A stretch of DNA of 61,124 nucleotides, filler included. It is 5 parts of 5 records of this genome, joined end to end, with 100 filler letters (N's around TTAATTAATTAA, not from the genome) between each part and the next. Parts side by side here need not be neighbours in the genome. Positions count along the whole stretch, not along the records: positions 22,075 to 46,519 come from SRR20825010_1059; 4 more parts are not named here. One strand, 5' to 3'. The position numbers and the translations under genes were made by a program. The notes below the pieces were generated by a model that saw only the letters and a program-made list of their open reading frames with translations, was not told the DNA's origin and searched no databases. Every line of letters starts with the position of its first letter. Within the stretch, counting starts at the first letter, position 1. Of the stretch, positions 1 to 61,124 are shown in pieces.

Positions 1-216
1 GCGAACTGCCTCAAGAACGACAACATCGTTTACATTGGTGACCTCGTTCAGAAAACCGAAGCAGAGATGCTGCGGACGCCAAACTTTGGTCGCAAGTCGC
101 TTAATGAAATCAAGGAAGTTCTTCAGTCCATGGGCCTGCGCCTTGGCATGGAACTCCCAGCTTGGCCGCCTGAGAATATCGAAGAGCTCGCCAAGAAACT
201 TGAGCAAGACTACTAA
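1..216 (+). CDS. rpoA: RNA polymerase alpha subunit, C-terminal fragment (5' truncated)
   Basis: Manual frame-1 translation [41 protein letters not shown]...DY* is the alpha-CTD; lies directly upstream of rplQ. Confidence 0.97.
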
Positions 217-223
217 GAAACCG

Positions 224-260
224 GAAAAGTCCCTCATGTGAGGGGCTTTTCTTCCATTTT
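224..260 (+). terminator. Terminator-like hairpin between rpoA and rplQ
   Basis: GAAAAGTCCCTC-ATGT-GAGGGGCTTTTC stem followed by TTCCATTTT. Confidence 0.5.
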
Positions 261-360
261 AAAAACCTCCCGCGAGTATGCGGGACACCTGCCGGTACTA
301 GGCGCCAGAGGAAAACCTTAAGGGTTGCCCAAGGCCGGACAGGCATCAAGGAGTGAGACC

Positions 361-783
361 ATGCGTCACCGTAAAGCCGGCCGTAAACTGAATAGGACCG
401 CTAGCCACCGTAAGGCTATGTTCCAGAACCTCAGCCAAGCGCTGATCAAACACGAGCAAATCGTAACGACTCTGCCGAAAGCAAAAGAGCTTGGCCCGAT
501 CGTTGAGAAGCTCATCACGCTCGCGAAGAAAGGTGGCCTTGCTAATCGTCGCCTTGCTGTTTCCCGTCTGCAGGACGAAACACTCGTGAAGAAGATGTTT
601 GACGAGCTTGCTGATCGTTACAAAGAGCGTGCTGGTGGTTACACCCGCGTTCTCAAAGCTGGTTTCCGTCATGGCGATAACGCGCCAATGGCTGTTATCG
701 AGCTTGTTGACCGTAACGAAGAAGCCAAAGGCCAGGACAGCGGACCATCTGCTGACGTGGACATGGAAGAAGACGCGGCGTAA
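361..783 (+). CDS. rplQ: 50S ribosomal protein L17
   Basis: [20 protein letters not shown]...[35 protein letters not shown] before ATG 361. Confidence 0.98.
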
Positions 784-809
784 GCCACGCTTTTACCATC
801 AGGTTTTAG

Positions 810-839
810 AGGGCGGCCTTTTGGTCGCCCTTTTTCTTT
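810..839 (+). terminator. Rho-independent terminator after rplQ
   Basis: AGGGCGGCC-TTTT-GGTCGCCCT stem followed by T tract. Confidence 0.85.
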
Positions 840-908
840 GCCTTGACAATCGCCCTGCACCCCTGATCATCAGTCTTCGCGTTACAGCCACATGAGGGAG
901 AGGGCATA

Positions 909-1871
909 ATGCAGTTACCTTGGGGCACCGATCTGGTGCGCGAGATTGCAAACTATCGCAGCGACGGGCTTACACAGTTCTTCCAGCTTTTTAGTGAACT
1001 TGGGGAGGCTGAGGGCTATATCCTTGTTGTAACGCTCATCTATGTTGCCTTCAATCGGGAGCTTGGCTTCCGTCTTGCCATCCTTGTGCTCATCACCTTC
1101 TGCCTCAATCATTTGCTGAAAACAGCCATCATGAACCCGCGCCCGTTTGTTGCAGAAGGCGAATGGATGGATATGTGGGCAGCGTCCGCTGAGCGCGCGC
1201 GCCATCTGGTGGCTGAATATTCAACACCGTCGGGGCACGCCATGTGCGCTGCTGCCTTCTATGGCTTTCTGGCCACCCAAGTGAAGAAACGTTGGGCCAA
1301 AGTCGCGGCAGTGACACTAATCCTGCTGATCAGCATGTCCCGGCCTTATCTTGGTGTGCACTATGTTGAAGATATCCTGCTGGGTTGGGTGCTCGGTGGT
1401 TTGCTGGCGCTTATATGCGCGCGATATGCGGCATCGCTGGGCCAGGTTTGGCAGCGGCAGGCAGTTGCCACCCAAGCGGGCCTGCTTGTCTTAGCTACCT
1501 TACTCATATGGATACTGGGTGGGGACAGTTTAAACCAGCCGCCAACGCCCGTTATTGGCATTATGGGGTTCCTGACCGCTATTCTGCTCATTGAGCCTGT
1601 AGAGCGGCGTTATGTGGGTTTTGAGGCTGGTAGTGGCACAGCTGTGCAGCGGGGTTTATGCCATCTGGTGACCTTGATCTGTGTTATAGCCACGCTGGCG
1701 CTTTTTGGCTGGCTGTCTGATCTGATCTTTGAGCGAGCGTCGCTTATGGGACATTTGGCCAAGTTTGGCCGATATGCGGCGGCAGGGGCTGCCGGGCTTT
1801 TCTTGGCGCCGTTTATATTTGTGAAACTAGGCTTTGCTAAAGCTCACGCTTTGGGTGGTGGCCACGACTAG
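909..1871 (+). CDS. PAP2-family membrane phosphatase
   Basis: KxxxxxxRP (KTAIMNPRP), PSGH and SRxYLGVHYxxD motifs; many hydrophobic segments. Confidence 0.92.
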   Translation: MQLPWGTDLVREIANYRSDGLTQFFQLFSELGEAEGYILVVTLIYVAFNRELGFRLAILVLITFCLNHLLKTAIMNPRPFVAEGEWMDMWAASAERARHLVAEYSTPSGHAMCAAAFYGFLATQVKKRWAKVAAVTLILLISMSRPYLGVHYVEDILLGWVLGGLLALICARYAASLGQVWQRQAVATQAGLLVLATLLIWILGGDSLNQPPTPVIGIMGFLTAILLIEPVERRYVGFEAGSGTAVQRGLCHLVTLICVIATLALFGWLSDLIFERASLMGHLAKFGRYAAAGAAGLFLAPFIFVKLGFAKAHALGGGHD

Positions 1872-1898
1872 GCCACGAATTTTCCACAATCTTCTATG

Positions 1899-1927
1899 GG
1901 GCGGCCTTCTGGTCGCCCTTTTTCTTT
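1899..1927 (+). terminator. Rho-independent terminator, near-copy of the rplQ terminator
   Basis: GGGCGGCC-TTCT-GGTCGCCC-TTTTTCTTT; 28/29 identical to 811-839. Confidence 0.85.
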
Positions 1928-1989
1928 TCTAGCGTGCTTGCTGACAGGTGGGCACAAGGGTGTGCCGCGGGCACAAGCGGAGGATTGAG

Positions 1990-2598
1990 GTGAGGTTAGA
2001 GAAATGGCAGCAGCAGATACCGGGAAGCGCTATGAAAACACTGGGGCAAACGCTTTCGGCGCTTGCTGTTGAAACCAAGGCGTTAGGGTTTGATATGGCG
2101 TCGGACCCTTCCGTGGGGTCGCTTTTGCGGGCGCTGACAGGTAGCAAACCCGGCGGTACATGCCTTGAGCTTGGCACGGGCACGGGCCTTTCAACCGCCT
2201 GGATGCTGGCGGGCCTTTCGCCTGAGAGTCGGCTGGTGAGCGTGGACAAGGAACGCAAGTTTCAGGACGTTGCCAAGCGGCATTTAGGCAATGACCCACG
2301 CCTTACCCTATGCTGTGAGGATGCCGAGGATTTTATCAAAGCGCTTGGCCCACAACAGTTTGACCTGATTTTCGCAGATACATGGGCTGGGAAGTTTAAG
2401 CTGCTGGATGAAACTCTGGCGCTTCTCACCCCCGGTGGTATGTATGTGGTAGATGACTTGTTGCCACAGCCGAACTGGCCGTCGGGGCATCAGTCAACAG
2501 TGGATGCGTTTGTGGCCGATATGGCACGGCGAGAGGCGATCCGCGTTGTCAGTCTTGATTGGGCAACAGGGGTGATGATTGCCACCCGAATGAAATGA
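1990..2598 (+). CDS. Class I SAM-dependent (O-)methyltransferase
   Basis: LELGTGTGLS motif I, FDLIFAD, GGMYVVDD; start uncertain (ORF open from 1948). Confidence 0.85.
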   Translation: MRLEKWQQQIPGSAMKTLGQTLSALAVETKALGFDMASDPSVGSLLRALTGSKPGGTCLELGTGTGLSTAWMLAGLSPESRLVSVDKERKFQDVAKRHLGNDPRLTLCCEDAEDFIKALGPQQFDLIFADTWAGKFKLLDETLALLTPGGMYVVDDLLPQPNWPSGHQSTVDAFVADMARREAIRVVSLDWATGVMIATRMK

Positions 2599-2604
2599 GG
2601 TTTC

Positions 2605-3135
2605 ATGAGCTTTGAAGTGAAGCGGCTGGGCGAAAGCGAGATCTACTCCAACCCTTACCTGAAGGTGGTGGAGCAGCGCTACAGGCACGGTGATAAAGAC
2701 TACTGCTACTATGTGAAACATGAGCCCGACTTTGCCATTTGCGGTGCGATCACAGAAGATGGCGAAATCCTGATGGTGCGCCAGTTTAGGCCGGGCCCGG
2801 ACCGCTATGTTTATGACATGCCGGGCGGCATGATAGACGAGGGAGACAGCCCTCTTGAGACTGTGCGCAAGGAATTGATGGAGGAAACCGGCTATGCCGG
2901 TGACTTCATGGAACTGACCACCACCTATGTCACCGCTTATTCCACAGCGAAAAAACATATCTATCTGGCGACAAACTGCCGCAAGGTTCAGCCACCCGAA
3001 GAAGACCCTAACATGGTAGCAGAGCCGGTGCTGCTTTCAGGCGCTGATTTTGCCAAGCTGCTTGCCTCCGGCGAGTTGGTCGACCTCGACTGTGCGCTCC
3101 TCCTTGGTGAATATTTGAGAGCCCAGGCTGGCTGA
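2605..3135 (+). CDS. NUDIX hydrolase (ADP-ribose pyrophosphatase-like)
   Basis: Nudix box PGGMIDEGDSPLETVRKELMEETGY preceded by VRQFR. Confidence 0.92.
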   Translation: MSFEVKRLGESEIYSNPYLKVVEQRYRHGDKDYCYYVKHEPDFAICGAITEDGEILMVRQFRPGPDRYVYDMPGGMIDEGDSPLETVRKELMEETGYAGDFMELTTTYVTAYSTAKKHIYLATNCRKVQPPEEDPNMVAEPVLLSGADFAKLLASGELVDLDCALLLGEYLRAQAG

Positions 3136-3269
3136 TCACTATTTTTTTCCCCGCATATCTCTAGCAAGGCAAGCCCGGGTGCTGCATTATCCCATACAGG
3201 GAACGCGTACAGATGTTAATTGCTGGGCCGCACAACACGGTGCCCGGCCTGAACGTACGAGGATATACC

Positions 3270-3932
3270 ATGATGAAACTATATGTTTTTGGTTGGGTGC
3301 CAGACTTTGCCAAAGGCCTGGTGCGCGACCTGAGGGTGCGCTGGGCGCTTGAAGAAGCAGGCTTGCCTTATGAAGAGCAGGTGATTAACCACGAAGAGAA
3401 GCTCACCGACAGCTACAAGGCACTCCAGCCTTTTGGGCAGGTGCCGGTGATTGAAGACGGTGACTTGAAGCTTTTTGAATCAGGGGCCATCGCGCTGCAT
3501 ATTGCGGAACAGTCTAATGCTTTGCTGCCGGGCGACGCCAATGGCAAGGCTCGCGCGACGGCGTGGATGATCGCCGCCCTCAATTCTATGGAGGTAGCCA
3601 TTCAGGGGCTGGTGGAGATCGATATCTTCAACGCCGACGCAGACTGGGCCAAAGAACGGCGGCCGGCAGTGATTGAGCGCCTTGAAGGGCGCTTGACCGA
3701 CCTTTCTAACGCGCTGGGTGACAAGACGTATCTGGACGGCGATACCTTCACGGTAGGGGACCTGATGATGGTGACTGTACTGCGCATTTTGCGGCATACA
3801 GATATCCTGTCAAAATACCCAAATCTCACAGCCTATAAAGAACGATGCGAGGCTCGCCCGGCTTTCAAGAAAGCGCTGGCGGATCAACTGGCCACGTTTG
3901 ACCGTGAGGGCGAGTTGCAAGCCACCGCATAA
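3270..3932 (+). CDS. Glutathione S-transferase family protein
   Basis: RVRWALEEAGLPY, QPFGQVP, LFESGAI motifs; GAGGA RBS before ATG 3270. Confidence 0.93.
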   Translation: MMKLYVFGWVPDFAKGLVRDLRVRWALEEAGLPYEEQVINHEEKLTDSYKALQPFGQVPVIEDGDLKLFESGAIALHIAEQSNALLPGDANGKARATAWMIAALNSMEVAIQGLVEIDIFNADADWAKERRPAVIERLEGRLTDLSNALGDKTYLDGDTFTVGDLMMVTVLRILRHTDILSKYPNLTAYKERCEARPAFKKALADQLATFDREGELQATA

Positions 3933-3954
3933 ATGAAGGCCACAGCACAGAGAG

Positions 3955-3984
3955 AAAAGGGGGAGGCATCGCGGCTCCCCTTTT
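3955..3984. terminator. Hairpin terminator after the GST gene
   Basis: AAAAGGGGGAG...CTCCCCTTTT inverted repeat with A and T tracts. Confidence 0.65.
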
Positions 3985-4142
3985 ATATTTTGTGGGGCGT
4001 GGCGGCTTTGCGTTTTACAGTCTAGTTGAGGTAATGCCATTCTTCCGCCACGATCCCGCTCAAGGGTGCGGCGTTGAAAATGCCAGGGGCTCGCACCAAG
4101 TAGAAACTTGCGCGAAGCCACCGTCTCCGCCATAACGGGCAT

Positions 4143-5651
4143 ATGAAAACTGGCAACCTATTATCCAGAATACAAAGGAATGCAGTACCGATGCTACGGA
4201 CCGTGAAACAACTATCGATCGCGATGACTTTTGCTCTTGGTGCGCTCTTGCCTATGAAGGGTGTGGCAGCGCAAGACTATGATGTTGAGCGCGCGGTGCC
4301 GCAGTCAAACACGCAAATACAACTTTCCTACGCGCCGCTCGTATCGCGTGCCGCCCCTGCTGTGGTGAACATCTATACCAAAAAGGTTGTGCGCTCGCGC
4401 CGCTCGGCACTGTTTGATGATCCGCTGTTCCAGCGTTTTTTTGGTGACCAGTTCAGCTTTGGTATGCCAGAGGAGCGCGTGCGCGGCTCATTGGGGTCGG
4501 GCGTGATTGTGCGGCCTAACGGCGTGATCGTGACCAACCACCATGTGATTGAGGGTGCAGACGAAATTCAGGTCGTGCTGGCTGACCGCCGCGAATATGA
4601 AGCTACCATTGTGCTGGATGACCCGCGCACTGACCTCGCTATTCTGCGGATCGATGTGGGGGATGAGCAGCTCGCGAGCCTTGCGATCGCTGATTCAGAC
4701 AATGTGCTTGTGGGTGATATCGTGCTCGCGATTGGTAACCCGTTTGGTATTGGCCAAACCGTCACCGGCGGTATTGTATCTGCGACAGCACGCACACAGC
4801 AGGGCATTTCAGATTTTGGCTTCTTCATACAGACCGACGCTGCCGTAAACCCCGGCAACTCAGGCGGTGCGCTTGTTGGCATGAACGGTGACCTTCTTGG
4901 CATCAACACCGCCATCTACAGCCGTACGGGGGCGTCTAATGGCATCGGCTTTGCCGTGCCTGCCAATATGGTGAAGTCGGTGCTGCGTGCGGCATTGAAC
5001 GAGGGGCAACTTGTACGGCCCTGGCTTGGAGTGAACGGCCAGTCGGTAACAGGTGACCTTGCATCCAGCCTTGGGCTTGACCGCGCGGGCGGTGTGCTCA
5101 TTGATAATGTGTTTGCAGGCAGCCCAGCATCACTCGCCGAGCTGCGCGCGGGTGATGTGATTATGGCCGTGGGCGGCAAAGAGGTGATTGACGAGCCGGG
5201 CCTCAACTTCCGTATCGCAACAATGGAGCCGGGCGCAGAAGTCACGCTTGCCGTACTGAGCGACGGTTTCATTCAGGAACGTACCGTAACGCTCGCGTTG
5301 CCGCCGGAAGACCCGAAGCGCAACATCACGGTGCTGGATGGCAGACACCCCTTCCAGGGTGTGAAAGTGGCCAACCTGTCGCCGCGTTTCAATGATGAGC
5401 TGCAGGTTGATCCGTTCCTCAAGGGCGTGATTGTGCTTGAAGTTGACCGCCGCACCCCTGCGGGCCGTTATCAGTTCCTCAGCCCCGGCGATATCCTTCT
5501 TGGTATCAATGGCACCCGGATTGAGTATGTGGCAGATATTGATGCCGCGCTCGCGGAAGATGCAGAGCGCTACGTCTACCAGATCCGGCGCCGTGGACAG
5601 GCTCAGGAATGTATGATCATCCCGAACCGGTCTTTCCGGTGTCGTCAGTAA
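4143..5651 (+). CDS. Do/HtrA (DegP/DegQ) family serine endoprotease with PDZ domains
   Basis: GSGVIV, TNHHVI, QTDAAVNPGNSGG catalytic motifs; signal peptide; start may be downstream. Confidence 0.95.
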   Translation: MKTGNLLSRIQRNAVPMLRTVKQLSIAMTFALGALLPMKGVAAQDYDVERAVPQSNTQIQLSYAPLVSRAAPAVVNIYTKKVVRSRRSALFDDPLFQRFFGDQFSFGMPEERVRGSLGSGVIVRPNGVIVTNHHVIEGADEIQVVLADRREYEATIVLDDPRTDLAILRIDVGDEQLASLAIADSDNVLVGDIVLAIGNPFGIGQTVTGGIVSATARTQQGISDFGFFIQTDAAVNPGNSGGALVGMNGDLLGINTAIYSRTGASNGIGFAVPANMVKSVLRAALNEGQLVRPWLGVNGQSVTGDLASSLGLDRAGGVLIDNVFAGSPASLAELRAGDVIMAVGGKEVIDEPGLNFRIATMEPGAEVTLAVLSDGFIQERTVTLALPPEDPKRNITVLDGRHPFQGVKVANLSPRFNDELQVDPFLKGVIVLEVDRRTPAGRYQFLSPGDILLGINGTRIEYVADIDAALAEDAERYVYQIRRRGQAQECMIIPNRSFRCRQ

Positions 5652-5676
5652 GCGGCTTGGCGAAAGGGTCTGAGCC

Positions 5677-7005
5677 GTGAGCAATCTGTTTGAAAATGCG
5701 GGGCTTGAGGACGAGGCCCCGCGTCCGCTCGCGGATCGTCTGCGCCCCAAGTCGCTGGAAGAAGTTGTTGGGCAAGATCACCTGCTTGGGCCGAATGGTG
5801 CCCTGGGGCGCATGGCCCAGCTTGGGCGCATCACATCGCTTATCCTTTGGGGGCCACCGGGCACGGGAAAAACCACAATTGCGCGTCTGCTGGCTGGGCA
5901 CGGTGACCTGGCTTTCGAGCAGATATCGGCTATTTTTTCAGGCGTTGCTGACCTTAAAAAAGTGTTTGAGGCAGCTAAAGCCCGCCGCATGAGCGGGCGC
6001 GGAACGCTCCTGTTTGTGGATGAGATCCACCGCTTCAACCGTTCGCAGCAGGACGGCTTTCTGCCTTATGTGGAGAACGGCACGATCACCCTGATCGGTG
6101 CAACCACCGAAAACCCGTCGTTCGAGATCAACAGCGCGCTCTTGTCGCGGATGCAGGTGCTGGTGTTGAACCGGCATGACGACGCAGCACTTGAAGAACT
6201 TATGGCTCGCGCCGAGGCTGAAACCGGCAAAAAACTGCCGCTGGCAGATGATGCCCGCACAGCCCTCAAGGCAATGGCGGATGGGGACGGGCGTTTCCTG
6301 CTCAACTGCATTGAAACGCTTTATGATCTTGCGGGCGATGAAACCCTTGATGCCGCAGCGCTCGCGCAGCTGTTGCAGAAGCGGGCACCTTCGTATGACA
6401 AGGACCGGGACGGCCATTATAATCTAATCTCGGCGCTCCATAAGTCGCTGCGCGGTTCAGACGCTGACGCGGCGCTTTACTGGGCGGCGCGCATGCTGAC
6501 AGCGGGCGAAGACCCGATGTATGTGATCCGCCGTCTTGTTCGTTTCGCAAGCGAAGATATCGGCATGGCTGACCCCGAAGCTATTCATCAAGCTCTGGCC
6601 GCGAAAGACACTTATGAATTTTTGGGCAGCCCCGAAGGTGAACTGCAAATCGCACAGGCGGTGATTTATTTGGCCACAGCGCCCAAGTCGAACGCCGCTT
6701 ATGTGGCCGAGAAAGCCGCAAAACGCAGCGCCAAGGCGACTGGTAGCCTGATGCCGCCCGCTCATATCCTGAACGCCCCCACTAAAATGATGAAAAACCT
6801 GGGGTATGGGGACGGTTATGCCTATGACCATGACGCGGAAGGCGGTATCTCAGGGCAGGATTATTTCCCTGAGGAGATGGACCGGCAAGGCTTCTACAAG
6901 CCGGTTGCCCGCGGTTTTGAGCGCGATATCCAGAAGCGCCTTGACTATTTCGCCCGTATCCGCCGCGAGTATGCCCAGAAGATATCAGCCAATAAGGCCG
7001 AATAG
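5677..7005 (+). CDS. rarA: Replication-associated recombination protein A
   Basis: PLADRLRP, GPPGTGKTT, DEIHRFN, GATTENPSF, ISALHKSLRGSD. Confidence 0.96.
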   Translation: MSNLFENAGLEDEAPRPLADRLRPKSLEEVVGQDHLLGPNGALGRMAQLGRITSLILWGPPGTGKTTIARLLAGHGDLAFEQISAIFSGVADLKKVFEAAKARRMSGRGTLLFVDEIHRFNRSQQDGFLPYVENGTITLIGATTENPSFEINSALLSRMQVLVLNRHDDAALEELMARAEAETGKKLPLADDARTALKAMADGDGRFLLNCIETLYDLAGDETLDAAALAQLLQKRAPSYDKDRDGHYNLISALHKSLRGSDADAALYWAARMLTAGEDPMYVIRRLVRFASEDIGMADPEAIHQALAAKDTYEFLGSPEGELQIAQAVIYLATAPKSNAAYVAEKAAKRSAKATGSLMPPAHILNAPTKMMKNLGYGDGYAYDHDAEGGISGQDYFPEEMDRQGFYKPVARGFERDIQKRLDYFARIRREYAQKISANKAE

Positions 7006-7440
7006 CTATTCCTGCGGATAAAGCGCTTTCACAGGGAAGGCGCGCTCAGCAAAGGCAATCATCCACGACTGGACGTCAGCTTCAAAGATACCGCTATTGA
7101 TAGCGGGGTCGGATGCCAAAATCGCACGTGCGTCTTCAAGTGATGCAACCCGAAAGACAGCAAGGCCGCCATCGTTTTCAATGAGTGGACCGCCCGCAAC
7201 CAACACGCCGGTGTCCCGCAGCTGTTTGATGTAAAGCCCATGTGGGCGAAGGTTTTGCTCTGCCATGCTTTTGCCCTTGAGCCATGCGGGACCGGGACGA
7301 TAGATCGCCGCATATACTGTGTTGGTGTCCTCTTGGGTCGTTGCTGTTTCTGTTGCCATGGTTTCCATCTTGTCGCTGGAGGTAGCACTTGTTCCAACAA
7401 AGGCGATGCCGAGGAGAGCAATTGCAGTAAGTATCTTCAT
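7006..7440 (-). CDS. YciI-family protein with N-terminal signal peptide
   Basis: H..YIKQL...GVLVAGGP...GGLAVF...A..ILASDPA pattern of YciI/DGPF-like proteins. Confidence 0.75.
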   Translation of the reverse strand: MKILTAIALLGIAFVGTSATSSDKMETMATETATTQEDTNTVYAAIYRPGPAWLKGKSMAEQNLRPHGLYIKQLRDTGVLVAGGPLIENDGGLAVFRVASLEDARAILASDPAINSGIFEADVQSWMIAFAERAFPVKALYPQE

Positions 7441-7495
7441 TGAAATGCACCTTCTTTATGAATGAGAGCGCGGTGTTGTCTTGATTTCGAATCGT

Positions 7496-7518
7496 ACATA
7501 CCATACGGTATGGTATGT
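7496..7518. promoter_or_regulatory. Perfect palindrome, probable TetR operator
   Basis: ACATACCATAC-G-GTATGGTATGT (11-bp arms) between divergent yciI-like and tetR genes. Confidence 0.8.
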
Positions 7519-7545
7519 TTCAATGAAATGAAGTGAGATGATGGT

Positions 7546-8112
7546 GTGGCGGCGAAGAATTCAAGGTGGGCAAAGGAGGATTGGCTTCAATTTGGGGCCG
7601 ATATATTGCGAAAATATGGCCCACCAGCGATGACCGTTGAGGGGCTTTGCGCCGCAGCAAAGCGCACCAAGGGCTCCTTCTATCATCACTTCGGCACAAT
7701 TGACGGCTTTCTGCTTGCGCTTGCAGACGCTTGGCGAAAAACACAGACGGACGATATTGCCGCAAACGTGGCCGCTGACACGACGCCGGAAGCGCGCCTC
7801 GAAACACTAGTGCGGCTTACAAACGTTATCGATTATGACCTCGAGGCCGGGGTCAGGGCGCTGGCGGTAAGCCATGCCGCCATTTTGGCGGTTGTGCGCG
7901 GGGCAGATGATCGCCGTGAAGCCTTCCTCGCCTCGCTTCTGGATGATGCTTATGATTTGGGGCATGATGATGCGGTGAGCCTCGCCAGATTATATCATGC
8001 GCTTCATGTGGTGGCGCAGGCGCGCGCGCCCAATGCCATTGGTGATTTTTCAGCGGGGCCAACAGCCTTGCTGCGGCGCCTGTCGGCTGATTTGAAGGCG
8101 GCAGGGACCTAA
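7546..8112 (+). CDS. TetR/AcrR-family transcriptional regulator
   Basis: N-terminal HTH MTVEGLCAAAKRTKGSFYHHFG. Confidence 0.92.
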   Translation: MAAKNSRWAKEDWLQFGADILRKYGPPAMTVEGLCAAAKRTKGSFYHHFGTIDGFLLALADAWRKTQTDDIAANVAADTTPEARLETLVRLTNVIDYDLEAGVRALAVSHAAILAVVRGADDRREAFLASLLDDAYDLGHDDAVSLARLYHALHVVAQARAPNAIGDFSAGPTALLRRLSADLKAAGT

Positions 8113-8184
8113 CTTTACATGCTTTGCTTGACGGATGCTGATAACGCCAGACAATGACACCTTGGCAGTTCAGTTAGGCGCGGC

Positions 8185-9069
8185 ATGCAAGGTTTCACTC
8201 AGTTTATCGGGATCGACTGGACAGGCGCTAAGGGTAGGCGCCACAGCGGCTTGGCTGTTGCTCGCTGTGAGGTGGGGCAAGGCGCGCCTGTGCGTATAAT
8301 GCCGCCATCCGGCGCGCGCCGCTGGAGCCGTGTTGAACTTGCATTCTGGCTCACAACCGGTATGGGGCGGCGGGTAGGGGAGCGGGTGCTCGTGGGCATC
8401 GATTCGTCCTTCGGTATGCCTTTTATCGATGAGGGGTCTTATTTCCCGGCAGGAAATGATGGTTCAAGGTGCGGCGATGATGTGGCGGCGCTGTGGCGCG
8501 CGGTAGCAGACCACGCGCCAGAGGCAGAAGACTTTTACGCTGGTGCTTTTGTTGAGTGGAATCGTTCCCACTATCTGCGAGGTGCTGAACGCGGTGCTCG
8601 TTACCGACGGCGTATGCGTACGGCGGAGGACCTCGCTGTGGCAACAGGGGCGGGCCCTTGTGAAAGTGTGTTTCATCTGGTGGGGCCAAGCCAGGTGGGG
8701 CTTTCAGGCTTGTCCACCATGGCGATGTTGCACCATATCAAAGCCCACTCCCACATCGCGATCTGGCCTTTTGACGACTGCACCGAAGCCTCCGTTGTGA
8801 TTGTGGAAATCTACGCCGCGCTTTTTGCGGCTATGGGTGGCCATCGGGGAAAAATTCGCGATGTCCACACGCTGAAATCCATACTGCTGAATTTGCAGAC
8901 TTCGCGTTTGCCGCGCCTGGGGCTTGACTTTAACGATCATGTTGCTGACGCATGTGTGACTGCCGCTGCGCTGCGGTTAATCGCCGGGGAGCGCAAATAC
9001 TGGAATCCGCTGTCGCTCTCGGCTAAGGTGCGCCGCACCGAAGGCTGGATATTCGGTATTGAACAATAA
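8185..9069 (+). CDS. Hypothetical protein, probable RNase H-like fold (DUF429-like)
   Basis: IGIDWTG, VGIDSSFGMP, VEIYAA and DHVADA acidic motifs. Confidence 0.6.
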   Translation: MQGFTQFIGIDWTGAKGRRHSGLAVARCEVGQGAPVRIMPPSGARRWSRVELAFWLTTGMGRRVGERVLVGIDSSFGMPFIDEGSYFPAGNDGSRCGDDVAALWRAVADHAPEAEDFYAGAFVEWNRSHYLRGAERGARYRRRMRTAEDLAVATGAGPCESVFHLVGPSQVGLSGLSTMAMLHHIKAHSHIAIWPFDDCTEASVVIVEIYAALFAAMGGHRGKIRDVHTLKSILLNLQTSRLPRLGLDFNDHVADACVTAAALRLIAGERKYWNPLSLSAKVRRTEGWIFGIEQ

Positions 9070-9084
9070 AGGACCGTTGAAGCA

Positions 9085-9462
9085 ATGCAGATGCTGGTGG
9101 CGATAGCTGCGGGGGGAGCCATAGGGGCATTAAGCCGTCATTTTGTGGCGGGCTATGTATTTCGCGCCCTTGGCTCAAGCTTTCCTTATGGCACTTTTGT
9201 GGTCAATGTGGCAGGAAGCTTGTTTATGGGGTTCCTGATTACGGCATTTGCCCTCAAGTTTGAAACCAGTCAGGAACTTCGCGGTTTTCTTACCGTTGGC
9301 CTTCTCGGCAGCTTTACCACTTTCTCCACCTATTCGCTTGAGATGGCTTTGCTGATCGAGCGCGGAGATTGGACGGGCGCTGCTACGTATGCTTTCGGTT
9401 CCATGCTGCTGGGTTTGGCGGCACTTTTTATAGGCATTTGGCTCGGACGGGTGATGATATGA
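9085..9462 (+). CDS. crcB: Fluoride efflux channel CrcB/FluC
   Basis: GGAIGALSR, PYGTFVVN, GLLGSFTTFSTYSLE. Confidence 0.96.
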   Translation: MQMLVAIAAGGAIGALSRHFVAGYVFRALGSSFPYGTFVVNVAGSLFMGFLITAFALKFETSQELRGFLTVGLLGSFTTFSTYSLEMALLIERGDWTGAATYAFGSMLLGLAALFIGIWLGRVMI

Positions 9463-10454
9463 GTGGTGTAAAAACAGTTCCTGTTCACAAAGATGACGCG
9501 GGTATTCGCATTGATCGCTGGTTCAAGCGGCATTATCCCGGCCTGAGCTTTGGCCGCATGCAGAAGATGATGCGCAAAGGTGAAGTGCGACTGGATGGCA
9601 AACGCGTGAAGGGTGACGAACGTATTGAGCCCGGCCAGATGATCCGCGTGCCACCGATTGATGACGCTGATGCTGCGGACGCTGACTATACGGCACCCAA
9701 GCGGGAGCCGAAGCGTCTTATGAGCGACGCGGAAATCAAGGAAGTGCAGTCCTGGGTGCTGTACCGCGATGATGACGTGATTGCGATCAACAAACCTGCA
9801 GGCCTGCCAACGCAGGGCGGTACGGGTCAAACCAAACATCTGGACGGCATGTTGGATGCGCTGCGGTTTGGCAGCCACCACCGGCCGCGCCTTGTGCACC
9901 GGCTGGATAAGGACACTTCTGGCGTGCTGCTGCTTGGCCGTACACCAAACGCTGCTGCGGCGTTGGCGAATGCTTTCAAGACCAAAGAGACGGATAAACG
10001 TTACTGGGCGCTGGTGATTGGTTGCCCCAAACAGCGTGATGGCCGTATCATCCTGAAAATGAGTAAAGCTCCTATCAAGGGGAACGAGCGCATGGTGGTG
10101 TCGTCTGACGGCCAACACTCGCTCACGGATTATGTGGTAGTGGACAATGCCAGTGCTGAGGCTGCGTGGTTTGCGTTGAAGCCGCACACAGGCCGCACCC
10201 ACCAGTTGCGCCTGCACTGTGCTGAAATGGGCCACCCGATTGTGGGAGACGGAAAATATGGTGGGGCTGAAGCCTTTCTATCAGGCTCAATCTCGAAAAA
10301 GCTGCACCTGCACAGCCAGTCTGTGAGCTTCCCGCATCCGTCTGGTGGCCGAATGACAGTATCAGCGCCGCTGTCGGCCCATATGGCTGCGAGTTTTGAA
10401 ATGCTCGGTTTTGATATATCTGAATATGAAGACCCGCTGATCGATGGTGAATAA
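9459..10454 (+). CDS. RluA-family (RluC-like) pseudouridine synthase
   Basis: S4-like N-terminus, NKPAGL, LVHRLDKDTSG, TGRTHQLRLH; ATGA overlap with crcB. Confidence 0.95.
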   Translation: MSGVKTVPVHKDDAGIRIDRWFKRHYPGLSFGRMQKMMRKGEVRLDGKRVKGDERIEPGQMIRVPPIDDADAADADYTAPKREPKRLMSDAEIKEVQSWVLYRDDDVIAINKPAGLPTQGGTGQTKHLDGMLDALRFGSHHRPRLVHRLDKDTSGVLLLGRTPNAAAALANAFKTKETDKRYWALVIGCPKQRDGRIILKMSKAPIKGNERMVVSSDGQHSLTDYVVVDNASAEAAWFALKPHTGRTHQLRLHCAEMGHPIVGDGKYGGAEAFLSGSISKKLHLHSQSVSFPHPSGGRMTVSAPLSAHMAASFEMLGFDISEYEDPLIDGE

Positions 10455-10483
10455 CACGTATAGTTTTACTGGGGGACACATAA

Positions 10484-11032
10484 GTGAGTGATGTTAAGTT
10501 ACCTGAAGGCTGCCGACTATTGCCGCTTGTCGCGCACGGTGACGAGCGTGGTACGGTGATGGAAGTCTATCGCAGAGAATGGACAGACGGCGACGAACGC
10601 GTGCAATGGAACGTGGTGCATTCAAACGCTGGAACTTTGCGGGGTGTGCATGTCCACACCACACGGCTTGACTATCTTTATGTTGTTGAAGGTGAAATGT
10701 GGCTGGCGCTCTATGATATGCGGCGGTCCTCCAGCACTTTTAAGCAGTCTTGTCTCGTAAGGCTGGCGCCTGAGGTAAATCAGGCTGCGCATGTCCCCGT
10801 GGGCGTTGCGCACGGTTTTTATTTTACCAAGCCAAGCATAACGCTTTATGGCCTGTCGTCTTACTTCTCGATGGAAGATGAATTGGGCTGCCACCCAGAT
10901 GACCCTGCGCTTGGGATAGAGTGGCCTGGCGAAGAACGTCTGTTGTCAACGCGCGACCAGAAGGCAGGAACGCTTGAGGAAATGCAGCAAGCCTTTGACG
11001 ACTATTTGGCGCGTAACGGAGTGACAGCATGA
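10484..11032 (+). CDS. dTDP-4-dehydrorhamnose 3,5-epimerase (RmlC/cupin) family protein
   Basis: HGDERG, GTLRGVH, VPVGVAHGF, DPALGIEWP, LSTRD. Confidence 0.88.
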   Translation: MSDVKLPEGCRLLPLVAHGDERGTVMEVYRREWTDGDERVQWNVVHSNAGTLRGVHVHTTRLDYLYVVEGEMWLALYDMRRSSSTFKQSCLVRLAPEVNQAAHVPVGVAHGFYFTKPSITLYGLSSYFSMEDELGCHPDDPALGIEWPGEERLLSTRDQKAGTLEEMQQAFDDYLARNGVTA

Positions 11033-11952
11033 CGGGTAAAACTAAAATAGGGCTGATTGGCTGCGGGCGCTGGGGGCGAAATATACTGCGAGACTTATTG
11101 GTATGTGGCTGCGACGTTTATGTTGCCGAGCACGGAGAAAGTGGCCGCATCTATGCACTTGATATAGGGGCAAAGGCGGCGTTTGCTGAATACACAGAGT
11201 TTCCTGATGCTTTGGACGGGTATGTAGTGGCTGTTCAAACGGACCGCCATTTTGACATGCTGAAGCGGCTTGCGCCTACCGGTAAACCCATTTTTATTGA
11301 AAAGCCAATGGTGCCGGATCGCGTGCATGCGCTTGAGATACAGGCTCTGATGGGCGAGCGGGTTTTTGTGATGCACAAATGGCGCTATCATCCCGGCATC
11401 CAGATGCTCCGCACTCTTAACCAAGAGGGAACCTATGGCAAGCTGCACCGCCTGACGACCAATCGTGTGCAGTGGAAGCAGCCTCACGATGATGTCGATG
11501 CCTTCTGGATATTGATGCCGCACGATGTTTCAATCGCCTACCATATCATTGATGATCTACCAGATGTGAAGGCTGTACAAGCCCAGATACGTGGTAATGA
11601 TATACATGAGCTCACCGCTTTTCTTGGGCCCGAACCTAGCGTAACACTCAGTATTTCCGATATTTTCCCCGAAACACAGCGACATGTCATTGCTTATTTT
11701 GATCAAGCAGTGGTGAGTTTGCCTGATCCGCTTTCAGACCAGCTTGAGGTTAGGGCTTTGAAAGAGGGCAAACCGTCCGACGAGATAACGTCAATACCGA
11801 TTTCGACCGAGTTTCCGCTACTAAGGGAAATTAAAGCGTTTATTGCGCATGTGGAGACGGGGGCAGCAGTTGGATCTTTGGTTGAGGATGAAATGACCAT
11901 GATGCAATGCCTGACGGAGATGCGTCGGCTCGCGTTCGATACAGAAGGCTGA
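11029..11952 (+). CDS. Gfo/Idh/MocA-family oxidoreductase
   Basis: IGLIGCGRWG Rossmann motif, IEKP, PHDVSI; ATGA overlap with upstream gene. Confidence 0.88.
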   Translation: MTGKTKIGLIGCGRWGRNILRDLLVCGCDVYVAEHGESGRIYALDIGAKAAFAEYTEFPDALDGYVVAVQTDRHFDMLKRLAPTGKPIFIEKPMVPDRVHALEIQALMGERVFVMHKWRYHPGIQMLRTLNQEGTYGKLHRLTTNRVQWKQPHDDVDAFWILMPHDVSIAYHIIDDLPDVKAVQAQIRGNDIHELTAFLGPEPSVTLSISDIFPETQRHVIAYFDQAVVSLPDPLSDQLEVRALKEGKPSDEITSIPISTEFPLLREIKAFIAHVETGAAVGSLVEDEMTMMQCLTEMRRLAFDTEG

Positions 11953-11998
11953 ACCCTGTTACACTGGCAGGTTGATACGCGATAAGGATAATATCCCG

Positions 11999-12829
11999 AT
12001 GCCTTTGTTTTCCGTTATAATTCCCACCTATAACCACTGCGACACCATCCTGTGGGCCATCAAAAGTGTTCAGGAGCAAACGGTTCAGGACTTTGAGATT
12101 ATAGTTGCGGGCGATGGAGTGCCTGACCGCACTCGCGACATTATGACCAAGCTATGCGCGGAAGATACGCGGATACGATTTTTGGACAACCCCAAGGATG
12201 CGGGTAAAGGCGAGACGCAGCGCCATGCAGCCGTGATGGCCTCGAAGGCGGAGTATATCGCGGGCCTGGGGGACGATGATGTATGGCAAAAGCGGCACCT
12301 TGAGGTATTGGCTACAGGCCTAGAGGACGCTGATTTTTGTAACACGCTGTCGAGCGTCGTTTTGCCGCGACGAGGCTTAGTGATACAGCCAGGAAATATT
12401 GCTTCACAGCTCGGCAAAAGTGTTCTGCTCAATATGAAGTTCAATTTTATCGGTTTTACAACTGCCGGGTACCGTAAGAGTAGCTATCTTTCTCTGGCTG
12501 AACAGTGGGGTCCCACGCCTAAAGGTATCTGGTCAGATCTTTTCATGTGGCGCAAATGGCTTTCACAGGAACATTTGAGGTTCAAGTCTCTTCCATTTGT
12601 GACCAGCATTCATATCGATTCGCCGGGTAGGGAGGATATGTCGATTGCAGAGCGTGCTGAAGAGTCCAAATACTGGCTCGGTATTATCCGTGACGATGAC
12701 CATTTCGCGAAATTGGAGATGGAAGCACTGCGACAGGTCACGCTGGACCATGGGTGCTACAAAGCTGGAATGTATCATTTTCGGGCGTTGTATGAAAAGC
12801 TCGTGAAACTGACAGGACAAAGTATATAA
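11999..12829 (+). CDS. Glycosyltransferase family 2 (copy 1)
   Basis: FSVIIPTYN, EIIVAGDG, GLGDDDVW. Confidence 0.9.
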   Translation: MPLFSVIIPTYNHCDTILWAIKSVQEQTVQDFEIIVAGDGVPDRTRDIMTKLCAEDTRIRFLDNPKDAGKGETQRHAAVMASKAEYIAGLGDDDVWQKRHLEVLATGLEDADFCNTLSSVVLPRRGLVIQPGNIASQLGKSVLLNMKFNFIGFTTAGYRKSSYLSLAEQWGPTPKGIWSDLFMWRKWLSQEHLRFKSLPFVTSIHIDSPGREDMSIAERAEESKYWLGIIRDDDHFAKLEMEALRQVTLDHGCYKAGMYHFRALYEKLVKLTGQSI

Positions 12830-13036
12830 GTGGCATGAAATCCAACGAAATACCTCCGTCGGATGTGGTTCAGAGGCGCGCGGTTGTACAAGTGCGCTAT
12901 GACACTATGGGGATTTGAACTGCTTGTTTGGCATACTGCATGTAACAGCAATGAACTGCTGCAATAAAATCAGTGATCAAACCCCTGCCGTTGCGACGAA
13001 TGTTTGGGATTTGCATCGCTTGTAGAGGAGCGATAG

Positions 13037-13903
13037 GTGCCTTTGTTTTCTGTAATTATTCCAACTTATAATCACTGCGACACCATTGTTTGGGCACTCA
13101 AAAGCGCACAGCGTCAGAGCGTGCAGGACTTTGAGATCATCGTTTCGGGTGATGGTGTGCCAGATCGCACGCGGGAAATTATGGCTGAATTCTGCGAACA
13201 GGACAGCAGGATACGATTTCTCGATAACCCCAAAGGTGAACACAAGGGTGAGCTGAACCGCCATAAGGCCGTTTTGGCAGCTGACGGAAAATATATCGCT
13301 TACCTCAGTGATGACGACCTCTGGCACGAGAGCCATCTTGCTGTTTTGACAGAAGGACTAGAACAGAGTGATTTCTGCCATACCTTGCATGGCTGTGTAT
13401 ACCCTACAGGCAAGTTGGAAATCTTTCCCGGTGATATTAGCAGTACTTTTTGCCGGGAGGTTTTGCTTGATAAGCACTATAATTTTTTCGGCCCAACCTG
13501 CGTGGGGCACACCAAGGAGGCTTACAAGCGGCTGCCGCTGGGATGGTCTGTTGCGCCTCCCCCGGAAAGCTGGGCGGACCTTCATATGTGGCGACAATGG
13601 TTCAAAGCGCCTGGCCTCCGATTTTTGAGCATTCCGAAGTTGACAACCGTCCATCTGGATTCACCTGGCCGGGGACACATGTCGATTGAAAAAAGGGCTG
13701 CCGAGTCCAAAGTATGGCTTGAAAAGATAAGCGCTGCGGGTGGTATGAAAGAAATTGAAGATGATGCGTTGCGCCAAGTAGTGCTTAAGCAAGGGTGCTA
13801 TGAATTCATGGCTCATGAGCTGTCACGTGAGAAGCGGAAGCTACTAGAAAAAATGGCAACGCTAGAAGAGAAACTTCAGCACAGCTGGGATATTATTTCT
13901 TAA
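13037..13903 (+). CDS. Glycosyltransferase family 2 (copy 2, paralogue)
   Basis: FSVIIPTYN, EIIVSGDG, YLSDDDLW; N-terminus nearly identical to copy 1. Confidence 0.9.
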   Translation: MPLFSVIIPTYNHCDTIVWALKSAQRQSVQDFEIIVSGDGVPDRTREIMAEFCEQDSRIRFLDNPKGEHKGELNRHKAVLAADGKYIAYLSDDDLWHESHLAVLTEGLEQSDFCHTLHGCVYPTGKLEIFPGDISSTFCREVLLDKHYNFFGPTCVGHTKEAYKRLPLGWSVAPPPESWADLHMWRQWFKAPGLRFLSIPKLTTVHLDSPGRGHMSIEKRAAESKVWLEKISAAGGMKEIEDDALRQVVLKQGCYEFMAHELSREKRKLLEKMATLEEKLQHSWDIIS

Positions 13904-14586
13904 TGAGCAACACTATAAAACTCGTTATCTTCGACTGCGACGGCACGCTGGTTGACAGCCAGCATATGATCGTTGGCGCCATGCATGAAACCTTCCGGAT
14001 TGCGGAAATGGCACCGGTGGATGACCTTGCTGTGCGCCGCATTGTGGGCTTGAACCTTGTGGAAGCCATTGCTGAGCTGCTGCCTGACATTGCATCGGCG
14101 GAGCATAACCGCCTCGCCGAGGTATACAAAAAAGCCTTTTACCGCCTGCGGGTTGAAGAGGCGGCAGGGCCGGACCCCTTATACCCCGGCACGCGTGATG
14201 TGCTTGAGCAGTTGAATGCAGAAGGGTACCTGCTGGGTGTGGCAACGGGCAACAGCGTGCGCGGCCTTAACCGTGTGCTTGAAGAGCATGATTTGGGGCA
14301 TCTGTTTGTGACCCTGCAAACCGCTGATAGTCATCCCTCCAAACCGCACCCATCCATGATCCATACGGCGGTGGCAGAGGCTGGTAGCAGCGCTGATGCT
14401 GCCATGATGATCGGCGATACAACATTTGATATGATGATGGCGAAAAACGCTGGTACGCACGGCCTTGGCGTTGATTGGGGATACCATCCGTCACATGAGT
14501 TGAAGGCGTCGGGCGCGGGAACAGTGGTTTCGAGCTTTCTGGATATCCCCGCTTATGTAAAGACTGTGCTTGGGGCTGCGGCATAA
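13903..14586 (+). CDS. HAD-family hydrolase (phosphoglycolate phosphatase-like)
   Basis: FDCDGTLVDS, SKPHP, MIGDTTFD. Confidence 0.92.
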   Translation: MSNTIKLVIFDCDGTLVDSQHMIVGAMHETFRIAEMAPVDDLAVRRIVGLNLVEAIAELLPDIASAEHNRLAEVYKKAFYRLRVEEAAGPDPLYPGTRDVLEQLNAEGYLLGVATGNSVRGLNRVLEEHDLGHLFVTLQTADSHPSKPHPSMIHTAVAEAGSSADAAMMIGDTTFDMMMAKNAGTHGLGVDWGYHPSHELKASGAGTVVSSFLDIPAYVKTVLGAAA

Positions 14587-14607
14587 CGCGGGATATATGG
14601 TCCAGAT

Positions 14608-15084
14608 GTGGTAAGGAAGATCATGGTTAAAAAACAACAAGGCAGCGAGCTTGACAGGGAGGCAATCCGGCCGCGGGTTGGTTTCGTATGGGCATCTGGT
14701 GTGCTTTGCGCAGCGGCTGTGCTGACCTACCTGAGCGAAGATGTGATTGTGGGCCCCAGGGGCGAAGGTGCGCTTGGTTACGCCATTGTGCTGGGCCTTG
14801 AGATCATGATCGCCATGTGTCTGTTGCTTTGTTACCGGGTGCCGCGGCTTGGCAACCGGCTCTTGGGTTTTGACATGATGCTCAAGAAGCCTTCCAAGGG
14901 CGAAAAATCAAGTATGAGCTACACCGGCAGCTTCCATGTTGAAACGGGTGCCGCCGAGAAACGCATGAACACCCGCCGCAAGGAAGCGCGGTATTCACGA
15001 CGCAAGCTCGCGGAAGTGACCCGCCAGATGCAGGCCGAAAAGGCCACCAAACAATCAGAAAAATCAGAAGAAGACAAAAGCTAG
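14608..15084 (+). CDS. Hypothetical membrane protein (two TM segments, basic C-terminus)
   Basis: ORF fills the gap between HAD and ATP12 genes on the same strand. Confidence 0.65.
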   Translation: MVRKIMVKKQQGSELDREAIRPRVGFVWASGVLCAAAVLTYLSEDVIVGPRGEGALGYAIVLGLEIMIAMCLLLCYRVPRLGNRLLGFDMMLKKPSKGEKSSMSYTGSFHVETGAAEKRMNTRRKEARYSRRKLAEVTRQMQAEKATKQSEKSEEDKS

Positions 15085-15087
15085 GTC

Positions 15088-15786
15088 ATGAGAAAATTCT
15101 ATCAATCCGTTGGCGTGGAAGCGGCTGACACTGGCCACGTTGTTACCCTTGATGGCCGTATGGTGAAAACACCGGCGAAAGCGTCTCTTGTCCTGCCAAC
15201 CAAAGCTTTGGCTGATGCCGTAGCGGTGGAATGGGATGCGCAGGACGAGAAAATCAAGCCAGACACTATGCCGCAAACACGCCTCGCCAGCACGGCGCTC
15301 GACCGCGTGATGCCGCGCCACAATGACGTGGTCACTGAGGTTGCGGCTTTTGGCGGCACGGATCTCCTTTGTTACCGCACGAATGAACCGGCGGACCTTA
15401 TGGCGCTGCAGGACCGGGTGTGGAACCCGTATCTGGGATGGGCGGCAACAGAACTGGGGGCCAGTCTGCGTGTCACAAATGGCATTATCCCTGTTGCGCA
15501 GGAGGAGAAAGCCCTTGAACGGCTAAAAGATCGCGTGGCCGCGCATGATGCTTTTGAACTGACCGCGCTGCACAGTTTGACCAACGGTCTCGGCTCTCTA
15601 GTGCTTGCACTCGCCTATATGGAAGGTTTCAGCCCGCTTGAAGCGGTATGGCAGGCCAGCATCCTAGATGCCACACATCAGGAAGAACATTGGGGCCTGG
15701 ATGACGAAGTGGCGGAAAAGCGCGCTATTCAGCATGCAGACCTGACTTTCACTGCTGAGTTTATTTCGCACCTGCGAAATAAATAG
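15088..15786 (+). CDS. ATP12-family F1-ATPase assembly chaperone
   Basis: MRKFY, LDGRMVKTPA, EWDAQ, MPQTRLASTALD, TDLLCYR. Confidence 0.93.
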   Translation: MRKFYQSVGVEAADTGHVVTLDGRMVKTPAKASLVLPTKALADAVAVEWDAQDEKIKPDTMPQTRLASTALDRVMPRHNDVVTEVAAFGGTDLLCYRTNEPADLMALQDRVWNPYLGWAATELGASLRVTNGIIPVAQEEKALERLKDRVAAHDAFELTALHSLTNGLGSLVLALAYMEGFSPLEAVWQASILDATHQEEHWGLDDEVAEKRAIQHADLTFTAEFISHLRNK

Positions 15787-15886
15787 CTGGAAAGCACGGC
15801 ATCAAGAAGATAAGAACGATTTTGGCTATGGGTGAGGGTCAAGGTTTATAGAACCAAAGGGCCCGCAGTCAGAGGGAAGGGAAACG

Positions 15887-17130
15887 ATGAAAGAAATCCT
15901 GGAACGCCTTGAGGTGAAGCGCCAAGAAGCGCACCTGGGCGGCGGGCAGGCCCGCATTGATGCACAGCATGCACGCGGCAAGCTGACAGCGCGTGAACGT
16001 ATCGACCTGCTGCTGGATGAAGGCAGCTTTGAAGAATATGACACCTTCGTTGAGCACCGCTGCACCGACTTTGGCATGAGCGACAACAAGTTCGCGGGCG
16101 ACGGTGTCGTCACCGGCTCCGGCACCATCAGTGGTCGCCTTGTTTATGTGTTCAGCCAGGATTTTACCGTGTTCGGCGGTTCACTCTCTGCAACCCACGC
16201 ACAGAAAATTATCAAGGTCATGGACATGGCCATGAAGGTTGGCGCGCCGGTTATCGGCCTCAACGATAGCGGCGGTGCCCGTATTCAGGAAGGCGTTGCA
16301 GCCCTTGGCGGTTATGCCGATGTGTTCCAGAAAAACGTTCTGGCGTCCGGCGTTGTACCGCAAATTTCCATGATCATGGGGCCATGCGCGGGCGGTGCGG
16401 TTTATAGCCCGGCAATGACAGACTTTATTTTCATGGTGCAGGACAGCTCATACATGTTTGTGACCGGCCCCGACGTGGTGAAAACCGTGACAAACGAGGT
16501 GGTCACACAGGAAGAGCTTGGCGGGGCATCCACCCACACCACCAAATCCGGTGTCGCAGACAAAGCTTTTGATAACGACGTGGAAGCGCTGGCGCAGCTC
16601 CGTCGTTTTTATGATTTTCTGCCGCTCAACAACCGTGAAAAACCACCGGTTCGCCCCACGTATGACAAGCCTGAGCGCATTGAAATGTCGCTCGATAATG
16701 TTATCCCATCGAACGCCAACAAACCTTATGACATGCATGAGGTGATTGAAAAGATGGTGGACGAAGGCGACTTTTTTGAGCTTCAGCCCCGGCACGCCGG
16801 CAATATCATCATCGGCATGGCCCGCATGGACGGCCAGACAGTTGGTATTGTGGCTAACCAGCCCATGGTGCTGGCAGGTTGCCTTGATATCGACAGCTCC
16901 AAAAAAGCGGCGCGGTTCGTGCGTTTCTGTGACTGTTTCAATATCCCGATCATCACGCTTGTTGACGTGCCCGGCTTCCTGCCCGGCACAGCACAGGAAT
17001 ATGGCGGCATTATCAAACACGGCGCCAAGCTGTTGTTTGCCTACGGTGAAGCTACCGTGCCAAAAATCACCATCATTACCCGCAAGGCCTACGGCGGCGC
17101 CTATGACGTGATGGCGTCCAAACACCTGCG
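15887..17130 (+). CDS. pccB: Propionyl-CoA carboxylase beta chain (3' truncated at contig end)
   Basis: [53 protein letters not shown]. Confidence 0.95.
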
Positions 17131-17230
17131 NNNNNNNNNNNNNNNNNNNNNNNNNNNNNNNNNNNNNNNNNNNNTTAATTAATTAANNNNNNNNNNNNNN
17201 NNNNNNNNNNNNNNNNNNNNNNNNNNNNNN
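17131..17230. other. Artificial contig linker
   Basis: N44-TTAATTAATTAA-N44; stops in all six frames. Confidence 0.98.
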
Positions 17231-17450
17231 CCGATTCCTTGGGCATGAAGGACCATTTCAAACCAGTCGGGAACCCGGCGCCACCACGCCCACGCAGGCC
17301 AGAGGCCTTCATTTCCTCGACGATCCACTCACGTCCCTTGCCGATGATGTCCTTGGTTCCGTCCCAATGGCCGCGCTTTTTCGCGCCATCAAGCGTCCGG
17401 TCATGCATGCCGTAGAGGTTGGTAAAGATCCGGTCCTGGTCCTGCAGCAT
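17231..17450 (-). CDS. nuoF: NADH-quinone oxidoreductase subunit F, N-terminal fragment
   Basis: [14 protein letters not shown]...[22 protein letters not shown]. Confidence 0.96.
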
Positions 17451-17453
17451 CTC

Positions 17454-17672
17454 TCAATCCTTGTCTTTCTGGCGGTCCCGCCAGAGCCCGTATAACATCC
17501 ACAGCGCCCAGAAAAAGCCTCCAAGTGCGGCAAGATCCAAAAGCGCGCGCAGGCGCTGGCTCAGGTCCAGCGCCGCGCCTATTGCAATGGCCGCGATCCA
17601 GCCGACACCGGTCCCGGCAATGACCAGCGCAATCACGCGGCCCCGCCGGTTGAGATCCTGCTTGTCAGCCAT
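17454..17672 (-). CDS. Small two-TM membrane protein upstream of nuoF (DUF5337-like)
   Basis: MADKQDLNRRGRVIALVIAG...LLDLAALGGFFWAL; position typical of Rhodobacteraceae nuo operons. Confidence 0.75.
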   Translation of the reverse strand: MADKQDLNRRGRVIALVIAGTGVGWIAAIAIGAALDLSQRLRALLDLAALGGFFWALWMLYGLWRDRQKDKD

Positions 17673-17686
17673 TCGCGACCCCGGGT

Positions 17687-18514
17687 CTACTTGGCCAGAT
17701 CGGCGGCCTGCGCCACCCAACCATTGCGCGACGCGCGTCCGCGCACACCCGGAAGGTTCTCATCCACCCAAAGGACGTTGGCATCGGTCCATGCGGCAAT
17801 CTGCGCGAATTGATAGATGCCTTCGGCGTTCAACGCCTCGGCCAGTTTGGGTCCGACGCCGTTCAGTGCGGTCAGATCGTCCGACGCGCCTTTGGTGGGG
17901 GCGGCCATCGCCTTGGGTTTGGTCATGGTCGGCGCTGCGGTCTTTGTTTCGACCGGCGCGGTCTCAGCCTTTACCGGCTCGGTTTTCACAGCTTCGGCTT
18001 TCACCGGCGCGGCCTTGGCGGGCGCGGCCTTGACGGTCTCTGCTTTGACAGGCGCGGCCTCTGCCTTGACCGGCTTCGCAGCGGGTGCAACTGCAGCTTC
18101 GACTGACTTGGTCAAAACCTCGGCAGGTGCGGCGGTCTTCTTAGCCGGAGCCTTGTCCAACTTGGGCGCTGCTGCTTTGGTTTCCACTATGGCACCGGCT
18201 TTTGGTTTCGCAGCCTTGACCGGGGCAACGGCCACCTCTTCCACCGTCTCGGCGACGGCCTCAACCACCTTGTCAGCGGCTTTGGCTTTGGTCTTCACAG
18301 GCGTCTCGACTGTCTTGGCCGCGGCCGCAACGGTTACGCGGCCCATCGGACCACAGACAGAGCCAAAACCCGTCGGCAAACCGGCCCAAGGCATCATGGC
18401 CAGTTTCATCATGCCTTGGCTCGCCTCCATGGCGAACCGGGTCTGAAACTCTATCAGCCGCAGGAAAGGGGTGAAATCGGGTGTCATCACATAATTCGGG
18501 GTCGTCATGGTCAC
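17687..18514 (-). CDS. Ala/Lys/Pro-rich protein with C-terminal helix-hairpin-helix-like domain
   Basis: PVKAE repeats; DDLTALNGVGPKLAEALNAEGIYQFAQIAAW. Confidence 0.75.
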   Translation of the reverse strand: MTMTTPNYVMTPDFTPFLRLIEFQTRFAMEASQGMMKLAMMPWAGLPTGFGSVCGPMGRVTVAAAAKTVETPVKTKAKAADKVVEAVAETVEEVAVAPVKAAKPKAGAIVETKAAAPKLDKAPAKKTAAPAEVLTKSVEAAVAPAAKPVKAEAAPVKAETVKAAPAKAAPVKAEAVKTEPVKAETAPVETKTAAPTMTKPKAMAAPTKGASDDLTALNGVGPKLAEALNAEGIYQFAQIAAWTDANVLWVDENLPGVRGRASRNGWVAQAADLAK

Positions 18515-18674
18515 GTCCTCGCTCCACTAATCGGGCGCAGTCTACTGCGCGTGTCTTAGCGCCGTTCCTCCCCAACAGTGCCTGTGCCACGCCTTGCATA
18601 CTGCAGCGCGGCATGCAAGGTATGGCGTTGTCGCACGGGCCGGATCGGCGGAACAGAACCGCCGCTGTGATGCA

Positions 18675-19640
18675 TCAGTAGACGTCACCGCCCCTAACTC
18701 GGGACGAGAACTCGGTCTCGCCGCCTTCGGCAAGAACCCGTGCCTGATCGACCCATTGATCGCGGCTGACCCGACCCTTGAAACCTTCGAGGTTGGCATC
18801 GACCCAGGCAATCTCCTGATCGGTCCAACTGGCAATCTGGTCGAAATGGTAGATGCCCAGATCGTTACACAGCTTTTCCAACTTTGGCCCGATGCCCTTG
18901 ACCTGCTTAAGGTCATCCGCGCCACCCTCGCGCGGACCGTCCAGCATGGTTGGCTTTTCGCCCTCGTCCTTGCCTTCGAGGATCCCGTCCCCATCATAAT
19001 CTTCGGTGTCGGTCACAGCCGAGGTGGCGGGCGCGGTGTAGGTCCATGTCCCCTTTCGGCTGGCCAATTCCGCCTCTCCCGCCAGAGGGGTCGACGGCAG
19101 AATACGCGGTCCGGCGTCCTCGGGGACATCGATTTCCGCGGCGTCGGCCACTGAGGGGTTGGGCACTGGCGTCGGATCAACGGCTGCAACACTGTCCGGG
19201 CTGGTATCGCCTGCCGGAGCGGGGTCTGCAATCGGCGGTGTCGCCGTGTTTGAATATGTCCAACTGCCCTTGCGTTCCGCCAGTTCTGCCTCGCCGACCA
19301 GTGGCGAGGAGGGGCGGACAAGCGGGTCAGCCACGTCAACCGGCGCGACCTTAGGGGCAGCTTCAACCGTCCCTTGCGGTGCACTCGATGGCACTTTGAC
19401 CGGGTCCTTGACAGGGCGCGCAGGGGCCACAGCTGTTTGGCTGGTTGTGGCCTGTGGCCCGCACAGGACCATTTTGAACAGCAGGCCCAGACCGACCAAC
19501 AGAATGATCGCCACCAACAGAGCTGAAATGAAACGCCACTCTGCCACCGCCAAAAGCAGCCCAAACGTTAGCAATGCCGCCAGCCCGGCAAGGCCCCAGC
19601 AGATCTTGGGGCAATCGCCCCCTGATTTCGTATCGGTCAT
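18675..19640 (-). CDS. Membrane-anchored protein with C-terminal NuoE-extension-like HhH domain
   Basis: Two N-terminal TM helices; DDLKQVKGIGPKLEKLCNDLGIYHFDQIASW...GETEFS. Confidence 0.8.
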   Translation of the reverse strand: MTDTKSGGDCPKICWGLAGLAALLTFGLLLAVAEWRFISALLVAIILLVGLGLLFKMVLCGPQATTSQTAVAPARPVKDPVKVPSSAPQGTVEAAPKVAPVDVADPLVRPSSPLVGEAELAERKGSWTYSNTATPPIADPAPAGDTSPDSVAAVDPTPVPNPSVADAAEIDVPEDAGPRILPSTPLAGEAELASRKGTWTYTAPATSAVTDTEDYDGDGILEGKDEGEKPTMLDGPREGGADDLKQVKGIGPKLEKLCNDLGIYHFDQIASWTDQEIAWVDANLEGFKGRVSRDQWVDQARVLAEGGETEFSSRVRGGDVY

Positions 19641-19722
19641 GTATCGGCCTCCCAACCCTTTGTTTGCAACGATACATGCAGGCAGGTAAGTCGCAAAGGG
19701 GGATGAAAGTACCGGTTCAGCC

Positions 19723-20910
19723 TTAGCTGTTCTTGGCCAATTCGCGGGCCTGAGCCACCCATTCGTCACGAGTCGCGCGTCCCTTGAACCCTTCAAGGTT
19801 GTCGTCGACCCAAGCCAATTCCTTGTCCGTCCACGCCGCAACCTGATCGAAGTGATAGAACCCCAGTGAGTTCAGGAGCTTTTCAAGTTTTGGCCCGACA
19901 CCCTTGATCTTCTTGAGATCATCCGCCTTGCCGTCGCGCGCAGCGTCTAGGCCTGCAGGCTTGTCCACGGATGCAGCATCGGCGTCGGCACTATCGGTCT
20001 TTGGGGCCTCGTACCGCCAAATGCCCTTGCGGGCGGCCAGATCCGCCTGCCCTTCCAGCCGAGTCGTCGGCTGGATCAGCGCATTCTGAACTTCGACCGG
20101 CGCTTCGGCGATCCTTTCCGGCACCGGTTCTGGCTTGGCATCCTCGGGAACATCGGCCTCGGGTGCCTTGGGTTGCTCACGTTTCTGATCACGGGTGCCG
20201 GACTGGTCATTCCACGGAGCGGACAGTGGAACCTCTGTCCCGTCGATCCGCTTGACCGTCTCACCAATGTCATGCGCAAACTGCGCGCTGGCGTTCAGCT
20301 TGATCGAGCCGTTGACGAAATCGGTCAGCGAGGTGATCCCGGATTTGGGCTCCGATGCAAAGCGACCGTTCTGCGGACCCGCCTGCGGCACTTCTCCTCG
20401 GGCCAGCGCGTCCAGCAGCTCTCCCAGCTTTTCGGCGGTCAGATCCTCAAAGTAATCCTTGCCGATCTGCGCCATGGGCGCGTTGGCGCAGGCACCAAGG
20501 CATTCGACTTCTTCCCAACTGAACTTACCATCCGCTGACAGCACATGCGGCTTGGCGGCGATCTTATCGCGGCACACCGCGATCAGATCCTCGGCACCGC
20601 AAATCATGCACGACGTCGTGCCGCAAATCTGAATATGGGCAATGGACCCAACGGGTTGCAGCTGGAACATGAAGTAGAAACTGGCCACTTCAAGCGCCCG
20701 GATATAGGCCATGCCCAGCATGTCGGCGACATATTCGATTGCCGGACGGGTCAGCCAACCCTCTTGTTCCTGCGCACGCCACAACAGCGGGATGATCGCG
20801 CTGGCCTGACGTCCGGCGGGATATTTGGTGATCTGCTCATGCGCCCATTCCAGATTGGCGGGGGCAAAGGCAAAACTCTCGGGTTGCTCGGGGTGCAGTC
20901 GGCGCAGCAT
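19723..20910 (-). CDS. nuoE: NADH-quinone oxidoreductase subunit E with long C-terminal extension
   Basis: [20 protein letters not shown] and [10 protein letters not shown] 2Fe-2S ligands. Confidence 0.96.
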
Positions 20911-21002
20911 GACTTTCGGCTTTCCGTCTAACGTCGGGCGCCGCCGGGCGGCACCCCCTTGGGTTACAACTGTTCGTCTCCGGTCCCGCGGGACCGATCA
21001 CA

Positions 21003-21308
21003 TCAGGTGGCGGCAGCGGCAGGCGCGGCGGCCGGGGCACAGGCGCCGGTCTTGATCCGGACACCGCCGTTCGACAGAGTGACCGCCTCTTCCTGCTCAA
21101 CCTTGTATTGAGCGATGGTCACCAGCTTTTCACGCGGCATTCCGGTTTGCAGTTCGACCGGTAGATAGTCTCTTTCATCCGCCAGATCACAGCCGATCGA
21201 AGCCACGGCAGCGTCAAAAGACAACAGATCTTCCTCTGTCACACCCTCTGGCAAGATACAGCCCGCAACCAGCACAGCCGCAATCAGGGCAAACGCGTTC
21301 TTCTTCAT
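21003..21308 (-). CDS. Hypothetical lipoprotein
   Basis: MKKNAFALIAAVLVAG-C lipobox; co-oriented within the nuo operon. Confidence 0.75.
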   Translation of the reverse strand: MKKNAFALIAAVLVAGCILPEGVTEEDLLSFDAAVASIGCDLADERDYLPVELQTGMPREKLVTIAQYKVEQEEAVTLSNGGVRIKTGACAPAAAPAAAAT

Positions 21309-21362
21309 TCAGGTGTCCCTCACGTCACATTGCCGTTCCCGCGGCATCATACCCTACCCGGC

Positions 21363-21923
21363 TTACGGGCAGCCCACCAGCCGCGCCATCCCGGCATCAC
21401 GGTCAACAACGACCTGACCGTTCTTGACCAGCATTTCGGCAGCATCTTCGGCGATTTCACCGATTTCTTCGATACCATCCGGCGACAAAGGCCCCGTGTA
21501 TCCGTTCATCGTGACCAAATTTCCGACCACCACGCTTTCAAAATGGTCTCCGCTATCGTGGAAGTTCAGGACGCAGTTGACGTCCTTGAGCGCCTGGATC
21601 ACCGCGGGCATCAGCGTTTCAATGGGCATCCGCTCCAGCGCTTCGATAAAGTCGCCTTCATCAGAGATCTTTGCCATCCGCGCTTTGGCCGCTTTGGCCG
21701 CCGCTTCAGGGCCAAGGACAGGCACGCATGTTTCCAAAAAGAGATAAGCGTCGTCCGGTCCCTCATCGAGTTCGCAGTAGAACGTGTGGCGGCCACTTTC
21801 GATGATCAGGCCGTCGTCGATGACGCCCTTGATCTCATAGCTGAAAGTTTCATTAAACTCCGGCAAGTCCTGCGCAAATGCAGGTGCCGCGATCAGTGAA
21901 AGCAAGGCCAGCCACGGTCTCAT
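21363..21923 (-). CDS. Hypothetical secreted protein
   Basis: Signal peptide MRPWLALLSLIAAPAFA; ATGA overlap with nuoD stop. Confidence 0.75.
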   Translation of the reverse strand: MRPWLALLSLIAAPAFAQDLPEFNETFSYEIKGVIDDGLIIESGRHTFYCELDEGPDDAYLFLETCVPVLGPEAAAKAAKARMAKISDEGDFIEALERMPIETLMPAVIQALKDVNCVLNFHDSGDHFESVVVGNLVTMNGYTGPLSPDGIEEIGEIAEDAAEMLVKNGQVVVDRDAGMARLVGCP

Positions 21924-21974
21924 CTGTCGATCTCCCCGAACACAACGTCCATCGTGCCGATGATCGCCGCCACA
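21920..21974 (-). CDS. nuoD: NADH-quinone oxidoreductase subunit D, C-terminal fragment
   Basis: Manual translation VAAIIGTMDVVFGEIDR*. Confidence 0.9.
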
Positions 21975-22074
21975 NNNNNNNNNNNNNNNNNNNNNNNNNN
22001 NNNNNNNNNNNNNNNNNNTTAATTAATTAANNNNNNNNNNNNNNNNNNNNNNNNNNNNNNNNNNNNNNNNNNNN
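21975..22074. other. Artificial contig linker
   Basis: N44-TTAATTAATTAA-N44. Confidence 0.98.
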
Positions 22075-22577
22075 GCGCGCAATTCATGGCGCAAAACATG
22101 GTTTTCACGCCGTAACCGCATCCGGTCAAGGCAGCGCGCCACCGCATTCAAAATCTGGTTGGATCGAAACGGTTTAAGGACAAAATCAACCGCACCGGCA
22201 CGCAATGCCTTGATCGCGGTATCCAGATCGGCATAGGCCGTCATCAGGATGGCATCGGAAAAAAAGCCGATCTCGCGCTGCTCGGTCAGCCACTCAACCC
22301 CCGACTTGCCCGGCATGATGTTATCAAGGATCACGACATCGAAATGATGCTGATCCAGAAGCTTGGTCGCTTCTTCGCAATCGGCGGCTTCTTCCACCCG
22401 CTTGGCGCGCGGCCCCAATGTACGGACAAGGAAATTGCGCATGCCCGGTTCGTCATCGACGATCAGGATCGATGCTTTCTCCAGCCACGGGCCGAATTCC
22501 GGGCCCGGCTTGCCATCCGGTTGCGATGCAGGTGATGGTGCAACCAGATCCGGCGCCCCCATTGCAATCGATCTCAT
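22075..22577 (-). CDS. NtrC-type response regulator, receiver part (3' truncated)
   Basis: ILIVDDEPG, VILDNIMPG, MTAYAD, GAVDFVLKPF, then LRRENHVLRHEL linker; GGAGGA RBS before ATG 22577. Confidence 0.85.
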
Positions 22578-23291
22578 TGATATTCCTCCGCCAATCATCC
22601 CGGTCATTTTGTTTTTATTTTTTCGAAGATTAGATCAGCAGAAGATGAAAAGCAAAATATGTGATTGCGGTAAATATCCCTGCTCATACGCTCGGTTGTA
22701 ATCGACGGCCTATCAAAGTTGAAGGCTCTGCTCTCAGGACGTGGAGCATCCGTAGTCAATTTCCGTAACGGATTTTGTTCTCCGACAAACGGTTTTACAT
22801 GGCGGAGCATCGCGGCATGCCAGAGAACCATACTGCAGGGCTTGATACTCCACACCTAAACGGAATCGCTCACAAAAAAACGGCTTAAAACGTGGCAGTT
22901 AACTTCGTCTCCGGCTCAGGACGAGCACAGTGGATGCGTCTTTTCTTAGTCGGCCCGATTATTTGTTCGCATCTTTGTTGATTGAATCATCCCGTTGAGA
23001 CCAAAGGAAAGATCGCCCCCAGGTTCCGGAACATGCGTTTCTCTTCAGCCTTTCACATGTCGCAGTTGTGAATCCTACTCATAAAATCTCTCGAAACAAT
23101 TCCTTTGTATAGGTACAATTCAATAATCGACCTGCTATAGACAGAAATCCAAATCGAATTGGAACGCAATTCCGCAGAAACAAGCGGAAATTCAACAATT
23201 AGAATCAAAGAGATCAACTGGTTGGGGTCACTATACAGGCGGTAGCAAGCGGGTCATAAACCGCGTAGCTGCGTCATGGACAAGACCTAAT

Positions 23292-24722
23292 TTGGGGGCG
23301 ACCAGAGTGCTTGCGCATAGCAGAAGCCACGTGCTTCTCAGGGATTTTATGGCGATTGGCGATATTGCAGTGCTGCTGCTTGCGGCATTGCTTGCGTCTT
23401 GGTTGCGTTTTGATGCAATCCTGCCGCCAGATCACCTTCTGCTACCAACATTTGCAACACCACTTTTTTATCTGGCTGCAATGATGGTTTTGCGCGGTTA
23501 TATAACACTCGATCCCCAAACGCTTCAGATGGGGCTTTTGCGTGTGATCGCCGCCCTTTCGATTGCATTTTCAATCCTGTTGGCGATTGCCTATTTCTCC
23601 AAGATTTCCGATGAATTCTCCCGCCTTTGGACTGCATATTTTGCTTTGGCGGGTTTGATATCGATTATCACCCTTCGGATATGCAGCTTCGGAATTTTAC
23701 GCGCCCTTGGCAAACAGGATATATTCCGTCCGACGATTGCGATTATCGGGTCACTGCCGACCCCGTATATAATCGAAACACTTGAGTCCCGGGTTATGGC
23801 GCACCGCTATCGTATCATCCATCGCTGCCTGATCAGGAAGGATGAAACCACAGCAGCCGCGCTGCAAGGCTGCCTTGCCAAATTGCGCCGAGCTGGGCCA
23901 GACATGATCATATTGGCGCTCTCGGAAACGGATAAAGTACGTTTTGCCAACGAGCTTGACGATATTGATGCCATATCCGCCGAAATACTCGAAATCGGAG
24001 ACTTTTCGAGCCGTCAGCCTGCCGATACAGAGGGAAATGCCACTTTGGATCCCGGAAGCGAATGGATCGTAATGGCTGGCCTTCCCTTCATTCGCCGTGC
24101 GGTTCGCCCATTCGGGTTACGGGGGTGGTGGATCAAACGGGTCGAGGATATCGTGATCGGATCGATTGCGATCATTATCGCCGCACCAATTATGCTTGTC
24201 GTGGCGTTTCTTGTGAAAGTCACCAGCCCCGGCCCGATGTGTTACATACAACTCCGCCATGGATTTAACGGTGAACCAATCCGGGTACTTAAATTCCGGT
24301 CAATGTATGCTGACGGCTGCACTACCGGAAACGCAGAAACGGTGCCGCAGGCAACACGCGACGACCTCCGGATCACCCCGATTGGCAAATTTATCCGCAA
24401 AACAAGTTTGGATGAATTACCGCAATTGTTTAATGTATTATGCGGGGATATGTCACTGGTTGGACCACGCCCGCATGCAACGCAGCACAATACCGCCTAT
24501 CGGACGCGAATTGACGGATATTTCGCCCGGCATCGTGTAAAGCCGGGGATCACAGGTTGGGCGCAAGTAAATGGCTGGCGCGGTGAAACAGACACCGACG
24601 AAAAGATGCAGCAACGTGTTTTACATGACATGTTCTACATTGCAAACTGGTCACCAATATTCGATATACGAGTTTTACTTTTGACCATTGCAACCTTTTT
24701 CACACAAAAAAATGCTCATTAA
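23292..24722 (+). CDS. Undecaprenyl-phosphate sugar phosphotransferase (WcaJ/GumD-like priming transferase)
   Basis: N-terminal TMs; KFRSM, RKTSLDELPQLFNVL.GDMSLVGPRP, KPGITGWAQVNG. Confidence 0.93.
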   Translation: MGATRVLAHSRSHVLLRDFMAIGDIAVLLLAALLASWLRFDAILPPDHLLLPTFATPLFYLAAMMVLRGYITLDPQTLQMGLLRVIAALSIAFSILLAIAYFSKISDEFSRLWTAYFALAGLISIITLRICSFGILRALGKQDIFRPTIAIIGSLPTPYIIETLESRVMAHRYRIIHRCLIRKDETTAAALQGCLAKLRRAGPDMIILALSETDKVRFANELDDIDAISAEILEIGDFSSRQPADTEGNATLDPGSEWIVMAGLPFIRRAVRPFGLRGWWIKRVEDIVIGSIAIIIAAPIMLVVAFLVKVTSPGPMCYIQLRHGFNGEPIRVLKFRSMYADGCTTGNAETVPQATRDDLRITPIGKFIRKTSLDELPQLFNVLCGDMSLVGPRPHATQHNTAYRTRIDGYFARHRVKPGITGWAQVNGWRGETDTDEKMQQRVLHDMFYIANWSPIFDIRVLLLTIATFFTQKNAH

Positions 24723-24750
24723 AAAATCTATTATGACAACCTCAAAAGGT

Positions 24751-24955
24751 ACTATCTTGTGAACTGGCGGGTCTTGTTATGGAGACGGTAAGCTTTGAGG
24801 TCAACCTTACCTTTGATACCTCCAAACCCGACGGAACTCCGCGCAAGCTCATGTCAGACGAAAAACTGCGTTCTATGGGCTGGAGACCAAAGATTGAGTT
24901 GCGGGATAGAATCGCGGCGACATACGAATGGGGGAAAATGAATCATGTCTTATGA
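24751..24955 (+). pseudogene. fcl: 3' remnant of GDP-L-fucose synthase
   Basis: Manual translation from 24761: ELAGLVMETVSFEVNLTFDTSKPDGTPRKLMSDEKLRSMGWRPKIELRDRIAATYEW; N-terminal Rossmann domain absent. Confidence 0.8.
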
Positions 24956-25733
24956 TGTGGTAGTACCTCGCTTTTCTGTTCTTGGCGTCCCTGTTAGCAT
25001 CCTGACCATGGAAAAATTGCTTGAAACGGTTTTTCTCTGGACGCGACAGGGCGAGTTCAGGACCGTTTTTGTACGCGATGTAGCCAGCCTTATGCTTGCT
25101 GTCAACGAGCCGCACTTGCGCGCCCTGCACGAGGCCGCCGACATGGTAACGCCCGACGGCATGCCACTCGTCTGTATCGGCAAGCTGCGCGGGCTTGGGC
25201 GTAAGATCGGACGCGTTTCGGGCGCTGATATCGTCGATGCGGTGTGCGCGGCTTCGCTGAAGACCGAACAGAGCCATTATTTTTATGGTGGGCAGGAAGA
25301 CGTTGCGCGCCAAATGGCCGCCAATCTGGCGCGCAAGTATCCGGGCCTTAAGATCGCAGGAACATTCTGCCCACCATGGAGGGAAATTGGTCCGGATTTT
25401 GAGCTGACTGATGAGATCCGAGCGGAACTCGATACTATCCGCGCAAGCAAGGTGGATTTCATTTGGGTGGGTCTCTCGAGCCCAAAGCAGGATTATTTTA
25501 TCATGAAGGCAGCACCCTATGTGGGAAGAAGTGTCTTCTTTGCCGTGGGTGCAGCTTTCGATTTTCATGCAGGAACTGTGAAACGTGCACCACGTTGGGT
25601 ACAGAGATGCGGTCTCGAATGGTTGCACCGCCTATTGAACGAACCGCGTAGATTGTGGCGGCGCTATCTGATACTGACACCAAAATTTATTTGGCTTGTC
25701 GCAATGGAAAGTTTTCGGAGATGCCGGACGTGA
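24945..25733 (+). CDS. WecB/TagA/CpsF-family glycosyltransferase
   Basis: PDGMPLV, RVSGAD, IWVGLSSPKQD, VGAAFDFHAG, GLEWLHRL..EPRRLWRRY. Confidence 0.94.
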   Translation: MSYDVVVPRFSVLGVPVSILTMEKLLETVFLWTRQGEFRTVFVRDVASLMLAVNEPHLRALHEAADMVTPDGMPLVCIGKLRGLGRKIGRVSGADIVDAVCAASLKTEQSHYFYGGQEDVARQMAANLARKYPGLKIAGTFCPPWREIGPDFELTDEIRAELDTIRASKVDFIWVGLSSPKQDYFIMKAAPYVGRSVFFAVGAAFDFHAGTVKRAPRWVQRCGLEWLHRLLNEPRRLWRRYLILTPKFIWLVAMESFRRCRT

Positions 25734-27034
25734 TCTCAGCAATGATGAAACTTCCGTGCAAAGTTCGCCACCTCGTCGCCCATCATCCTCATATCAATTG
25801 GACGTTTTTTGATCAGGCGGTTGTCAGCGGGGCGAATTTTTTGACCGCGATTATCATTACGCGCTTTCTGGGGTTGGAGGCTTTTGGCGTTTTCTCGCTC
25901 GCTTGGCTGATCGTGCTATTTGCGCAGAGTTTGCAGCAGGCGTTCATCCTTTCACCAATGCTGAGCATTGGGCCGAAACAACTGCTTAAAGATACACCTG
26001 ACTATTATGGATCGCTCCTAATCTTGCAAGCAGGGTTTGCTCTTCTGTCATCCGGTCTGGCGGGCTGTCTGGCGTTATTTGCAGGTGCCTGGATCGGCCT
26101 GGGAGAAGCTGGTGCGACGTTGGCTTTTCCTATGGTACTCGCTGTAGCGATGACACAGATGCACGAGTTTTTCCGCCGCGCTTGCTTCGCGCGCGGTGCC
26201 CCCGCTACTGCTCTGCGGATAGATGTGCTCCGCTACGGAGGCCAGATTACGGCCCTGCTTATTGTTTCTCTTGAGGCGAGTAGCTCTGTTGAAATCACGC
26301 TGTTGATCGCAGCGACGAGCGCGTTTCTTGGGAGTATAGGCTTAATTTCAGAGTTTTCGAAGCTGGTACAGCGATCGGATCTGATCACGGAGACTTTTCT
26401 TCGCCATTGGGAAATGGCGAAATGGCTGCTGCCTTCAGCACTCATGCAATGGACGAGTGGTCATTTCTTCACCTTAGCGGCAGGAGTATTGCTTGGGTCT
26501 ACAGCGGTGGGCGCTCTACGGTCAGCGCAGAATCTGATGGGTTTCACCCGTGTCGGCTTTGAGGCGCTGAACAATTGGGCTCCTGTCCGGGCTGCACACA
26601 TTTATAAAGAGCACGGTACAACGGGCCTACATAGCTTCATCAGAAGACTCATGCTTTTTACAGGCGGTGGAACGCTTTTCGCCGTCCTCGCGCTGGCGCT
26701 ACCGGCCCAGTTCTGGCTGCACCTTATCTATGGAATGGAATTCGCGAAATATGGTTGGGTCGTCGCTGGCTATGGCGCTGTTTATCTTTTAATGGCACTT
26801 GGATTCCCGTTACGCTATGGGCTCACCGCGCGTGAAAAGACCCGACCGGTTTTTGTAGCTTATTTGGTTGCAACAATATTTTCGCTGACGGGTGTCTATC
26901 CACTGATCTCCCTGTTCGGTCTTGCGGGAGCAGTAGCAGGAACAATCACATCTACTGCCATTGTAGTGGGGGTATACGCTTGGTGTTCCATGGTGGGAGA
27001 ACAGGGTGATGTAAGTCACAGAAAGGAGCCATAG
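25730..27034 (+). CDS. Oligosaccharide flippase (Wzx/MATE-like)
   Basis: DQAVVSGANF...RFLGLEAFG; multiple TM helices; GLAGAVAG near C-terminus; start approximate. Confidence 0.82.
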   Translation: MISAMMKLPCKVRHLVAHHPHINWTFFDQAVVSGANFLTAIIITRFLGLEAFGVFSLAWLIVLFAQSLQQAFILSPMLSIGPKQLLKDTPDYYGSLLILQAGFALLSSGLAGCLALFAGAWIGLGEAGATLAFPMVLAVAMTQMHEFFRRACFARGAPATALRIDVLRYGGQITALLIVSLEASSSVEITLLIAATSAFLGSIGLISEFSKLVQRSDLITETFLRHWEMAKWLLPSALMQWTSGHFFTLAAGVLLGSTAVGALRSAQNLMGFTRVGFEALNNWAPVRAAHIYKEHGTTGLHSFIRRLMLFTGGGTLFAVLALALPAQFWLHLIYGMEFAKYGWVVAGYGAVYLLMALGFPLRYGLTAREKTRPVFVAYLVATIFSLTGVYPLISLFGLAGAVAGTITSTAIVVGVYAWCSMVGEQGDVSHRKEP

Positions 27035-27036
27035 GA

Positions 27037-28575
27037 ATGTGTGGAATTCTGTTTATCCGCCAGAGCAGATCACTGGCCATATCCTCTGACAGATTTGAAC
27101 TAGCGCTTCAACGTCAATCGTGGCGCGGACCGGATGCGACAAGGATAACAGAACATGCTGATGGAAAGATTCTGATCGGACATAACCGGTTAGCGATTAT
27201 CGACCCACACCCGCGTTCTGATCAACCCATGCGCTCCCGCAACGGACGTTATGAAATCGTCTTTAACGGTGAAATATACAATCATTTAGAGTTGCGGCAG
27301 ACTTTTCACCTTGACTGCCAACATGGGTCGGATACAGAAACGCTCCTTGAGCTCTTCGTTCAAATGGGTCCTCAGGCTTTTGATCTTCTCGACGGCATGT
27401 TCGCTCTTGTCATCGCCGATCTTGAATCCGGACAATGGTGGGCAGCCAGAGACGGTAACGGTATCAAGCCTCTCTATTACGCTCATACGGCCGAAGCGAC
27501 CATCATCGCCTCGGAACCGGCAACAGTGCGGGTATTATACCCTTCGTCACCAGATAACGACTCTCTCTCTGAATTGCGGCTGGTGCGTCGGCCTGTGCCA
27601 AGCTTTTCCTTCTTCGAGGGAATCCGGGAGTTGCTCCCGGGGCACATGCTGACCGATGAAGGAATATCGCGTTTTAAATCATCCGATGGTAAGCCGCATC
27701 CTGAAGCTTTCAATCAGGGCAGATTAGAGTCTCTTCTGCGCCGTTCGGTACATGCCCATGAAATGAGCGACGTACCCATCGTTTCTATGCTCAGCGGGGG
27801 AATAGACAGCGGATTAATAACCGCTATTTCCAGCGTAGAGAAAGCTTATTGCGTTGGCCTTGCGGAAAACAATGAAAGCGAGGCAGCAGGCCGAACCGCG
27901 CAGGAGGCAGGAAAAACCCTGCACAATGTGATGGTGACACAGCAGGAAATGGTTGAAACATGGAAAGAACTGACGGCGTTAAGGGGCGAACCACTCAGCG
28001 TTCCCAATGAGGGCCTCATCTATCTGTGCTGCAAAGCGATGGCTCCTGCCGAGAAGGTGGTCCTGACCGGCGAAGGTGCCGACGAATTATTCTTCGGCTA
28101 TGATAGAATTTTTCGCTGGGCGTCAGGAGCTGAATGGGAGGGGGCGGAGGCCTTCCTGCATCGTTATGGTTATGATGAGACCGTCAAGCCGACCTCCCGA
28201 TTGCTTGAATATGTGGAAGACCTGAAATCAGGAAAAACGGTTCTCGAATTTCTCGAAGATTTTTTCCTTCAGTTCCATTTGCCCGGGTTGCTACGGCGGA
28301 TGGATTTTGCCTCTATGGCCGCCTCGAAAGAGGCGCGGGTTCCCTTCGTATCCCGCGAACTGATAAAGTACATGTATCGTCGGGAAACCAGGATAAAGCT
28401 TAGCACCAACCATTCAAAACAACCTTTGCGATATATTTGCGAAAGGCTCGGTCTCCACTCCACCTTGCAGGTTCCGAAGATCGGGTTCAGTGCTACGCCG
28501 TCCAGTATTCACACCCGACATCAAGAGTATCGACAATTCTACGATCTATGCCTAGGAGAGCTGAAATGGTTATAG
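27037..28575 (+). CDS. asnB: Asparagine synthase-like glutamine amidotransferase
   Basis: MCGI N-terminus, HNRLAIID, FNGEIYN, LSGGIDS, LTGEGADELFFGY. Confidence 0.92.
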   Translation: MCGILFIRQSRSLAISSDRFELALQRQSWRGPDATRITEHADGKILIGHNRLAIIDPHPRSDQPMRSRNGRYEIVFNGEIYNHLELRQTFHLDCQHGSDTETLLELFVQMGPQAFDLLDGMFALVIADLESGQWWAARDGNGIKPLYYAHTAEATIIASEPATVRVLYPSSPDNDSLSELRLVRRPVPSFSFFEGIRELLPGHMLTDEGISRFKSSDGKPHPEAFNQGRLESLLRRSVHAHEMSDVPIVSMLSGGIDSGLITAISSVEKAYCVGLAENNESEAAGRTAQEAGKTLHNVMVTQQEMVETWKELTALRGEPLSVPNEGLIYLCCKAMAPAEKVVLTGEGADELFFGYDRIFRWASGAEWEGAEAFLHRYGYDETVKPTSRLLEYVEDLKSGKTVLEFLEDFFLQFHLPGLLRRMDFASMAASKEARVPFVSRELIKYMYRRETRIKLSTNHSKQPLRYICERLGLHSTLQVPKIGFSATPSSIHTRHQEYRQFYDLCLGELKWL

Positions 28576-29027
28576 GATATACAACAGGTGTTTTTGACCT
28601 TTTTCATGTCGGTCATGTCAACATTCTCAGGAACGCCAAACAGCTCTGTGACAGACTTATAGTGGGCGTCAGCGTCGATGAACTGGTGCGTTATAAAAGT
28701 AAGTCGCCGGTCATTCCTTTCGAGGAAAGGATAGAAATCGTGCGTGCCTGCCGCTATGTAGATATTGCGGTTGCTCAGGAAACAATGGACAAACTTGATG
28801 CATATCACCGGTACAGGTTTAATATCCTGTTTGTCGGTGATGATTGGTACAAGAATGAAAAATGGGAAAGACTCGAGGAGGAGTTCAAGGAATTCAGTGT
28901 AAGAATAATATATTTCCCATATACTAAAACAACATCATCAACCCTAGTTAATCAAACATTGCTGCGTTTGCGTGCAGAGGCTGAATACTCTGCTAAGGAT
29001 TTGACGGCCCAAGCACAAGAGAAATGA
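28566..29027 (+). CDS. tagD: Glycerol-3-phosphate cytidylyltransferase-like
   Basis: TTGVFDLFHVGH, VGDDW, YFPYTKTTSST. Confidence 0.88.
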   Translation: MVIGYTTGVFDLFHVGHVNILRNAKQLCDRLIVGVSVDELVRYKSKSPVIPFEERIEIVRACRYVDIAVAQETMDKLDAYHRYRFNILFVGDDWYKNEKWERLEEEFKEFSVRIIYFPYTKTTSSTLVNQTLLRLRAEAEYSAKDLTAQAQEK

Positions 29028-29028
29028 T

Positions 29029-30228
29029 ATGAGGATTTATTCTAGGGCACTTCGTTACCTGTTCTATATCCTTATCTTACCGATTTACTGGCTTGGCCAT
29101 CTCATTCCGCGAAACAATAAACTGTGGTTGTTCGGCAATGCAGAGGGGCGTTTTACAGACAACCCTCGCTATGTGATGGAATTCGTGCGGAAAAAACATC
29201 CTGATATTCGCGCTGTATGGATTTCGCTCAATAGGCAAACTTGTGAGGCTGTGCGTGAACTGGGGTTTGAGTGCCATCCCAAATGGAGCCTGTGGGGGAT
29301 ATGGCTGGGCCTGCGCGCTGGGGCGGGCTTTGGCGCAACTGGGCGCCTGAATCACAACCAAATGACATCTGGCGGAATGTATTTTGTCCAATTATGGCAT
29401 GGAATGCCCCTCAAACGATTGGATGGAAGAATTTTTTTTTGGTGGAAAGGATATGAACCCCGGATCAGAAAAACTCTTGATTGGATTCACGATCACATAT
29501 TTCCCTTTATCGCGCACAACAACTATGATCTCGTAACATCCTCCAGTCCGCTTTGTACCGAACGCTTGGCCGAGGCCTTTCGTATACCAGAGGATCGTTT
29601 CGCGGTCACCGGCTTTGCGCGCGCGGATGTTATTTTGAACAGCTCACCGCCACGCCCTGCCTGCCTCGAGACCATCTCTCCGGAAACACGGGTTATTCTA
29701 TATGCACCGACATTTCGAGAATGGCGGAACGACAAAAGCTGGCATATCACGGAGGAAATGACGGAATTTTCGGCAATGCTGGAACGCCATAATGCCGTGC
29801 TAGTTATCAAAGGACATGCCAACACGGAGTCCTTTATGGGAAACTCTCAAAATAATTCCCGGATTCATCATATCAATACAACAATAGACATAAATTATCT
29901 GTACCCTCACGTGGATGTCGTCGTCGCTGATTATTCCAGCGTTATGTTTGATTATTGCCTTCTGGGGCGCCCCATGGTGTTTTTCGCACCGGACCTAGAC
30001 AATTATCGAGCACAGTGGGGGCTTTATGAAGATTATGCATCTCTTAGCGAAGGACGCTATGCACGTAGCTGGGAAGAATTATGCGTGGAGCTAGATACGT
30101 GTCTTGGTGGCGAGAACGACTGGTACCGTGAACGCACACGGAGGCTGAATGCTCGTGCCAATGCCTTTAACGATCAGGGAAATTGCGCCCGTATCGTGTC
30201 TGCCGTACGCAAAAGGCTGCATGTGTGA
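29029..30228 (+). CDS. CDP-glycerol glycerophosphotransferase (TagF-like)
   Basis: FTDNPRY, QLWHGMPLK, ILYAPTFR, DYSSVMFDY, FFAPDL. Confidence 0.9.
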   Translation: MRIYSRALRYLFYILILPIYWLGHLIPRNNKLWLFGNAEGRFTDNPRYVMEFVRKKHPDIRAVWISLNRQTCEAVRELGFECHPKWSLWGIWLGLRAGAGFGATGRLNHNQMTSGGMYFVQLWHGMPLKRLDGRIFFWWKGYEPRIRKTLDWIHDHIFPFIAHNNYDLVTSSSPLCTERLAEAFRIPEDRFAVTGFARADVILNSSPPRPACLETISPETRVILYAPTFREWRNDKSWHITEEMTEFSAMLERHNAVLVIKGHANTESFMGNSQNNSRIHHINTTIDINYLYPHVDVVVADYSSVMFDYCLLGRPMVFFAPDLDNYRAQWGLYEDYASLSEGRYARSWEELCVELDTCLGGENDWYRERTRRLNARANAFNDQGNCARIVSAVRKRLHV

Positions 30229-31654
30229 TGGGAAGGATGGGGCAATATCTGAGAGAGATGAGGTTCGTGGCACAATGACAGCCCCATATATGCAAGAATA
30301 CCGTCCCCCCATTACACTAGAGCGACAAGAGAAGACCGTTTCCATCGCTGCCATTATGGCAATAATCGTCGTTTCCGGTACGATCATCGGCAGCGCTGGC
30401 TGGATGCAGATGTATTCCTTCGCCGCGCCAGCCCTTGCGGCTTTGGTCGGTTTGCTGTTCGGCGGCTTGCATCGTCGCGCTATTTTTATTGCCGCGCTAT
30501 TATTCGCCAATGCTCTTATCGGCCTTTTGTTGTCACAAGATGCCTTAATGATCAACGTGCTGGTCTGGACTCTAACGCATAGTTCTCTCCTTTTGCTGTT
30601 GGTAAATTTCCGGATGTCTGAGCTGATTCTATGCCGCGTTATACGTTTCTTATGCGTTATTCTTGTCATCGAATCGGTAATTGGTATCGGACAATTTCTT
30701 ATCATCAATGGTTTGGGATCTTTTTACCATATGGCAGCTGGTGATTATGTAACCGGTACGTTAGGGCGATCGGGTGCCGGAAATTCCATTTCATTCACTT
30801 TGTTGATAACCATTCTATTGTGCTACATCTGGAGCGCGAAAAAGTTCTTTCTGGGCGGTTGGGCGCAAATCCGCCTGATAGCGCTGGTTATCGTGCCTTT
30901 GACCATCATTTTGGCCTCGAATATCCACCAACTTATAGCAACAATCGCAGGAATTAGCCTGTTCGCCATTCATGACACCCGGGGAAAGCATCACGCCCGA
31001 CGGTTATGGGTCATGATTGTTTCAGCCATTGCGATCCTGTTCGGATGGCTGACGTTTTCCTTTCTTCAAGCGGATAATGTCGGGTATGCATCTCTTTTGG
31101 TCAACCGCACCCTCCAAACCATACAGGGTGATAGCCCAGTCGCCATTCGCAAAATTGTCGGGTTGAAGAATACCTTGGTTAGCCTGCCGGAAATGAATGC
31201 AGCGGCACCCGTGGTCGGGGTCGGGCCGGGACAGTATTCAAGCCGCGCAGCCTTAATCATGTCGGGAAGTTACCTTGATAGTGGGTTCCTGTTTGCGCCA
31301 CAATCGACTACATATACGCAAAACCTTATCACCCCCTTATGGAACAGATTTATTTATACACAAAACTATCAAAACGGAAACGCCAATATGCCGTTTTCGA
31401 CGGTTCAGAGCATTTATGCAGAATTTGGCATTCCCATATTTTTATTTGTTGTCATTGGAACCTATATGTATTTCAGGAAACGACTTTCCTTGAATACCCC
31501 AACGGCAAAAGGAGAGTTTCTTTCCTATAGCATCTTCCTGTTTGTCTGTTTCTTTGACAATTATCTGGAGTTCCCAAAAGCTGCCTCCATGGCAATGCTG
31601 CTCTGGCTTTTGGCAAGACAAACCTATCCTCATGCGCATTCTCATCCTTCATAA
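30221..31654 (+). CDS. Polytopic membrane protein, putative Wzy polymerase
   Basis: About 10 hydrophobic segments, GVGPGQY periplasmic loop, AEFGI; position inside polysaccharide operon; start uncertain. Confidence 0.6.
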   Translation: MCDGKDGAISERDEVRGTMTAPYMQEYRPPITLERQEKTVSIAAIMAIIVVSGTIIGSAGWMQMYSFAAPALAALVGLLFGGLHRRAIFIAALLFANALIGLLLSQDALMINVLVWTLTHSSLLLLLVNFRMSELILCRVIRFLCVILVIESVIGIGQFLIINGLGSFYHMAAGDYVTGTLGRSGAGNSISFTLLITILLCYIWSAKKFFLGGWAQIRLIALVIVPLTIILASNIHQLIATIAGISLFAIHDTRGKHHARRLWVMIVSAIAILFGWLTFSFLQADNVGYASLLVNRTLQTIQGDSPVAIRKIVGLKNTLVSLPEMNAAAPVVGVGPGQYSSRAALIMSGSYLDSGFLFAPQSTTYTQNLITPLWNRFIYTQNYQNGNANMPFSTVQSIYAEFGIPIFLFVVIGTYMYFRKRLSLNTPTAKGEFLSYSIFLFVCFFDNYLEFPKAASMAMLLWLLARQTYPHAHSHPS

Positions 31655-32822
31655 TACTTACCAGCACCCCGGTGGCGAGGACACCGTCGTCGCAACAGAG
31701 AGCGCGCTGCTTTCGCGTGGCGGACATAACGTGCATGTGGAGATAGTCTCGAATGACGCCATCGCGGGGCTTGTCGCCAAAGCGCGCGCTTTTCTCGACA
31801 CGCCTCATGACGCCTCACGCAAGGAATGGGTGCATAATCTCATCGTGCACCACGCACCCGATATCGTCCACGTTCATAATTTCTTTCCGCTGCTTACCCC
31901 CGCCATTCACGAAGCCGCGAGCGAGCGAAAAATTGCTGTTGTGCAGACTCTACATAATTACCGCCTGCTCTGCGCCGGAGCGCTTTTTATGCGTGGGGGC
32001 AGCGGATGTGAGAAATGCCTTCATGGAAGCAATCTCTGGGGTGCTGTTCACCGCTGTTATCGCGGCTCGCTGCCCGGTTCACTAGCTGTCATTCGTATGC
32101 AGAATCGTGCGCGCCATGCAGAAACATGGCGCCGTCATGTGCATCGTTTTATCGCATTGACGGAATTTGCGCGCGAAAAGTTCACGGTGGGCGGGTTGCC
32201 CGCTGACCGCATTGCCGTCAAACCCAATTTCACCAGTGATCCCGGCGTATTCGCGTCGGAACAGCGGAAGGGTGCGCTTTTTGTCGGTCGCCTGTCTCCG
32301 GAAAAAGGCATTGATGTATTGGTCAATGCGTGGGAAAGCCTGCAGCATATTCCTCTGACCATAATCGGTGATGGACCTGAATACGCCCGGCTTGCAGCTA
32401 TAGCCCCTGCGCATGTCCAATTTCTTGGTAGCTTGAGGCAGCAAGAAGTGTGCAACCATATGCTGCGCGCGCAAGCATTGATCATGCCCTCTTTGTCGTA
32501 TGAAGGGTTTCCGATGACCATCGCAGAAGCCTTTTCCTGTTGCCTTCCGATTATCGCCTCCCGGCTTGGTGCCATGGCGGAATTAATCGAAGACGGCGTC
32601 ACAGGCCGACACTTTGCCCCAGGCGACGCCGCCGATCTTGCTACCGCCACCGCACAACTATTTAGCGATCCGTTCTCTTTGGCGCGTATGGGTGCCGCAG
32701 CACGTGCTATATATGATCGCCTCTATACCCCAGAACGGAATCTGGCGCTTTTAGAAAATATCTACACAGAGGCAATATACGAAATGCGTGGCAATCATAT
32801 TTCCATGAGCAGTGATTGTTAA
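31632..32822 (+). CDS. Glycosyltransferase family 4
   Basis: HNTYQHPGGE, HVHNFFP, FVGRLSPEKG, YEGFPMTIAEA. Confidence 0.92.
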   Translation: MRILILHNTYQHPGGEDTVVATESALLSRGGHNVHVEIVSNDAIAGLVAKARAFLDTPHDASRKEWVHNLIVHHAPDIVHVHNFFPLLTPAIHEAASERKIAVVQTLHNYRLLCAGALFMRGGSGCEKCLHGSNLWGAVHRCYRGSLPGSLAVIRMQNRARHAETWRRHVHRFIALTEFAREKFTVGGLPADRIAVKPNFTSDPGVFASEQRKGALFVGRLSPEKGIDVLVNAWESLQHIPLTIIGDGPEYARLAAIAPAHVQFLGSLRQQEVCNHMLRAQALIMPSLSYEGFPMTIAEAFSCCLPIIASRLGAMAELIEDGVTGRHFAPGDAADLATATAQLFSDPFSLARMGAAARAIYDRLYTPERNLALLENIYTEAIYEMRGNHISMSSDC

Positions 32823-33043
32823 TTTTTGCCGAGAAGCGACCCAGGTTTTCTATCCGCTTTTTTTGGGCATTTATGAGCAATTATTTGGTCCCAGCAGGAA
32901 CAATGATTACCGATCCCCGGTCTCCGTAACATCGCTTGCACAGGGCAACCCACATCTGTCACAATAGTTGTCGGTAAGGTTGCACTGTCGATCTTATCCC
33001 CCTGAAACTTTTTAACAATAAAATTTGATCAGGTTCTTGTTAC

Positions 33044-34010
33044 ATGATTATTTCCGCAAGGAACGGTATAAACTTGGAGTATGCGAACAAGTCGGCCAGA
33101 TTTGTTTTTATCTTCTGGTACCCATCACAATTATTCTTGCTGGACTTTTTTTTGAGCAGGAATTTTCTCCCCCCTCCTCAATCTCCTGATCGGGAATATG
33201 GGTTTACCTGCGGTTTTCGAAGCCGATTTGACAGCTGGTATAAAAAATATAGATTATTCAATTTTGCCGAATTTTGGACTCATACTAAAATTTATGCCCT
33301 CTACACGATGAACTATGCACCAACGGTGTTCCTGTTCATGTGTATTACTGCTCCCAACACGCGAAGCTGGAGGGCGCAATTGTTATTCTTTGCCTTCTTC
33401 GTTGCCGCCGTTTTGTTAACTATCTTTATTGCCAAAACCCGCTCTACCATGATCGCTTTAACCATCTATATGACATCGTAGCTTATTTCACGATTCCAAG
33501 ATGAATACCCAAGCGCCATAGCAAGATTATGTTCTGGATATACGGTGTCTATCTGGTATGCTTTTTGCTTGTTATTTCTGGTATCCTGTAGAATTGTATG
33601 ATATGTTTTTTCAATTTCGTGTAGGCAGGTCTCGTGCTAGACTACCGTTATATACTTTGGGCTTTGAGATGGCTTTCGCTGAGCATCCCATACTTGATTT
33701 TAGCGTCAAGGACGCAGAAGGTGTAAGTGGATTTCATTCCACCTTTGTTAATTTATTCTATCGCACCAGCATTGTCGGATTTCCGTGCTGCACTTTGTTC
33801 CAGCTTTTAGTAGTTTGGGTACTTGCCAATTCTCGAGCAAGAAAATTCGGCTCCAGCATTGCGGCGGGTGTGTTTTCTATGCTGTTCATTCTTATTGTTG
33901 ATGACTTGGAAACCAATTCGCTTATCTGCTTCCTTTACTTCATCATGATCGCCCACGTCCCCCGCAGGTCGGAGGACGTGGGTGAGAACCAATGCACCTC
34001 TTTCCATTAG
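33044..34010 (+). pseudogene. Fragmented membrane-protein gene, probably an O-antigen ligase/polymerase remnant
   Basis: Two hydrophobic ORFs in different frames (33044-33481, 33558-34010); KTRSTMIAL and FHSTFVNLFY resemble ligase motifs; AT-rich. Confidence 0.5.
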
Positions 34011-34030
34011 ACCTGTTGCAAGGATTGATA

Positions 34031-35065
34031 ATGACACAAAACATCCTCGTTACAGGAGGAGCGGGATATATTGGTTCGCATACGACCCTCTGCCTGCTTG
34101 AGGCAGGGTTTGGCGTAGTCGCCTTGGATAATCTTTGTAACAGTTCGCATGAATCTTTGCGGCGGGTAGAGAAGATTTGTGGTCAGGCCCCTATTTTTGT
34201 TGAGGGCGATGTCCGTGATAGGGAATTGTTGGACAAGGTATTTTCTAACCATGATATCAGCGCAGTACTACATTTTGCGGGCCTGAAAGCTGTAGGAGAA
34301 AGCGTTCATCAACCGCTTCGTTATTACGAAAACAATGTGGCTGGAAGTATCAATCTGTGCCAAGCAATGGCACGCGCAGGCGTGTTTACGCTGGTATTCA
34401 GCTCCTCTGCCACAGTTTATGGTGAACCTGAAACAATGCCAATCCGGGAGAATTTCCCCTCTGGACGACCAACCAATCCTTATGGACGTTCAAAGCTCAT
34501 CGTCGAAGACACCCTTGGTGATCTGGCTGCATCAGATACACGTTGGTCATTCGGTGTGCTTCGATATTTCAACCCGGTCGGTGCTCATGAAAGCGGCCTT
34601 ATCGGTGAACATCCCCAAGGCCCCCCCAACAATCTGCTCCCTTATATCAGTCAGGTCGCCATTGGAAAGCGTAAGTCATTAACAGTATTTGGCAACGACT
34701 ACCCAACATTAGATGGTACAGGCGTACGGGATTATATCCACGTCGTGGATCTGGCACGGGGTCACCTGAAAGCATTGCAAGCGCTATCCAACCGTCGCGG
34801 AATAAACATATGGAACCTCGGCACAGGCAAAGGCTTCTCTGTATTGCAGGTGGTACAGGCGTTCGAGCAGGCTGCAGGTAAGAAAGTGCCTTATACTATA
34901 GCACCAAGGCGAACGGGTGACATTGCCGAATGCTGGGCAGATCCAACGAAAGCCCGGAATGAATTGGGTTGGCAAGCGGAGTATAACCTGGACCGGATGA
35001 TGATTGACACTTGGCGCTGGCAATCACAAAATCCTGATGGCTTTAATCGCGGCGCAAGAACGTAA
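34031..35065 (+). CDS. galE: UDP-glucose 4-epimerase
   Basis: ILVTGGAGYIGSH, HFAGLKAVGES, SSSATVYG, YGRSK, LRYFNPVGAH, RDYIHV. Confidence 0.96.
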   Translation: MTQNILVTGGAGYIGSHTTLCLLEAGFGVVALDNLCNSSHESLRRVEKICGQAPIFVEGDVRDRELLDKVFSNHDISAVLHFAGLKAVGESVHQPLRYYENNVAGSINLCQAMARAGVFTLVFSSSATVYGEPETMPIRENFPSGRPTNPYGRSKLIVEDTLGDLAASDTRWSFGVLRYFNPVGAHESGLIGEHPQGPPNNLLPYISQVAIGKRKSLTVFGNDYPTLDGTGVRDYIHVVDLARGHLKALQALSNRRGINIWNLGTGKGFSVLQVVQAFEQAAGKKVPYTIAPRRTGDIAECWADPTKARNELGWQAEYNLDRMMIDTWRWQSQNPDGFNRGART

Positions 35066-35076
35066 AGAATGCAGCT

Positions 35077-36504
35077 TTAACGGAGCAATCTGTTTTCACC
35101 AGAAAAGCTCTGCCCCCATCCCAAAGCAACAAGAAACATGAAGCAGATCCCAGTCGCAGGCATCTGCACACTGAAATCCACAAAACTATGTGCAGCAACC
35201 GTCAGACAGGAAGCCACACCTGCAATCGGATAAATCTGGTCACGATGTCGAGAAACAAGACCAGATGCATTTTTTATGAAAACCACAACAAACATAATCA
35301 AAAACATCAACAGCGTGAAAAAACCGGCACCAAAAGCAAATTCCAGATAGCTGTTATGTGTCAAGTCCCACGTGGCCCAAGCGACATTCTGTTGTTTGAA
35401 TTGGCGAAATCCGGGTTCAAAGGCGCCATAGCCATAGCCTGTCACCGGTGACAATTTAATACCTTCGATTGTCCGGTCATAGACAGCAAAACGAATTGCC
35501 TGATCATTTTCAGTTTTTTCAAACCGTTGATCCAAAGTATCACCGCTAAACCAGTAACCGGCAATCAACAGGCAAACGATCCCTCCCACAGACCATCCGG
35601 CAATCTTGCGGGGCAGAATCCGCGCAACAAAAAGACCAATCAGAACAGCCAGCAGACCAATCATACCACTGGCAAAACCAGCTCGCGAATGCGTCAGCAT
35701 CAAAGCAGTCCCAGTGGTTACCCCCCCCAAGATCGGCAACCATGCCTTTTTCATCACCCCATCCATCATTCGCCGGAGCATTTCACGGCCTGTATTGCCC
35801 TTTCGCAAATCATGGGCAAGCACATTCACAAACATGACAACTGACGCAATGAGCCCCATTGCCGCATAGGTGGCATAACTGTTTCGGTTAATAAATGTGC
35901 TGGTCAAATCCCTTCGATAAGCACTTTTGTCATACCAAAGGATTTTCTCCCAACCGCCGAAAAACACGGCAAGGCCGTAAATCGCATAAACAGTCGAAAC
36001 AATAACGAAGAACTTCAACATGATTGCCGCATTCCCACGGTCCCGCCCGTACCGCGCGGCAAGCCAGAATACACCAGCATAGGCAAGCAGCACCATCAAG
36101 GCATCGCGCGTAAGTTCCGGATCAATCGAAACATATGCCGCCATATCTCGGCCAAGCTGCGCTGCCGCCTCGCCCCACATCGGATGGGCTGCGGCGGGTA
36201 AAATATCCGGGGTGGCCTGGATCACAATCCAGATGACAACGGGAATAAAAAGAACTGCCGGAATGGCAATACGTTTCATAAACCGGCTTTCGCCGCGAAC
36301 CGGGTCGGCAAATGCCGCAATGGCATCCAGCAAAACAAGAATGCCGACCCACAGGGAGAGAATGGACCATGCCCACGGCCGGTTCGAACCAAACGGCAAA
36401 GGCGCAATCGCAATCAGGGCAAGCAACCCGTAAAACACAAACCGGCGTACAAAATTCACGTCCCTGTTCCTTTCCCCATCCCTATACTCTTGTCGTATAT
36501 CCAT
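35077..36504 (-). CDS. O-antigen ligase family membrane protein
   Basis: PLPFGSNRPW, TFINRNSYA, THSRAG, GYGYGAF, HNSYLE, HSFVDFSVQMP. Confidence 0.88.
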   Translation of the reverse strand: MDIRQEYRDGERNRDVNFVRRFVFYGLLALIAIAPLPFGSNRPWAWSILSLWVGILVLLDAIAAFADPVRGESRFMKRIAIPAVLFIPVVIWIVIQATPDILPAAAHPMWGEAAAQLGRDMAAYVSIDPELTRDALMVLLAYAGVFWLAARYGRDRGNAAIMLKFFVIVSTVYAIYGLAVFFGGWEKILWYDKSAYRRDLTSTFINRNSYATYAAMGLIASVVMFVNVLAHDLRKGNTGREMLRRMMDGVMKKAWLPILGGVTTGTALMLTHSRAGFASGMIGLLAVLIGLFVARILPRKIAGWSVGGIVCLLIAGYWFSGDTLDQRFEKTENDQAIRFAVYDRTIEGIKLSPVTGYGYGAFEPGFRQFKQQNVAWATWDLTHNSYLEFAFGAGFFTLLMFLIMFVVVFIKNASGLVSRHRDQIYPIAGVASCLTVAAHSFVDFSVQMPATGICFMFLVALGWGQSFSGENRLLR

Positions 36505-36676
36505 GCTCTACCCATCTGATCAAGTCGGAATAAAGCGAGCCAGCCTGCAACCTTACAAATTCCGATCAAAATTCGATCAAATCGCGGTTGTGAATGGTTG
36601 CTGCCAGTCAACAAATTCCGTATAGCTTTCGCCTTCGTGCCGCATCATATACAAGCGGTTACGTTGGGGTCGAAAT

Positions 36677-38986
36677 ATGGGGGCCGTTTTGAACAGCACG
36701 ACCAAGGTCAGTTCCGTGATGGATAGCAGCGCGCGTGAACATAACAAATCACGCCTGAAAAGCCTGACCGATCGCATTTCTCAGCAAGGCAACAGTGACG
36801 AAATCGATCTGCAGGAACTGTTGCGCACATTGTGGCGGCGCAAATCTGTTATTTTTTCCGTCGTCGCCATCCTGACGGCACTCACAACCCTGATCGTGTT
36901 TCAGGTCGCCCCGCGTTATACCGCAACCACCAACGTTATTATCGATGGACGTAAATCCAACGTTGTCGATATCGAAAGCGTGATGACGGGCATGTCCGCC
37001 GAAATGGGCGCACTGCTAAGCGAGGTAGAGGTTATCCATTCCTCCTCGTTGATCCGGCGCGTGGTCGAAAAGCTGAAACTGGAGCAGGACCCGGAATTCA
37101 ATGTCGAGATTGCCAAAAAATCGTGGATGGCATCGCTGCTTGATCCCGAAAGCTATGTTCCGCGCGATGTTCTGGTATCACTTGGCCTTACGGAAAACGA
37201 GATTCTGCTAAGCGAGGACGAACTCACCGAACAAACGACCAACCGTGTCGTCAAAGCCGTTCAGGAACAGCTCGAAGTCGGCATCGTCGGCCGGTCCCAG
37301 GTCATTGCAATCAACTTCACCTCCACCAATGCGCGCAAGGCTTCGCTGATCGCGAACACCATCGCCGACCAGTATATCGTCGATCAGCTTGAAGCAAAGT
37401 TCGAGGCAACCCGCCGGGCAACATCATGGCTGAATGATCGCCTCGGTGATTTGCGCGAGCGCGTCGAAACAACCGAACGCGCAGTCGAGGATTACCGCGA
37501 GACAATTGCGGCAAGCTCAGGCCAAAGCAGTTCGATGACGCAACAACAGATATCGGAACTGAACTCGCAACTGATTCTTGCCCAGGCCGACCGGGCAGAA
37601 GCCCAGGCACGCCTGAATCAGGTGCAGCGCCTGCTCAGCAGCAGTTCGGATCTGGCATCGGCAGCCGAAGTGCTGAATTCGCAACTGATCCAGCGCCTGC
37701 GTGATCAGGAAGCCGAGGTACTGCGCAAGGTATCCGAACTTGAATCGCGTTATGGTGACAGACATCCGCAAATGATCAAGGCGCGCGCAGAACTCACCGA
37801 CCTGCGTGCCTCAATCGAGCGCGAGGTCCGTAAAATCGCACAAAGCCTGCGAAACGAAATGGGTGTTGCCGATGCGCGCGTCGCCACCCTGCGCCAAAGC
37901 CTTGGACAGCTCGAAACCAAAAACAGCTCCCAAAATCAGGCTGAAGTTCGCCTGCGCGAACTCGAACGCGAAGCAAATGCCAACCGCCTGCTTTATGAAA
38001 ACTTCCTGAACCGGTTCAAGGAAACGAACAACCAGGAAGATCTCCAGCAAGCAGATGCCCGCATCATTGCCCGCGCAGAAGTCCCGGTTGATCCATCTGC
38101 GCCAAAGAAAAAACTGATCATTGCGGTTGCGCTTGTCGGTTCAATGTTCCTTGGCGTTGTTCTGGTCTTTGTTCTCGAGCAGCTTGACAATACCTTCCGC
38201 GGTGCCGAACAGATCGAACAGATGACCGGTATACCCGCAATTGGCATGGTCCCGCTTTTAACCGGGACACTTTTGGGGCGGACCGATGTCGGACGATATC
38301 CGACACAAAAACCCGGATCTGCAACAACGGAATCCGTTCGCAGCCTCAGAACTTCATTAATGCTGTCAAATGTCGATGCACCGCCCAAGGTGGTTGGAAT
38401 TACCTCAACGGTCCCGTCCGAAGGAAAATCAACCCTCGCCGCATGGCTCGCACAGGTTGCCGCAACTTCCGGACAACGTGTCCTGCTCGTCGATTGCGAC
38501 TTGCGCCGCCCGACCGTGCATCGCACCTTTGGCGTCAGCAATGAAAACAGTATCGTCGAGCTTCTGGCAAATGAGTGCTCGCTGGATCAGGCAATCAAGA
38601 AAGATCCGGAAAGCGGCATTTATGTACTTCCGGCCAAGAACACGCAGGCAAATGCACTTGATCTTCTGTCTTCAAGCCACATGGCTGAAAACCTCAAGGC
38701 ACTTCGCGCGCATTTCGATTTCATCGTACTTGACGCGCCACCTATTCTTGCCGTTTCTGACGCAAAGGTCATCGGCCTGATGGCTGACAAGATGCTTTAC
38801 GTTGTAAAATGGGACGGCACTCCTCGTGCACTGGTACAATCCGGGTTAAAGGAAACGGTTGAAGCGGGTATCGACCTTGCCGGAACGGTTCTTAGCCAGG
38901 TGAATGTGAAAAAACATTCCAAATATGGCTATGGCGATTACGGATATTATTATGGTCGTTACAAAGACTATTATTCGAGCAAATAA
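36677..38986 (+). CDS. wzc: Polysaccharide co-polymerase / BY-kinase (Wzc/GumC/ExoP type)
   Basis: Wzz-like N-terminus, coiled coil, Walker A STVPSEGKST, DCDLRRP, C-terminal Tyr cluster YGYGDYGYYYGRYKDYY. Confidence 0.94.
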   Translation: MGAVLNSTTKVSSVMDSSAREHNKSRLKSLTDRISQQGNSDEIDLQELLRTLWRRKSVIFSVVAILTALTTLIVFQVAPRYTATTNVIIDGRKSNVVDIESVMTGMSAEMGALLSEVEVIHSSSLIRRVVEKLKLEQDPEFNVEIAKKSWMASLLDPESYVPRDVLVSLGLTENEILLSEDELTEQTTNRVVKAVQEQLEVGIVGRSQVIAINFTSTNARKASLIANTIADQYIVDQLEAKFEATRRATSWLNDRLGDLRERVETTERAVEDYRETIAASSGQSSSMTQQQISELNSQLILAQADRAEAQARLNQVQRLLSSSSDLASAAEVLNSQLIQRLRDQEAEVLRKVSELESRYGDRHPQMIKARAELTDLRASIEREVRKIAQSLRNEMGVADARVATLRQSLGQLETKNSSQNQAEVRLRELEREANANRLLYENFLNRFKETNNQEDLQQADARIIARAEVPVDPSAPKKKLIIAVALVGSMFLGVVLVFVLEQLDNTFRGAEQIEQMTGIPAIGMVPLLTGTLLGRTDVGRYPTQKPGSATTESVRSLRTSLMLSNVDAPPKVVGITSTVPSEGKSTLAAWLAQVAATSGQRVLLVDCDLRRPTVHRTFGVSNENSIVELLANECSLDQAIKKDPESGIYVLPAKNTQANALDLLSSSHMAENLKALRAHFDFIVLDAPPILAVSDAKVIGLMADKMLYVVKWDGTPRALVQSGLKETVEAGIDLAGTVLSQVNVKKHSKYGYGDYGYYYGRYKDYYSSK

Positions 38987-38989
38987 TCG

Positions 38990-39676
38990 ATGAAACGCTC
39001 CATTTTGCGCCGACTGCCTGCCTGTATCGGGCTGGTCGGCGCGGCTTTTCTCATCTGGCTTGCCGTTCCGCGTACTTTTGCCTCCATCATGCTCGCGGTT
39101 TCCAAACCGGCATACGAGCAGATCAATAATCCCGCCCTTCCATTGGCCGATATCGCGCAACTGAAAGACCGCTTGCTCCGCGTGATTGACTGGGTCGACG
39201 AACGTGAAGTGCAAACGCGTCTCGGTTATGTCGAACTCGCCCTTGCTGCGCGGGCAGAAAATGAAGCAGAACGGCAGAACCATCTTGCTCTGGCCGAAAC
39301 CGCCTTTGAAAATGCCATCGCCCATTCGCCGATGGATCCGTTTTCATGGGCACGGCTTTGCTACATCAGGCTGCAAACCGATGGTGCTGAGGACGGAACA
39401 GCAATGCAGGCGCTATCAACATCGCTTGTCACCGGCCCTTACGAAAGATCCCTTGCAATTTCACAGATCGAATATGCCGCAATCCTGTGGGATCAACTTT
39501 CCGAAGACGATCGGAAAACCATCGAGGAAAAAGTGCGCTCGATCGAAACACTTGAACGCCGCGATCTGATTGCGCTCGCAAAGCAAAATCCCAAAACGAT
39601 GACACTCGTCATACGTGCCATGGCGGATGGCGATATTGACCGCTTCACCCGTTTTATTGTCCAGCTGAATAAGTAA
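38990..39676 (+). CDS. Membrane-anchored TPR-like helical protein (VpsP-like by position and motif)
   Basis: N-terminal TM; AIAHSPMDPFSWARL, ALSTSLVTGPYE; immediately after wzc. Confidence 0.6.
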   Translation: MKRSILRRLPACIGLVGAAFLIWLAVPRTFASIMLAVSKPAYEQINNPALPLADIAQLKDRLLRVIDWVDEREVQTRLGYVELALAARAENEAERQNHLALAETAFENAIAHSPMDPFSWARLCYIRLQTDGAEDGTAMQALSTSLVTGPYERSLAISQIEYAAILWDQLSEDDRKTIEEKVRSIETLERRDLIALAKQNPKTMTLVIRAMADGDIDRFTRFIVQLNK

Positions 39677-40021
39677 TCTGCCACATAGCTGCTCGGACAA
39701 AGCCGCATACAGACGAAAGTTGTTGTAACCCGGCTAAACCTCTGTCCGAATCACCTCGCACTTTTGCAACTTTCCAAAATCAAAATCCAACCCTGAAGCG
39801 CCAAATACCAACAAACCTGCAACCATTTGACATGATTGAAGACTGAAAAAAGCCACACATGTGGCGCAAATAACGCATATACGCCTGTTTCCATCAGATT
39901 TTCGCCATAAACCGCAAAGAATGCTTTGCCGGTTATTTTGGAACCGGATAGTATCTAACCAAGTAGATAGGGTCGGTTCCTGTGTCGGGAACTGAATAAG
40001 GTTTTCGAAGGGAGATGTGCT

Positions 40022-40903
40022 ATGCGGCGCTTACAGAAACTGGCCGTTGCGACTGCGTTGGCTGGTAGTGTTTTCTTCGGCATGCAGACACTTGCTTATG
40101 CCCAGACAGGTGCAGCACTAACTGCCGAGATGGGTTCTCAGATTGACGGTGCTGCTGCCACCCCGGAAGCACTGAGCGCTATGGTTGCCAATCTGGTTCA
40201 GACCAACCCGACGCTTGCCGCTGCAATTGCCAAGCGCGCGACGCAAAGCAACCCGGCTGCTGCCGCACAGATCGCCCAGGCTATGGCACAGGCAGCCCCG
40301 CAGCAGGCAGCGGTTGTTGCTGCGGCTATTACTGAAATTGCACCGCAGGCAGCCTCACAGGTTACCGCAGCCGCTGCATCGGCTGCTCCGCAACAAGCCG
40401 CAACAATCGCCGTTGCAGTCGCGGCCCGGGCACCGGCAGCGGCGCCACAAATCGCCGCTGCGGCAACTCGCGCGGCACCGCAATCGGCCTTGCAGGTCGC
40501 AGCTGCCGTTTCGCGTGCAAACCCGCAAGCCGCCAGCCAGATCGCAGCCCAGGTTTCTGTCGCAGCGGCCCAGTCCGGCTCAACAGTTAACTCGGGCACA
40601 ATCGCGGCAACCGTCTCGTCGGCATCCCGTACCAGTGCAGCTGCGATTATTACTTCTGTCGCCGCAGCAACCGGAACCTCGGTCGCAGCCATCGCATCAC
40701 AGGCTGCCCAGGGTGCCGCAACAGCGGCCCAGGTCGTCGCATCAACCGATGTCACAGTACAAAACGGTTTGAACGCCACGGCGCAGGCAAGTACTCAGAC
40801 GGCGACCAGCACACAACAACAACAAACAGTGACAACAAGCACACCTGTTGTGGAGCAACCCGTTGTCCAGGAAAATCCGGCCCAGACCGGCAGCCCGACC
40901 TGA
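40022..40903 (+). CDS. Secreted Ala-rich protein with nine 15-aa repeats
   Basis: Signal peptide ending AYA-Q; GGGAG RBS; Pro every 15 residues; ends VVQENPAQTGSPT. Confidence 0.85.
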   Translation: MRRLQKLAVATALAGSVFFGMQTLAYAQTGAALTAEMGSQIDGAAATPEALSAMVANLVQTNPTLAAAIAKRATQSNPAAAAQIAQAMAQAAPQQAAVVAAAITEIAPQAASQVTAAAASAAPQQAATIAVAVAARAPAAAPQIAAAATRAAPQSALQVAAAVSRANPQAASQIAAQVSVAAAQSGSTVNSGTIAATVSSASRTSAAAIITSVAAATGTSVAAIASQAAQGAATAAQVVASTDVTVQNGLNATAQASTQTATSTQQQQTVTTSTPVVEQPVVQENPAQTGSPT

Positions 40904-40952
40904 TTTGACCGAAAAAACACGTTTCAGATATTGATTTGAAGGGGAATACAAA

Positions 40953-42215
40953 GTGAAGGTTCTCAAAGGGGGATTACTCGCAACCGTTGCCGCTGGTGCT
41001 TTGGTTGCGGCGCTGACATCTTCTGTCAGCGCGCAGGAAGCCGTCAATCCGGATCAGGGCGTTGCTCAGCGCACCGCCGAAGGCTACGAACCGGTAGGCG
41101 CTACCGTTGGTTCATTCCGTCTCTTGCCGAAGCTGGAAGTTGTCGAAGAATTCAACGACAACATCTTCAAGGAAGAAAATGACGAAACCGACGATATGAT
41201 CACCAAGGTTCAGCCGACCCTTAACCTGCGTTCTGACTGGAACAACCACGCACTGAACCTTGGTGCGGGTGCCGATTTCGGGTTCTATGCAGATTCAAGT
41301 GACGATGATTACGAAGATTACAATGCCAAGGTCGATGGCCGTTTTGACGCCAGCCAGGCGCTGACTTTCAATGGCCTGGGCAGCTTTGAACATCTCCATG
41401 AAGAACGCGGTGGCGACGATGTCGATGCCGATGCCGCCGATCCGGTTGAATATGACCGCCTGAAAGCTGAATTCGGTGGCCGGTTCAAGCCGAACCGTAT
41501 CAGCCTTGGCGCAACCGGTCGCGTTACCGATCTCGACTATGATGACAATGCCGAACTTGATGGTGGCACTACCAACAACGATGACCGTGACCGTCAGGTC
41601 CTTGAGGGTGAACTTCGCGCCGGTTACGAAATCCAGACCGGATACGAGGCATTCGTCAGAGGCATCTTCAATGATCGCGATTATGATTCTGATGTCGATG
41701 ACAACGGTTTTGACCGCGATTCCGATGGTTACAAGGCACAGGCAGGTATCGCCATTGACCTGGACCAGCTGATCCGTGCCGACCTTGGCGTTGGCTGGAT
41801 GGAACAGGACTATACCGATCCATCACTTCGCGATGCGGACGGTTATTCGGCGGATGCGACTGTTCGCTGGAACCTGACCGAACTGACCACGGTTCGTGGT
41901 ACTTTCGCCCGTGCGATCAACGAAACCACAACTGATGACGCATCTGCGATCATTGCTACCAGCTACGGCCTCGGTGTTGATCACGAATTCCTGCGTAATC
42001 TTGTTGCCACAGCCGATGCCAACTATCAGAACTCTGATTACGAAGGCATTTCACGTGAAGACGATCTCATGAGCTTCCGTCTCGGCCTTGATTACAAACT
42101 GAACCGCAATTTCTTTGCCGGTGTCAGCTACAAGTTTGAAGATCGTGACTCAAACGTCACGGATCAGAGCTACGACAACAATATTTTCGCCATCAAGATT
42201 GGCGCACAGTTCTGA
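40953..42215 (+). CDS. Outer-membrane beta-barrel protein (EPS-associated, BBP2/VpsM-like)
   Basis: Signal peptide, NDNIF, LRSDWNNH, alternating beta strands, C-terminal Phe (IKIGAQF). Confidence 0.88.
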   Translation: MKVLKGGLLATVAAGALVAALTSSVSAQEAVNPDQGVAQRTAEGYEPVGATVGSFRLLPKLEVVEEFNDNIFKEENDETDDMITKVQPTLNLRSDWNNHALNLGAGADFGFYADSSDDDYEDYNAKVDGRFDASQALTFNGLGSFEHLHEERGGDDVDADAADPVEYDRLKAEFGGRFKPNRISLGATGRVTDLDYDDNAELDGGTTNNDDRDRQVLEGELRAGYEIQTGYEAFVRGIFNDRDYDSDVDDNGFDRDSDGYKAQAGIAIDLDQLIRADLGVGWMEQDYTDPSLRDADGYSADATVRWNLTELTTVRGTFARAINETTTDDASAIIATSYGLGVDHEFLRNLVATADANYQNSDYEGISREDDLMSFRLGLDYKLNRNFFAGVSYKFEDRDSNVTDQSYDNNIFAIKIGAQF

Positions 42216-42238
42216 TCTGTACCAGAAAACATATCAAG

Positions 42239-42270
42239 AAAATCCCCCGACCATCCTCGGGGGATTTTTT
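42239..42270 (+). terminator. Rho-independent terminator
   Basis: AAAATCCCCCGA-CCATCC-TCGGGGGATTTTTT. Confidence 0.85.
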
Positions 42271-42416
42271 AATACAGCGGTATGTCTCGCCCCTGACATC
42301 ACAAGGGATCAGGTTTTATTCGCTGTTACTTCTTTAGATTTTTAGGTTACGGTAAATCATTTCAAACTTTACCAGCAAACTTGCCAAACGGCTTTGTGGG
42401 GCTCAGGGGAAATCAG

Positions 42417-43418
42417 ATGAAGACCTTATCTAAATTCATGGCAGTTGTTCTGCTTTCAGGCAGCCTGATTGGCGCCAATACAACTTCGGTATGGGCGCAG
42501 GCTGCGAGCGGTGCCGGAGGGACAGGAGTATCGTCGACTGGCAGCAGCGGCGGTGCCGCTGCGGGTGCTGGCGCGGCTGGTGGCGCGGCGGCCGGCGGGA
42601 TAACCGCCGGGGCACTTGCCGTGGGCGTTGCTGCCGCAGCGGCCATCGGTGTTGCGGTCGCTATCGCCAGCAACAGTAACAATCCTGGCGCCACCGACGG
42701 CAGTTATCTTACTCAGGATGAAAAAGATCTGATTGACAATGCAACGGATGCGGCATCGCTGGCAAATGCCATTCAGCAAGTCACACAGGGTCGGATGGAC
42801 GGCGCCAGCAGTGCGCAGAGCACGCGTGACAGCGCAATTGCCGAGGCCGTATCACGCGCGATCAAACGCAATCCGGCAGCAGCAGCAACAATTACAACCG
42901 TCGCGATCGGCGTTGCAAACGGTTCAAATGTAAGCATCGATGAACAGGGCAACATTGTTGTAACAGTTGTTGCCGCAGCAACGGCTTCTGCACCTGATCA
43001 GGCAGGTGCCGTAACAACCGCAGCCGCCTCGGTATCGCCTGCACTGGCTGCGGCCATTGCACAATCCGCTGCAACCGCGGCTCCGGATCGCGCAGCTGAT
43101 ATCACAACTGCCGCAATCCGGGTTAACCCGAGCCAGGCCGCAGCAATTGCAAAAGGTGCCGCAACGGGTGCCCCCACACAGGCAGCAGCCATCACCACGG
43201 CCGCGGTTGTCGCGGCACCAACGCAGTCGACCGCCATCACCAGCCAGGTTTCAAGCGTAAGTGGCGTTAATACAGCGGCTGTCCAGCAGGCCGCAACAAC
43301 CGCCCAAACCACCCAGACCGCTTCGAACAACACCAATGACGGTCAGGATCAGGATATCGGCAACACGATCACCGTTGTGACCGAAGAAAACCCAAGTCAG
43401 GATGCCAGCCCAAACTAA
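42417..43418 (+). CDS. Second secreted Ala/Thr-rich protein with 15-aa repeats
   Basis: Signal peptide ending VWA-Q; Gly/Ala hydrophobic stretch; 15-aa repeats; ends VVTEENPSQDASPN. Confidence 0.85.
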   Translation: MKTLSKFMAVVLLSGSLIGANTTSVWAQAASGAGGTGVSSTGSSGGAAAGAGAAGGAAAGGITAGALAVGVAAAAAIGVAVAIASNSNNPGATDGSYLTQDEKDLIDNATDAASLANAIQQVTQGRMDGASSAQSTRDSAIAEAVSRAIKRNPAAAATITTVAIGVANGSNVSIDEQGNIVVTVVAAATASAPDQAGAVTTAAASVSPALAAAIAQSAATAAPDRAADITTAAIRVNPSQAAAIAKGAATGAPTQAAAITTAAVVAAPTQSTAITSQVSSVSGVNTAAVQQAATTAQTTQTASNNTNDGQDQDIGNTITVVTEENPSQDASPN

Positions 43419-43513
43419 CCCGGGTTTTATCTGAGGCAATGCTGGCTCCTGCTCTCTATAATGCTATAATCCCTTCGGGTTCCGCCCGGAGGGATTTACG
43501 TTCTAAAGGTTTT

Positions 43514-44050
43514 ATGATGTTGCGTTCTGTCGGTTTTCTTCTGTTGGCTCTATGCGCCCTGCTGGTATCGCAGGATGTCTATGCACAACAGCCAGTCTAT
43601 ACTCTTGGTTCCGGCGATAAACTTCGTGTAACCGTATTTGGCGAAGAAGACCTGTCAGGCGAATTTGAGGTCAGCGGCAATGGCCAGATCTCTCTGCCGC
43701 TGATCGGAGAGGTCGACGCAGGCGGCAAAAACCTGCGCGCGCTTGCCGATGTGATCGAAGACAGGCTTCAGGAAGGTTACCTCAAGGACCCGAAAGTCAG
43801 CATTGATGTCCTGAACTATCGCCCCTTCTATATTCTGGGCGAGGTCAATGAACCAGGCAGCTATCCCTATGTCAGTGGCATGAGCGTGCTTAACGCGGTC
43901 GCTCTGGGGGGCGGCTTCACTTACCGTGCGGACAAGGAAGATATCCTGATTATCCGGGGGGGTGATGAAAGCCGCAAACCGGAAAAAGCCACACCCGAAA
44001 CCGTCGTTCTGCCGGGCGATATTGTTCGCGTTGAAGAACGGTTCTTCTGA
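43514..44050 (+). CDS. wza: Polysaccharide export protein (short OPX/Wza family)
   Basis: YTLGSGDKLRVTVFGE, GQISLPLIGEV, YLKDPKVSI, GEVNEPGSY, PGDIVRVEERFF. Confidence 0.93.
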   Translation: MMLRSVGFLLLALCALLVSQDVYAQQPVYTLGSGDKLRVTVFGEEDLSGEFEVSGNGQISLPLIGEVDAGGKNLRALADVIEDRLQEGYLKDPKVSIDVLNYRPFYILGEVNEPGSYPYVSGMSVLNAVALGGGFTYRADKEDILIIRGGDESRKPEKATPETVVLPGDIVRVEERFF

Positions 44051-44069
44051 TAAGGCACCTGATTTTCCC

Positions 44070-44096
44070 AAAAGCCCGGTCAGTACCGGGCTTTTT
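44070..44096. terminator. Bidirectional terminator between convergent genes
   Basis: AAAAGCCCGGT-CAGT-ACCGGGCTTTTT. Confidence 0.85.
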
Positions 44097-44871
44097 ACAT
44101 GATTGAATAATGTCTTCCCTGCAGCCGAAGGCATGTCAGCCGGCCACTATAATAGGCCCCCGTATCAATCCCTATGCGGTTTGGCCGAAATTCAGGTTCA
44201 TCCGTGATCGTATGACCATGCACGATAACCTTTTCGAAACCGCCGGTATGCGTCAGGAACGGCTCCCGTATCCATCGCAGGTCTTTGGGTAACTGTTTTT
44301 CCAAAGAAAGATCCGGATTTATACCCGCATGAACAAAGCAATAATCACCAATTGTCACGGCATCCTCAAGCTGCTGCAAAAAGACCAGATGCCCGCTCTC
44401 TTCCATCCGGGATCGAAGATCCTCGGCGACTTTTGCAAGCTTCCCGGCTGAAAGCACGCCCGCAGGCATACCCACCCCGTAACTCAGCAGCGTCTCTGCC
44501 CCCCCATAGGAAAGCCAGGACGTACCTTCTTCCGGACTATCAAGAAAACGCAGCAGAAATTCTTCGTGATTGCCGATGATTTTTGTCTGTCTGACACCGG
44601 CATTGTCCATCTCCCGGATCATATCAATCACTTTGCGGCTTTCGGGACCACGGTCAATATAATCGCCCAGATAAACAATTCTTTTCGCGATACCGCTATC
44701 GACCGGGTCGCGCTGAATTGCAACAAGACAATTCTCGAGAAGATCCGCCCGTCCATGAATATCGCCGATCGCGTACACGACAATATCATCCGGTATCGAT
44801 GTTTCTCCCAGAAAGACCGATTGCGACCTTTCGTCGCCCTTTTTCTTTCTGGCAAACCAGGAAAGCACCAT
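44095..44871 (-). CDS. Metallophosphoesterase (PPP / lambda-phosphatase-like)
   Basis: GDIHG, GDYIDRG, GNHE, HAG, HGHT, IDTG motifs. Confidence 0.92.
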   Translation of the reverse strand: MVLSWFARKKKGDERSQSVFLGETSIPDDIVVYAIGDIHGRADLLENCLVAIQRDPVDSGIAKRIVYLGDYIDRGPESRKVIDMIREMDNAGVRQTKIIGNHEEFLLRFLDSPEEGTSWLSYGGAETLLSYGVGMPAGVLSAGKLAKVAEDLRSRMEESGHLVFLQQLEDAVTIGDYCFVHAGINPDLSLEKQLPKDLRWIREPFLTHTGGFEKVIVHGHTITDEPEFRPNRIGIDTGAYYSGRLTCLRLQGRHYSIM

Positions 44872-44950
44872 TTCCTCCAAAAGATTTTGATATCGCCCGG
44901 CCGGATAAATCAGGCGTCCATATCGTGCCACGAACGCCTGAAAGTAAAGC

Positions 44951-45754
44951 CTATCTGCTTTCAACAAGGGTCATAGCGATCCAGACACTGTAAATCTTGC
45001 CATTCGGCCCTGTGTAAGAAAACTGTCCCCATCCGTCCTGCTCCTCAAGAAGCTTCAACGGCGTTGCCGACGGCATCTGAAACGCAATCTTGTAATCTGT
45101 ACCCGGCCCGATACGGGCATTAACCGTATCAGAAGTACTGTGCCAGATTTTTACCTCGTCATCGGGAAGGGGAACCGTATTCTCGCCTGCCACGCTTGCG
45201 ACTTCTGCCACGACGTCTGTATCATTTGGATTCTCGGACACCGTTTCAGATTCTTGCGGGTCAGTGGATATTTCGGATGCACCGACCTGATCATCGGCAG
45301 AAAATCCGGCGGCAACCTGTTCAACGGTTTCAACAGCCTCTCCCTCTGCCGTTTCGCGTTCGTTCAGGCCTTGCGCATCCCCCGAAATTCGCTCGATCAT
45401 ACGCCCGTTAATGAGCAACTCATCAAGTCGCCAGCAATAACTCTGCGGATTATCTTCACAAATATAGGTAACCCGCCCGTAAAATGGTGGCGATACATTT
45501 TCCTTGCCCAGCGTGCCGCGAAAATCCCACGCGAATTCGCCAAGCCGGTTGCCGGGTACCAGCATCGTCAAACCATATCCATGCACATCGAGGGTCGGCT
45601 TCACGGCTTCGATAATACCGGCATAAATATCAGCCGGACTTGGAGAAAACCGGCCTTCCTGCTGTTTTTCCAATTCCAGTCGATGCTGATAATAGCCCCA
45701 TCCCCCTGCCCCCGCGATGGCCAGAAGGATTAAAATGAATATCAGTTTCTTCAT
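44951..45754 (-). CDS. Membrane-anchored protein with C-terminal bacterial SH3 domain
   Basis: N-terminal TM; VNARIGPGTDY...DGWG...WIA. Confidence 0.78.
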   Translation of the reverse strand: MKKLIFILILLAIAGAGGWGYYQHRLELEKQQEGRFSPSPADIYAGIIEAVKPTLDVHGYGLTMLVPGNRLGEFAWDFRGTLGKENVSPPFYGRVTYICEDNPQSYCWRLDELLINGRMIERISGDAQGLNERETAEGEAVETVEQVAAGFSADDQVGASEISTDPQESETVSENPNDTDVVAEVASVAGENTVPLPDDEVKIWHSTSDTVNARIGPGTDYKIAFQMPSATPLKLLEEQDGWGQFSYTGPNGKIYSVWIAMTLVESR

Positions 45755-45825
45755 AAACTTGAACTCAACCCGCGTGCGCAATTACAACGTCAGTAACATC
45801 AAAATCTTCGTCGAGGCATGCGATG

Positions 45826-46257
45826 CTATTTCGAAAGTTCCTGCTTATGCGTTTCATATTTCGGGTGATCCGGGTTCAAAAACGCGACATCATTTTTGAT
45901 GTCATCAACACTGATGTTTCTGTCTTCGGCAATACGCAAAACCCAGTGAATTACCCGCCCGCGGCCTGTCCAGGTTTCTTCCGCGTTATCGGGGTTACGA
46001 TATTTCGGTACAACCTGCTGCTTTTCTGCAACTTCACGTTCCCCTTCTTTGGCAACGCGACTTTTCGATAATTCGGGATAAAGATCATAAATAGAAAGGC
46101 CTGCATCAAAAAGCTTCTGATCAATCTCTCCGCGCAGATCGGAAATAAACTGGGATTTACGATTTTCTACTTCTCGTTCCGCGTCTTCCATCAAACGCTT
46201 TAATTCGGTATATCCAAGCTTGGAAATATCAATCCCGCTGATCATAAAATTTTTCAC
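45826..46257 (-). CDS. H-NS family nucleoid-associated protein
   Basis: PKYRNPDNAEETWTGRGR DNA-binding motif; N-terminal coiled coil. Confidence 0.88.
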   Translation of the reverse strand: MKNFMISGIDISKLGYTELKRLMEDAEREVENRKSQFISDLRGEIDQKLFDAGLSIYDLYPELSKSRVAKEGEREVAEKQQVVPKYRNPDNAEETWTGRGRVIHWVLRIAEDRNISVDDIKNDVAFLNPDHPKYETHKQELSK

Positions 46258-46490
46258 CCGTCAGGTTTTATTGGTCAAAGCAAAATACTCCGGCCATTCA
46301 ATTTACAATTTATATCGAAATTCAGATAAAACTACAAACAGCTGGCTTATGAAATGCGCGCTAAATCAAAAATATTTCGGGAATGGAACTCTGGGCCGGT
46401 TATTCATTCCAAACCGAATTGAATAATCCGGCAGCAGCCTGTTAAAGCCACCACCGGATCATTTTAATCATCAGTCAATTCTGAAAGAGA

Positions 46491-46519
46491 TCACTTCATC
46501 GTCGGCATGACGAATTCGG
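46491..46519 (-). CDS. C-terminal fragment, probably methylmalonate-semialdehyde dehydrogenase
   Basis: Manual translation EFVMPTMK* resembles the MmsA/IolA C-terminus; only about 9 codons visible. Confidence 0.45.
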
Positions 46520-46619
46520 NNNNNNNNNNNNNNNNNNNNNNNNNNNNNNNNNNNNNNNNNNNNTTAATTAATTAANNNNNNNNNNNNNNNNNNNNNNNNN
46601 NNNNNNNNNNNNNNNNNNN
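46520..46619. other. Artificial contig linker
   Basis: N44-TTAATTAATTAA-N44. Confidence 0.98.
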
Positions 46620-46722
46620 GGTGCTGGAGCGCACGGACCGGGACGACAAGGTGCATATCGAGGCAAAGTTCTCGCCGGAAAATCTGGGTCGGCTAGAGAA
46701 AATTCTTAAAAATCAGTCGTAA
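46620..46722 (+). CDS. C-terminal fragment, possibly GTPase HflX
   Basis: VLERTDRDDKVHIEAKFSPENLGRLEKILKNQS*; convergent with mazG as hflX commonly is in Alphaproteobacteria. Confidence 0.45.
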
Positions 46723-46732
46723 ATTTCTGTTT

Positions 46733-47557
46733 TTATTGATTTAATTTATCTTCCGCGCGGACTTCGTTCCAGACTTCATCCATTTCTTCAAGACTGCAAT
46801 TGTCTAGCGATTTTCCTTTATTTTCAATTCGTTGCTCGACAATCTGAAAGCGGCGAATAAATTTACGATTGGCGGATCGGAGGACTGTTTCGGGCTCCAA
46901 CTCAAGATGCCGCCCCAGATTGGCGAGCACGAAGAGAAGATCGCCATATTCCTCGGCAATGCGTTCCTTGCCGCCGTTCTCATTGATTTCCGCGCGAAGT
47001 TCGCCGAGTTCTTCTTCGATCTTGTCGAACACAGGCGCAATTGATGGCCAGTCAAACCCGACACGGGCCGCACGCTTCTGAAGCTTCACGGCGCGGGTAA
47101 GCGCGGGCAGGGTTTCCGCAACGCCATCAAGGGCGGAAGGGGCTTTGCCGCTATCCTTCATTTTTGCGGCGCGTTCCTGGGCTTTGGTTTCTTCCCATGC
47201 CGTGGTCTGGGCTTCTGCGGTTGCGATATCGGCGCTCCCGAACACATGGGGATGACGGCGGATCATCTTCTCTGAAATGGCGGAAATCACGTCATTAAAG
47301 TTAAAATCGCCGGCTTCTTTCGCCATCTGAGCATAGAACACCACCTGAAACATCAAGTCGCCAAGTTCGTCCTTCAACTCCGCCATGTCGTTTTGGGCAA
47401 TGGCCTCGGCCACCTCATAGGCTTCCTCGATCGTGTGGGGGGCGATGGTTTCAAAGCTCTGCTCCAGATCCCACGGGCAACCGCCATTTGGATCGCGCAA
47501 TTTTGACATGATATCAAGGAGTTGATCAATCGGGGCAGGTGCCTTATTTTCGGACAT
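46733..47557 (-). CDS. mazG: Nucleoside triphosphate pyrophosphohydrolase
   Basis: LRDPNGGCPWDLEQ, EEAYEV, ELGDL, RRHPHVF, GFDW, EYGDLLF. Confidence 0.96.
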   Translation of the reverse strand: MSENKAPAPIDQLLDIMSKLRDPNGGCPWDLEQSFETIAPHTIEEAYEVAEAIAQNDMAELKDELGDLMFQVVFYAQMAKEAGDFNFNDVISAISEKMIRRHPHVFGSADIATAEAQTTAWEETKAQERAAKMKDSGKAPSALDGVAETLPALTRAVKLQKRAARVGFDWPSIAPVFDKIEEELGELRAEINENGGKERIAEEYGDLLFVLANLGRHLELEPETVLRSANRKFIRRFQIVEQRIENKGKSLDNCSLEEMDEVWNEVRAEDKLNQ

Positions 47558-47662
47558 GCGGGGTCTTTCGCGCTGAAACTAGAGGATAGGAGAAGTTTAA
47601 AGGATTTCCTTTGCTCCTGGCCATAAGTAACATGCAATAAGCCGTAAAAAATCGAGTTTTGG

Positions 47663-48250
47663 ATGACCGAAGAGAAAAAATCGAAGGAAAAACGCCCGCG
47701 AAAGCCGGTTGAGCCGACGCCGAAATGGCTCCGCGATCAGGCGCTGCGCTATCTCAACCGCTTTCCCGCGACCAGCCATAAAATGGCGCGGCATCTGTTC
47801 GACAAAGCCGCCGTGCAGCTCGAACATTTTGATCTGCCGGAAGAAAAGCTTAAAGAGGATATCGCACAGGTGGTCGAGGATATGATCAAGGCCGGCTTTA
47901 TCAATGATACGGAGTTTGCCGCGAGCAAGGCGCGGATCATGGCGCGGCAGGGGCGCTCCGTGGCACAGATCGGCCTCAAGCTTCAGGAGATGGAGTTTTC
48001 GGACAGCGATCAGGCGAGGGCGCTTGATGAGCTTGGCGAGGACAGACACGCGCTCGACAGGCGGGCCGCGGCGCGTTTCGTAAAAAGACGGAGGTTCGGG
48101 CCGTATAAGCCGGAGGAAGTGCGCGGTGAGCGGCGAAACAAGGAACTTGCATCGCTTGCGCGTCAGGGGTTTTCATTCGATGTCGCGACGCTGGTGATCG
48201 ACGCGGACAGCGTGGAGGTCATCGATGCGATCATTTACGGCGACGACTAG
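47663..48250 (+). CDS. recX: Regulatory protein RecX family
   Basis: ALRYLNRF, GFINDTEFA, RRRFGPY, LARQGFS. Confidence 0.85.
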   Translation: MTEEKKSKEKRPRKPVEPTPKWLRDQALRYLNRFPATSHKMARHLFDKAAVQLEHFDLPEEKLKEDIAQVVEDMIKAGFINDTEFAASKARIMARQGRSVAQIGLKLQEMEFSDSDQARALDELGEDRHALDRRAAARFVKRRRFGPYKPEEVRGERRNKELASLARQGFSFDVATLVIDADSVEVIDAIIYGDD

Positions 48251-48317
48251 CGGCCCGTAAATCAGGGCAAGACCTGTAAGAGGGCAGCGGAATGTAATCC
48301 GTCTTCCCGTTATCTAT

Positions 48318-48345
48318 TTTGCGCATAATATATATTATGGAAAAT
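48318..48345 (+). other. Chromosomal dif (XerC/XerD) recombination site
   Basis: TTTGCGCATAA-TATATA-TTATGGAAAAT versus E. coli dif GGTGCGCATAA-TGTATA-TTATGTTAAAT; intergenic between convergent genes. Confidence 0.88.
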
Positions 48346-48460
48346 ATTGGATATGAAGCCCCCGATGTCAGGGCCCCTGAGACCCTTATTTTAAGAGGGG
48401 TCGTCGATACTCGGTCGTGTAATGAATACTGAGCGCGCTGAAAAACGGGGTTGGTTTTTA

Positions 48461-49219
48461 TTACGCCTCTATCACCATGCCGTCATAGGCCGGTTCGACG
48501 CCGTCGGGCAGTTCCTTGAGCAATGTCTGGTAATCCAGGTCGACATGCATATTCGTTAGGATGGCGCGCCGCGGTTTAAGCCGCTCGATCCATTTAAGCG
48601 CGGTTTCGAGGTTCACATGCGTCGGATGCGGCGTATAGCGCATCGCATCAACAATCCAGGTATCGACGCCGTTAAGGATTTCAAATCCGTGATCGTCGAG
48701 ATTGACGAGATCGTTTGAATAGCCGATTTTCCCCATGCGAAAGCCAAGGCTCGTGATGCTGCCATGATCCTGATCGAACGGAATAAAGTCGATGTCGCCG
48801 ATGCGGAACGGCCCGTTAATATAATGTTCCTGTAATATCGCCGGATACGGATTGCTGCCTTCCTGACGGAAGCAATAGTCGAAGCGCCGCATCAGGGTAT
48901 CGAGGGTTTTCTGATCGCTCCAGACGTTAACGCGTTCGCGGTTGCGAATGGCGAGCACGCGAAGCTCATCAATCCCGTGGCATTGATCGGCATGTTCATG
49001 GGTCCAGACGACCGCATCGAGCTTGCCAATATCTGCATCCAGAAGCTGCTCACGGATATCCGGCGAGGTATCGATCAGGACCGTCGTCTCCTTCTCCTTC
49101 ACCAGGATCGAGCAGCGGCGGCGGCGGTTTTTTGGTTCATTTGGATCGCAGGCGCCCCAGTCATTGCCGATGCGCGGAACCCCGCCGGAGGTGCCGCAGC
49201 CGAGGATCGTCACTTCCAT
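48461..49219 (-). CDS. MBL-fold metallo-hydrolase (PhnP-like)
   Basis: LGCGTSGGVP, THEHADQCHG, HPTH, AYDG. Confidence 0.92.
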   Translation of the reverse strand: MEVTILGCGTSGGVPRIGNDWGACDPNEPKNRRRRCSILVKEKETTVLIDTSPDIREQLLDADIGKLDAVVWTHEHADQCHGIDELRVLAIRNRERVNVWSDQKTLDTLMRRFDYCFRQEGSNPYPAILQEHYINGPFRIGDIDFIPFDQDHGSITSLGFRMGKIGYSNDLVNLDDHGFEILNGVDTWIVDAMRYTPHPTHVNLETALKWIERLKPRRAILTNMHVDLDYQTLLKELPDGVEPAYDGMVIEA

Positions 49220-50004
49220 TAGAGTTTCCGTTCTATCTTATTGAAAAGGTTAAAGAAATTATCCGTCGTGATGGTGCCGAGCCGGTCTGGGTCCAACCCT
49301 TTGAGTTCGGCGACTTTGGCGGCCGTATGGGCAACGAAGGACGGCTCATTCGTCTTGCCACGCTTCGGCACCGGCGCGAGATACGGGCTATCCGTCTCAA
49401 CCAGTAATCTCTCGACAGGTATGTTTCGGACATGCTCGCGGAGTTCCTCGGCGGGCTTAAAGGTCACAATTCCGGAAATGGAGATATAAAATCCAATTTC
49501 CATCGATTTTTCAGCAACTTCCCATCCGGAACTAAAGCAATGGATAACCCCTGTGAAAGGCCCCTTCTCATACTCTTCATGCAAAATCTTAACAGTGTCC
49601 GCATCGGCATCGCGCGTATGCACGATGATCGGCAGGCCCGTCTCTCGCGCGGCTTCGATGTGCAAGCGGAAGGATTTTTTCTGTAATTCCCGCGGTGCAT
49701 GTTCATAGAAATAATCAAGGCCCGTTTCGCCAATCCCGACGACTTTCGGATGCGACGCCAATTCTATCAGCTTGGCCGCTGTGACCTCATCGCCTTCGCT
49801 TTCCGCCTCATGCGGGTGCACCCCGACGGAACAATGGATATCGTCATATTTCTCGGCAATGGCCCGTACGGTGTCAAACTCACGAAGTTTCGTCCCGATG
49901 GTCAGCATATGGCCGACGCCGACCTCCCTCGCCCGCGCGACGACATCGTCTAGCTGGCTGGAAAGCTGTTCAAAGTTCAAATGGCAATGGCTATCGACTA
50001 ACAT
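49219..50004 (-). CDS. tatD: TatD-family deoxyribonuclease
   Basis: DSHCH, GVHPH, GETGLDY, IHCFS, ETDSPYLAP. Confidence 0.93.
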   Translation of the reverse strand: MLVDSHCHLNFEQLSSQLDDVVARAREVGVGHMLTIGTKLREFDTVRAIAEKYDDIHCSVGVHPHEAESEGDEVTAAKLIELASHPKVVGIGETGLDYFYEHAPRELQKKSFRLHIEAARETGLPIIVHTRDADADTVKILHEEYEKGPFTGVIHCFSSGWEVAEKSMEIGFYISISGIVTFKPAEELREHVRNIPVERLLVETDSPYLAPVPKRGKTNEPSFVAHTAAKVAELKGLDPDRLGTITTDNFFNLFNKIERKL

Positions 50005-50021
50005 CAACTATCCGATTGTTC

Positions 50022-51128
50022 CTATTGTGATCTGCCCATGCGTTCTACATTCAAAAACAGGTTGAGTACAACCTGTTTGCGGTCGAGATTGATTGAATCC
50101 GCTCTTTTAATCAACTCATTCCCTTGTTCCCAAAGCTCGGCCCAGGCAGACGGCTGATGATGGGAGATCATCCGTCTCATAATATCCGCTTCACCGGGAA
50201 CGAGGGTATTGCCGGTGAAATTTTCACTGGCGGCGCGCACAAGCCGGGTCAGCCACCAGGGATAAATCTCGCAGACACTCCGGTATCTTGTCTCACCATC
50301 CTTCAGGCCGCTCTTGTCCGCCAATGCGTGCAGTTTCTCGGCGTCAAGACGGGGGTATTCCTTAAAAATATCAAGCAGAGCGGTAAAGATTTCAAGCCCT
50401 CCCGCCTCCAGCAGGCGAAGCGCCTTTCCGGGGCTTCCCTCCGCGAGGGTCAACAGCATATCAAGCTGTTCCGGTGACAGGGTTTCAGCGTGCGGCGCCA
50501 GGACTTTTCTCATATTCGCGTTATCAAGGGGGCGCAGCGCAAGCTGGCGGCAGCGGGAGCGGATGGTTGGGAGCAGGCCCGCCGGAGTGTGTGAAAGCAA
50601 CAGGAACAGCGTTTTCTTCGGCGGCTCTTCCAATGTTTTCAAGATTGCATTGGCGGCGCTTGGGTTCATATCATCAACGGAATCAATGATGACGATCCGC
50701 CAGCTTCCTTCGGAGGCCGTAAGTTGGAAAAACGGGCTCAGGGCCCGGACATCGTCGACACGGATAGCCGTATAGAATTTCTTGCCCTTGGTATCATATT
50801 CCCGCCGGAGAGCCGCAAGACCGGGGTGCGATCCCGCATGTATCAACGCAAGTGCCGGGTCGTCCCCTGGCACATCGAGGGTCTCGGGCGGGCCGAACAG
50901 CCCCCCTCCTCCACTTGCTTGGGCACTCAACAGGAACTTTGCCGCGCGATAGGCGAAGGTTGCCTTGCCGACACCTCTGGCGCCCGTGATCAACCAGGCA
51001 TGATGAAACCGATCGCTTTGCGAATTCTCTAGGAACCGTGCCTCCGCCGCCTCATGGCCGATGAGATGCTCCGTATCTTTCGGATGCGGGAATCCCTCCA
51101 GCTTGTCGGATTGCGGTAAGTCACTCAC
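50022..51128 (-). CDS. holB: DNA polymerase III delta' subunit
   Basis: HAWLITGARGVGKAT, AANAILKTLEEPP, LLPTIRSRC; follows tmk. Confidence 0.94.
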   Translation of the reverse strand: MSDLPQSDKLEGFPHPKDTEHLIGHEAAEARFLENSQSDRFHHAWLITGARGVGKATFAYRAAKFLLSAQASGGGGLFGPPETLDVPGDDPALALIHAGSHPGLAALRREYDTKGKKFYTAIRVDDVRALSPFFQLTASEGSWRIVIIDSVDDMNPSAANAILKTLEEPPKKTLFLLLSHTPAGLLPTIRSRCRQLALRPLDNANMRKVLAPHAETLSPEQLDMLLTLAEGSPGKALRLLEAGGLEIFTALLDIFKEYPRLDAEKLHALADKSGLKDGETRYRSVCEIYPWWLTRLVRAASENFTGNTLVPGEADIMRRMISHHQPSAWAELWEQGNELIKRADSINLDRKQVVLNLFLNVERMGRSQ

Positions 51129-51766
51129 GACATCAGCCGCGCCGTCAGAATATCGCGCAGCTCCTGCTGGATGTCATCGACGGAGCGTGTCGCGTCAATA
51201 AGGACGCAACGATCCGGGTTCTGCCGCGCAATACTCTGAAAACCGTCGCGGAGCCGCTCGTGAAACTCAAGGTCCATCTTCTCGAAGCGGTCTTCGTTAT
51301 GGGTGCGCCCCGTGGTACGACGAAGCCCCTCCTCTGCTGGCAGGTCGAAAATAAAGGTTAGATCCGGCACAAAGCTGCCGACCGTGAAATCATGGATTTT
51401 CTGAACGGCGTCCTCGCCGAGCTGATTGCCGTATCCCTGATAGGCCATGGTGGAATCCGCAAATCGATCGGAGAGAACCCAGCGACCTGTATCGAGGGCG
51501 GGCCAGATCGTGAGGCGCAGGTGATTTCTGCGGGAGGCATAGAAAAGCAATGTTTCCCCGATGGCATCCCAACGCTCCGGTTCTCCCGTCAGAATGAGCT
51601 CCCGGATTTCATCCGCGCCCGGTGCGCCGCCTGGCTCCCGCGTGAGCAGGCAATTGGTTTCTTTTGCTTGCAGAAATTCCGCGAGAAGACGGCTTTGCGT
51701 GGATTTTCCGCTTCCGTCCCCACCTTCAAGCGTGATGAATTTTCCGGAGCGCTTCGTCGTTTGCAT
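51125..51766 (-). CDS. tmk: Thymidylate kinase
   Basis: FITLEGGDGSGKSTQ, TREPGG, DRFADSTMAYQG. Confidence 0.96.
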   Translation of the reverse strand: MQTTKRSGKFITLEGGDGSGKSTQSRLLAEFLQAKETNCLLTREPGGAPGADEIRELILTGEPERWDAIGETLLFYASRRNHLRLTIWPALDTGRWVLSDRFADSTMAYQGYGNQLGEDAVQKIHDFTVGSFVPDLTFIFDLPAEEGLRRTTGRTHNEDRFEKMDLEFHERLRDGFQSIARQNPDRCVLIDATRSVDDIQQELRDILTARLMS

Positions 51767-51781
51767 CCTGCTTGCTTCGGC

Positions 51782-52963
51782 CTAGTTTGAGGAGGGGCCG
51801 AAAACGAGGTACTCCACGGCCGACGTCAGGCGCTTGAAGGCGCCGGGCCGGGTAATATCCTCAGTCGCGATCAGCGGGACTGTTACTGTTTCCAGCTCCG
51901 GGCCCTCCACGACCAGTTGGGCCACCGGTGTTCCTTTGATGATCGGCGCAGGGATCGGTTCGTTATAGACGACTTTTACCGTCATGGATTTGCGCGCTGC
52001 CCGCGAGAGGGTCACCGTCAGATCGGATTCCACGGTGAGCGGGACCGTATCTTCATTTCCCAGCCAGACCCGGGCATTATCAACAACATCTCCGGCCTTG
52101 AACAGGGCGTAGTTATTGAATTCCCGAAAGGCCCATTCCATCAGCCGCTCGGATTCGCGGCTGCGTGCCTTTGCATTTTCAAGTCCGTTGACCACAACAA
52201 TGATCCGCCGTCCATCCCGTTCCGCCGAGCCGACGAGGCCATAGCCGGATTCTTCCGTATGGCCAGTTTTGAGGCCATCTGATCCGTTGTTCTTATACAG
52301 TAGAGGGTTGCGATTCCCCTGCTTGATTTCGCTGAAAGTGAAGTCTTTTTCGGCAAATATCGGGTAGTATTCGGGAAAATCCTGAATGATATGCTTTGCC
52401 AGCAAACCGAGTTCCCGCGCTGTCATTTTATGGTTCGGGTCCGGCCAACCTGTCGCATTCCGGAAGGTGCTTTTTTCAAGGCCCAGCTCCCGCGCACGCG
52501 ACGTCATGGCCTCGGCAAAGCCTTCCTCCGACCCGCCAAGCCCTTCGGCAACCACGATGCAGGCGTCATTTCCGGACTGAACGATGATCCCGCGCAGCAG
52601 GTCACCCACAGCAACCCGGGTATCCACCTCGACAAACATTTTCGATCCGCCTTTTTTCCAGGCTTTCTCGCTGACGGGCAGCGTATCCTCAAGCTTGAGG
52701 GATCCTTCCTTCAGACGCTCAAACACCATGGTCACGGTCATCAGCTTGCTCATCGAGGCTGGCGACATCAGCTCATCGGCATTTTTTTCCAGAAGCACCG
52801 CGCCGGTATTCATGTCAAAGACGAAGGCCTCCCGCGCCGGGGTTTCAATGCTTTGCGCCGCCGCGCTGCCTGCATAAAGCGCGAGGCAGAGGCATAGGGC
52901 GGAGAAAAATGTCGTTGGTGAAGTTCTGTGTGTCATAGCACTCATGCTTTCGGTTTGTCTCAT
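51782..52963 (-). CDS. dacA: D-alanyl-D-alanine carboxypeptidase (PBP5/6)
   Basis: PASMSKLM, SGNDA, GLKTGHT. Confidence 0.93.
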   Translation of the reverse strand: MRQTESMSAMTHRTSPTTFFSALCLCLALYAGSAAAQSIETPAREAFVFDMNTGAVLLEKNADELMSPASMSKLMTVTMVFERLKEGSLKLEDTLPVSEKAWKKGGSKMFVEVDTRVAVGDLLRGIIVQSGNDACIVVAEGLGGSEEGFAEAMTSRARELGLEKSTFRNATGWPDPNHKMTARELGLLAKHIIQDFPEYYPIFAEKDFTFSEIKQGNRNPLLYKNNGSDGLKTGHTEESGYGLVGSAERDGRRIIVVVNGLENAKARSRESERLMEWAFREFNNYALFKAGDVVDNARVWLGNEDTVPLTVESDLTVTLSRAARKSMTVKVVYNEPIPAPIIKGTPVAQLVVEGPELETVTVPLIATEDITRPGAFKRLTSAVEYLVFGPSSN

Positions 52964-53041
52964 TCTTATTCTTAGGTTGATGGCAGCCAGCCGATTTCCG
53001 GGTTTTTTCCTAATACGGTAATTTGGCCAGTTTATGACCGG

Positions 53042-54079
53042 TTACTCGATAATAATCCGGGCATCCGTATGGCCGGTATTAATCAGGTTTTCCAGCACCT
53101 GATCTGCTCTGGCAATGTCCTGAACAGGGCCTAAGCGTACCCGGTAAAAATCCTGACCGTTTACCAGCACCTGGCTTACCTTCGTCGGTCCCATCGTCGA
53201 GAGCCGCGCACTCAAAACATTGGCGTTGTTATAGTCGACAAATGCGCCCGCTTGTATAAAAATTTCACTTTCCGTAATTGGGGCGGCGCTTACCACGGGG
53301 GATGGCGCGCTATAAGGCGCTGATGAGGCGACTTGCGTCTCTGCCGGCGTAACCGTTGGCGCGGGAAGCTGTTCCACTTTCGGCAATGGTGCGGCCGTGA
53401 TATTCGGTGGCGGTGCAAGCGTGCCTGAGACTATCTTGGCCTGCGGTGCGGCGGCAACGTTGTTTTTCTCACTCACCGGTGTTTCCGGCTTGGCGATGAT
53501 GGACTGATCCAGGTTATCGCCGCCGTTAATGACCTGAACGCGGACCTTTGCGGTCCCCTTCTCCACCATGCCAAGAAGCTGGGCTCCCCGATAGGACATA
53601 TCAATGATCCGCGAATGGGCGAACGGGCCGCGATCATTGACCGTCACGATAATGGAGCGGCCGTTTTCCAGGTTCGTCACCCGTACATCGGTTGGAAGCG
53701 GCAGCGTCTTATGGGCGGCGGTGAGTTGATGCATATCGTAAACCGCACCATTGGCGGTCTTGCGGCCATGGAACGGCTCCCCATACCATGAAGCGATGCC
53801 GGTCTCGTCATACGCGTTATCCACTTTTGGATAATACCAGATGCCCGCCACCTCATAGGGCTTGCCAATCTTGGACTCGCCGCGATCGATGCCGTTGTTA
53901 CCGACAGCAGAGTTACTCTTCTCATGGGAGGCGTGATACTTTTTTGCCCCATAGCTGAGCAGATTAACCTCGGAGCAGCCCCCGATCAGCAGTGTCGTTG
54001 CAAGAATGGCCAAAATTCTGGTATTGGGGATTAATTGCTTCATGGTACTGATACCTTTTACGCTACGCTTAACAAACAT
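53042..54079 (-). CDS. rlpA: Septal ring lytic transglycosylase RlpA (lipoprotein, SPOR domain)
   Basis: GIASWYG, TAAHKTLPLP, VNDRGPF, C-terminal IQAGAF...YRVRLGP. Confidence 0.94.
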   Translation of the reverse strand: MFVKRSVKGISTMKQLIPNTRILAILATTLLIGGCSEVNLLSYGAKKYHASHEKSNSAVGNNGIDRGESKIGKPYEVAGIWYYPKVDNAYDETGIASWYGEPFHGRKTANGAVYDMHQLTAAHKTLPLPTDVRVTNLENGRSIIVTVNDRGPFAHSRIIDMSYRGAQLLGMVEKGTAKVRVQVINGGDNLDQSIIAKPETPVSEKNNVAAAPQAKIVSGTLAPPPNITAAPLPKVEQLPAPTVTPAETQVASSAPYSAPSPVVSAAPITESEIFIQAGAFVDYNNANVLSARLSTMGPTKVSQVLVNGQDFYRVRLGPVQDIARADQVLENLINTGHTDARIIIE

Positions 54080-55066
54080 TTATCCGTCTCCGATCAGATC
54101 GGCGAGCTGGCCGACGGACATCGCAAAATACGTTGATCGGTTCCATTTCAGAATTGTCCGGTAATTATCATACACCAGGAACGTCTGCCCGTTGCCACCC
54201 TTGGGCTGCACCAGCGACCCGACAAGCTGGCGAGAGGGAAGCGGGCTGCCGTCGGCCTTGGTCACACCAAGTGTCTCCCACTCATCCATGGATTTGGCGA
54301 CTTTAAGGTCAACAAGGGAGAGGTCGAAATTTTTTGGCAATCGGACCTCCCTGCCCCATGTCTGGTCATATTTCCAACCCGACCGCGACAGATAATTGGC
54401 GGCGGAGGCAAAGACATCGGCCTTTGTCGTCCATATATCGCGGCGCCCGTCTGCGTCATAGTCAACGGCGAAATTGACGAAGCTCGACGGCATGAATTGC
54501 GACTGTCCCATCGCCCCGGCCCAGGAGCCCTTCATATCCGCAAGGGCAATATGGTTCTCATCAAGGATTTTGAGTGCGAGCAGCAATTCTTTTCGGAAAT
54601 AGGCCGCGCGGCGGTTGTCATAGGCAAGTGTTGTAAGGGCATCAATCACGCTGAACCCGCCGGTATATTTGCCATAGCGGGTCTCGACCCCCCAAAGGGC
54701 CACAATAAACCGGGGCTGCACGCCGAATTTGCGGCCCACTTCCTCCAGCACGGCGCGGTTCTGATTAAGCATGGCCTTGCCGGAATCGATGAGGGATTTT
54801 GGCAGCCTCTGCGCCATATATTTCTGGAAAGTCTGGACAACCTCGGGCTGCTTACGGTCCAGCTTGACGACCTTCTCGATCAGCTTGACGTTGGCGAAGG
54901 CGTCATCAATCGTCGCCTGGCTGATGCCGTTCTCCCGCGCTTCGGCCTTCAGCTTGGGCAGCCATTGATCGAACGGTTCTTGCGCGGCAAAACTCGGTGT
55001 TGAAATAGCTATTAAGAAAATGCCGACCAAAGAGAAGATAAAATTACGCGCCGATTTCTTTACCAT
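54080..55066 (-). CDS. Lytic murein transglycosylase (MltB family)
   Basis: ALWGVETRYG, GSWAGAMGQSQFMPSS, WNRSTYFA. Confidence 0.93.
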   Translation of the reverse strand: MVKKSARNFIFSLVGIFLIAISTPSFAAQEPFDQWLPKLKAEARENGISQATIDDAFANVKLIEKVVKLDRKQPEVVQTFQKYMAQRLPKSLIDSGKAMLNQNRAVLEEVGRKFGVQPRFIVALWGVETRYGKYTGGFSVIDALTTLAYDNRRAAYFRKELLLALKILDENHIALADMKGSWAGAMGQSQFMPSSFVNFAVDYDADGRRDIWTTKADVFASAANYLSRSGWKYDQTWGREVRLPKNFDLSLVDLKVAKSMDEWETLGVTKADGSPLPSRQLVGSLVQPKGGNGQTFLVYDNYRTILKWNRSTYFAMSVGQLADLIGDG

Positions 55067-55288
55067 TGGAACTCCGATTTACTGATCTCTCCTTTTTGCC
55101 ACAAATTCTGCGGATTCGCAACGGTTTCAGGCAGAAAAGACTTGATTTTTGCCGTGCTTTAAATGTGCCTGGGGAAATACGGAATTTAAAATCAAATATA
55201 TTGACAGCACCGGGCCGGAACTTTAAACGATCAGGACTATTCGCAGCCGCAAGGGTCCGTGCATCGGCGCCTCACCGGGATCGTGTAT

Positions 55289-55378
55289 GGAGGGTTGGCA
55301 GAGCGGTTGAATGCACTGGTCTTGAAAACCAGCAAGGGTGCAAGCCCTTCCGGGGTTCGAATCCCCGACCCTCCGCCA
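55289..55378 (+). tRNA. tRNA-Ser (anticodon TGA)
   Basis: GGAGGGT/ACCCTCC acceptor stem, CTGGT-CTTGAAA-ACCAG anticodon arm, long variable arm, GGTTCGAATCC, GCCA end. Confidence 0.96.
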
Positions 55379-55486
55379 TTTTGTCCTTCAGGTTAGCAAG
55401 TTTTTTCCCCTAACCTTTTGGTAATTATATCAATTCTGGTTTTAGCTCAAAACCCCGATCTCGTATAAAACGTGGTTGGCGGGCCT

Positions 55487-55509
55487 CTGGTACAGAAAAC
55501 TGGTACAGA
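55487..55509 (+). repeat. Tandem direct repeat CTGGTACAGA x2, probable integrase arm-type sites
   Basis: Identical 10-mers at 55487 and 55500, between tRNA and integrase start. Confidence 0.6.
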
Positions 55510-55521
55510 GAAGGTCCGGTT

Positions 55522-56230
55522 ATGGGCGAATATCGACTTGATTATTTGGTGCGGCGGGGCCGTCGGTTCTACTTCCGAAGGGCTGTTCCGCCTTCCCTTA
55601 TTCCGTATTTGAATAAATCGGAAATCAAGCTATCGTTGCGAACGGATCAACCGGATGTCGCAAGGAGGCGGTGCCGGTCCGTCACAAATATCTTCGAGCG
55701 GTTTTTTGAGAATTACGCGAGCATGTCCGAACTTCCGGCAAATGTTATCAACAGGATCATCCGGGATTATTTCGCGGAGGCCCTCAAAAGTGCGCAGGTG
55801 ATTGTCAAGGAAAGCTTGGGGGATCCATTTCCCGGTATTGATGTCGAGGATGAAATCACCGGTACCGAAGAATATATCAAATCCTTGAAAGCTGAGTTGG
55901 CGAGCCGGAACTTCACATCGGTAACGAAACATGCAGCCGAGGAGGAAACGTCAAAGGCTGGATATCCCATTCCCGGGAGACTTACGGACAGTTTCGACGA
56001 TCTTTGTGAGGGAATTGTCCGGGCCAAAATAGAGCAGTGCCGGATTTACGTCTCGATGTTGTCTGGAAACTATGACGAGATCGAACCCAAGGACATGTTG
56101 TTCAAGGGGCCTGCCTCGAATGTTTTTGGTCAGCCCGCAGAATACAGTCCTTCCGTCCAAACCGTCGGGGAACTGACGGCAAAATTCATCAGCCTGAAGT
56201 CGGCGAATGAATGGACACAGAAAACGGTTG
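55522..56230 (+). mobile_element. N-terminal part of a tyrosine integrase (DUF6538-type), start of a tRNA-Ser-integrated element
   Basis: YLVRRGRRFYFRRAVP...EIKLSLRT N-terminal domain; directly downstream of tRNA; truncated before catalytic domain. Confidence 0.78.
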
Positions 56231-56330
56231 NNNNNNNNNNNNNNNNNNNNNNNNNNNNNNNNNNNNNNNNNNNNTTAATTAATTAANNNNNNNNNNNNNN
56301 NNNNNNNNNNNNNNNNNNNNNNNNNNNNNN
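56231..56330. other. Artificial contig linker
   Basis: N44-TTAATTAATTAA-N44. Confidence 0.98.
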
Positions 56331-56332
56331 CC

Positions 56333-58555
56333 TGGATCGACATTTCCACCGGCGCGTTTCGGGTCGCACCCACGCGGCCCGACCGGCTTTTGGCCGATGT
56401 ACTGCGCATCGACCCGCGCGAGCTGATCGTGCCCGAGGCCGTCTATTACGACGAGGCCTTTCGGCCTGCCTTCGATGTTCTGGGACGGGTGGCCAACCCA
56501 CAGCCGGCGAACCTGTTCGATTCCGCCTCCGCCGAAATGCGCCTGACGCGCTTTTATGGCGTGGCGACGCTGGAAGGCTTTGGCCGTTATTCCCGCGCCG
56601 AGCTTTCGGCCATTTCCGGCGCGGTCGCCTATGTGGAGAAGACCCAGAAGGCAGAGCGTCCGCCGCTTGGCCGCCCGGAACGTGATGACGAGGGCGCGAG
56701 CCTGTTCATCGACCCGGCGACCCGCGCCAATCTGGAGCTTGGCCGCACCTTGTCCGGCAGCCGCGAGGGCAGCCTTGCCAAAGCCATCGACCGCACGGTG
56801 ACGGGGGCGGGCAGCCGGCTTTTGTTCGAGCGGCTCATGTCACCGCTCACCGATCCGGAAGCGATTGGCGCGCGGCTCGATGCGGTCTCGTTCTTTCTTT
56901 CCGAGCCGGGCCTGCGCGAAGATGTGCGCCGGCTTTTGAAAGGCGTGCCGGACATCGCCCGCGCGCTCTCGCGGCTGGCGCTCAACCGTGGCGGCCCGCG
57001 CGATCTCGGCGCGCTCGCCTCCGGTTTCGAGGCGGCGCATGGCGTGGCGGAGCTGCTTCAGGGCAGGGACGCGCCTGCGGAGATCGCCGGAGCGCTTTCC
57101 GGAATAGCCGGTCTTCCCATGGATTTTGCCGCCCATCTTGCGCGCGCGCTTTCTGATGAGCTTCCGCTTTTAAAGCGCGACGGCGGGTTCATCCGTGCCG
57201 GCTACAATGACGAGCTCGATGAGATGCGCGCGCTGCGCGACCAGTCGCGCCGGGTGATCGCCGAGATGGAGCGGCAGCTTGCCGAGGAGACGGGCGTCAA
57301 GTCGCTCAAGATCCGGCACAACAATGTGCTCGGCTACTACATTGAGGTCACGGCCAACAATGCCGGCGTGATGACCGGAACGGATGAGGCCAAGGCCCGC
57401 TTCATCCACCGCCAGACCATGGCCAACGCCATGCGCTTCACCACGACGGAACTGGCCGAGCTTGAAACGAAAATCGCCAACGCCGCCGACCGCGCCCTGC
57501 AGATCGAGCTTGGCGTGTTCGACCAGCTGCTGTCGGAAGCAGTGTCCGCCGCCGACCGCATCCGTGCTGCCGCCGATGCGCTGGCGGTGCTCGATGTTTC
57601 GGCCGCACTTGCCGAGCTTGCGGAAGCGGAAAACTATTGCCGCCCGCAGGTGGACGACAGTCTCGACTTCCACATTGAGGGTGGACGGCATCCGGTGGTC
57701 GAGCAGGCGTTGCGCAGGCAATTGGCCGAACCGTTCGTTGCCAATGACTGCGACCTCTCGCCGACAGGTGAAGAGCAGGCGGGCGCGATCTGGCTTCTGA
57801 CAGGCCCGAACATGGGCGGTAAATCGACTTTTCTGCGCCAGAACGCGCTGATCGCGGTGATGGCGCAGATGGGCTCCTTCGTGCCCGCGTCTATTGCCCG
57901 CATCGGCGTGGTGGATCGCCTGTTCAGCCGCGTTGGCGCATCCGACGATCTGGCGCGTGGCCGCTCGACCTTCATGGTAGAGATGGTGGAGACCGCGGCG
58001 ATCCTCAATCAGGCGGGGCCGCGCGCGCTGGTGATCCTCGATGAGATTGGCCGGGGAACAGCGACGTTTGACGGTCTTTCCATTGCCTGGGCAGCGGTCG
58101 AGTATCTGCACGAACAAAACCGCTGCCGGGCGCTCTTCGCCACCCATTTCCACGAGATGACAGCGCTTTCCGAAAAGCTCGGAAGGCTCTCCAATGTCAC
58201 CATGCGGGTGAAGGAATTCGAGGGTGACGTGGTGTTCCTGCACGAGGTGGGACGCGGCGCGGCCGACCGCTCCTACGGCGTACAGGTGGCGAGGCTTGCT
58301 GGCCTGCCCCATGCGGTGGTCGAACGCGCCCGCGAGGTGCTCCAGCAGCTTGAAGAGGGCGAAACCTCCGGCAATGCCTCGAAGCTGATCGATGATCTGC
58401 CGCTCTTCTCGGTGGCGGCAAAACAGGAAGCCAAGGCATCGAAGGCACCTGACCGGCTTGGCGATGAGCTGCAGGCGATCAACCCCGACGACCTGACCCC
58501 GCGCGAGGCGCTGGAGGCGCTTTACCGGCTGAAGCAGATTGCGGCGGAGAAATAG
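56333..58555 (+). CDS. mutS: DNA mismatch repair protein MutS (5' truncated)
   Basis: Frame open from contig start (WIDISTG); [52 protein letters not shown]. Confidence 0.97.
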
Positions 58556-58570
58556 GCTGCTTGCCTCCCC

Positions 58571-59530
58571 CTAAAGCGCGTCGCCCCAGTCGGCTTTGCG
58601 GGCGGCCCTGAAGGAGGGGCCTTCGCGGCGGGTGACAAGGCGTTCCTCCAGAGCGCCGCTGCTGGTGCACAGTTTCAGGCGCACCATGCCGCTGGCCTTC
58701 TTTGGCGGGGCGAGCACTCGGTCGGGTCGGTCGTCGGGTGCGTGGCGAGACACCGCCAGAAAGCAGAATTTTTCATCCTCCCACGGCACCTCGCCGCCCT
58801 TGGCTGTGCGGTGCAGGCGCGAGCGGGCGACGCGGCGCGAAAAATGACACCAGTCGGGGTCCCCCACCGGGCAGGGCGCGTGATGCGGGCAGGGGGCCAG
58901 AATGTAAGCGCCGAGAGCGGTAAGTCGGACGCGTGCGGCAAGAATGCGCTGCCATCCGGCAGGGGTGCCTGGCTCCACGATCACCAGCGTGTCGGTGGTC
59001 AGGGACCAGAGGCGGTCGATCAGCGCTTCGCGCACCGCCGGGGCAAGCTCATCCAGAACGTAACAGAGCGTCACGAGGTCGGCCGGCGCGATATCGGTGA
59101 GACCGCCTTCGATGCTTGCCGCAAGCCACCTGGTGTTCACGGGAAGAGCTTCAGCAAGCCTTGCGCCCGCCTCGCGCATGGCAGCGCTTGTTTCAACAAG
59201 TGTCGCCACACCAAGATGTGGCCACACTGCATGTGCCGCCCAAAGCGCTGTGCCGGGGCCCGCGCCGACGTCGAGCATGCGCGATGGCGCAAGATCCCGA
59301 CGCCGGGCCGCCGTCTCGGAAACGCACTGGCGCACCGCGGCATAAGTGGCGGGCAGACGGGTTGCCAGATAGGCTTTTGCCGCCAGCGTGTCCCCCACAT
59401 GCAGGCTACCATCGCGGGTTTCGGCGCGATAGCGCTGCGACAGGCGCCGGGCGGCGTCCTGTATATCGGAAAGCGGGGTGCCTTCCAGAAGTGCATCGAC
59501 TGCCTGGCGCAGCGGGGCGGGAAGCTCCAT
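58571..59530 (-). CDS. Rsm22-like SAM-dependent methyltransferase
   Basis: YLATRLPATY, LDVGAGPGT, VEPGTPAG, APCPHHAPCP, WCHF, EDEKF. Confidence 0.85.
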   Translation of the reverse strand: MELPAPLRQAVDALLEGTPLSDIQDAARRLSQRYRAETRDGSLHVGDTLAAKAYLATRLPATYAAVRQCVSETAARRRDLAPSRMLDVGAGPGTALWAAHAVWPHLGVATLVETSAAMREAGARLAEALPVNTRWLAASIEGGLTDIAPADLVTLCYVLDELAPAVREALIDRLWSLTTDTLVIVEPGTPAGWQRILAARVRLTALGAYILAPCPHHAPCPVGDPDWCHFSRRVARSRLHRTAKGGEVPWEDEKFCFLAVSRHAPDDRPDRVLAPPKKASGMVRLKLCTSSGALEERLVTRREGPSFRAARKADWGDAL

Positions 59531-59663
59531 TTGAAACCCGGGTGGTTGGTGTGCGAAACGGGTGCGACATAGCGGCAGGCGGTAAAACCCGCAACCGCAT
59601 TTTTGACAGCCATTTCGCAACGCGCGAAAACACGCTATACAGCGCCGCCAACTCGGGAAACTC

Positions 59664-61124
59664 ATGGCCAAGGTCCCACTCAAGCTCGATCAGATCATCG
59701 ATGGCGCGGCGTTGCGTGCCGAGTTATCAGCCTTTGCCGAACAGTCGAGCGGTCCAGAGCAGCGCTCGAAGGTTATGAAGGCACTGAAGGCGCGCATAGC
59801 TGAAGGCCGCAAAGTCGCTGAAACCATGCTGATGAATGATGGGGGGGGCACGGCCTGCGCGGCGCGTCTCTCGCATCTCATGGATGTGATCATCACCGAG
59901 GTGCAGCTTTTTGCGGCAACGCATGTCTATCCGACACAAAACCCTTCATCGGCAGAGCGGTTGGCGATCGTCGCGGTCGGTGGCTATGGGCGTGGCACGC
60001 TGGCGCCAGGCTCCGATATAGATCTCCTGTTTCTGCTTCCTTACAAGCAAACCCCGTGGGGCGAGCAGATCGTTGAATATGTGCTCTATATGCTGTGGGA
60101 CATGGGGCTGAAGGTCGGTCATGCCACCCGCAACATCGATGAGTGCATCCGCCAGGCGCGCACCGACATGACGATCCGCACTGCGGTTCTGGAAGCGCGC
60201 TTCATTTGCGGTGAGAAGCCTCTCTACGAGGAAATGGTCGAGCGCTTCGACGAGGAAGTGGTCAAGGATACGGGCGCCGAATACAGCCAGGCCAAGCTGG
60301 CCGAGCGCGACCTGCGCCATGCCAAGGCGGGCGAGAGCCGCTATCTGGTCGAGCCCAATGTGAAGGACGGGAAGGGCGGCCTGCGCGACTTGCACACGCT
60401 GTTCTGGATCGGCAAATATTTTTACCGTGTGCGCCGCGCGGAAGACCTGGTGGGTCAGGGCGTTTTCACCCGCAAGGAATATCTCCAGTTTCGCAAGGCG
60501 GAAGATTTTCTCTGGGCAGTGCGCTGCCACATGCACTTTCTTACCGGAAAGGCTGAAGAGCGGCTGCATTTCGATATTCAGCGCGATATTGCCGAGCGGC
60601 TTGGCTATACGAGCCATCCCGGCCTGTCGGCGGTCGAGCGTTTCATGAAGCACTACTTCCTGACCGCCAAGGGCGTGGGCGACCTGACCCGCATCTTCTG
60701 TGCGGCTCTTGAGGAGGAGCAGGGCAAGCATGTGCCCGGCTTCAACCGCTTTTTCATGAATTTCTCGCGCCGCCGCAGAAAACTTGCAGGCACCAGCGAT
60801 TTCATCGTCGACAATCACCGCATCAACGTGGCCGACGAAGGTGTGTTCGAGCGCGACCCGGTGAACCTGTTGCGCCTCTTCTGGTTCGCAGACCGGCACG
60901 GGCTCGAATATCACCCCGAAGCGCTGAAGCTGCTTACCCGTTCGCTCAAGCTGATCGATCGCAATCTGCGCCGCGACAAGGAGGCCAATCGCCTCTTCAT
61001 GGATGTGCTGACATCCGACCGCGATCCCGCGCTCAATATGCGCCGCATGAACGAGGCAGGCGTTCTGGGCAAGCTCATCCCCGATTTTAACAAGATCGTG
61101 GCGATGATGCAGTTCAACATGTAC
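59664..61124 (+). CDS. glnD: [Protein-PII] uridylyltransferase (3' truncated; absent from the ORF track because no stop is reached)
   Basis: Manual translation MAKVPLKLD...AVGGYGRGTLAPGSDIDLLFL...EPNVKDGKGGLRDL...IVAMMQFNMY. Confidence 0.96.
   Translation, partial: MAKVPLKLDQIIDGAALRAELSAFAEQSSGPEQRSKVMKALKARIAEGRKVAETMLMNDGGGTACAARLSHLMDVIITEVQLFAATHVYPTQNPSSAERLAIVAVGGYGRGTLAPGSDIDLLFLLPYKQTPWGEQIVEYVLYMLWDMGLKVGHATRNIDECIRQARTDMTIRTAVLEARFICGEKPLYEEMVERFDEEVVKDTGAEYSQAKLAERDLRHAKAGESRYLVEPNVKDGKGGLRDLHTLFWIGKYFYRVRRAEDLVGQGVFTRKEYLQFRKAEDFLWAVRCHMHFLTGKAEERLHFDIQRDIAERLGYTSHPGLSAVERFMKHYFLTAKGVGDLTRIFCAALEEEQGKHVPGFNRFFMNFSRRRRKLAGTSDFIVDNHRINVADEGVFERDPVNLLRLFWFADRHGLEYHPEALKLLTRSLKLIDRNLRRDKEANRLFMDVLTSDRDPALNMRRMNEAGVLGKLIPDFNKIVAMMQFNMY

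Follow-up and report, generated by a model that had tools for sequence, protein, structure and literature searches.

Putatively exported alanine-rich repeat proteins with a conserved C-terminal motif at a class-3 OPX polysaccharide export locus

What do two proteins that end in much the same short motif contribute to a locus that otherwise encodes a polysaccharide export machine? The question is raised by the window analyzed here, i.e., the whole stretch of 61,124 nucleotides, in which two contigs are joined; the second of these, from an uncertain host, carries the locus. A preliminary description had given the order of the genes and the two C-termini, and both were borne out by open reading frame (ORF) and domain analysis; the observation as a whole is confirmed. 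The features are as follows:

35077-36504, minus strand: Wzy_C polytopic membrane protein, 475 aa (PF04932, E 1.7e-17)
36677-38986, plus strand: Wzc polysaccharide co-polymerase/tyrosine autokinase, 769 aa (TIGR01005, 443 bits)
38990-39676, plus strand: 228-aa protein with an N-terminal hydrophobic anchor (weak match to NF038257)
40022-40903, plus strand: protein A, 293 aa, with signal peptide, repeats, and tail
40163-40567, plus strand: repeat array of A, residues 48-182 (from proline spacing and the helix boundaries of the model)
40865-40900, plus strand: tail of A, VQENPAQTGSPT-COOH
40953-42215, plus strand: outer-membrane beta-barrel of the BBP2_2 / Wzp-EpsX type, 420 aa (PF10082, E 2.5e-112)
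42381-43418, plus strand: protein B, 345 aa if counted from 42381, with a likelier start at M13 (42417)
42600-42668, plus strand: hydrophobic segment of B, ITAGALAVGVAAAAAIGVAVAIA (Kyte-Doolittle)
43380-43415, plus strand: tail of B, TEENPSQDASPN-COOH
43439-44050, plus strand: class-3 (short) OPX protein, Poly_export and SLBB, 203 aa (PF02563, PF10531)
44095-44967, minus strand: Metallophos phosphatase, a cytoplasmic calcineurin-like (PPP-type) phosphoesterase (PF00149, E 2.2e-10)

The locus also encodes two other polytopic membrane proteins, a possible flippase and a possible polymerase, and positions 22023-22607 of the window, upstream of it, hold a gene for a response regulator. A promoter/terminator scan of 36400-45100 returned no more sites than shuffled sequence does.

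A class-3 OPX protein that terminates in Phe-Phe makes up, together with a BBP2_2 barrel and a Wzc kinase, the core of the locus, which is a known kind of system. The OPX protein matches PF02563 (E 2.6e-24), PF10531 (E 1.6e-11), and PF22461, carries no Wza_C or GfcC outer-membrane part, and is separated from the barrel by one gene; its C-terminus reads ...VEERFF, and the last Phe is invariant in all 14 aligned OPX proteins, which end in RFF or RLF. The Wzc protein exceeds the TIGR01005 cut-off of 411.7 bits and contains Wzz, GNVR, and AAA_31 domains followed by a Tyr-rich C-terminus. The comparison with Vibrio VpsM/N/O-type export that had been proposed is right for the export core. As in Vibrio VpsN-VpsM-VpsO and in WzaB-WzpB-WzcB and EpsY-EpsX-EpsV of M. 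xanthus, the short OPX consists of Poly_export and SLBB only. The adjacent BBP2_2-type barrel, the Wzc-type kinase, and the OPX Phe-Phe are common to the locus and to the translocon of class-3 OPX, 18-strand porin, and PCP, a composite for which the preprint of Schwabe et al. (10.1101/2022.04.04.486985) is a further source; the locus differs in that a PPP-type phosphatase accompanies the cassette. A homologue of this phosphatase adjoins the barrel in 11 of 20 loci with a tail gene (tblastn) and in 11 of 11 barrel loci of the related-species comparison, and it is part of the cassette in most related genomes. According to passages of PMC12819527, WzaB docks on WzpB in M. xanthus through its C-terminal Phe-Phe. 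WzaB needs lipidation, whereas the signal peptide of the locus OPX, read by eye, is of type I, with an AxA-type site (VYA-Q) and no lipobox; passages of PMC9603273 report about 30% of class-3 OPX proteins as SPI-type.

Exact look-up of seven window proteins in the protein collection found none of them, and no close relative was returned for the barrel in an order-level (best 39%) or class-level search (best 44%) or for a housekeeping-type ORF of contig 2 in a class-level search (best 60%). An order-level DNA search with contig 2 gave at best 76% over one 320-base piece, with long matches at 71-73% identity. A related metagenome contig, L111, is 95.2% identical in DNA and keeps both A (98.0% protein identity) and B (89.0%). 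Additionally, two metatranscriptome libraries from a single study yield contigs that cover A, the barrel, and B at 90-99% identity, a weak indication since such libraries may contain DNA; parts of the stretch left uncovered and runs holding small shares of it were kept out of this evidence.

Protein A ends in ...VVQENPAQTGSPT and protein B in ...VVTEENPSQDASPN. In each, the stop follows immediately on the motif, and a hydrophobic C-terminal stretch is absent, in agreement with the preliminary description, which had reported a C-terminal motif without a C-terminal TM helix. Its further statement that A and B differ over most of their length holds in part: BLASTP finds no significant similarity between them (E 1.0), but a 15-residue repeat unit, PxxAAxIAxAAxxxx, is common to both (residues 48-182 of A and 205-294 of B). 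Protein A is built of a signal peptide, nine 15-residue Pro-punctuated Ala-rich helices whose prolines lie exactly 15 residues apart, a Thr/Gln spacer, and the tail. Its AlphaFold2 model predicts helices of 12-14 residues split at the prolines, with a pLDDT of about 77-83 in the repeats and a poorly ordered tail; a fold search with this model against the PDB gave no match at E <= 0.001, and designed helical repeats and TPR-like proteins were the best rows. Protein B comprises a signal peptide, a Gly/Ser-rich stretch, a hydrophobic segment, a helical region, six 15-residue repeats, a Thr/Gln/Asn spacer, and a degenerate tail. The strongly hydrophobic segment of 23 residues (about residues 74-96; Kyte-Doolittle mean of 2.46 over 19 residues), which had gone unmentioned, follows the signal peptide and is kept in L111 and in the distant homologues P0016, P0019, and P0021. 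It is a possible membrane anchor, one that could put the C-terminal part of B in the cytoplasm. The differences between B and its L111 counterpart are mostly N-terminal, and homologues of B named from Thalassospira (51-61% identity) have ends that differ from that of B. From signal peptides read by eye, we infer that A and B are Sec-exported.

In Kordiimonadaceae, the tail has the consensus VPVIVEPNPxQxGSPT-COOH, a 16-residue end-piece. Protein A keeps NPAQTGSPT, identical to the Kordiimonas members L008 and L011 and unchanged in L111, and the tail of B is a degenerate copy (DASPN) without the conserved Gly, which in L111 has become DASSN through replacement of the second-to-last Pro by Ser. 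The match is beyond chance. Throughout the alignment of A, B, and 29 family members, the N, P, Q, S, and P of the tail are invariant (31/31), and the last residue is Thr in 24 of 29 tails, V, F, or N also occurring. The codons at these invariant residues vary over the 29 tails: Pro is written with three or four codons, and Ser as AGC in 27, TCG in one, and TCT in one, i.e., the Ser at position -3 is invariant across a switch between Ser codon families. Because the residues stay invariant despite synonymous codon changes, selection would appear to act on the protein, and the tail is probably a family-specific short linear motif maintained by it. The synonymous variation also led to rejection of a conserved DNA element. 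A hidden PEP-CTERM reached by read-through was likewise rejected, since the stop codon may be TAA, TAG, or TGA and what lies beyond it is not conserved and yields no hydrophobic reading.

The range of the tail is narrow. A degenerate DNA pattern for E-P-N-P-x-Q-x-G-S-P-x-stop, applied to one genome per species (185,579 species), matched 27 stretches; 24 carry 32 motif-ending ORFs, all on Kordiimonas-type contigs, and the remaining three have no real C-terminal motif. The motif sits at the exact C-terminus in all 32 of these ORFs and in 10 of the 11 matches of a tail profile over 1.84 billion representative proteins. A tail profile applied to 45 Kordiimonadaceae genomes detects, in 24 of them, small proteins with a signal peptide; a word-based search with a 40-aa tail alignment reached only four close Kordiimonas proteins. 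Among the 1.84 billion representatives and the 45 genomes, no other cargo bears the tail, and its range is Kordiimonadaceae-type genomes and the window contig only. Every credible match to the family is Ala-rich and 108-345 aa long. The 31 aligned proteins all begin with a conserved sequence resembling a signal peptide, continue through an Ala-rich helical region and a linker, and end in the tail; their middle is fast-evolving, low in charge, and variable in length, and they occur in one to four tandem copies, which within one genome have near-identical ends. Pfam and NCBIfam hold no family common to more than two of the 31, and a canonical member met only unnamed clusters in the ESM Atlas (best score 0.88, under the 0.9 bar).

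The surroundings of the tail genes tie the family to the export machine. At 13 of 20 tail loci, a phosphatase-barrel-OPX-Wzc cassette is no more than 7 kb away: in seven of the 20, the tail gene directly adjoins the phosphatase or Wzc gene of the cassette, and in six, the distance is 5-7 kb; one has a variant tail beside the cassette, and six show no cassette within the stretch fetched, two of these being cut by contig ends. The tail genes share the strand of the cassette. In one genome (G018), they lie over 1 Mb from the barrel, and in another (G007), one tail gene is far from the barrel and another beside it. In seven of nine related species without a tail-profile match, the cassette is retained and the gene still lies next to the phosphatase, with tails that have degenerated to EPSQSQTGSGT, PEPEPEDSPG, NPGDDSDSPT, VDVGSPV, NEVGSQ, or ENPDQSSPT; the other two have no such gene at the cassette position. 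Since gene and cassette are retained in the tail-degenerate species, the canonical tail is not required for the cassette to work. In other alphaproteobacterial families, an Ala-rich signal-peptide ORF whose tail differs from that of Kordiimonas adjoins the barrel, OPX, phosphatase, or Wzc gene in 6 of 20 barrel loci; two of these six ORFs have clear 15-residue Pro spacing, and the family HMM matches non-Kordiimonas ORFs weakly and with compositional bias (E 7e-8 with a bias of 46; E 2.9e-5).

The preliminary description had proposed a profile of the C-terminal end and would have abandoned its idea for a motif confined to the two paralogues and unconserved, or for one unlinked to EPS loci. The profile matches are C-terminal, the full-length ones begin with signal-peptide-like sequences, and their genes lie beside or near the barrel/OPX/Wzc/phosphatase cassette; the motif is therefore conserved, linked to EPS export, and present well beyond A and B. 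It is not a portable or general sorting signal, since it occurs on one family only, is restricted to one lineage, and is degenerate where the gene and the cassette are kept.

Known systems offer partial parallels. In PEP-CTERM/exosortase (XrtA) sorting, too, EPS loci are linked genetically with protein families that carry a conserved C-terminal signal; the barrel of the locus scores 92 bits on TIGR03016, above the cut-off of 90.85, the OPX and Wzc proteins resemble their XrtA-system versions, and the V-x-E-P-N-P of the tail loosely recalls V-P-E-P. However, PEP-CTERM substrates continue from the motif into a TM helix and a basic cluster, whereas the tails of A and B have neither and stop 7-9 residues after the NP. 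TIGR02595 matches none of the 31 family members. The exclusion of PEP-CTERM, already made in the preliminary description, is right for the window, as no exosortase was detected among the ORFs scanned and no C-terminal TM/basic cluster is present. XrtA itself is found in all five Kordiimonadaceae genomes tested, within a separate complete XrtA locus that has its own OPX, barrel, and kinase. Furthermore, the 15-residue Pro-punctuated Ala-rich repeats of A and B recur in the proteins P0020 and P0025-P0027, where a Pro/Thr-rich end comes after them; unlike A and B, these proteins have a head of the FecR type (PF04773) and lack the NPxQxGSPT tail.

The reading that we favor, tentatively and at somewhat less than an even chance, is that A and B belong to the export cassette as accessory envelope proteins not described before and that the tail serves as a docking motif. 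In outline, Pro-punctuated Ala-rich alpha-helical repeat proteins would be exported by Sec; the family to which they belong travels with cassettes of class-3 OPX, Wzp-type porin, and Wzc in Alphaproteobacteria; and, after export, the tail would most likely serve as a tether to a partner in the envelope where export takes place, so that a helical stalk may be placed at or around the emerging polymer. The Phe-Phe of WzaB, as passages on that protein present it, is a precedent, in which an exported protein docks on an envelope partner of the same machine by means of a very short motif at its extreme C-terminus; it is another sequence on another protein, and docking of A and B is our extension of it. 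A complex prediction with residues 29-420 of the barrel, 51-203 of the OPX protein, and the last 45 residues of A scored 0.00 with alignments unused and counts neither way. Given the high sequence variability of the family and its one to four tandem copies, a surface or matrix protein is as good a fit as a part of the machine.

The preliminary interpretation had been of an EPS-coupled display system. On such a reading, A and B would be cargo, the tail would be read by the barrel or the OPX protein for export or outer-membrane anchoring, and the proteins would coat the polysaccharide. Its premise of a conserved, EPS-linked motif stands. Conserved ends around a fast-evolving, low-charge middle and multiple tandem copies are typical of surface families, the genes for A and B flank the barrel in the window, and in other bacteria, the repeats are also found after heads of the FecR type, much as a stalk module would be; but the tail on a single family with no other cargo, its restriction to one lineage, and its decay in species that retain gene and cassette argue against a display or sorting signal, and transport of proteins through porins of the BBP2_2/Wzp type has no precedent that we are aware of. 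Display by this route thus appears unlikely. A reading without functional coupling, in which the presence of low-complexity exported proteins in a variable EPS island is incidental and the tails are alike through recent common descent or through gene conversion among tandem copies, would account for the near-identical ends of tandem copies within a genome, the young and narrow family, and the decay of the tail in several species. It is nevertheless improbable in view of the synonymous changes that the invariant residues show in two genera, with the Ser codon-family switch; of the place beside the cassette, which is retained in most of the genus and also in the window locus with its different arrangement; and of the analogous Ala-rich genes that adjoin the barrel in other families.

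Glycosylation of the tail, at the invariant Ser of GSP(T), or of the Thr/Gln-rich spacer would be modeled on C-terminal pilin glycosylation by TfpO/PilO/TfpM-type O-oligosaccharyltransferases of the Wzy_C family, where, as here, a short C-terminal tag with a terminal Ser/Thr goes with a Wzy_C enzyme encoded nearby; that enzyme would transfer the lipid-linked EPS repeat unit. The Wzy_C gene at the locus, the two further polytopic membrane proteins (possible flippase and polymerase), the invariance of Ser -3 across the codon-family switch, and the Thr end of 24 of 29 tails speak for it. A and B are not pilins, however, and the last residue may be V, F, or N. The Wzy_C protein has about nine hydrophobic segments and matches PF04932 only, with no PglL-specific, WaaL-specific, or other O-oligosaccharyltransferase-specific family and no NCBIfam family among its matches; encoded divergently from wzc, it is probably an EPS polymerase or ligase-like enzyme. 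Its homologues lie within 10 kb of the tail gene at just 2 of 20 tail loci (L038 and L046), and across the 45 genomes, they are present in the tail-degenerate species G027, G036, G039, G012, G030, and G038 and were not found in the tail-bearing G024, G034, and G035 (80-100% complete). The link once drawn between the motif and this O-antigen-ligase-like gene is therefore unsupported, and we judge glycosylation very improbable. The same must be said, slightly more firmly, of a periplasmic regulator comparable to ExoR-type repeat proteins, in which the repeats would bind or modulate a periplasmic sensor or the periplasmic domain of Wzc and the tail would be a degradation or binding tag: small exported alpha-repeat proteins are encoded at the head of the phosphatase-barrel-OPX-Wzc cassette and a response regulator gene lies upstream (22023-22607), but no Sel1 or TPR family is matched, no sensor kinase stands beside the genes in the loci examined, and a specific regulator would not usually have surfaces so low in complexity and so fast to evolve, or a copy number that varies.

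The 228-aa protein, once labeled TPR-like, has no TPR or Sel1 match in Pfam even at E <= 1, where noise alone is returned. Its sole match is a weak one to VpsP (NF038257, E 6.4e-7), whose 29.2 bits against a cut-off of 125 leave it outside that family. Homologues occur in 30 of the 45 Kordiimonadaceae genomes, several directly after wzc, and the VpsP-like gene is absent or weak in several tail-degenerate species, a pattern from which we conclude nothing, since these species probably form one clade and the query is a distant one.

As to what the locus means, the motif is no new general sorting signal. Class-3 OPX systems are reported as the commonest OPX class in passages of PMC12819527, which also present the passage of polymer across the gap to the porin as only now being worked out, in Myxococcus. 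No alanine-rich exported partner of a class-3 translocon is described in the passages of PMC12819527 and PMC9603273, those of the latter using the word "accessory" 0 times. A recurrent exported partner encoded beside the porin would be a new component of the class-3 OPX machine, and in one lineage, this partner carries a sharply conserved 16-residue end-piece. Should A and B instead be matrix or surface proteins, the tail would provide a compact handle on how proteins are retained with secreted polysaccharide. A wider proposal, which we consider distinctly unlikely, is that such proteins form an unrecognized fourth component of class-3 OPX/porin/PCP translocons across Alphaproteobacteria, with FecR-headed forms elsewhere, tethered to the pore by a C-terminal peptide and either shaping the exit of the polymer or displayed at the surface; if true, it would give the EPS export machine a protein arm.

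Genes of the window were assigned by ORF listing and family scans, and those of the A/B locus follow the order given in the preliminary description.

Genes of the A/B locus
35077-36504, minus strand: Wzy_C-family membrane protein (PF04932, E 1.7e-17)
36677-38986, plus strand: Wzc (TIGR01005, 443 bits, cut-off 411.7)
38990-39676, plus strand: 228-aa protein, weakly VpsP-like (29 bits, cut-off 125)
40022-40903, plus strand: protein A, 293 aa
40953-42215, plus strand: BBP2_2 barrel (PF10082, E 2.5e-112; TIGR03016, 92 bits, cut-off 90.85)
42381-43418, plus strand: protein B, 345 aa
43439-44050, plus strand: short OPX, 203 aa (Poly_export and SLBB)
44095-44967, minus strand: calcineurin-like phosphoesterase

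The 228-aa protein had been called TPR-like, a label that found no support in the family scans, in which no TPR family was matched. The upstream gene set is that expected for a Wzx/Wzy-type EPS locus and comprises genes for a priming sugar transferase, WecG-type, GT4 and glycerophosphotransferase enzymes, an Asn-synthase-like amidotransferase, GalE and two polytopic membrane proteins without a family match (25655-27034 and 30149-31654). The AT-richer interval between the GT4 gene and galE (32900-34010) contains hydrophobic ORF fragments in differing frames (33029-33481 and 33522-34010), which look like a disrupted gene for a polytopic membrane protein, perhaps a former polymerase or ligase. 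On the other flank, a minus-strand gene (44951-45781) overlaps the phosphatase gene start by 17 bases. Its 276-aa product has an anchor at the N-terminus, a low-complexity acidic region in the middle and a bacterial SH3 domain at the C-terminus; the SH3 match is weak and under the Pfam cut-offs.

Proteins A and B terminate in VVQENPAQTGSPT and VVTEENPSQDASPN, respectively, with the stop codon immediately after, and, as had been noted, neither contains a C-terminal hydrophobic stretch. The accompanying statement that they differ over most of their length stands only in part: their similarity is not significant by BLASTP; however, both are built of a 15-residue repeat unit of identical pattern, PxxAAxIAxAAxxxx, in which Pro recurs every 15 residues exactly (A residues 48-182, B residues 205-294). 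The AlphaFold2 model of A, generated from a 31-sequence alignment (mean pLDDT 67; about 77-83 in the repeats), displays stacked helices of 12-14 residues, interrupted at the prolines; its spacer and tail are poorly ordered. Foldseek returned no PDB match to this model at E <= 0.001, the closest shapes being designed helical repeats and TPR-like proteins. Past its signal peptide, B also carries a strongly hydrophobic 23-residue segment (residues about 74-96, window 42600-42668), which is conserved in distant homologues (Thalassospira and the homologous proteins P0016, P0019 and P0021) more strongly than the remaining protein. This segment is Gly/Ala/Val-rich, and a Gly/Ser-rich stretch lies between it and the signal peptide.

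The tail defines a protein family. The closest genome searched, G001, labelled a Kordiimonas MAG, has the Wzc-OPX-barrel-phosphatase cassette and, about 6 kb from it, four tandem genes (204-269 aa) whose products end in ...PEPNPSQ(A/S)GSP(V/T). At E <= 1, a four-tail profile matched 24 of 45 Kordiimonadaceae genomes (21 of 32 in the genus), the G005 match being a chance one within a 565-aa frame. The 31 aligned family proteins (185-345 aa) share a conserved, signal-peptide-like N-terminus (MRxAIxVAAFGxxxGAP...AxAQ), an Ala-rich helical region, a Gln/Thr/Gly linker, frequently an Arg/Pro-rich stretch, and the tail consensus (V/I)P(V/I)(I/V)xEPNPxQxGSPT, with N, P, Q, S and P identical in every member; the NPAQTGSPT of A matches Kordiimonas members letter for letter. 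Because the invariant residues use varying codons across the 29 tails tabulated (three or four for Pro; AGC 27, TCG 1 and TCT 1 for Ser), the constraint, as judged from these sequences, is on the protein and not on the DNA; the tail Gly likewise uses four codons. A Pfam/NCBIfam scan of the 31 members found no family common to more than two.

In 20 stretches fetched around tail genes, up to +/-10 kb each, the tail gene directly adjoins the phosphatase of the phosphatase-barrel-OPX-Wzc cassette on the same strand at seven loci, at one of which it sits between phosphatase and wzc, and lies 5-7 kb off the cassette at six; one locus has the cassette with a variant tail match adjoining, and in six, two of them cut by contig ends, the cassette is absent from the stretch. 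The barrel was found in 33 of the 45 genomes, and credible tail matches are confined to barrel-bearing genera, except for two tail-bearing genomes (76% and 80% complete) without a barrel match; since related genomes are not independent, this co-occurrence is a description rather than a statistical test. The motif is borne out as conserved, C-terminal, carried by signal-peptide proteins and linked to the export cassette.

The range of the motif is narrow. Scanned for the strict motif, 185,579 species genomes yielded 27 stretches, 24 of which hold 32 ORFs terminating in the motif, all tail-family members on contigs labelled Kordiimonas, Pseudokordiimonas, Kordiimonadaceae, Kordiimonadales or with looser MAG labels; in the other three (two Streptomyces, one Stomatobaculum) the motif is not C-terminal. 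Searched against 1.84 billion representative proteins, the 31-sequence tail profile gave 11 matches at E <= 0.001, ten of them family members (108-256 aa) aligned to the last residue and one a repeat artefact. In 300 other alphaproteobacterial genomes, only four weak partial matches were seen (E 0.02-0.08); G085 and G285 count in the tallies of this and two other searches, and no specific claim depends on them. Nine genomes have the barrel and lack a tail-profile match; in seven, a homologous signal-peptide Ala-rich gene adjoins the phosphatase in the same position with a degenerate end (EPSQSQTGSGT twice, PEPEPEDSPG, NPGDDSDSPT, VDVGSPV, NEVGSQ and ENPDQSSPT), and in two no such gene adjoins it, so the cassette is maintained where the canonical tail is absent.

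Similar Ala-rich proteins occur more widely. At 20 barrel loci of other alphaproteobacterial families, a crude filter (Ala >18% and a hydrophobic N-terminus) flagged a small exported ORF adjoining barrel, OPX, phosphatase or Wzc at six (L118, L120, L122, L123, L125 and L134); two of the six ORFs have the 15-residue Pro spacing of A and B, the C-termini are polar and mutually unlike, and two ORFs give weak family-HMM matches of high compositional bias. Homology searches with A and B returned hypothetical proteins of Thalassospira, the only named relatives of B, with 51-61% identity to B and ends of QENPASPDTPET or similar, and one A-like protein ending in EDTQSPN. FecR-headed metagenome proteins (PF04773; P0020, P0025, P0026 and P0027), also returned by these searches, contain the same Pro-punctuated 15-residue Ala-rich repeats; their long Pro-rich ends read ...SVSPST, ...PNPSNA and ...PNPSSD.

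A related contig from a metagenome, L111, runs colinear with window 35106-46519 (95.2% DNA identity). A is 98.0% identical, with the same tail and a spacer longer by two Gln; B is 89.0% identical, with the same repeats and DASPN changed to DASSN in the tail; the barrel and OPX are 97.6% and 98.0% identical. At window 40812, the CAA/ACA repeat encoding the poly-Gln of the A spacer differs between strains by 3 or 6 bases (L111, RNA-library contigs and a DNA run). Metatranscriptome contigs from two libraries of a single study span A, its junction with the barrel gene, the barrel itself and B (90-99% identity). They speak only weakly for expression, since libraries of this kind may contain DNA. 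As for origin, bases 1-17130 are 100% identical to the G001 chromosome, whereas the part of the window after the N spacer at 17131-17231, which contains TTAATTAATTAA and joins two contigs, shows about 64-76% DNA identity to G001 and all other genomes searched; the assembly may therefore mix organisms. This identity, together with a barrel <=44% identical to any found, indicates that the host of A/B is not G001-like.

The core machine is of the known class-3 OPX kind: like the Myxococcus systems described in PMC9603273, PMC12819527 and the Schwabe et al. preprint, the locus combines a short OPX, a separate barrel and a PCP. By eye, the signal peptides of the window OPX and of related OPX proteins read as type I, and no lipobox is seen. 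All 14 OPX proteins (window and 13 Kordiimonadaceae) end in R(F/L)F, in the position of the C-terminal Phe-Phe shown to dock WzaB onto its porin (PMC12819527), which is a precedent, in a class-3 machine, for docking through a C-terminal motif of very few residues. The last five residues of these OPX proteins read PERFF, PERLF or EERFF.

The exclusion of PEP-CTERM sorting holds for the window: unlike that signal, the tail lacks both a transmembrane helix and a basic cluster, TIGR02595 matched none of the 31 members, and no exosortase was found among the window ORFs scanned. XrtA is encoded in all five Kordiimonadaceae genomes tested; in G001, it belongs to a complete and separate XrtA locus, which includes an OPX, a barrel, a kinase and a chain-length protein of its own. 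This Kordiimonas XrtA/PEP-CTERM EPS locus is L144 (G001:C1:3936000-3955999). G006 (Pseudokordiimonas) has 25 classical PEP-CTERM proteins, versus 0-1, weak, in each of four Kordiimonas genomes. The suggested involvement of the O-antigen-ligase-like enzyme was not supported: the Wzy_C protein shows the generic domain alone, a homologue lies within 10 kb at two of the 20 tail loci, and over the 45 genomes neither its distribution nor that of the VpsP-like gene tracks the tail. The interpretation of the tail as a display signal is partly supported: the motif is conserved, C-terminal and cassette-linked, but it is restricted to one narrow family and dispensable in relatives; a portable sorting signal is ruled out by this one-family range and by the degenerate ends in cassette-bearing relatives. 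Display, glycosylation or a regulatory role are alternative, less probable readings of A/B and the tail. With low-to-moderate confidence, we propose that A and B are accessory envelope proteins, the tail of which is a putative tether, specific to the family, that would hold them to an export-site partner.
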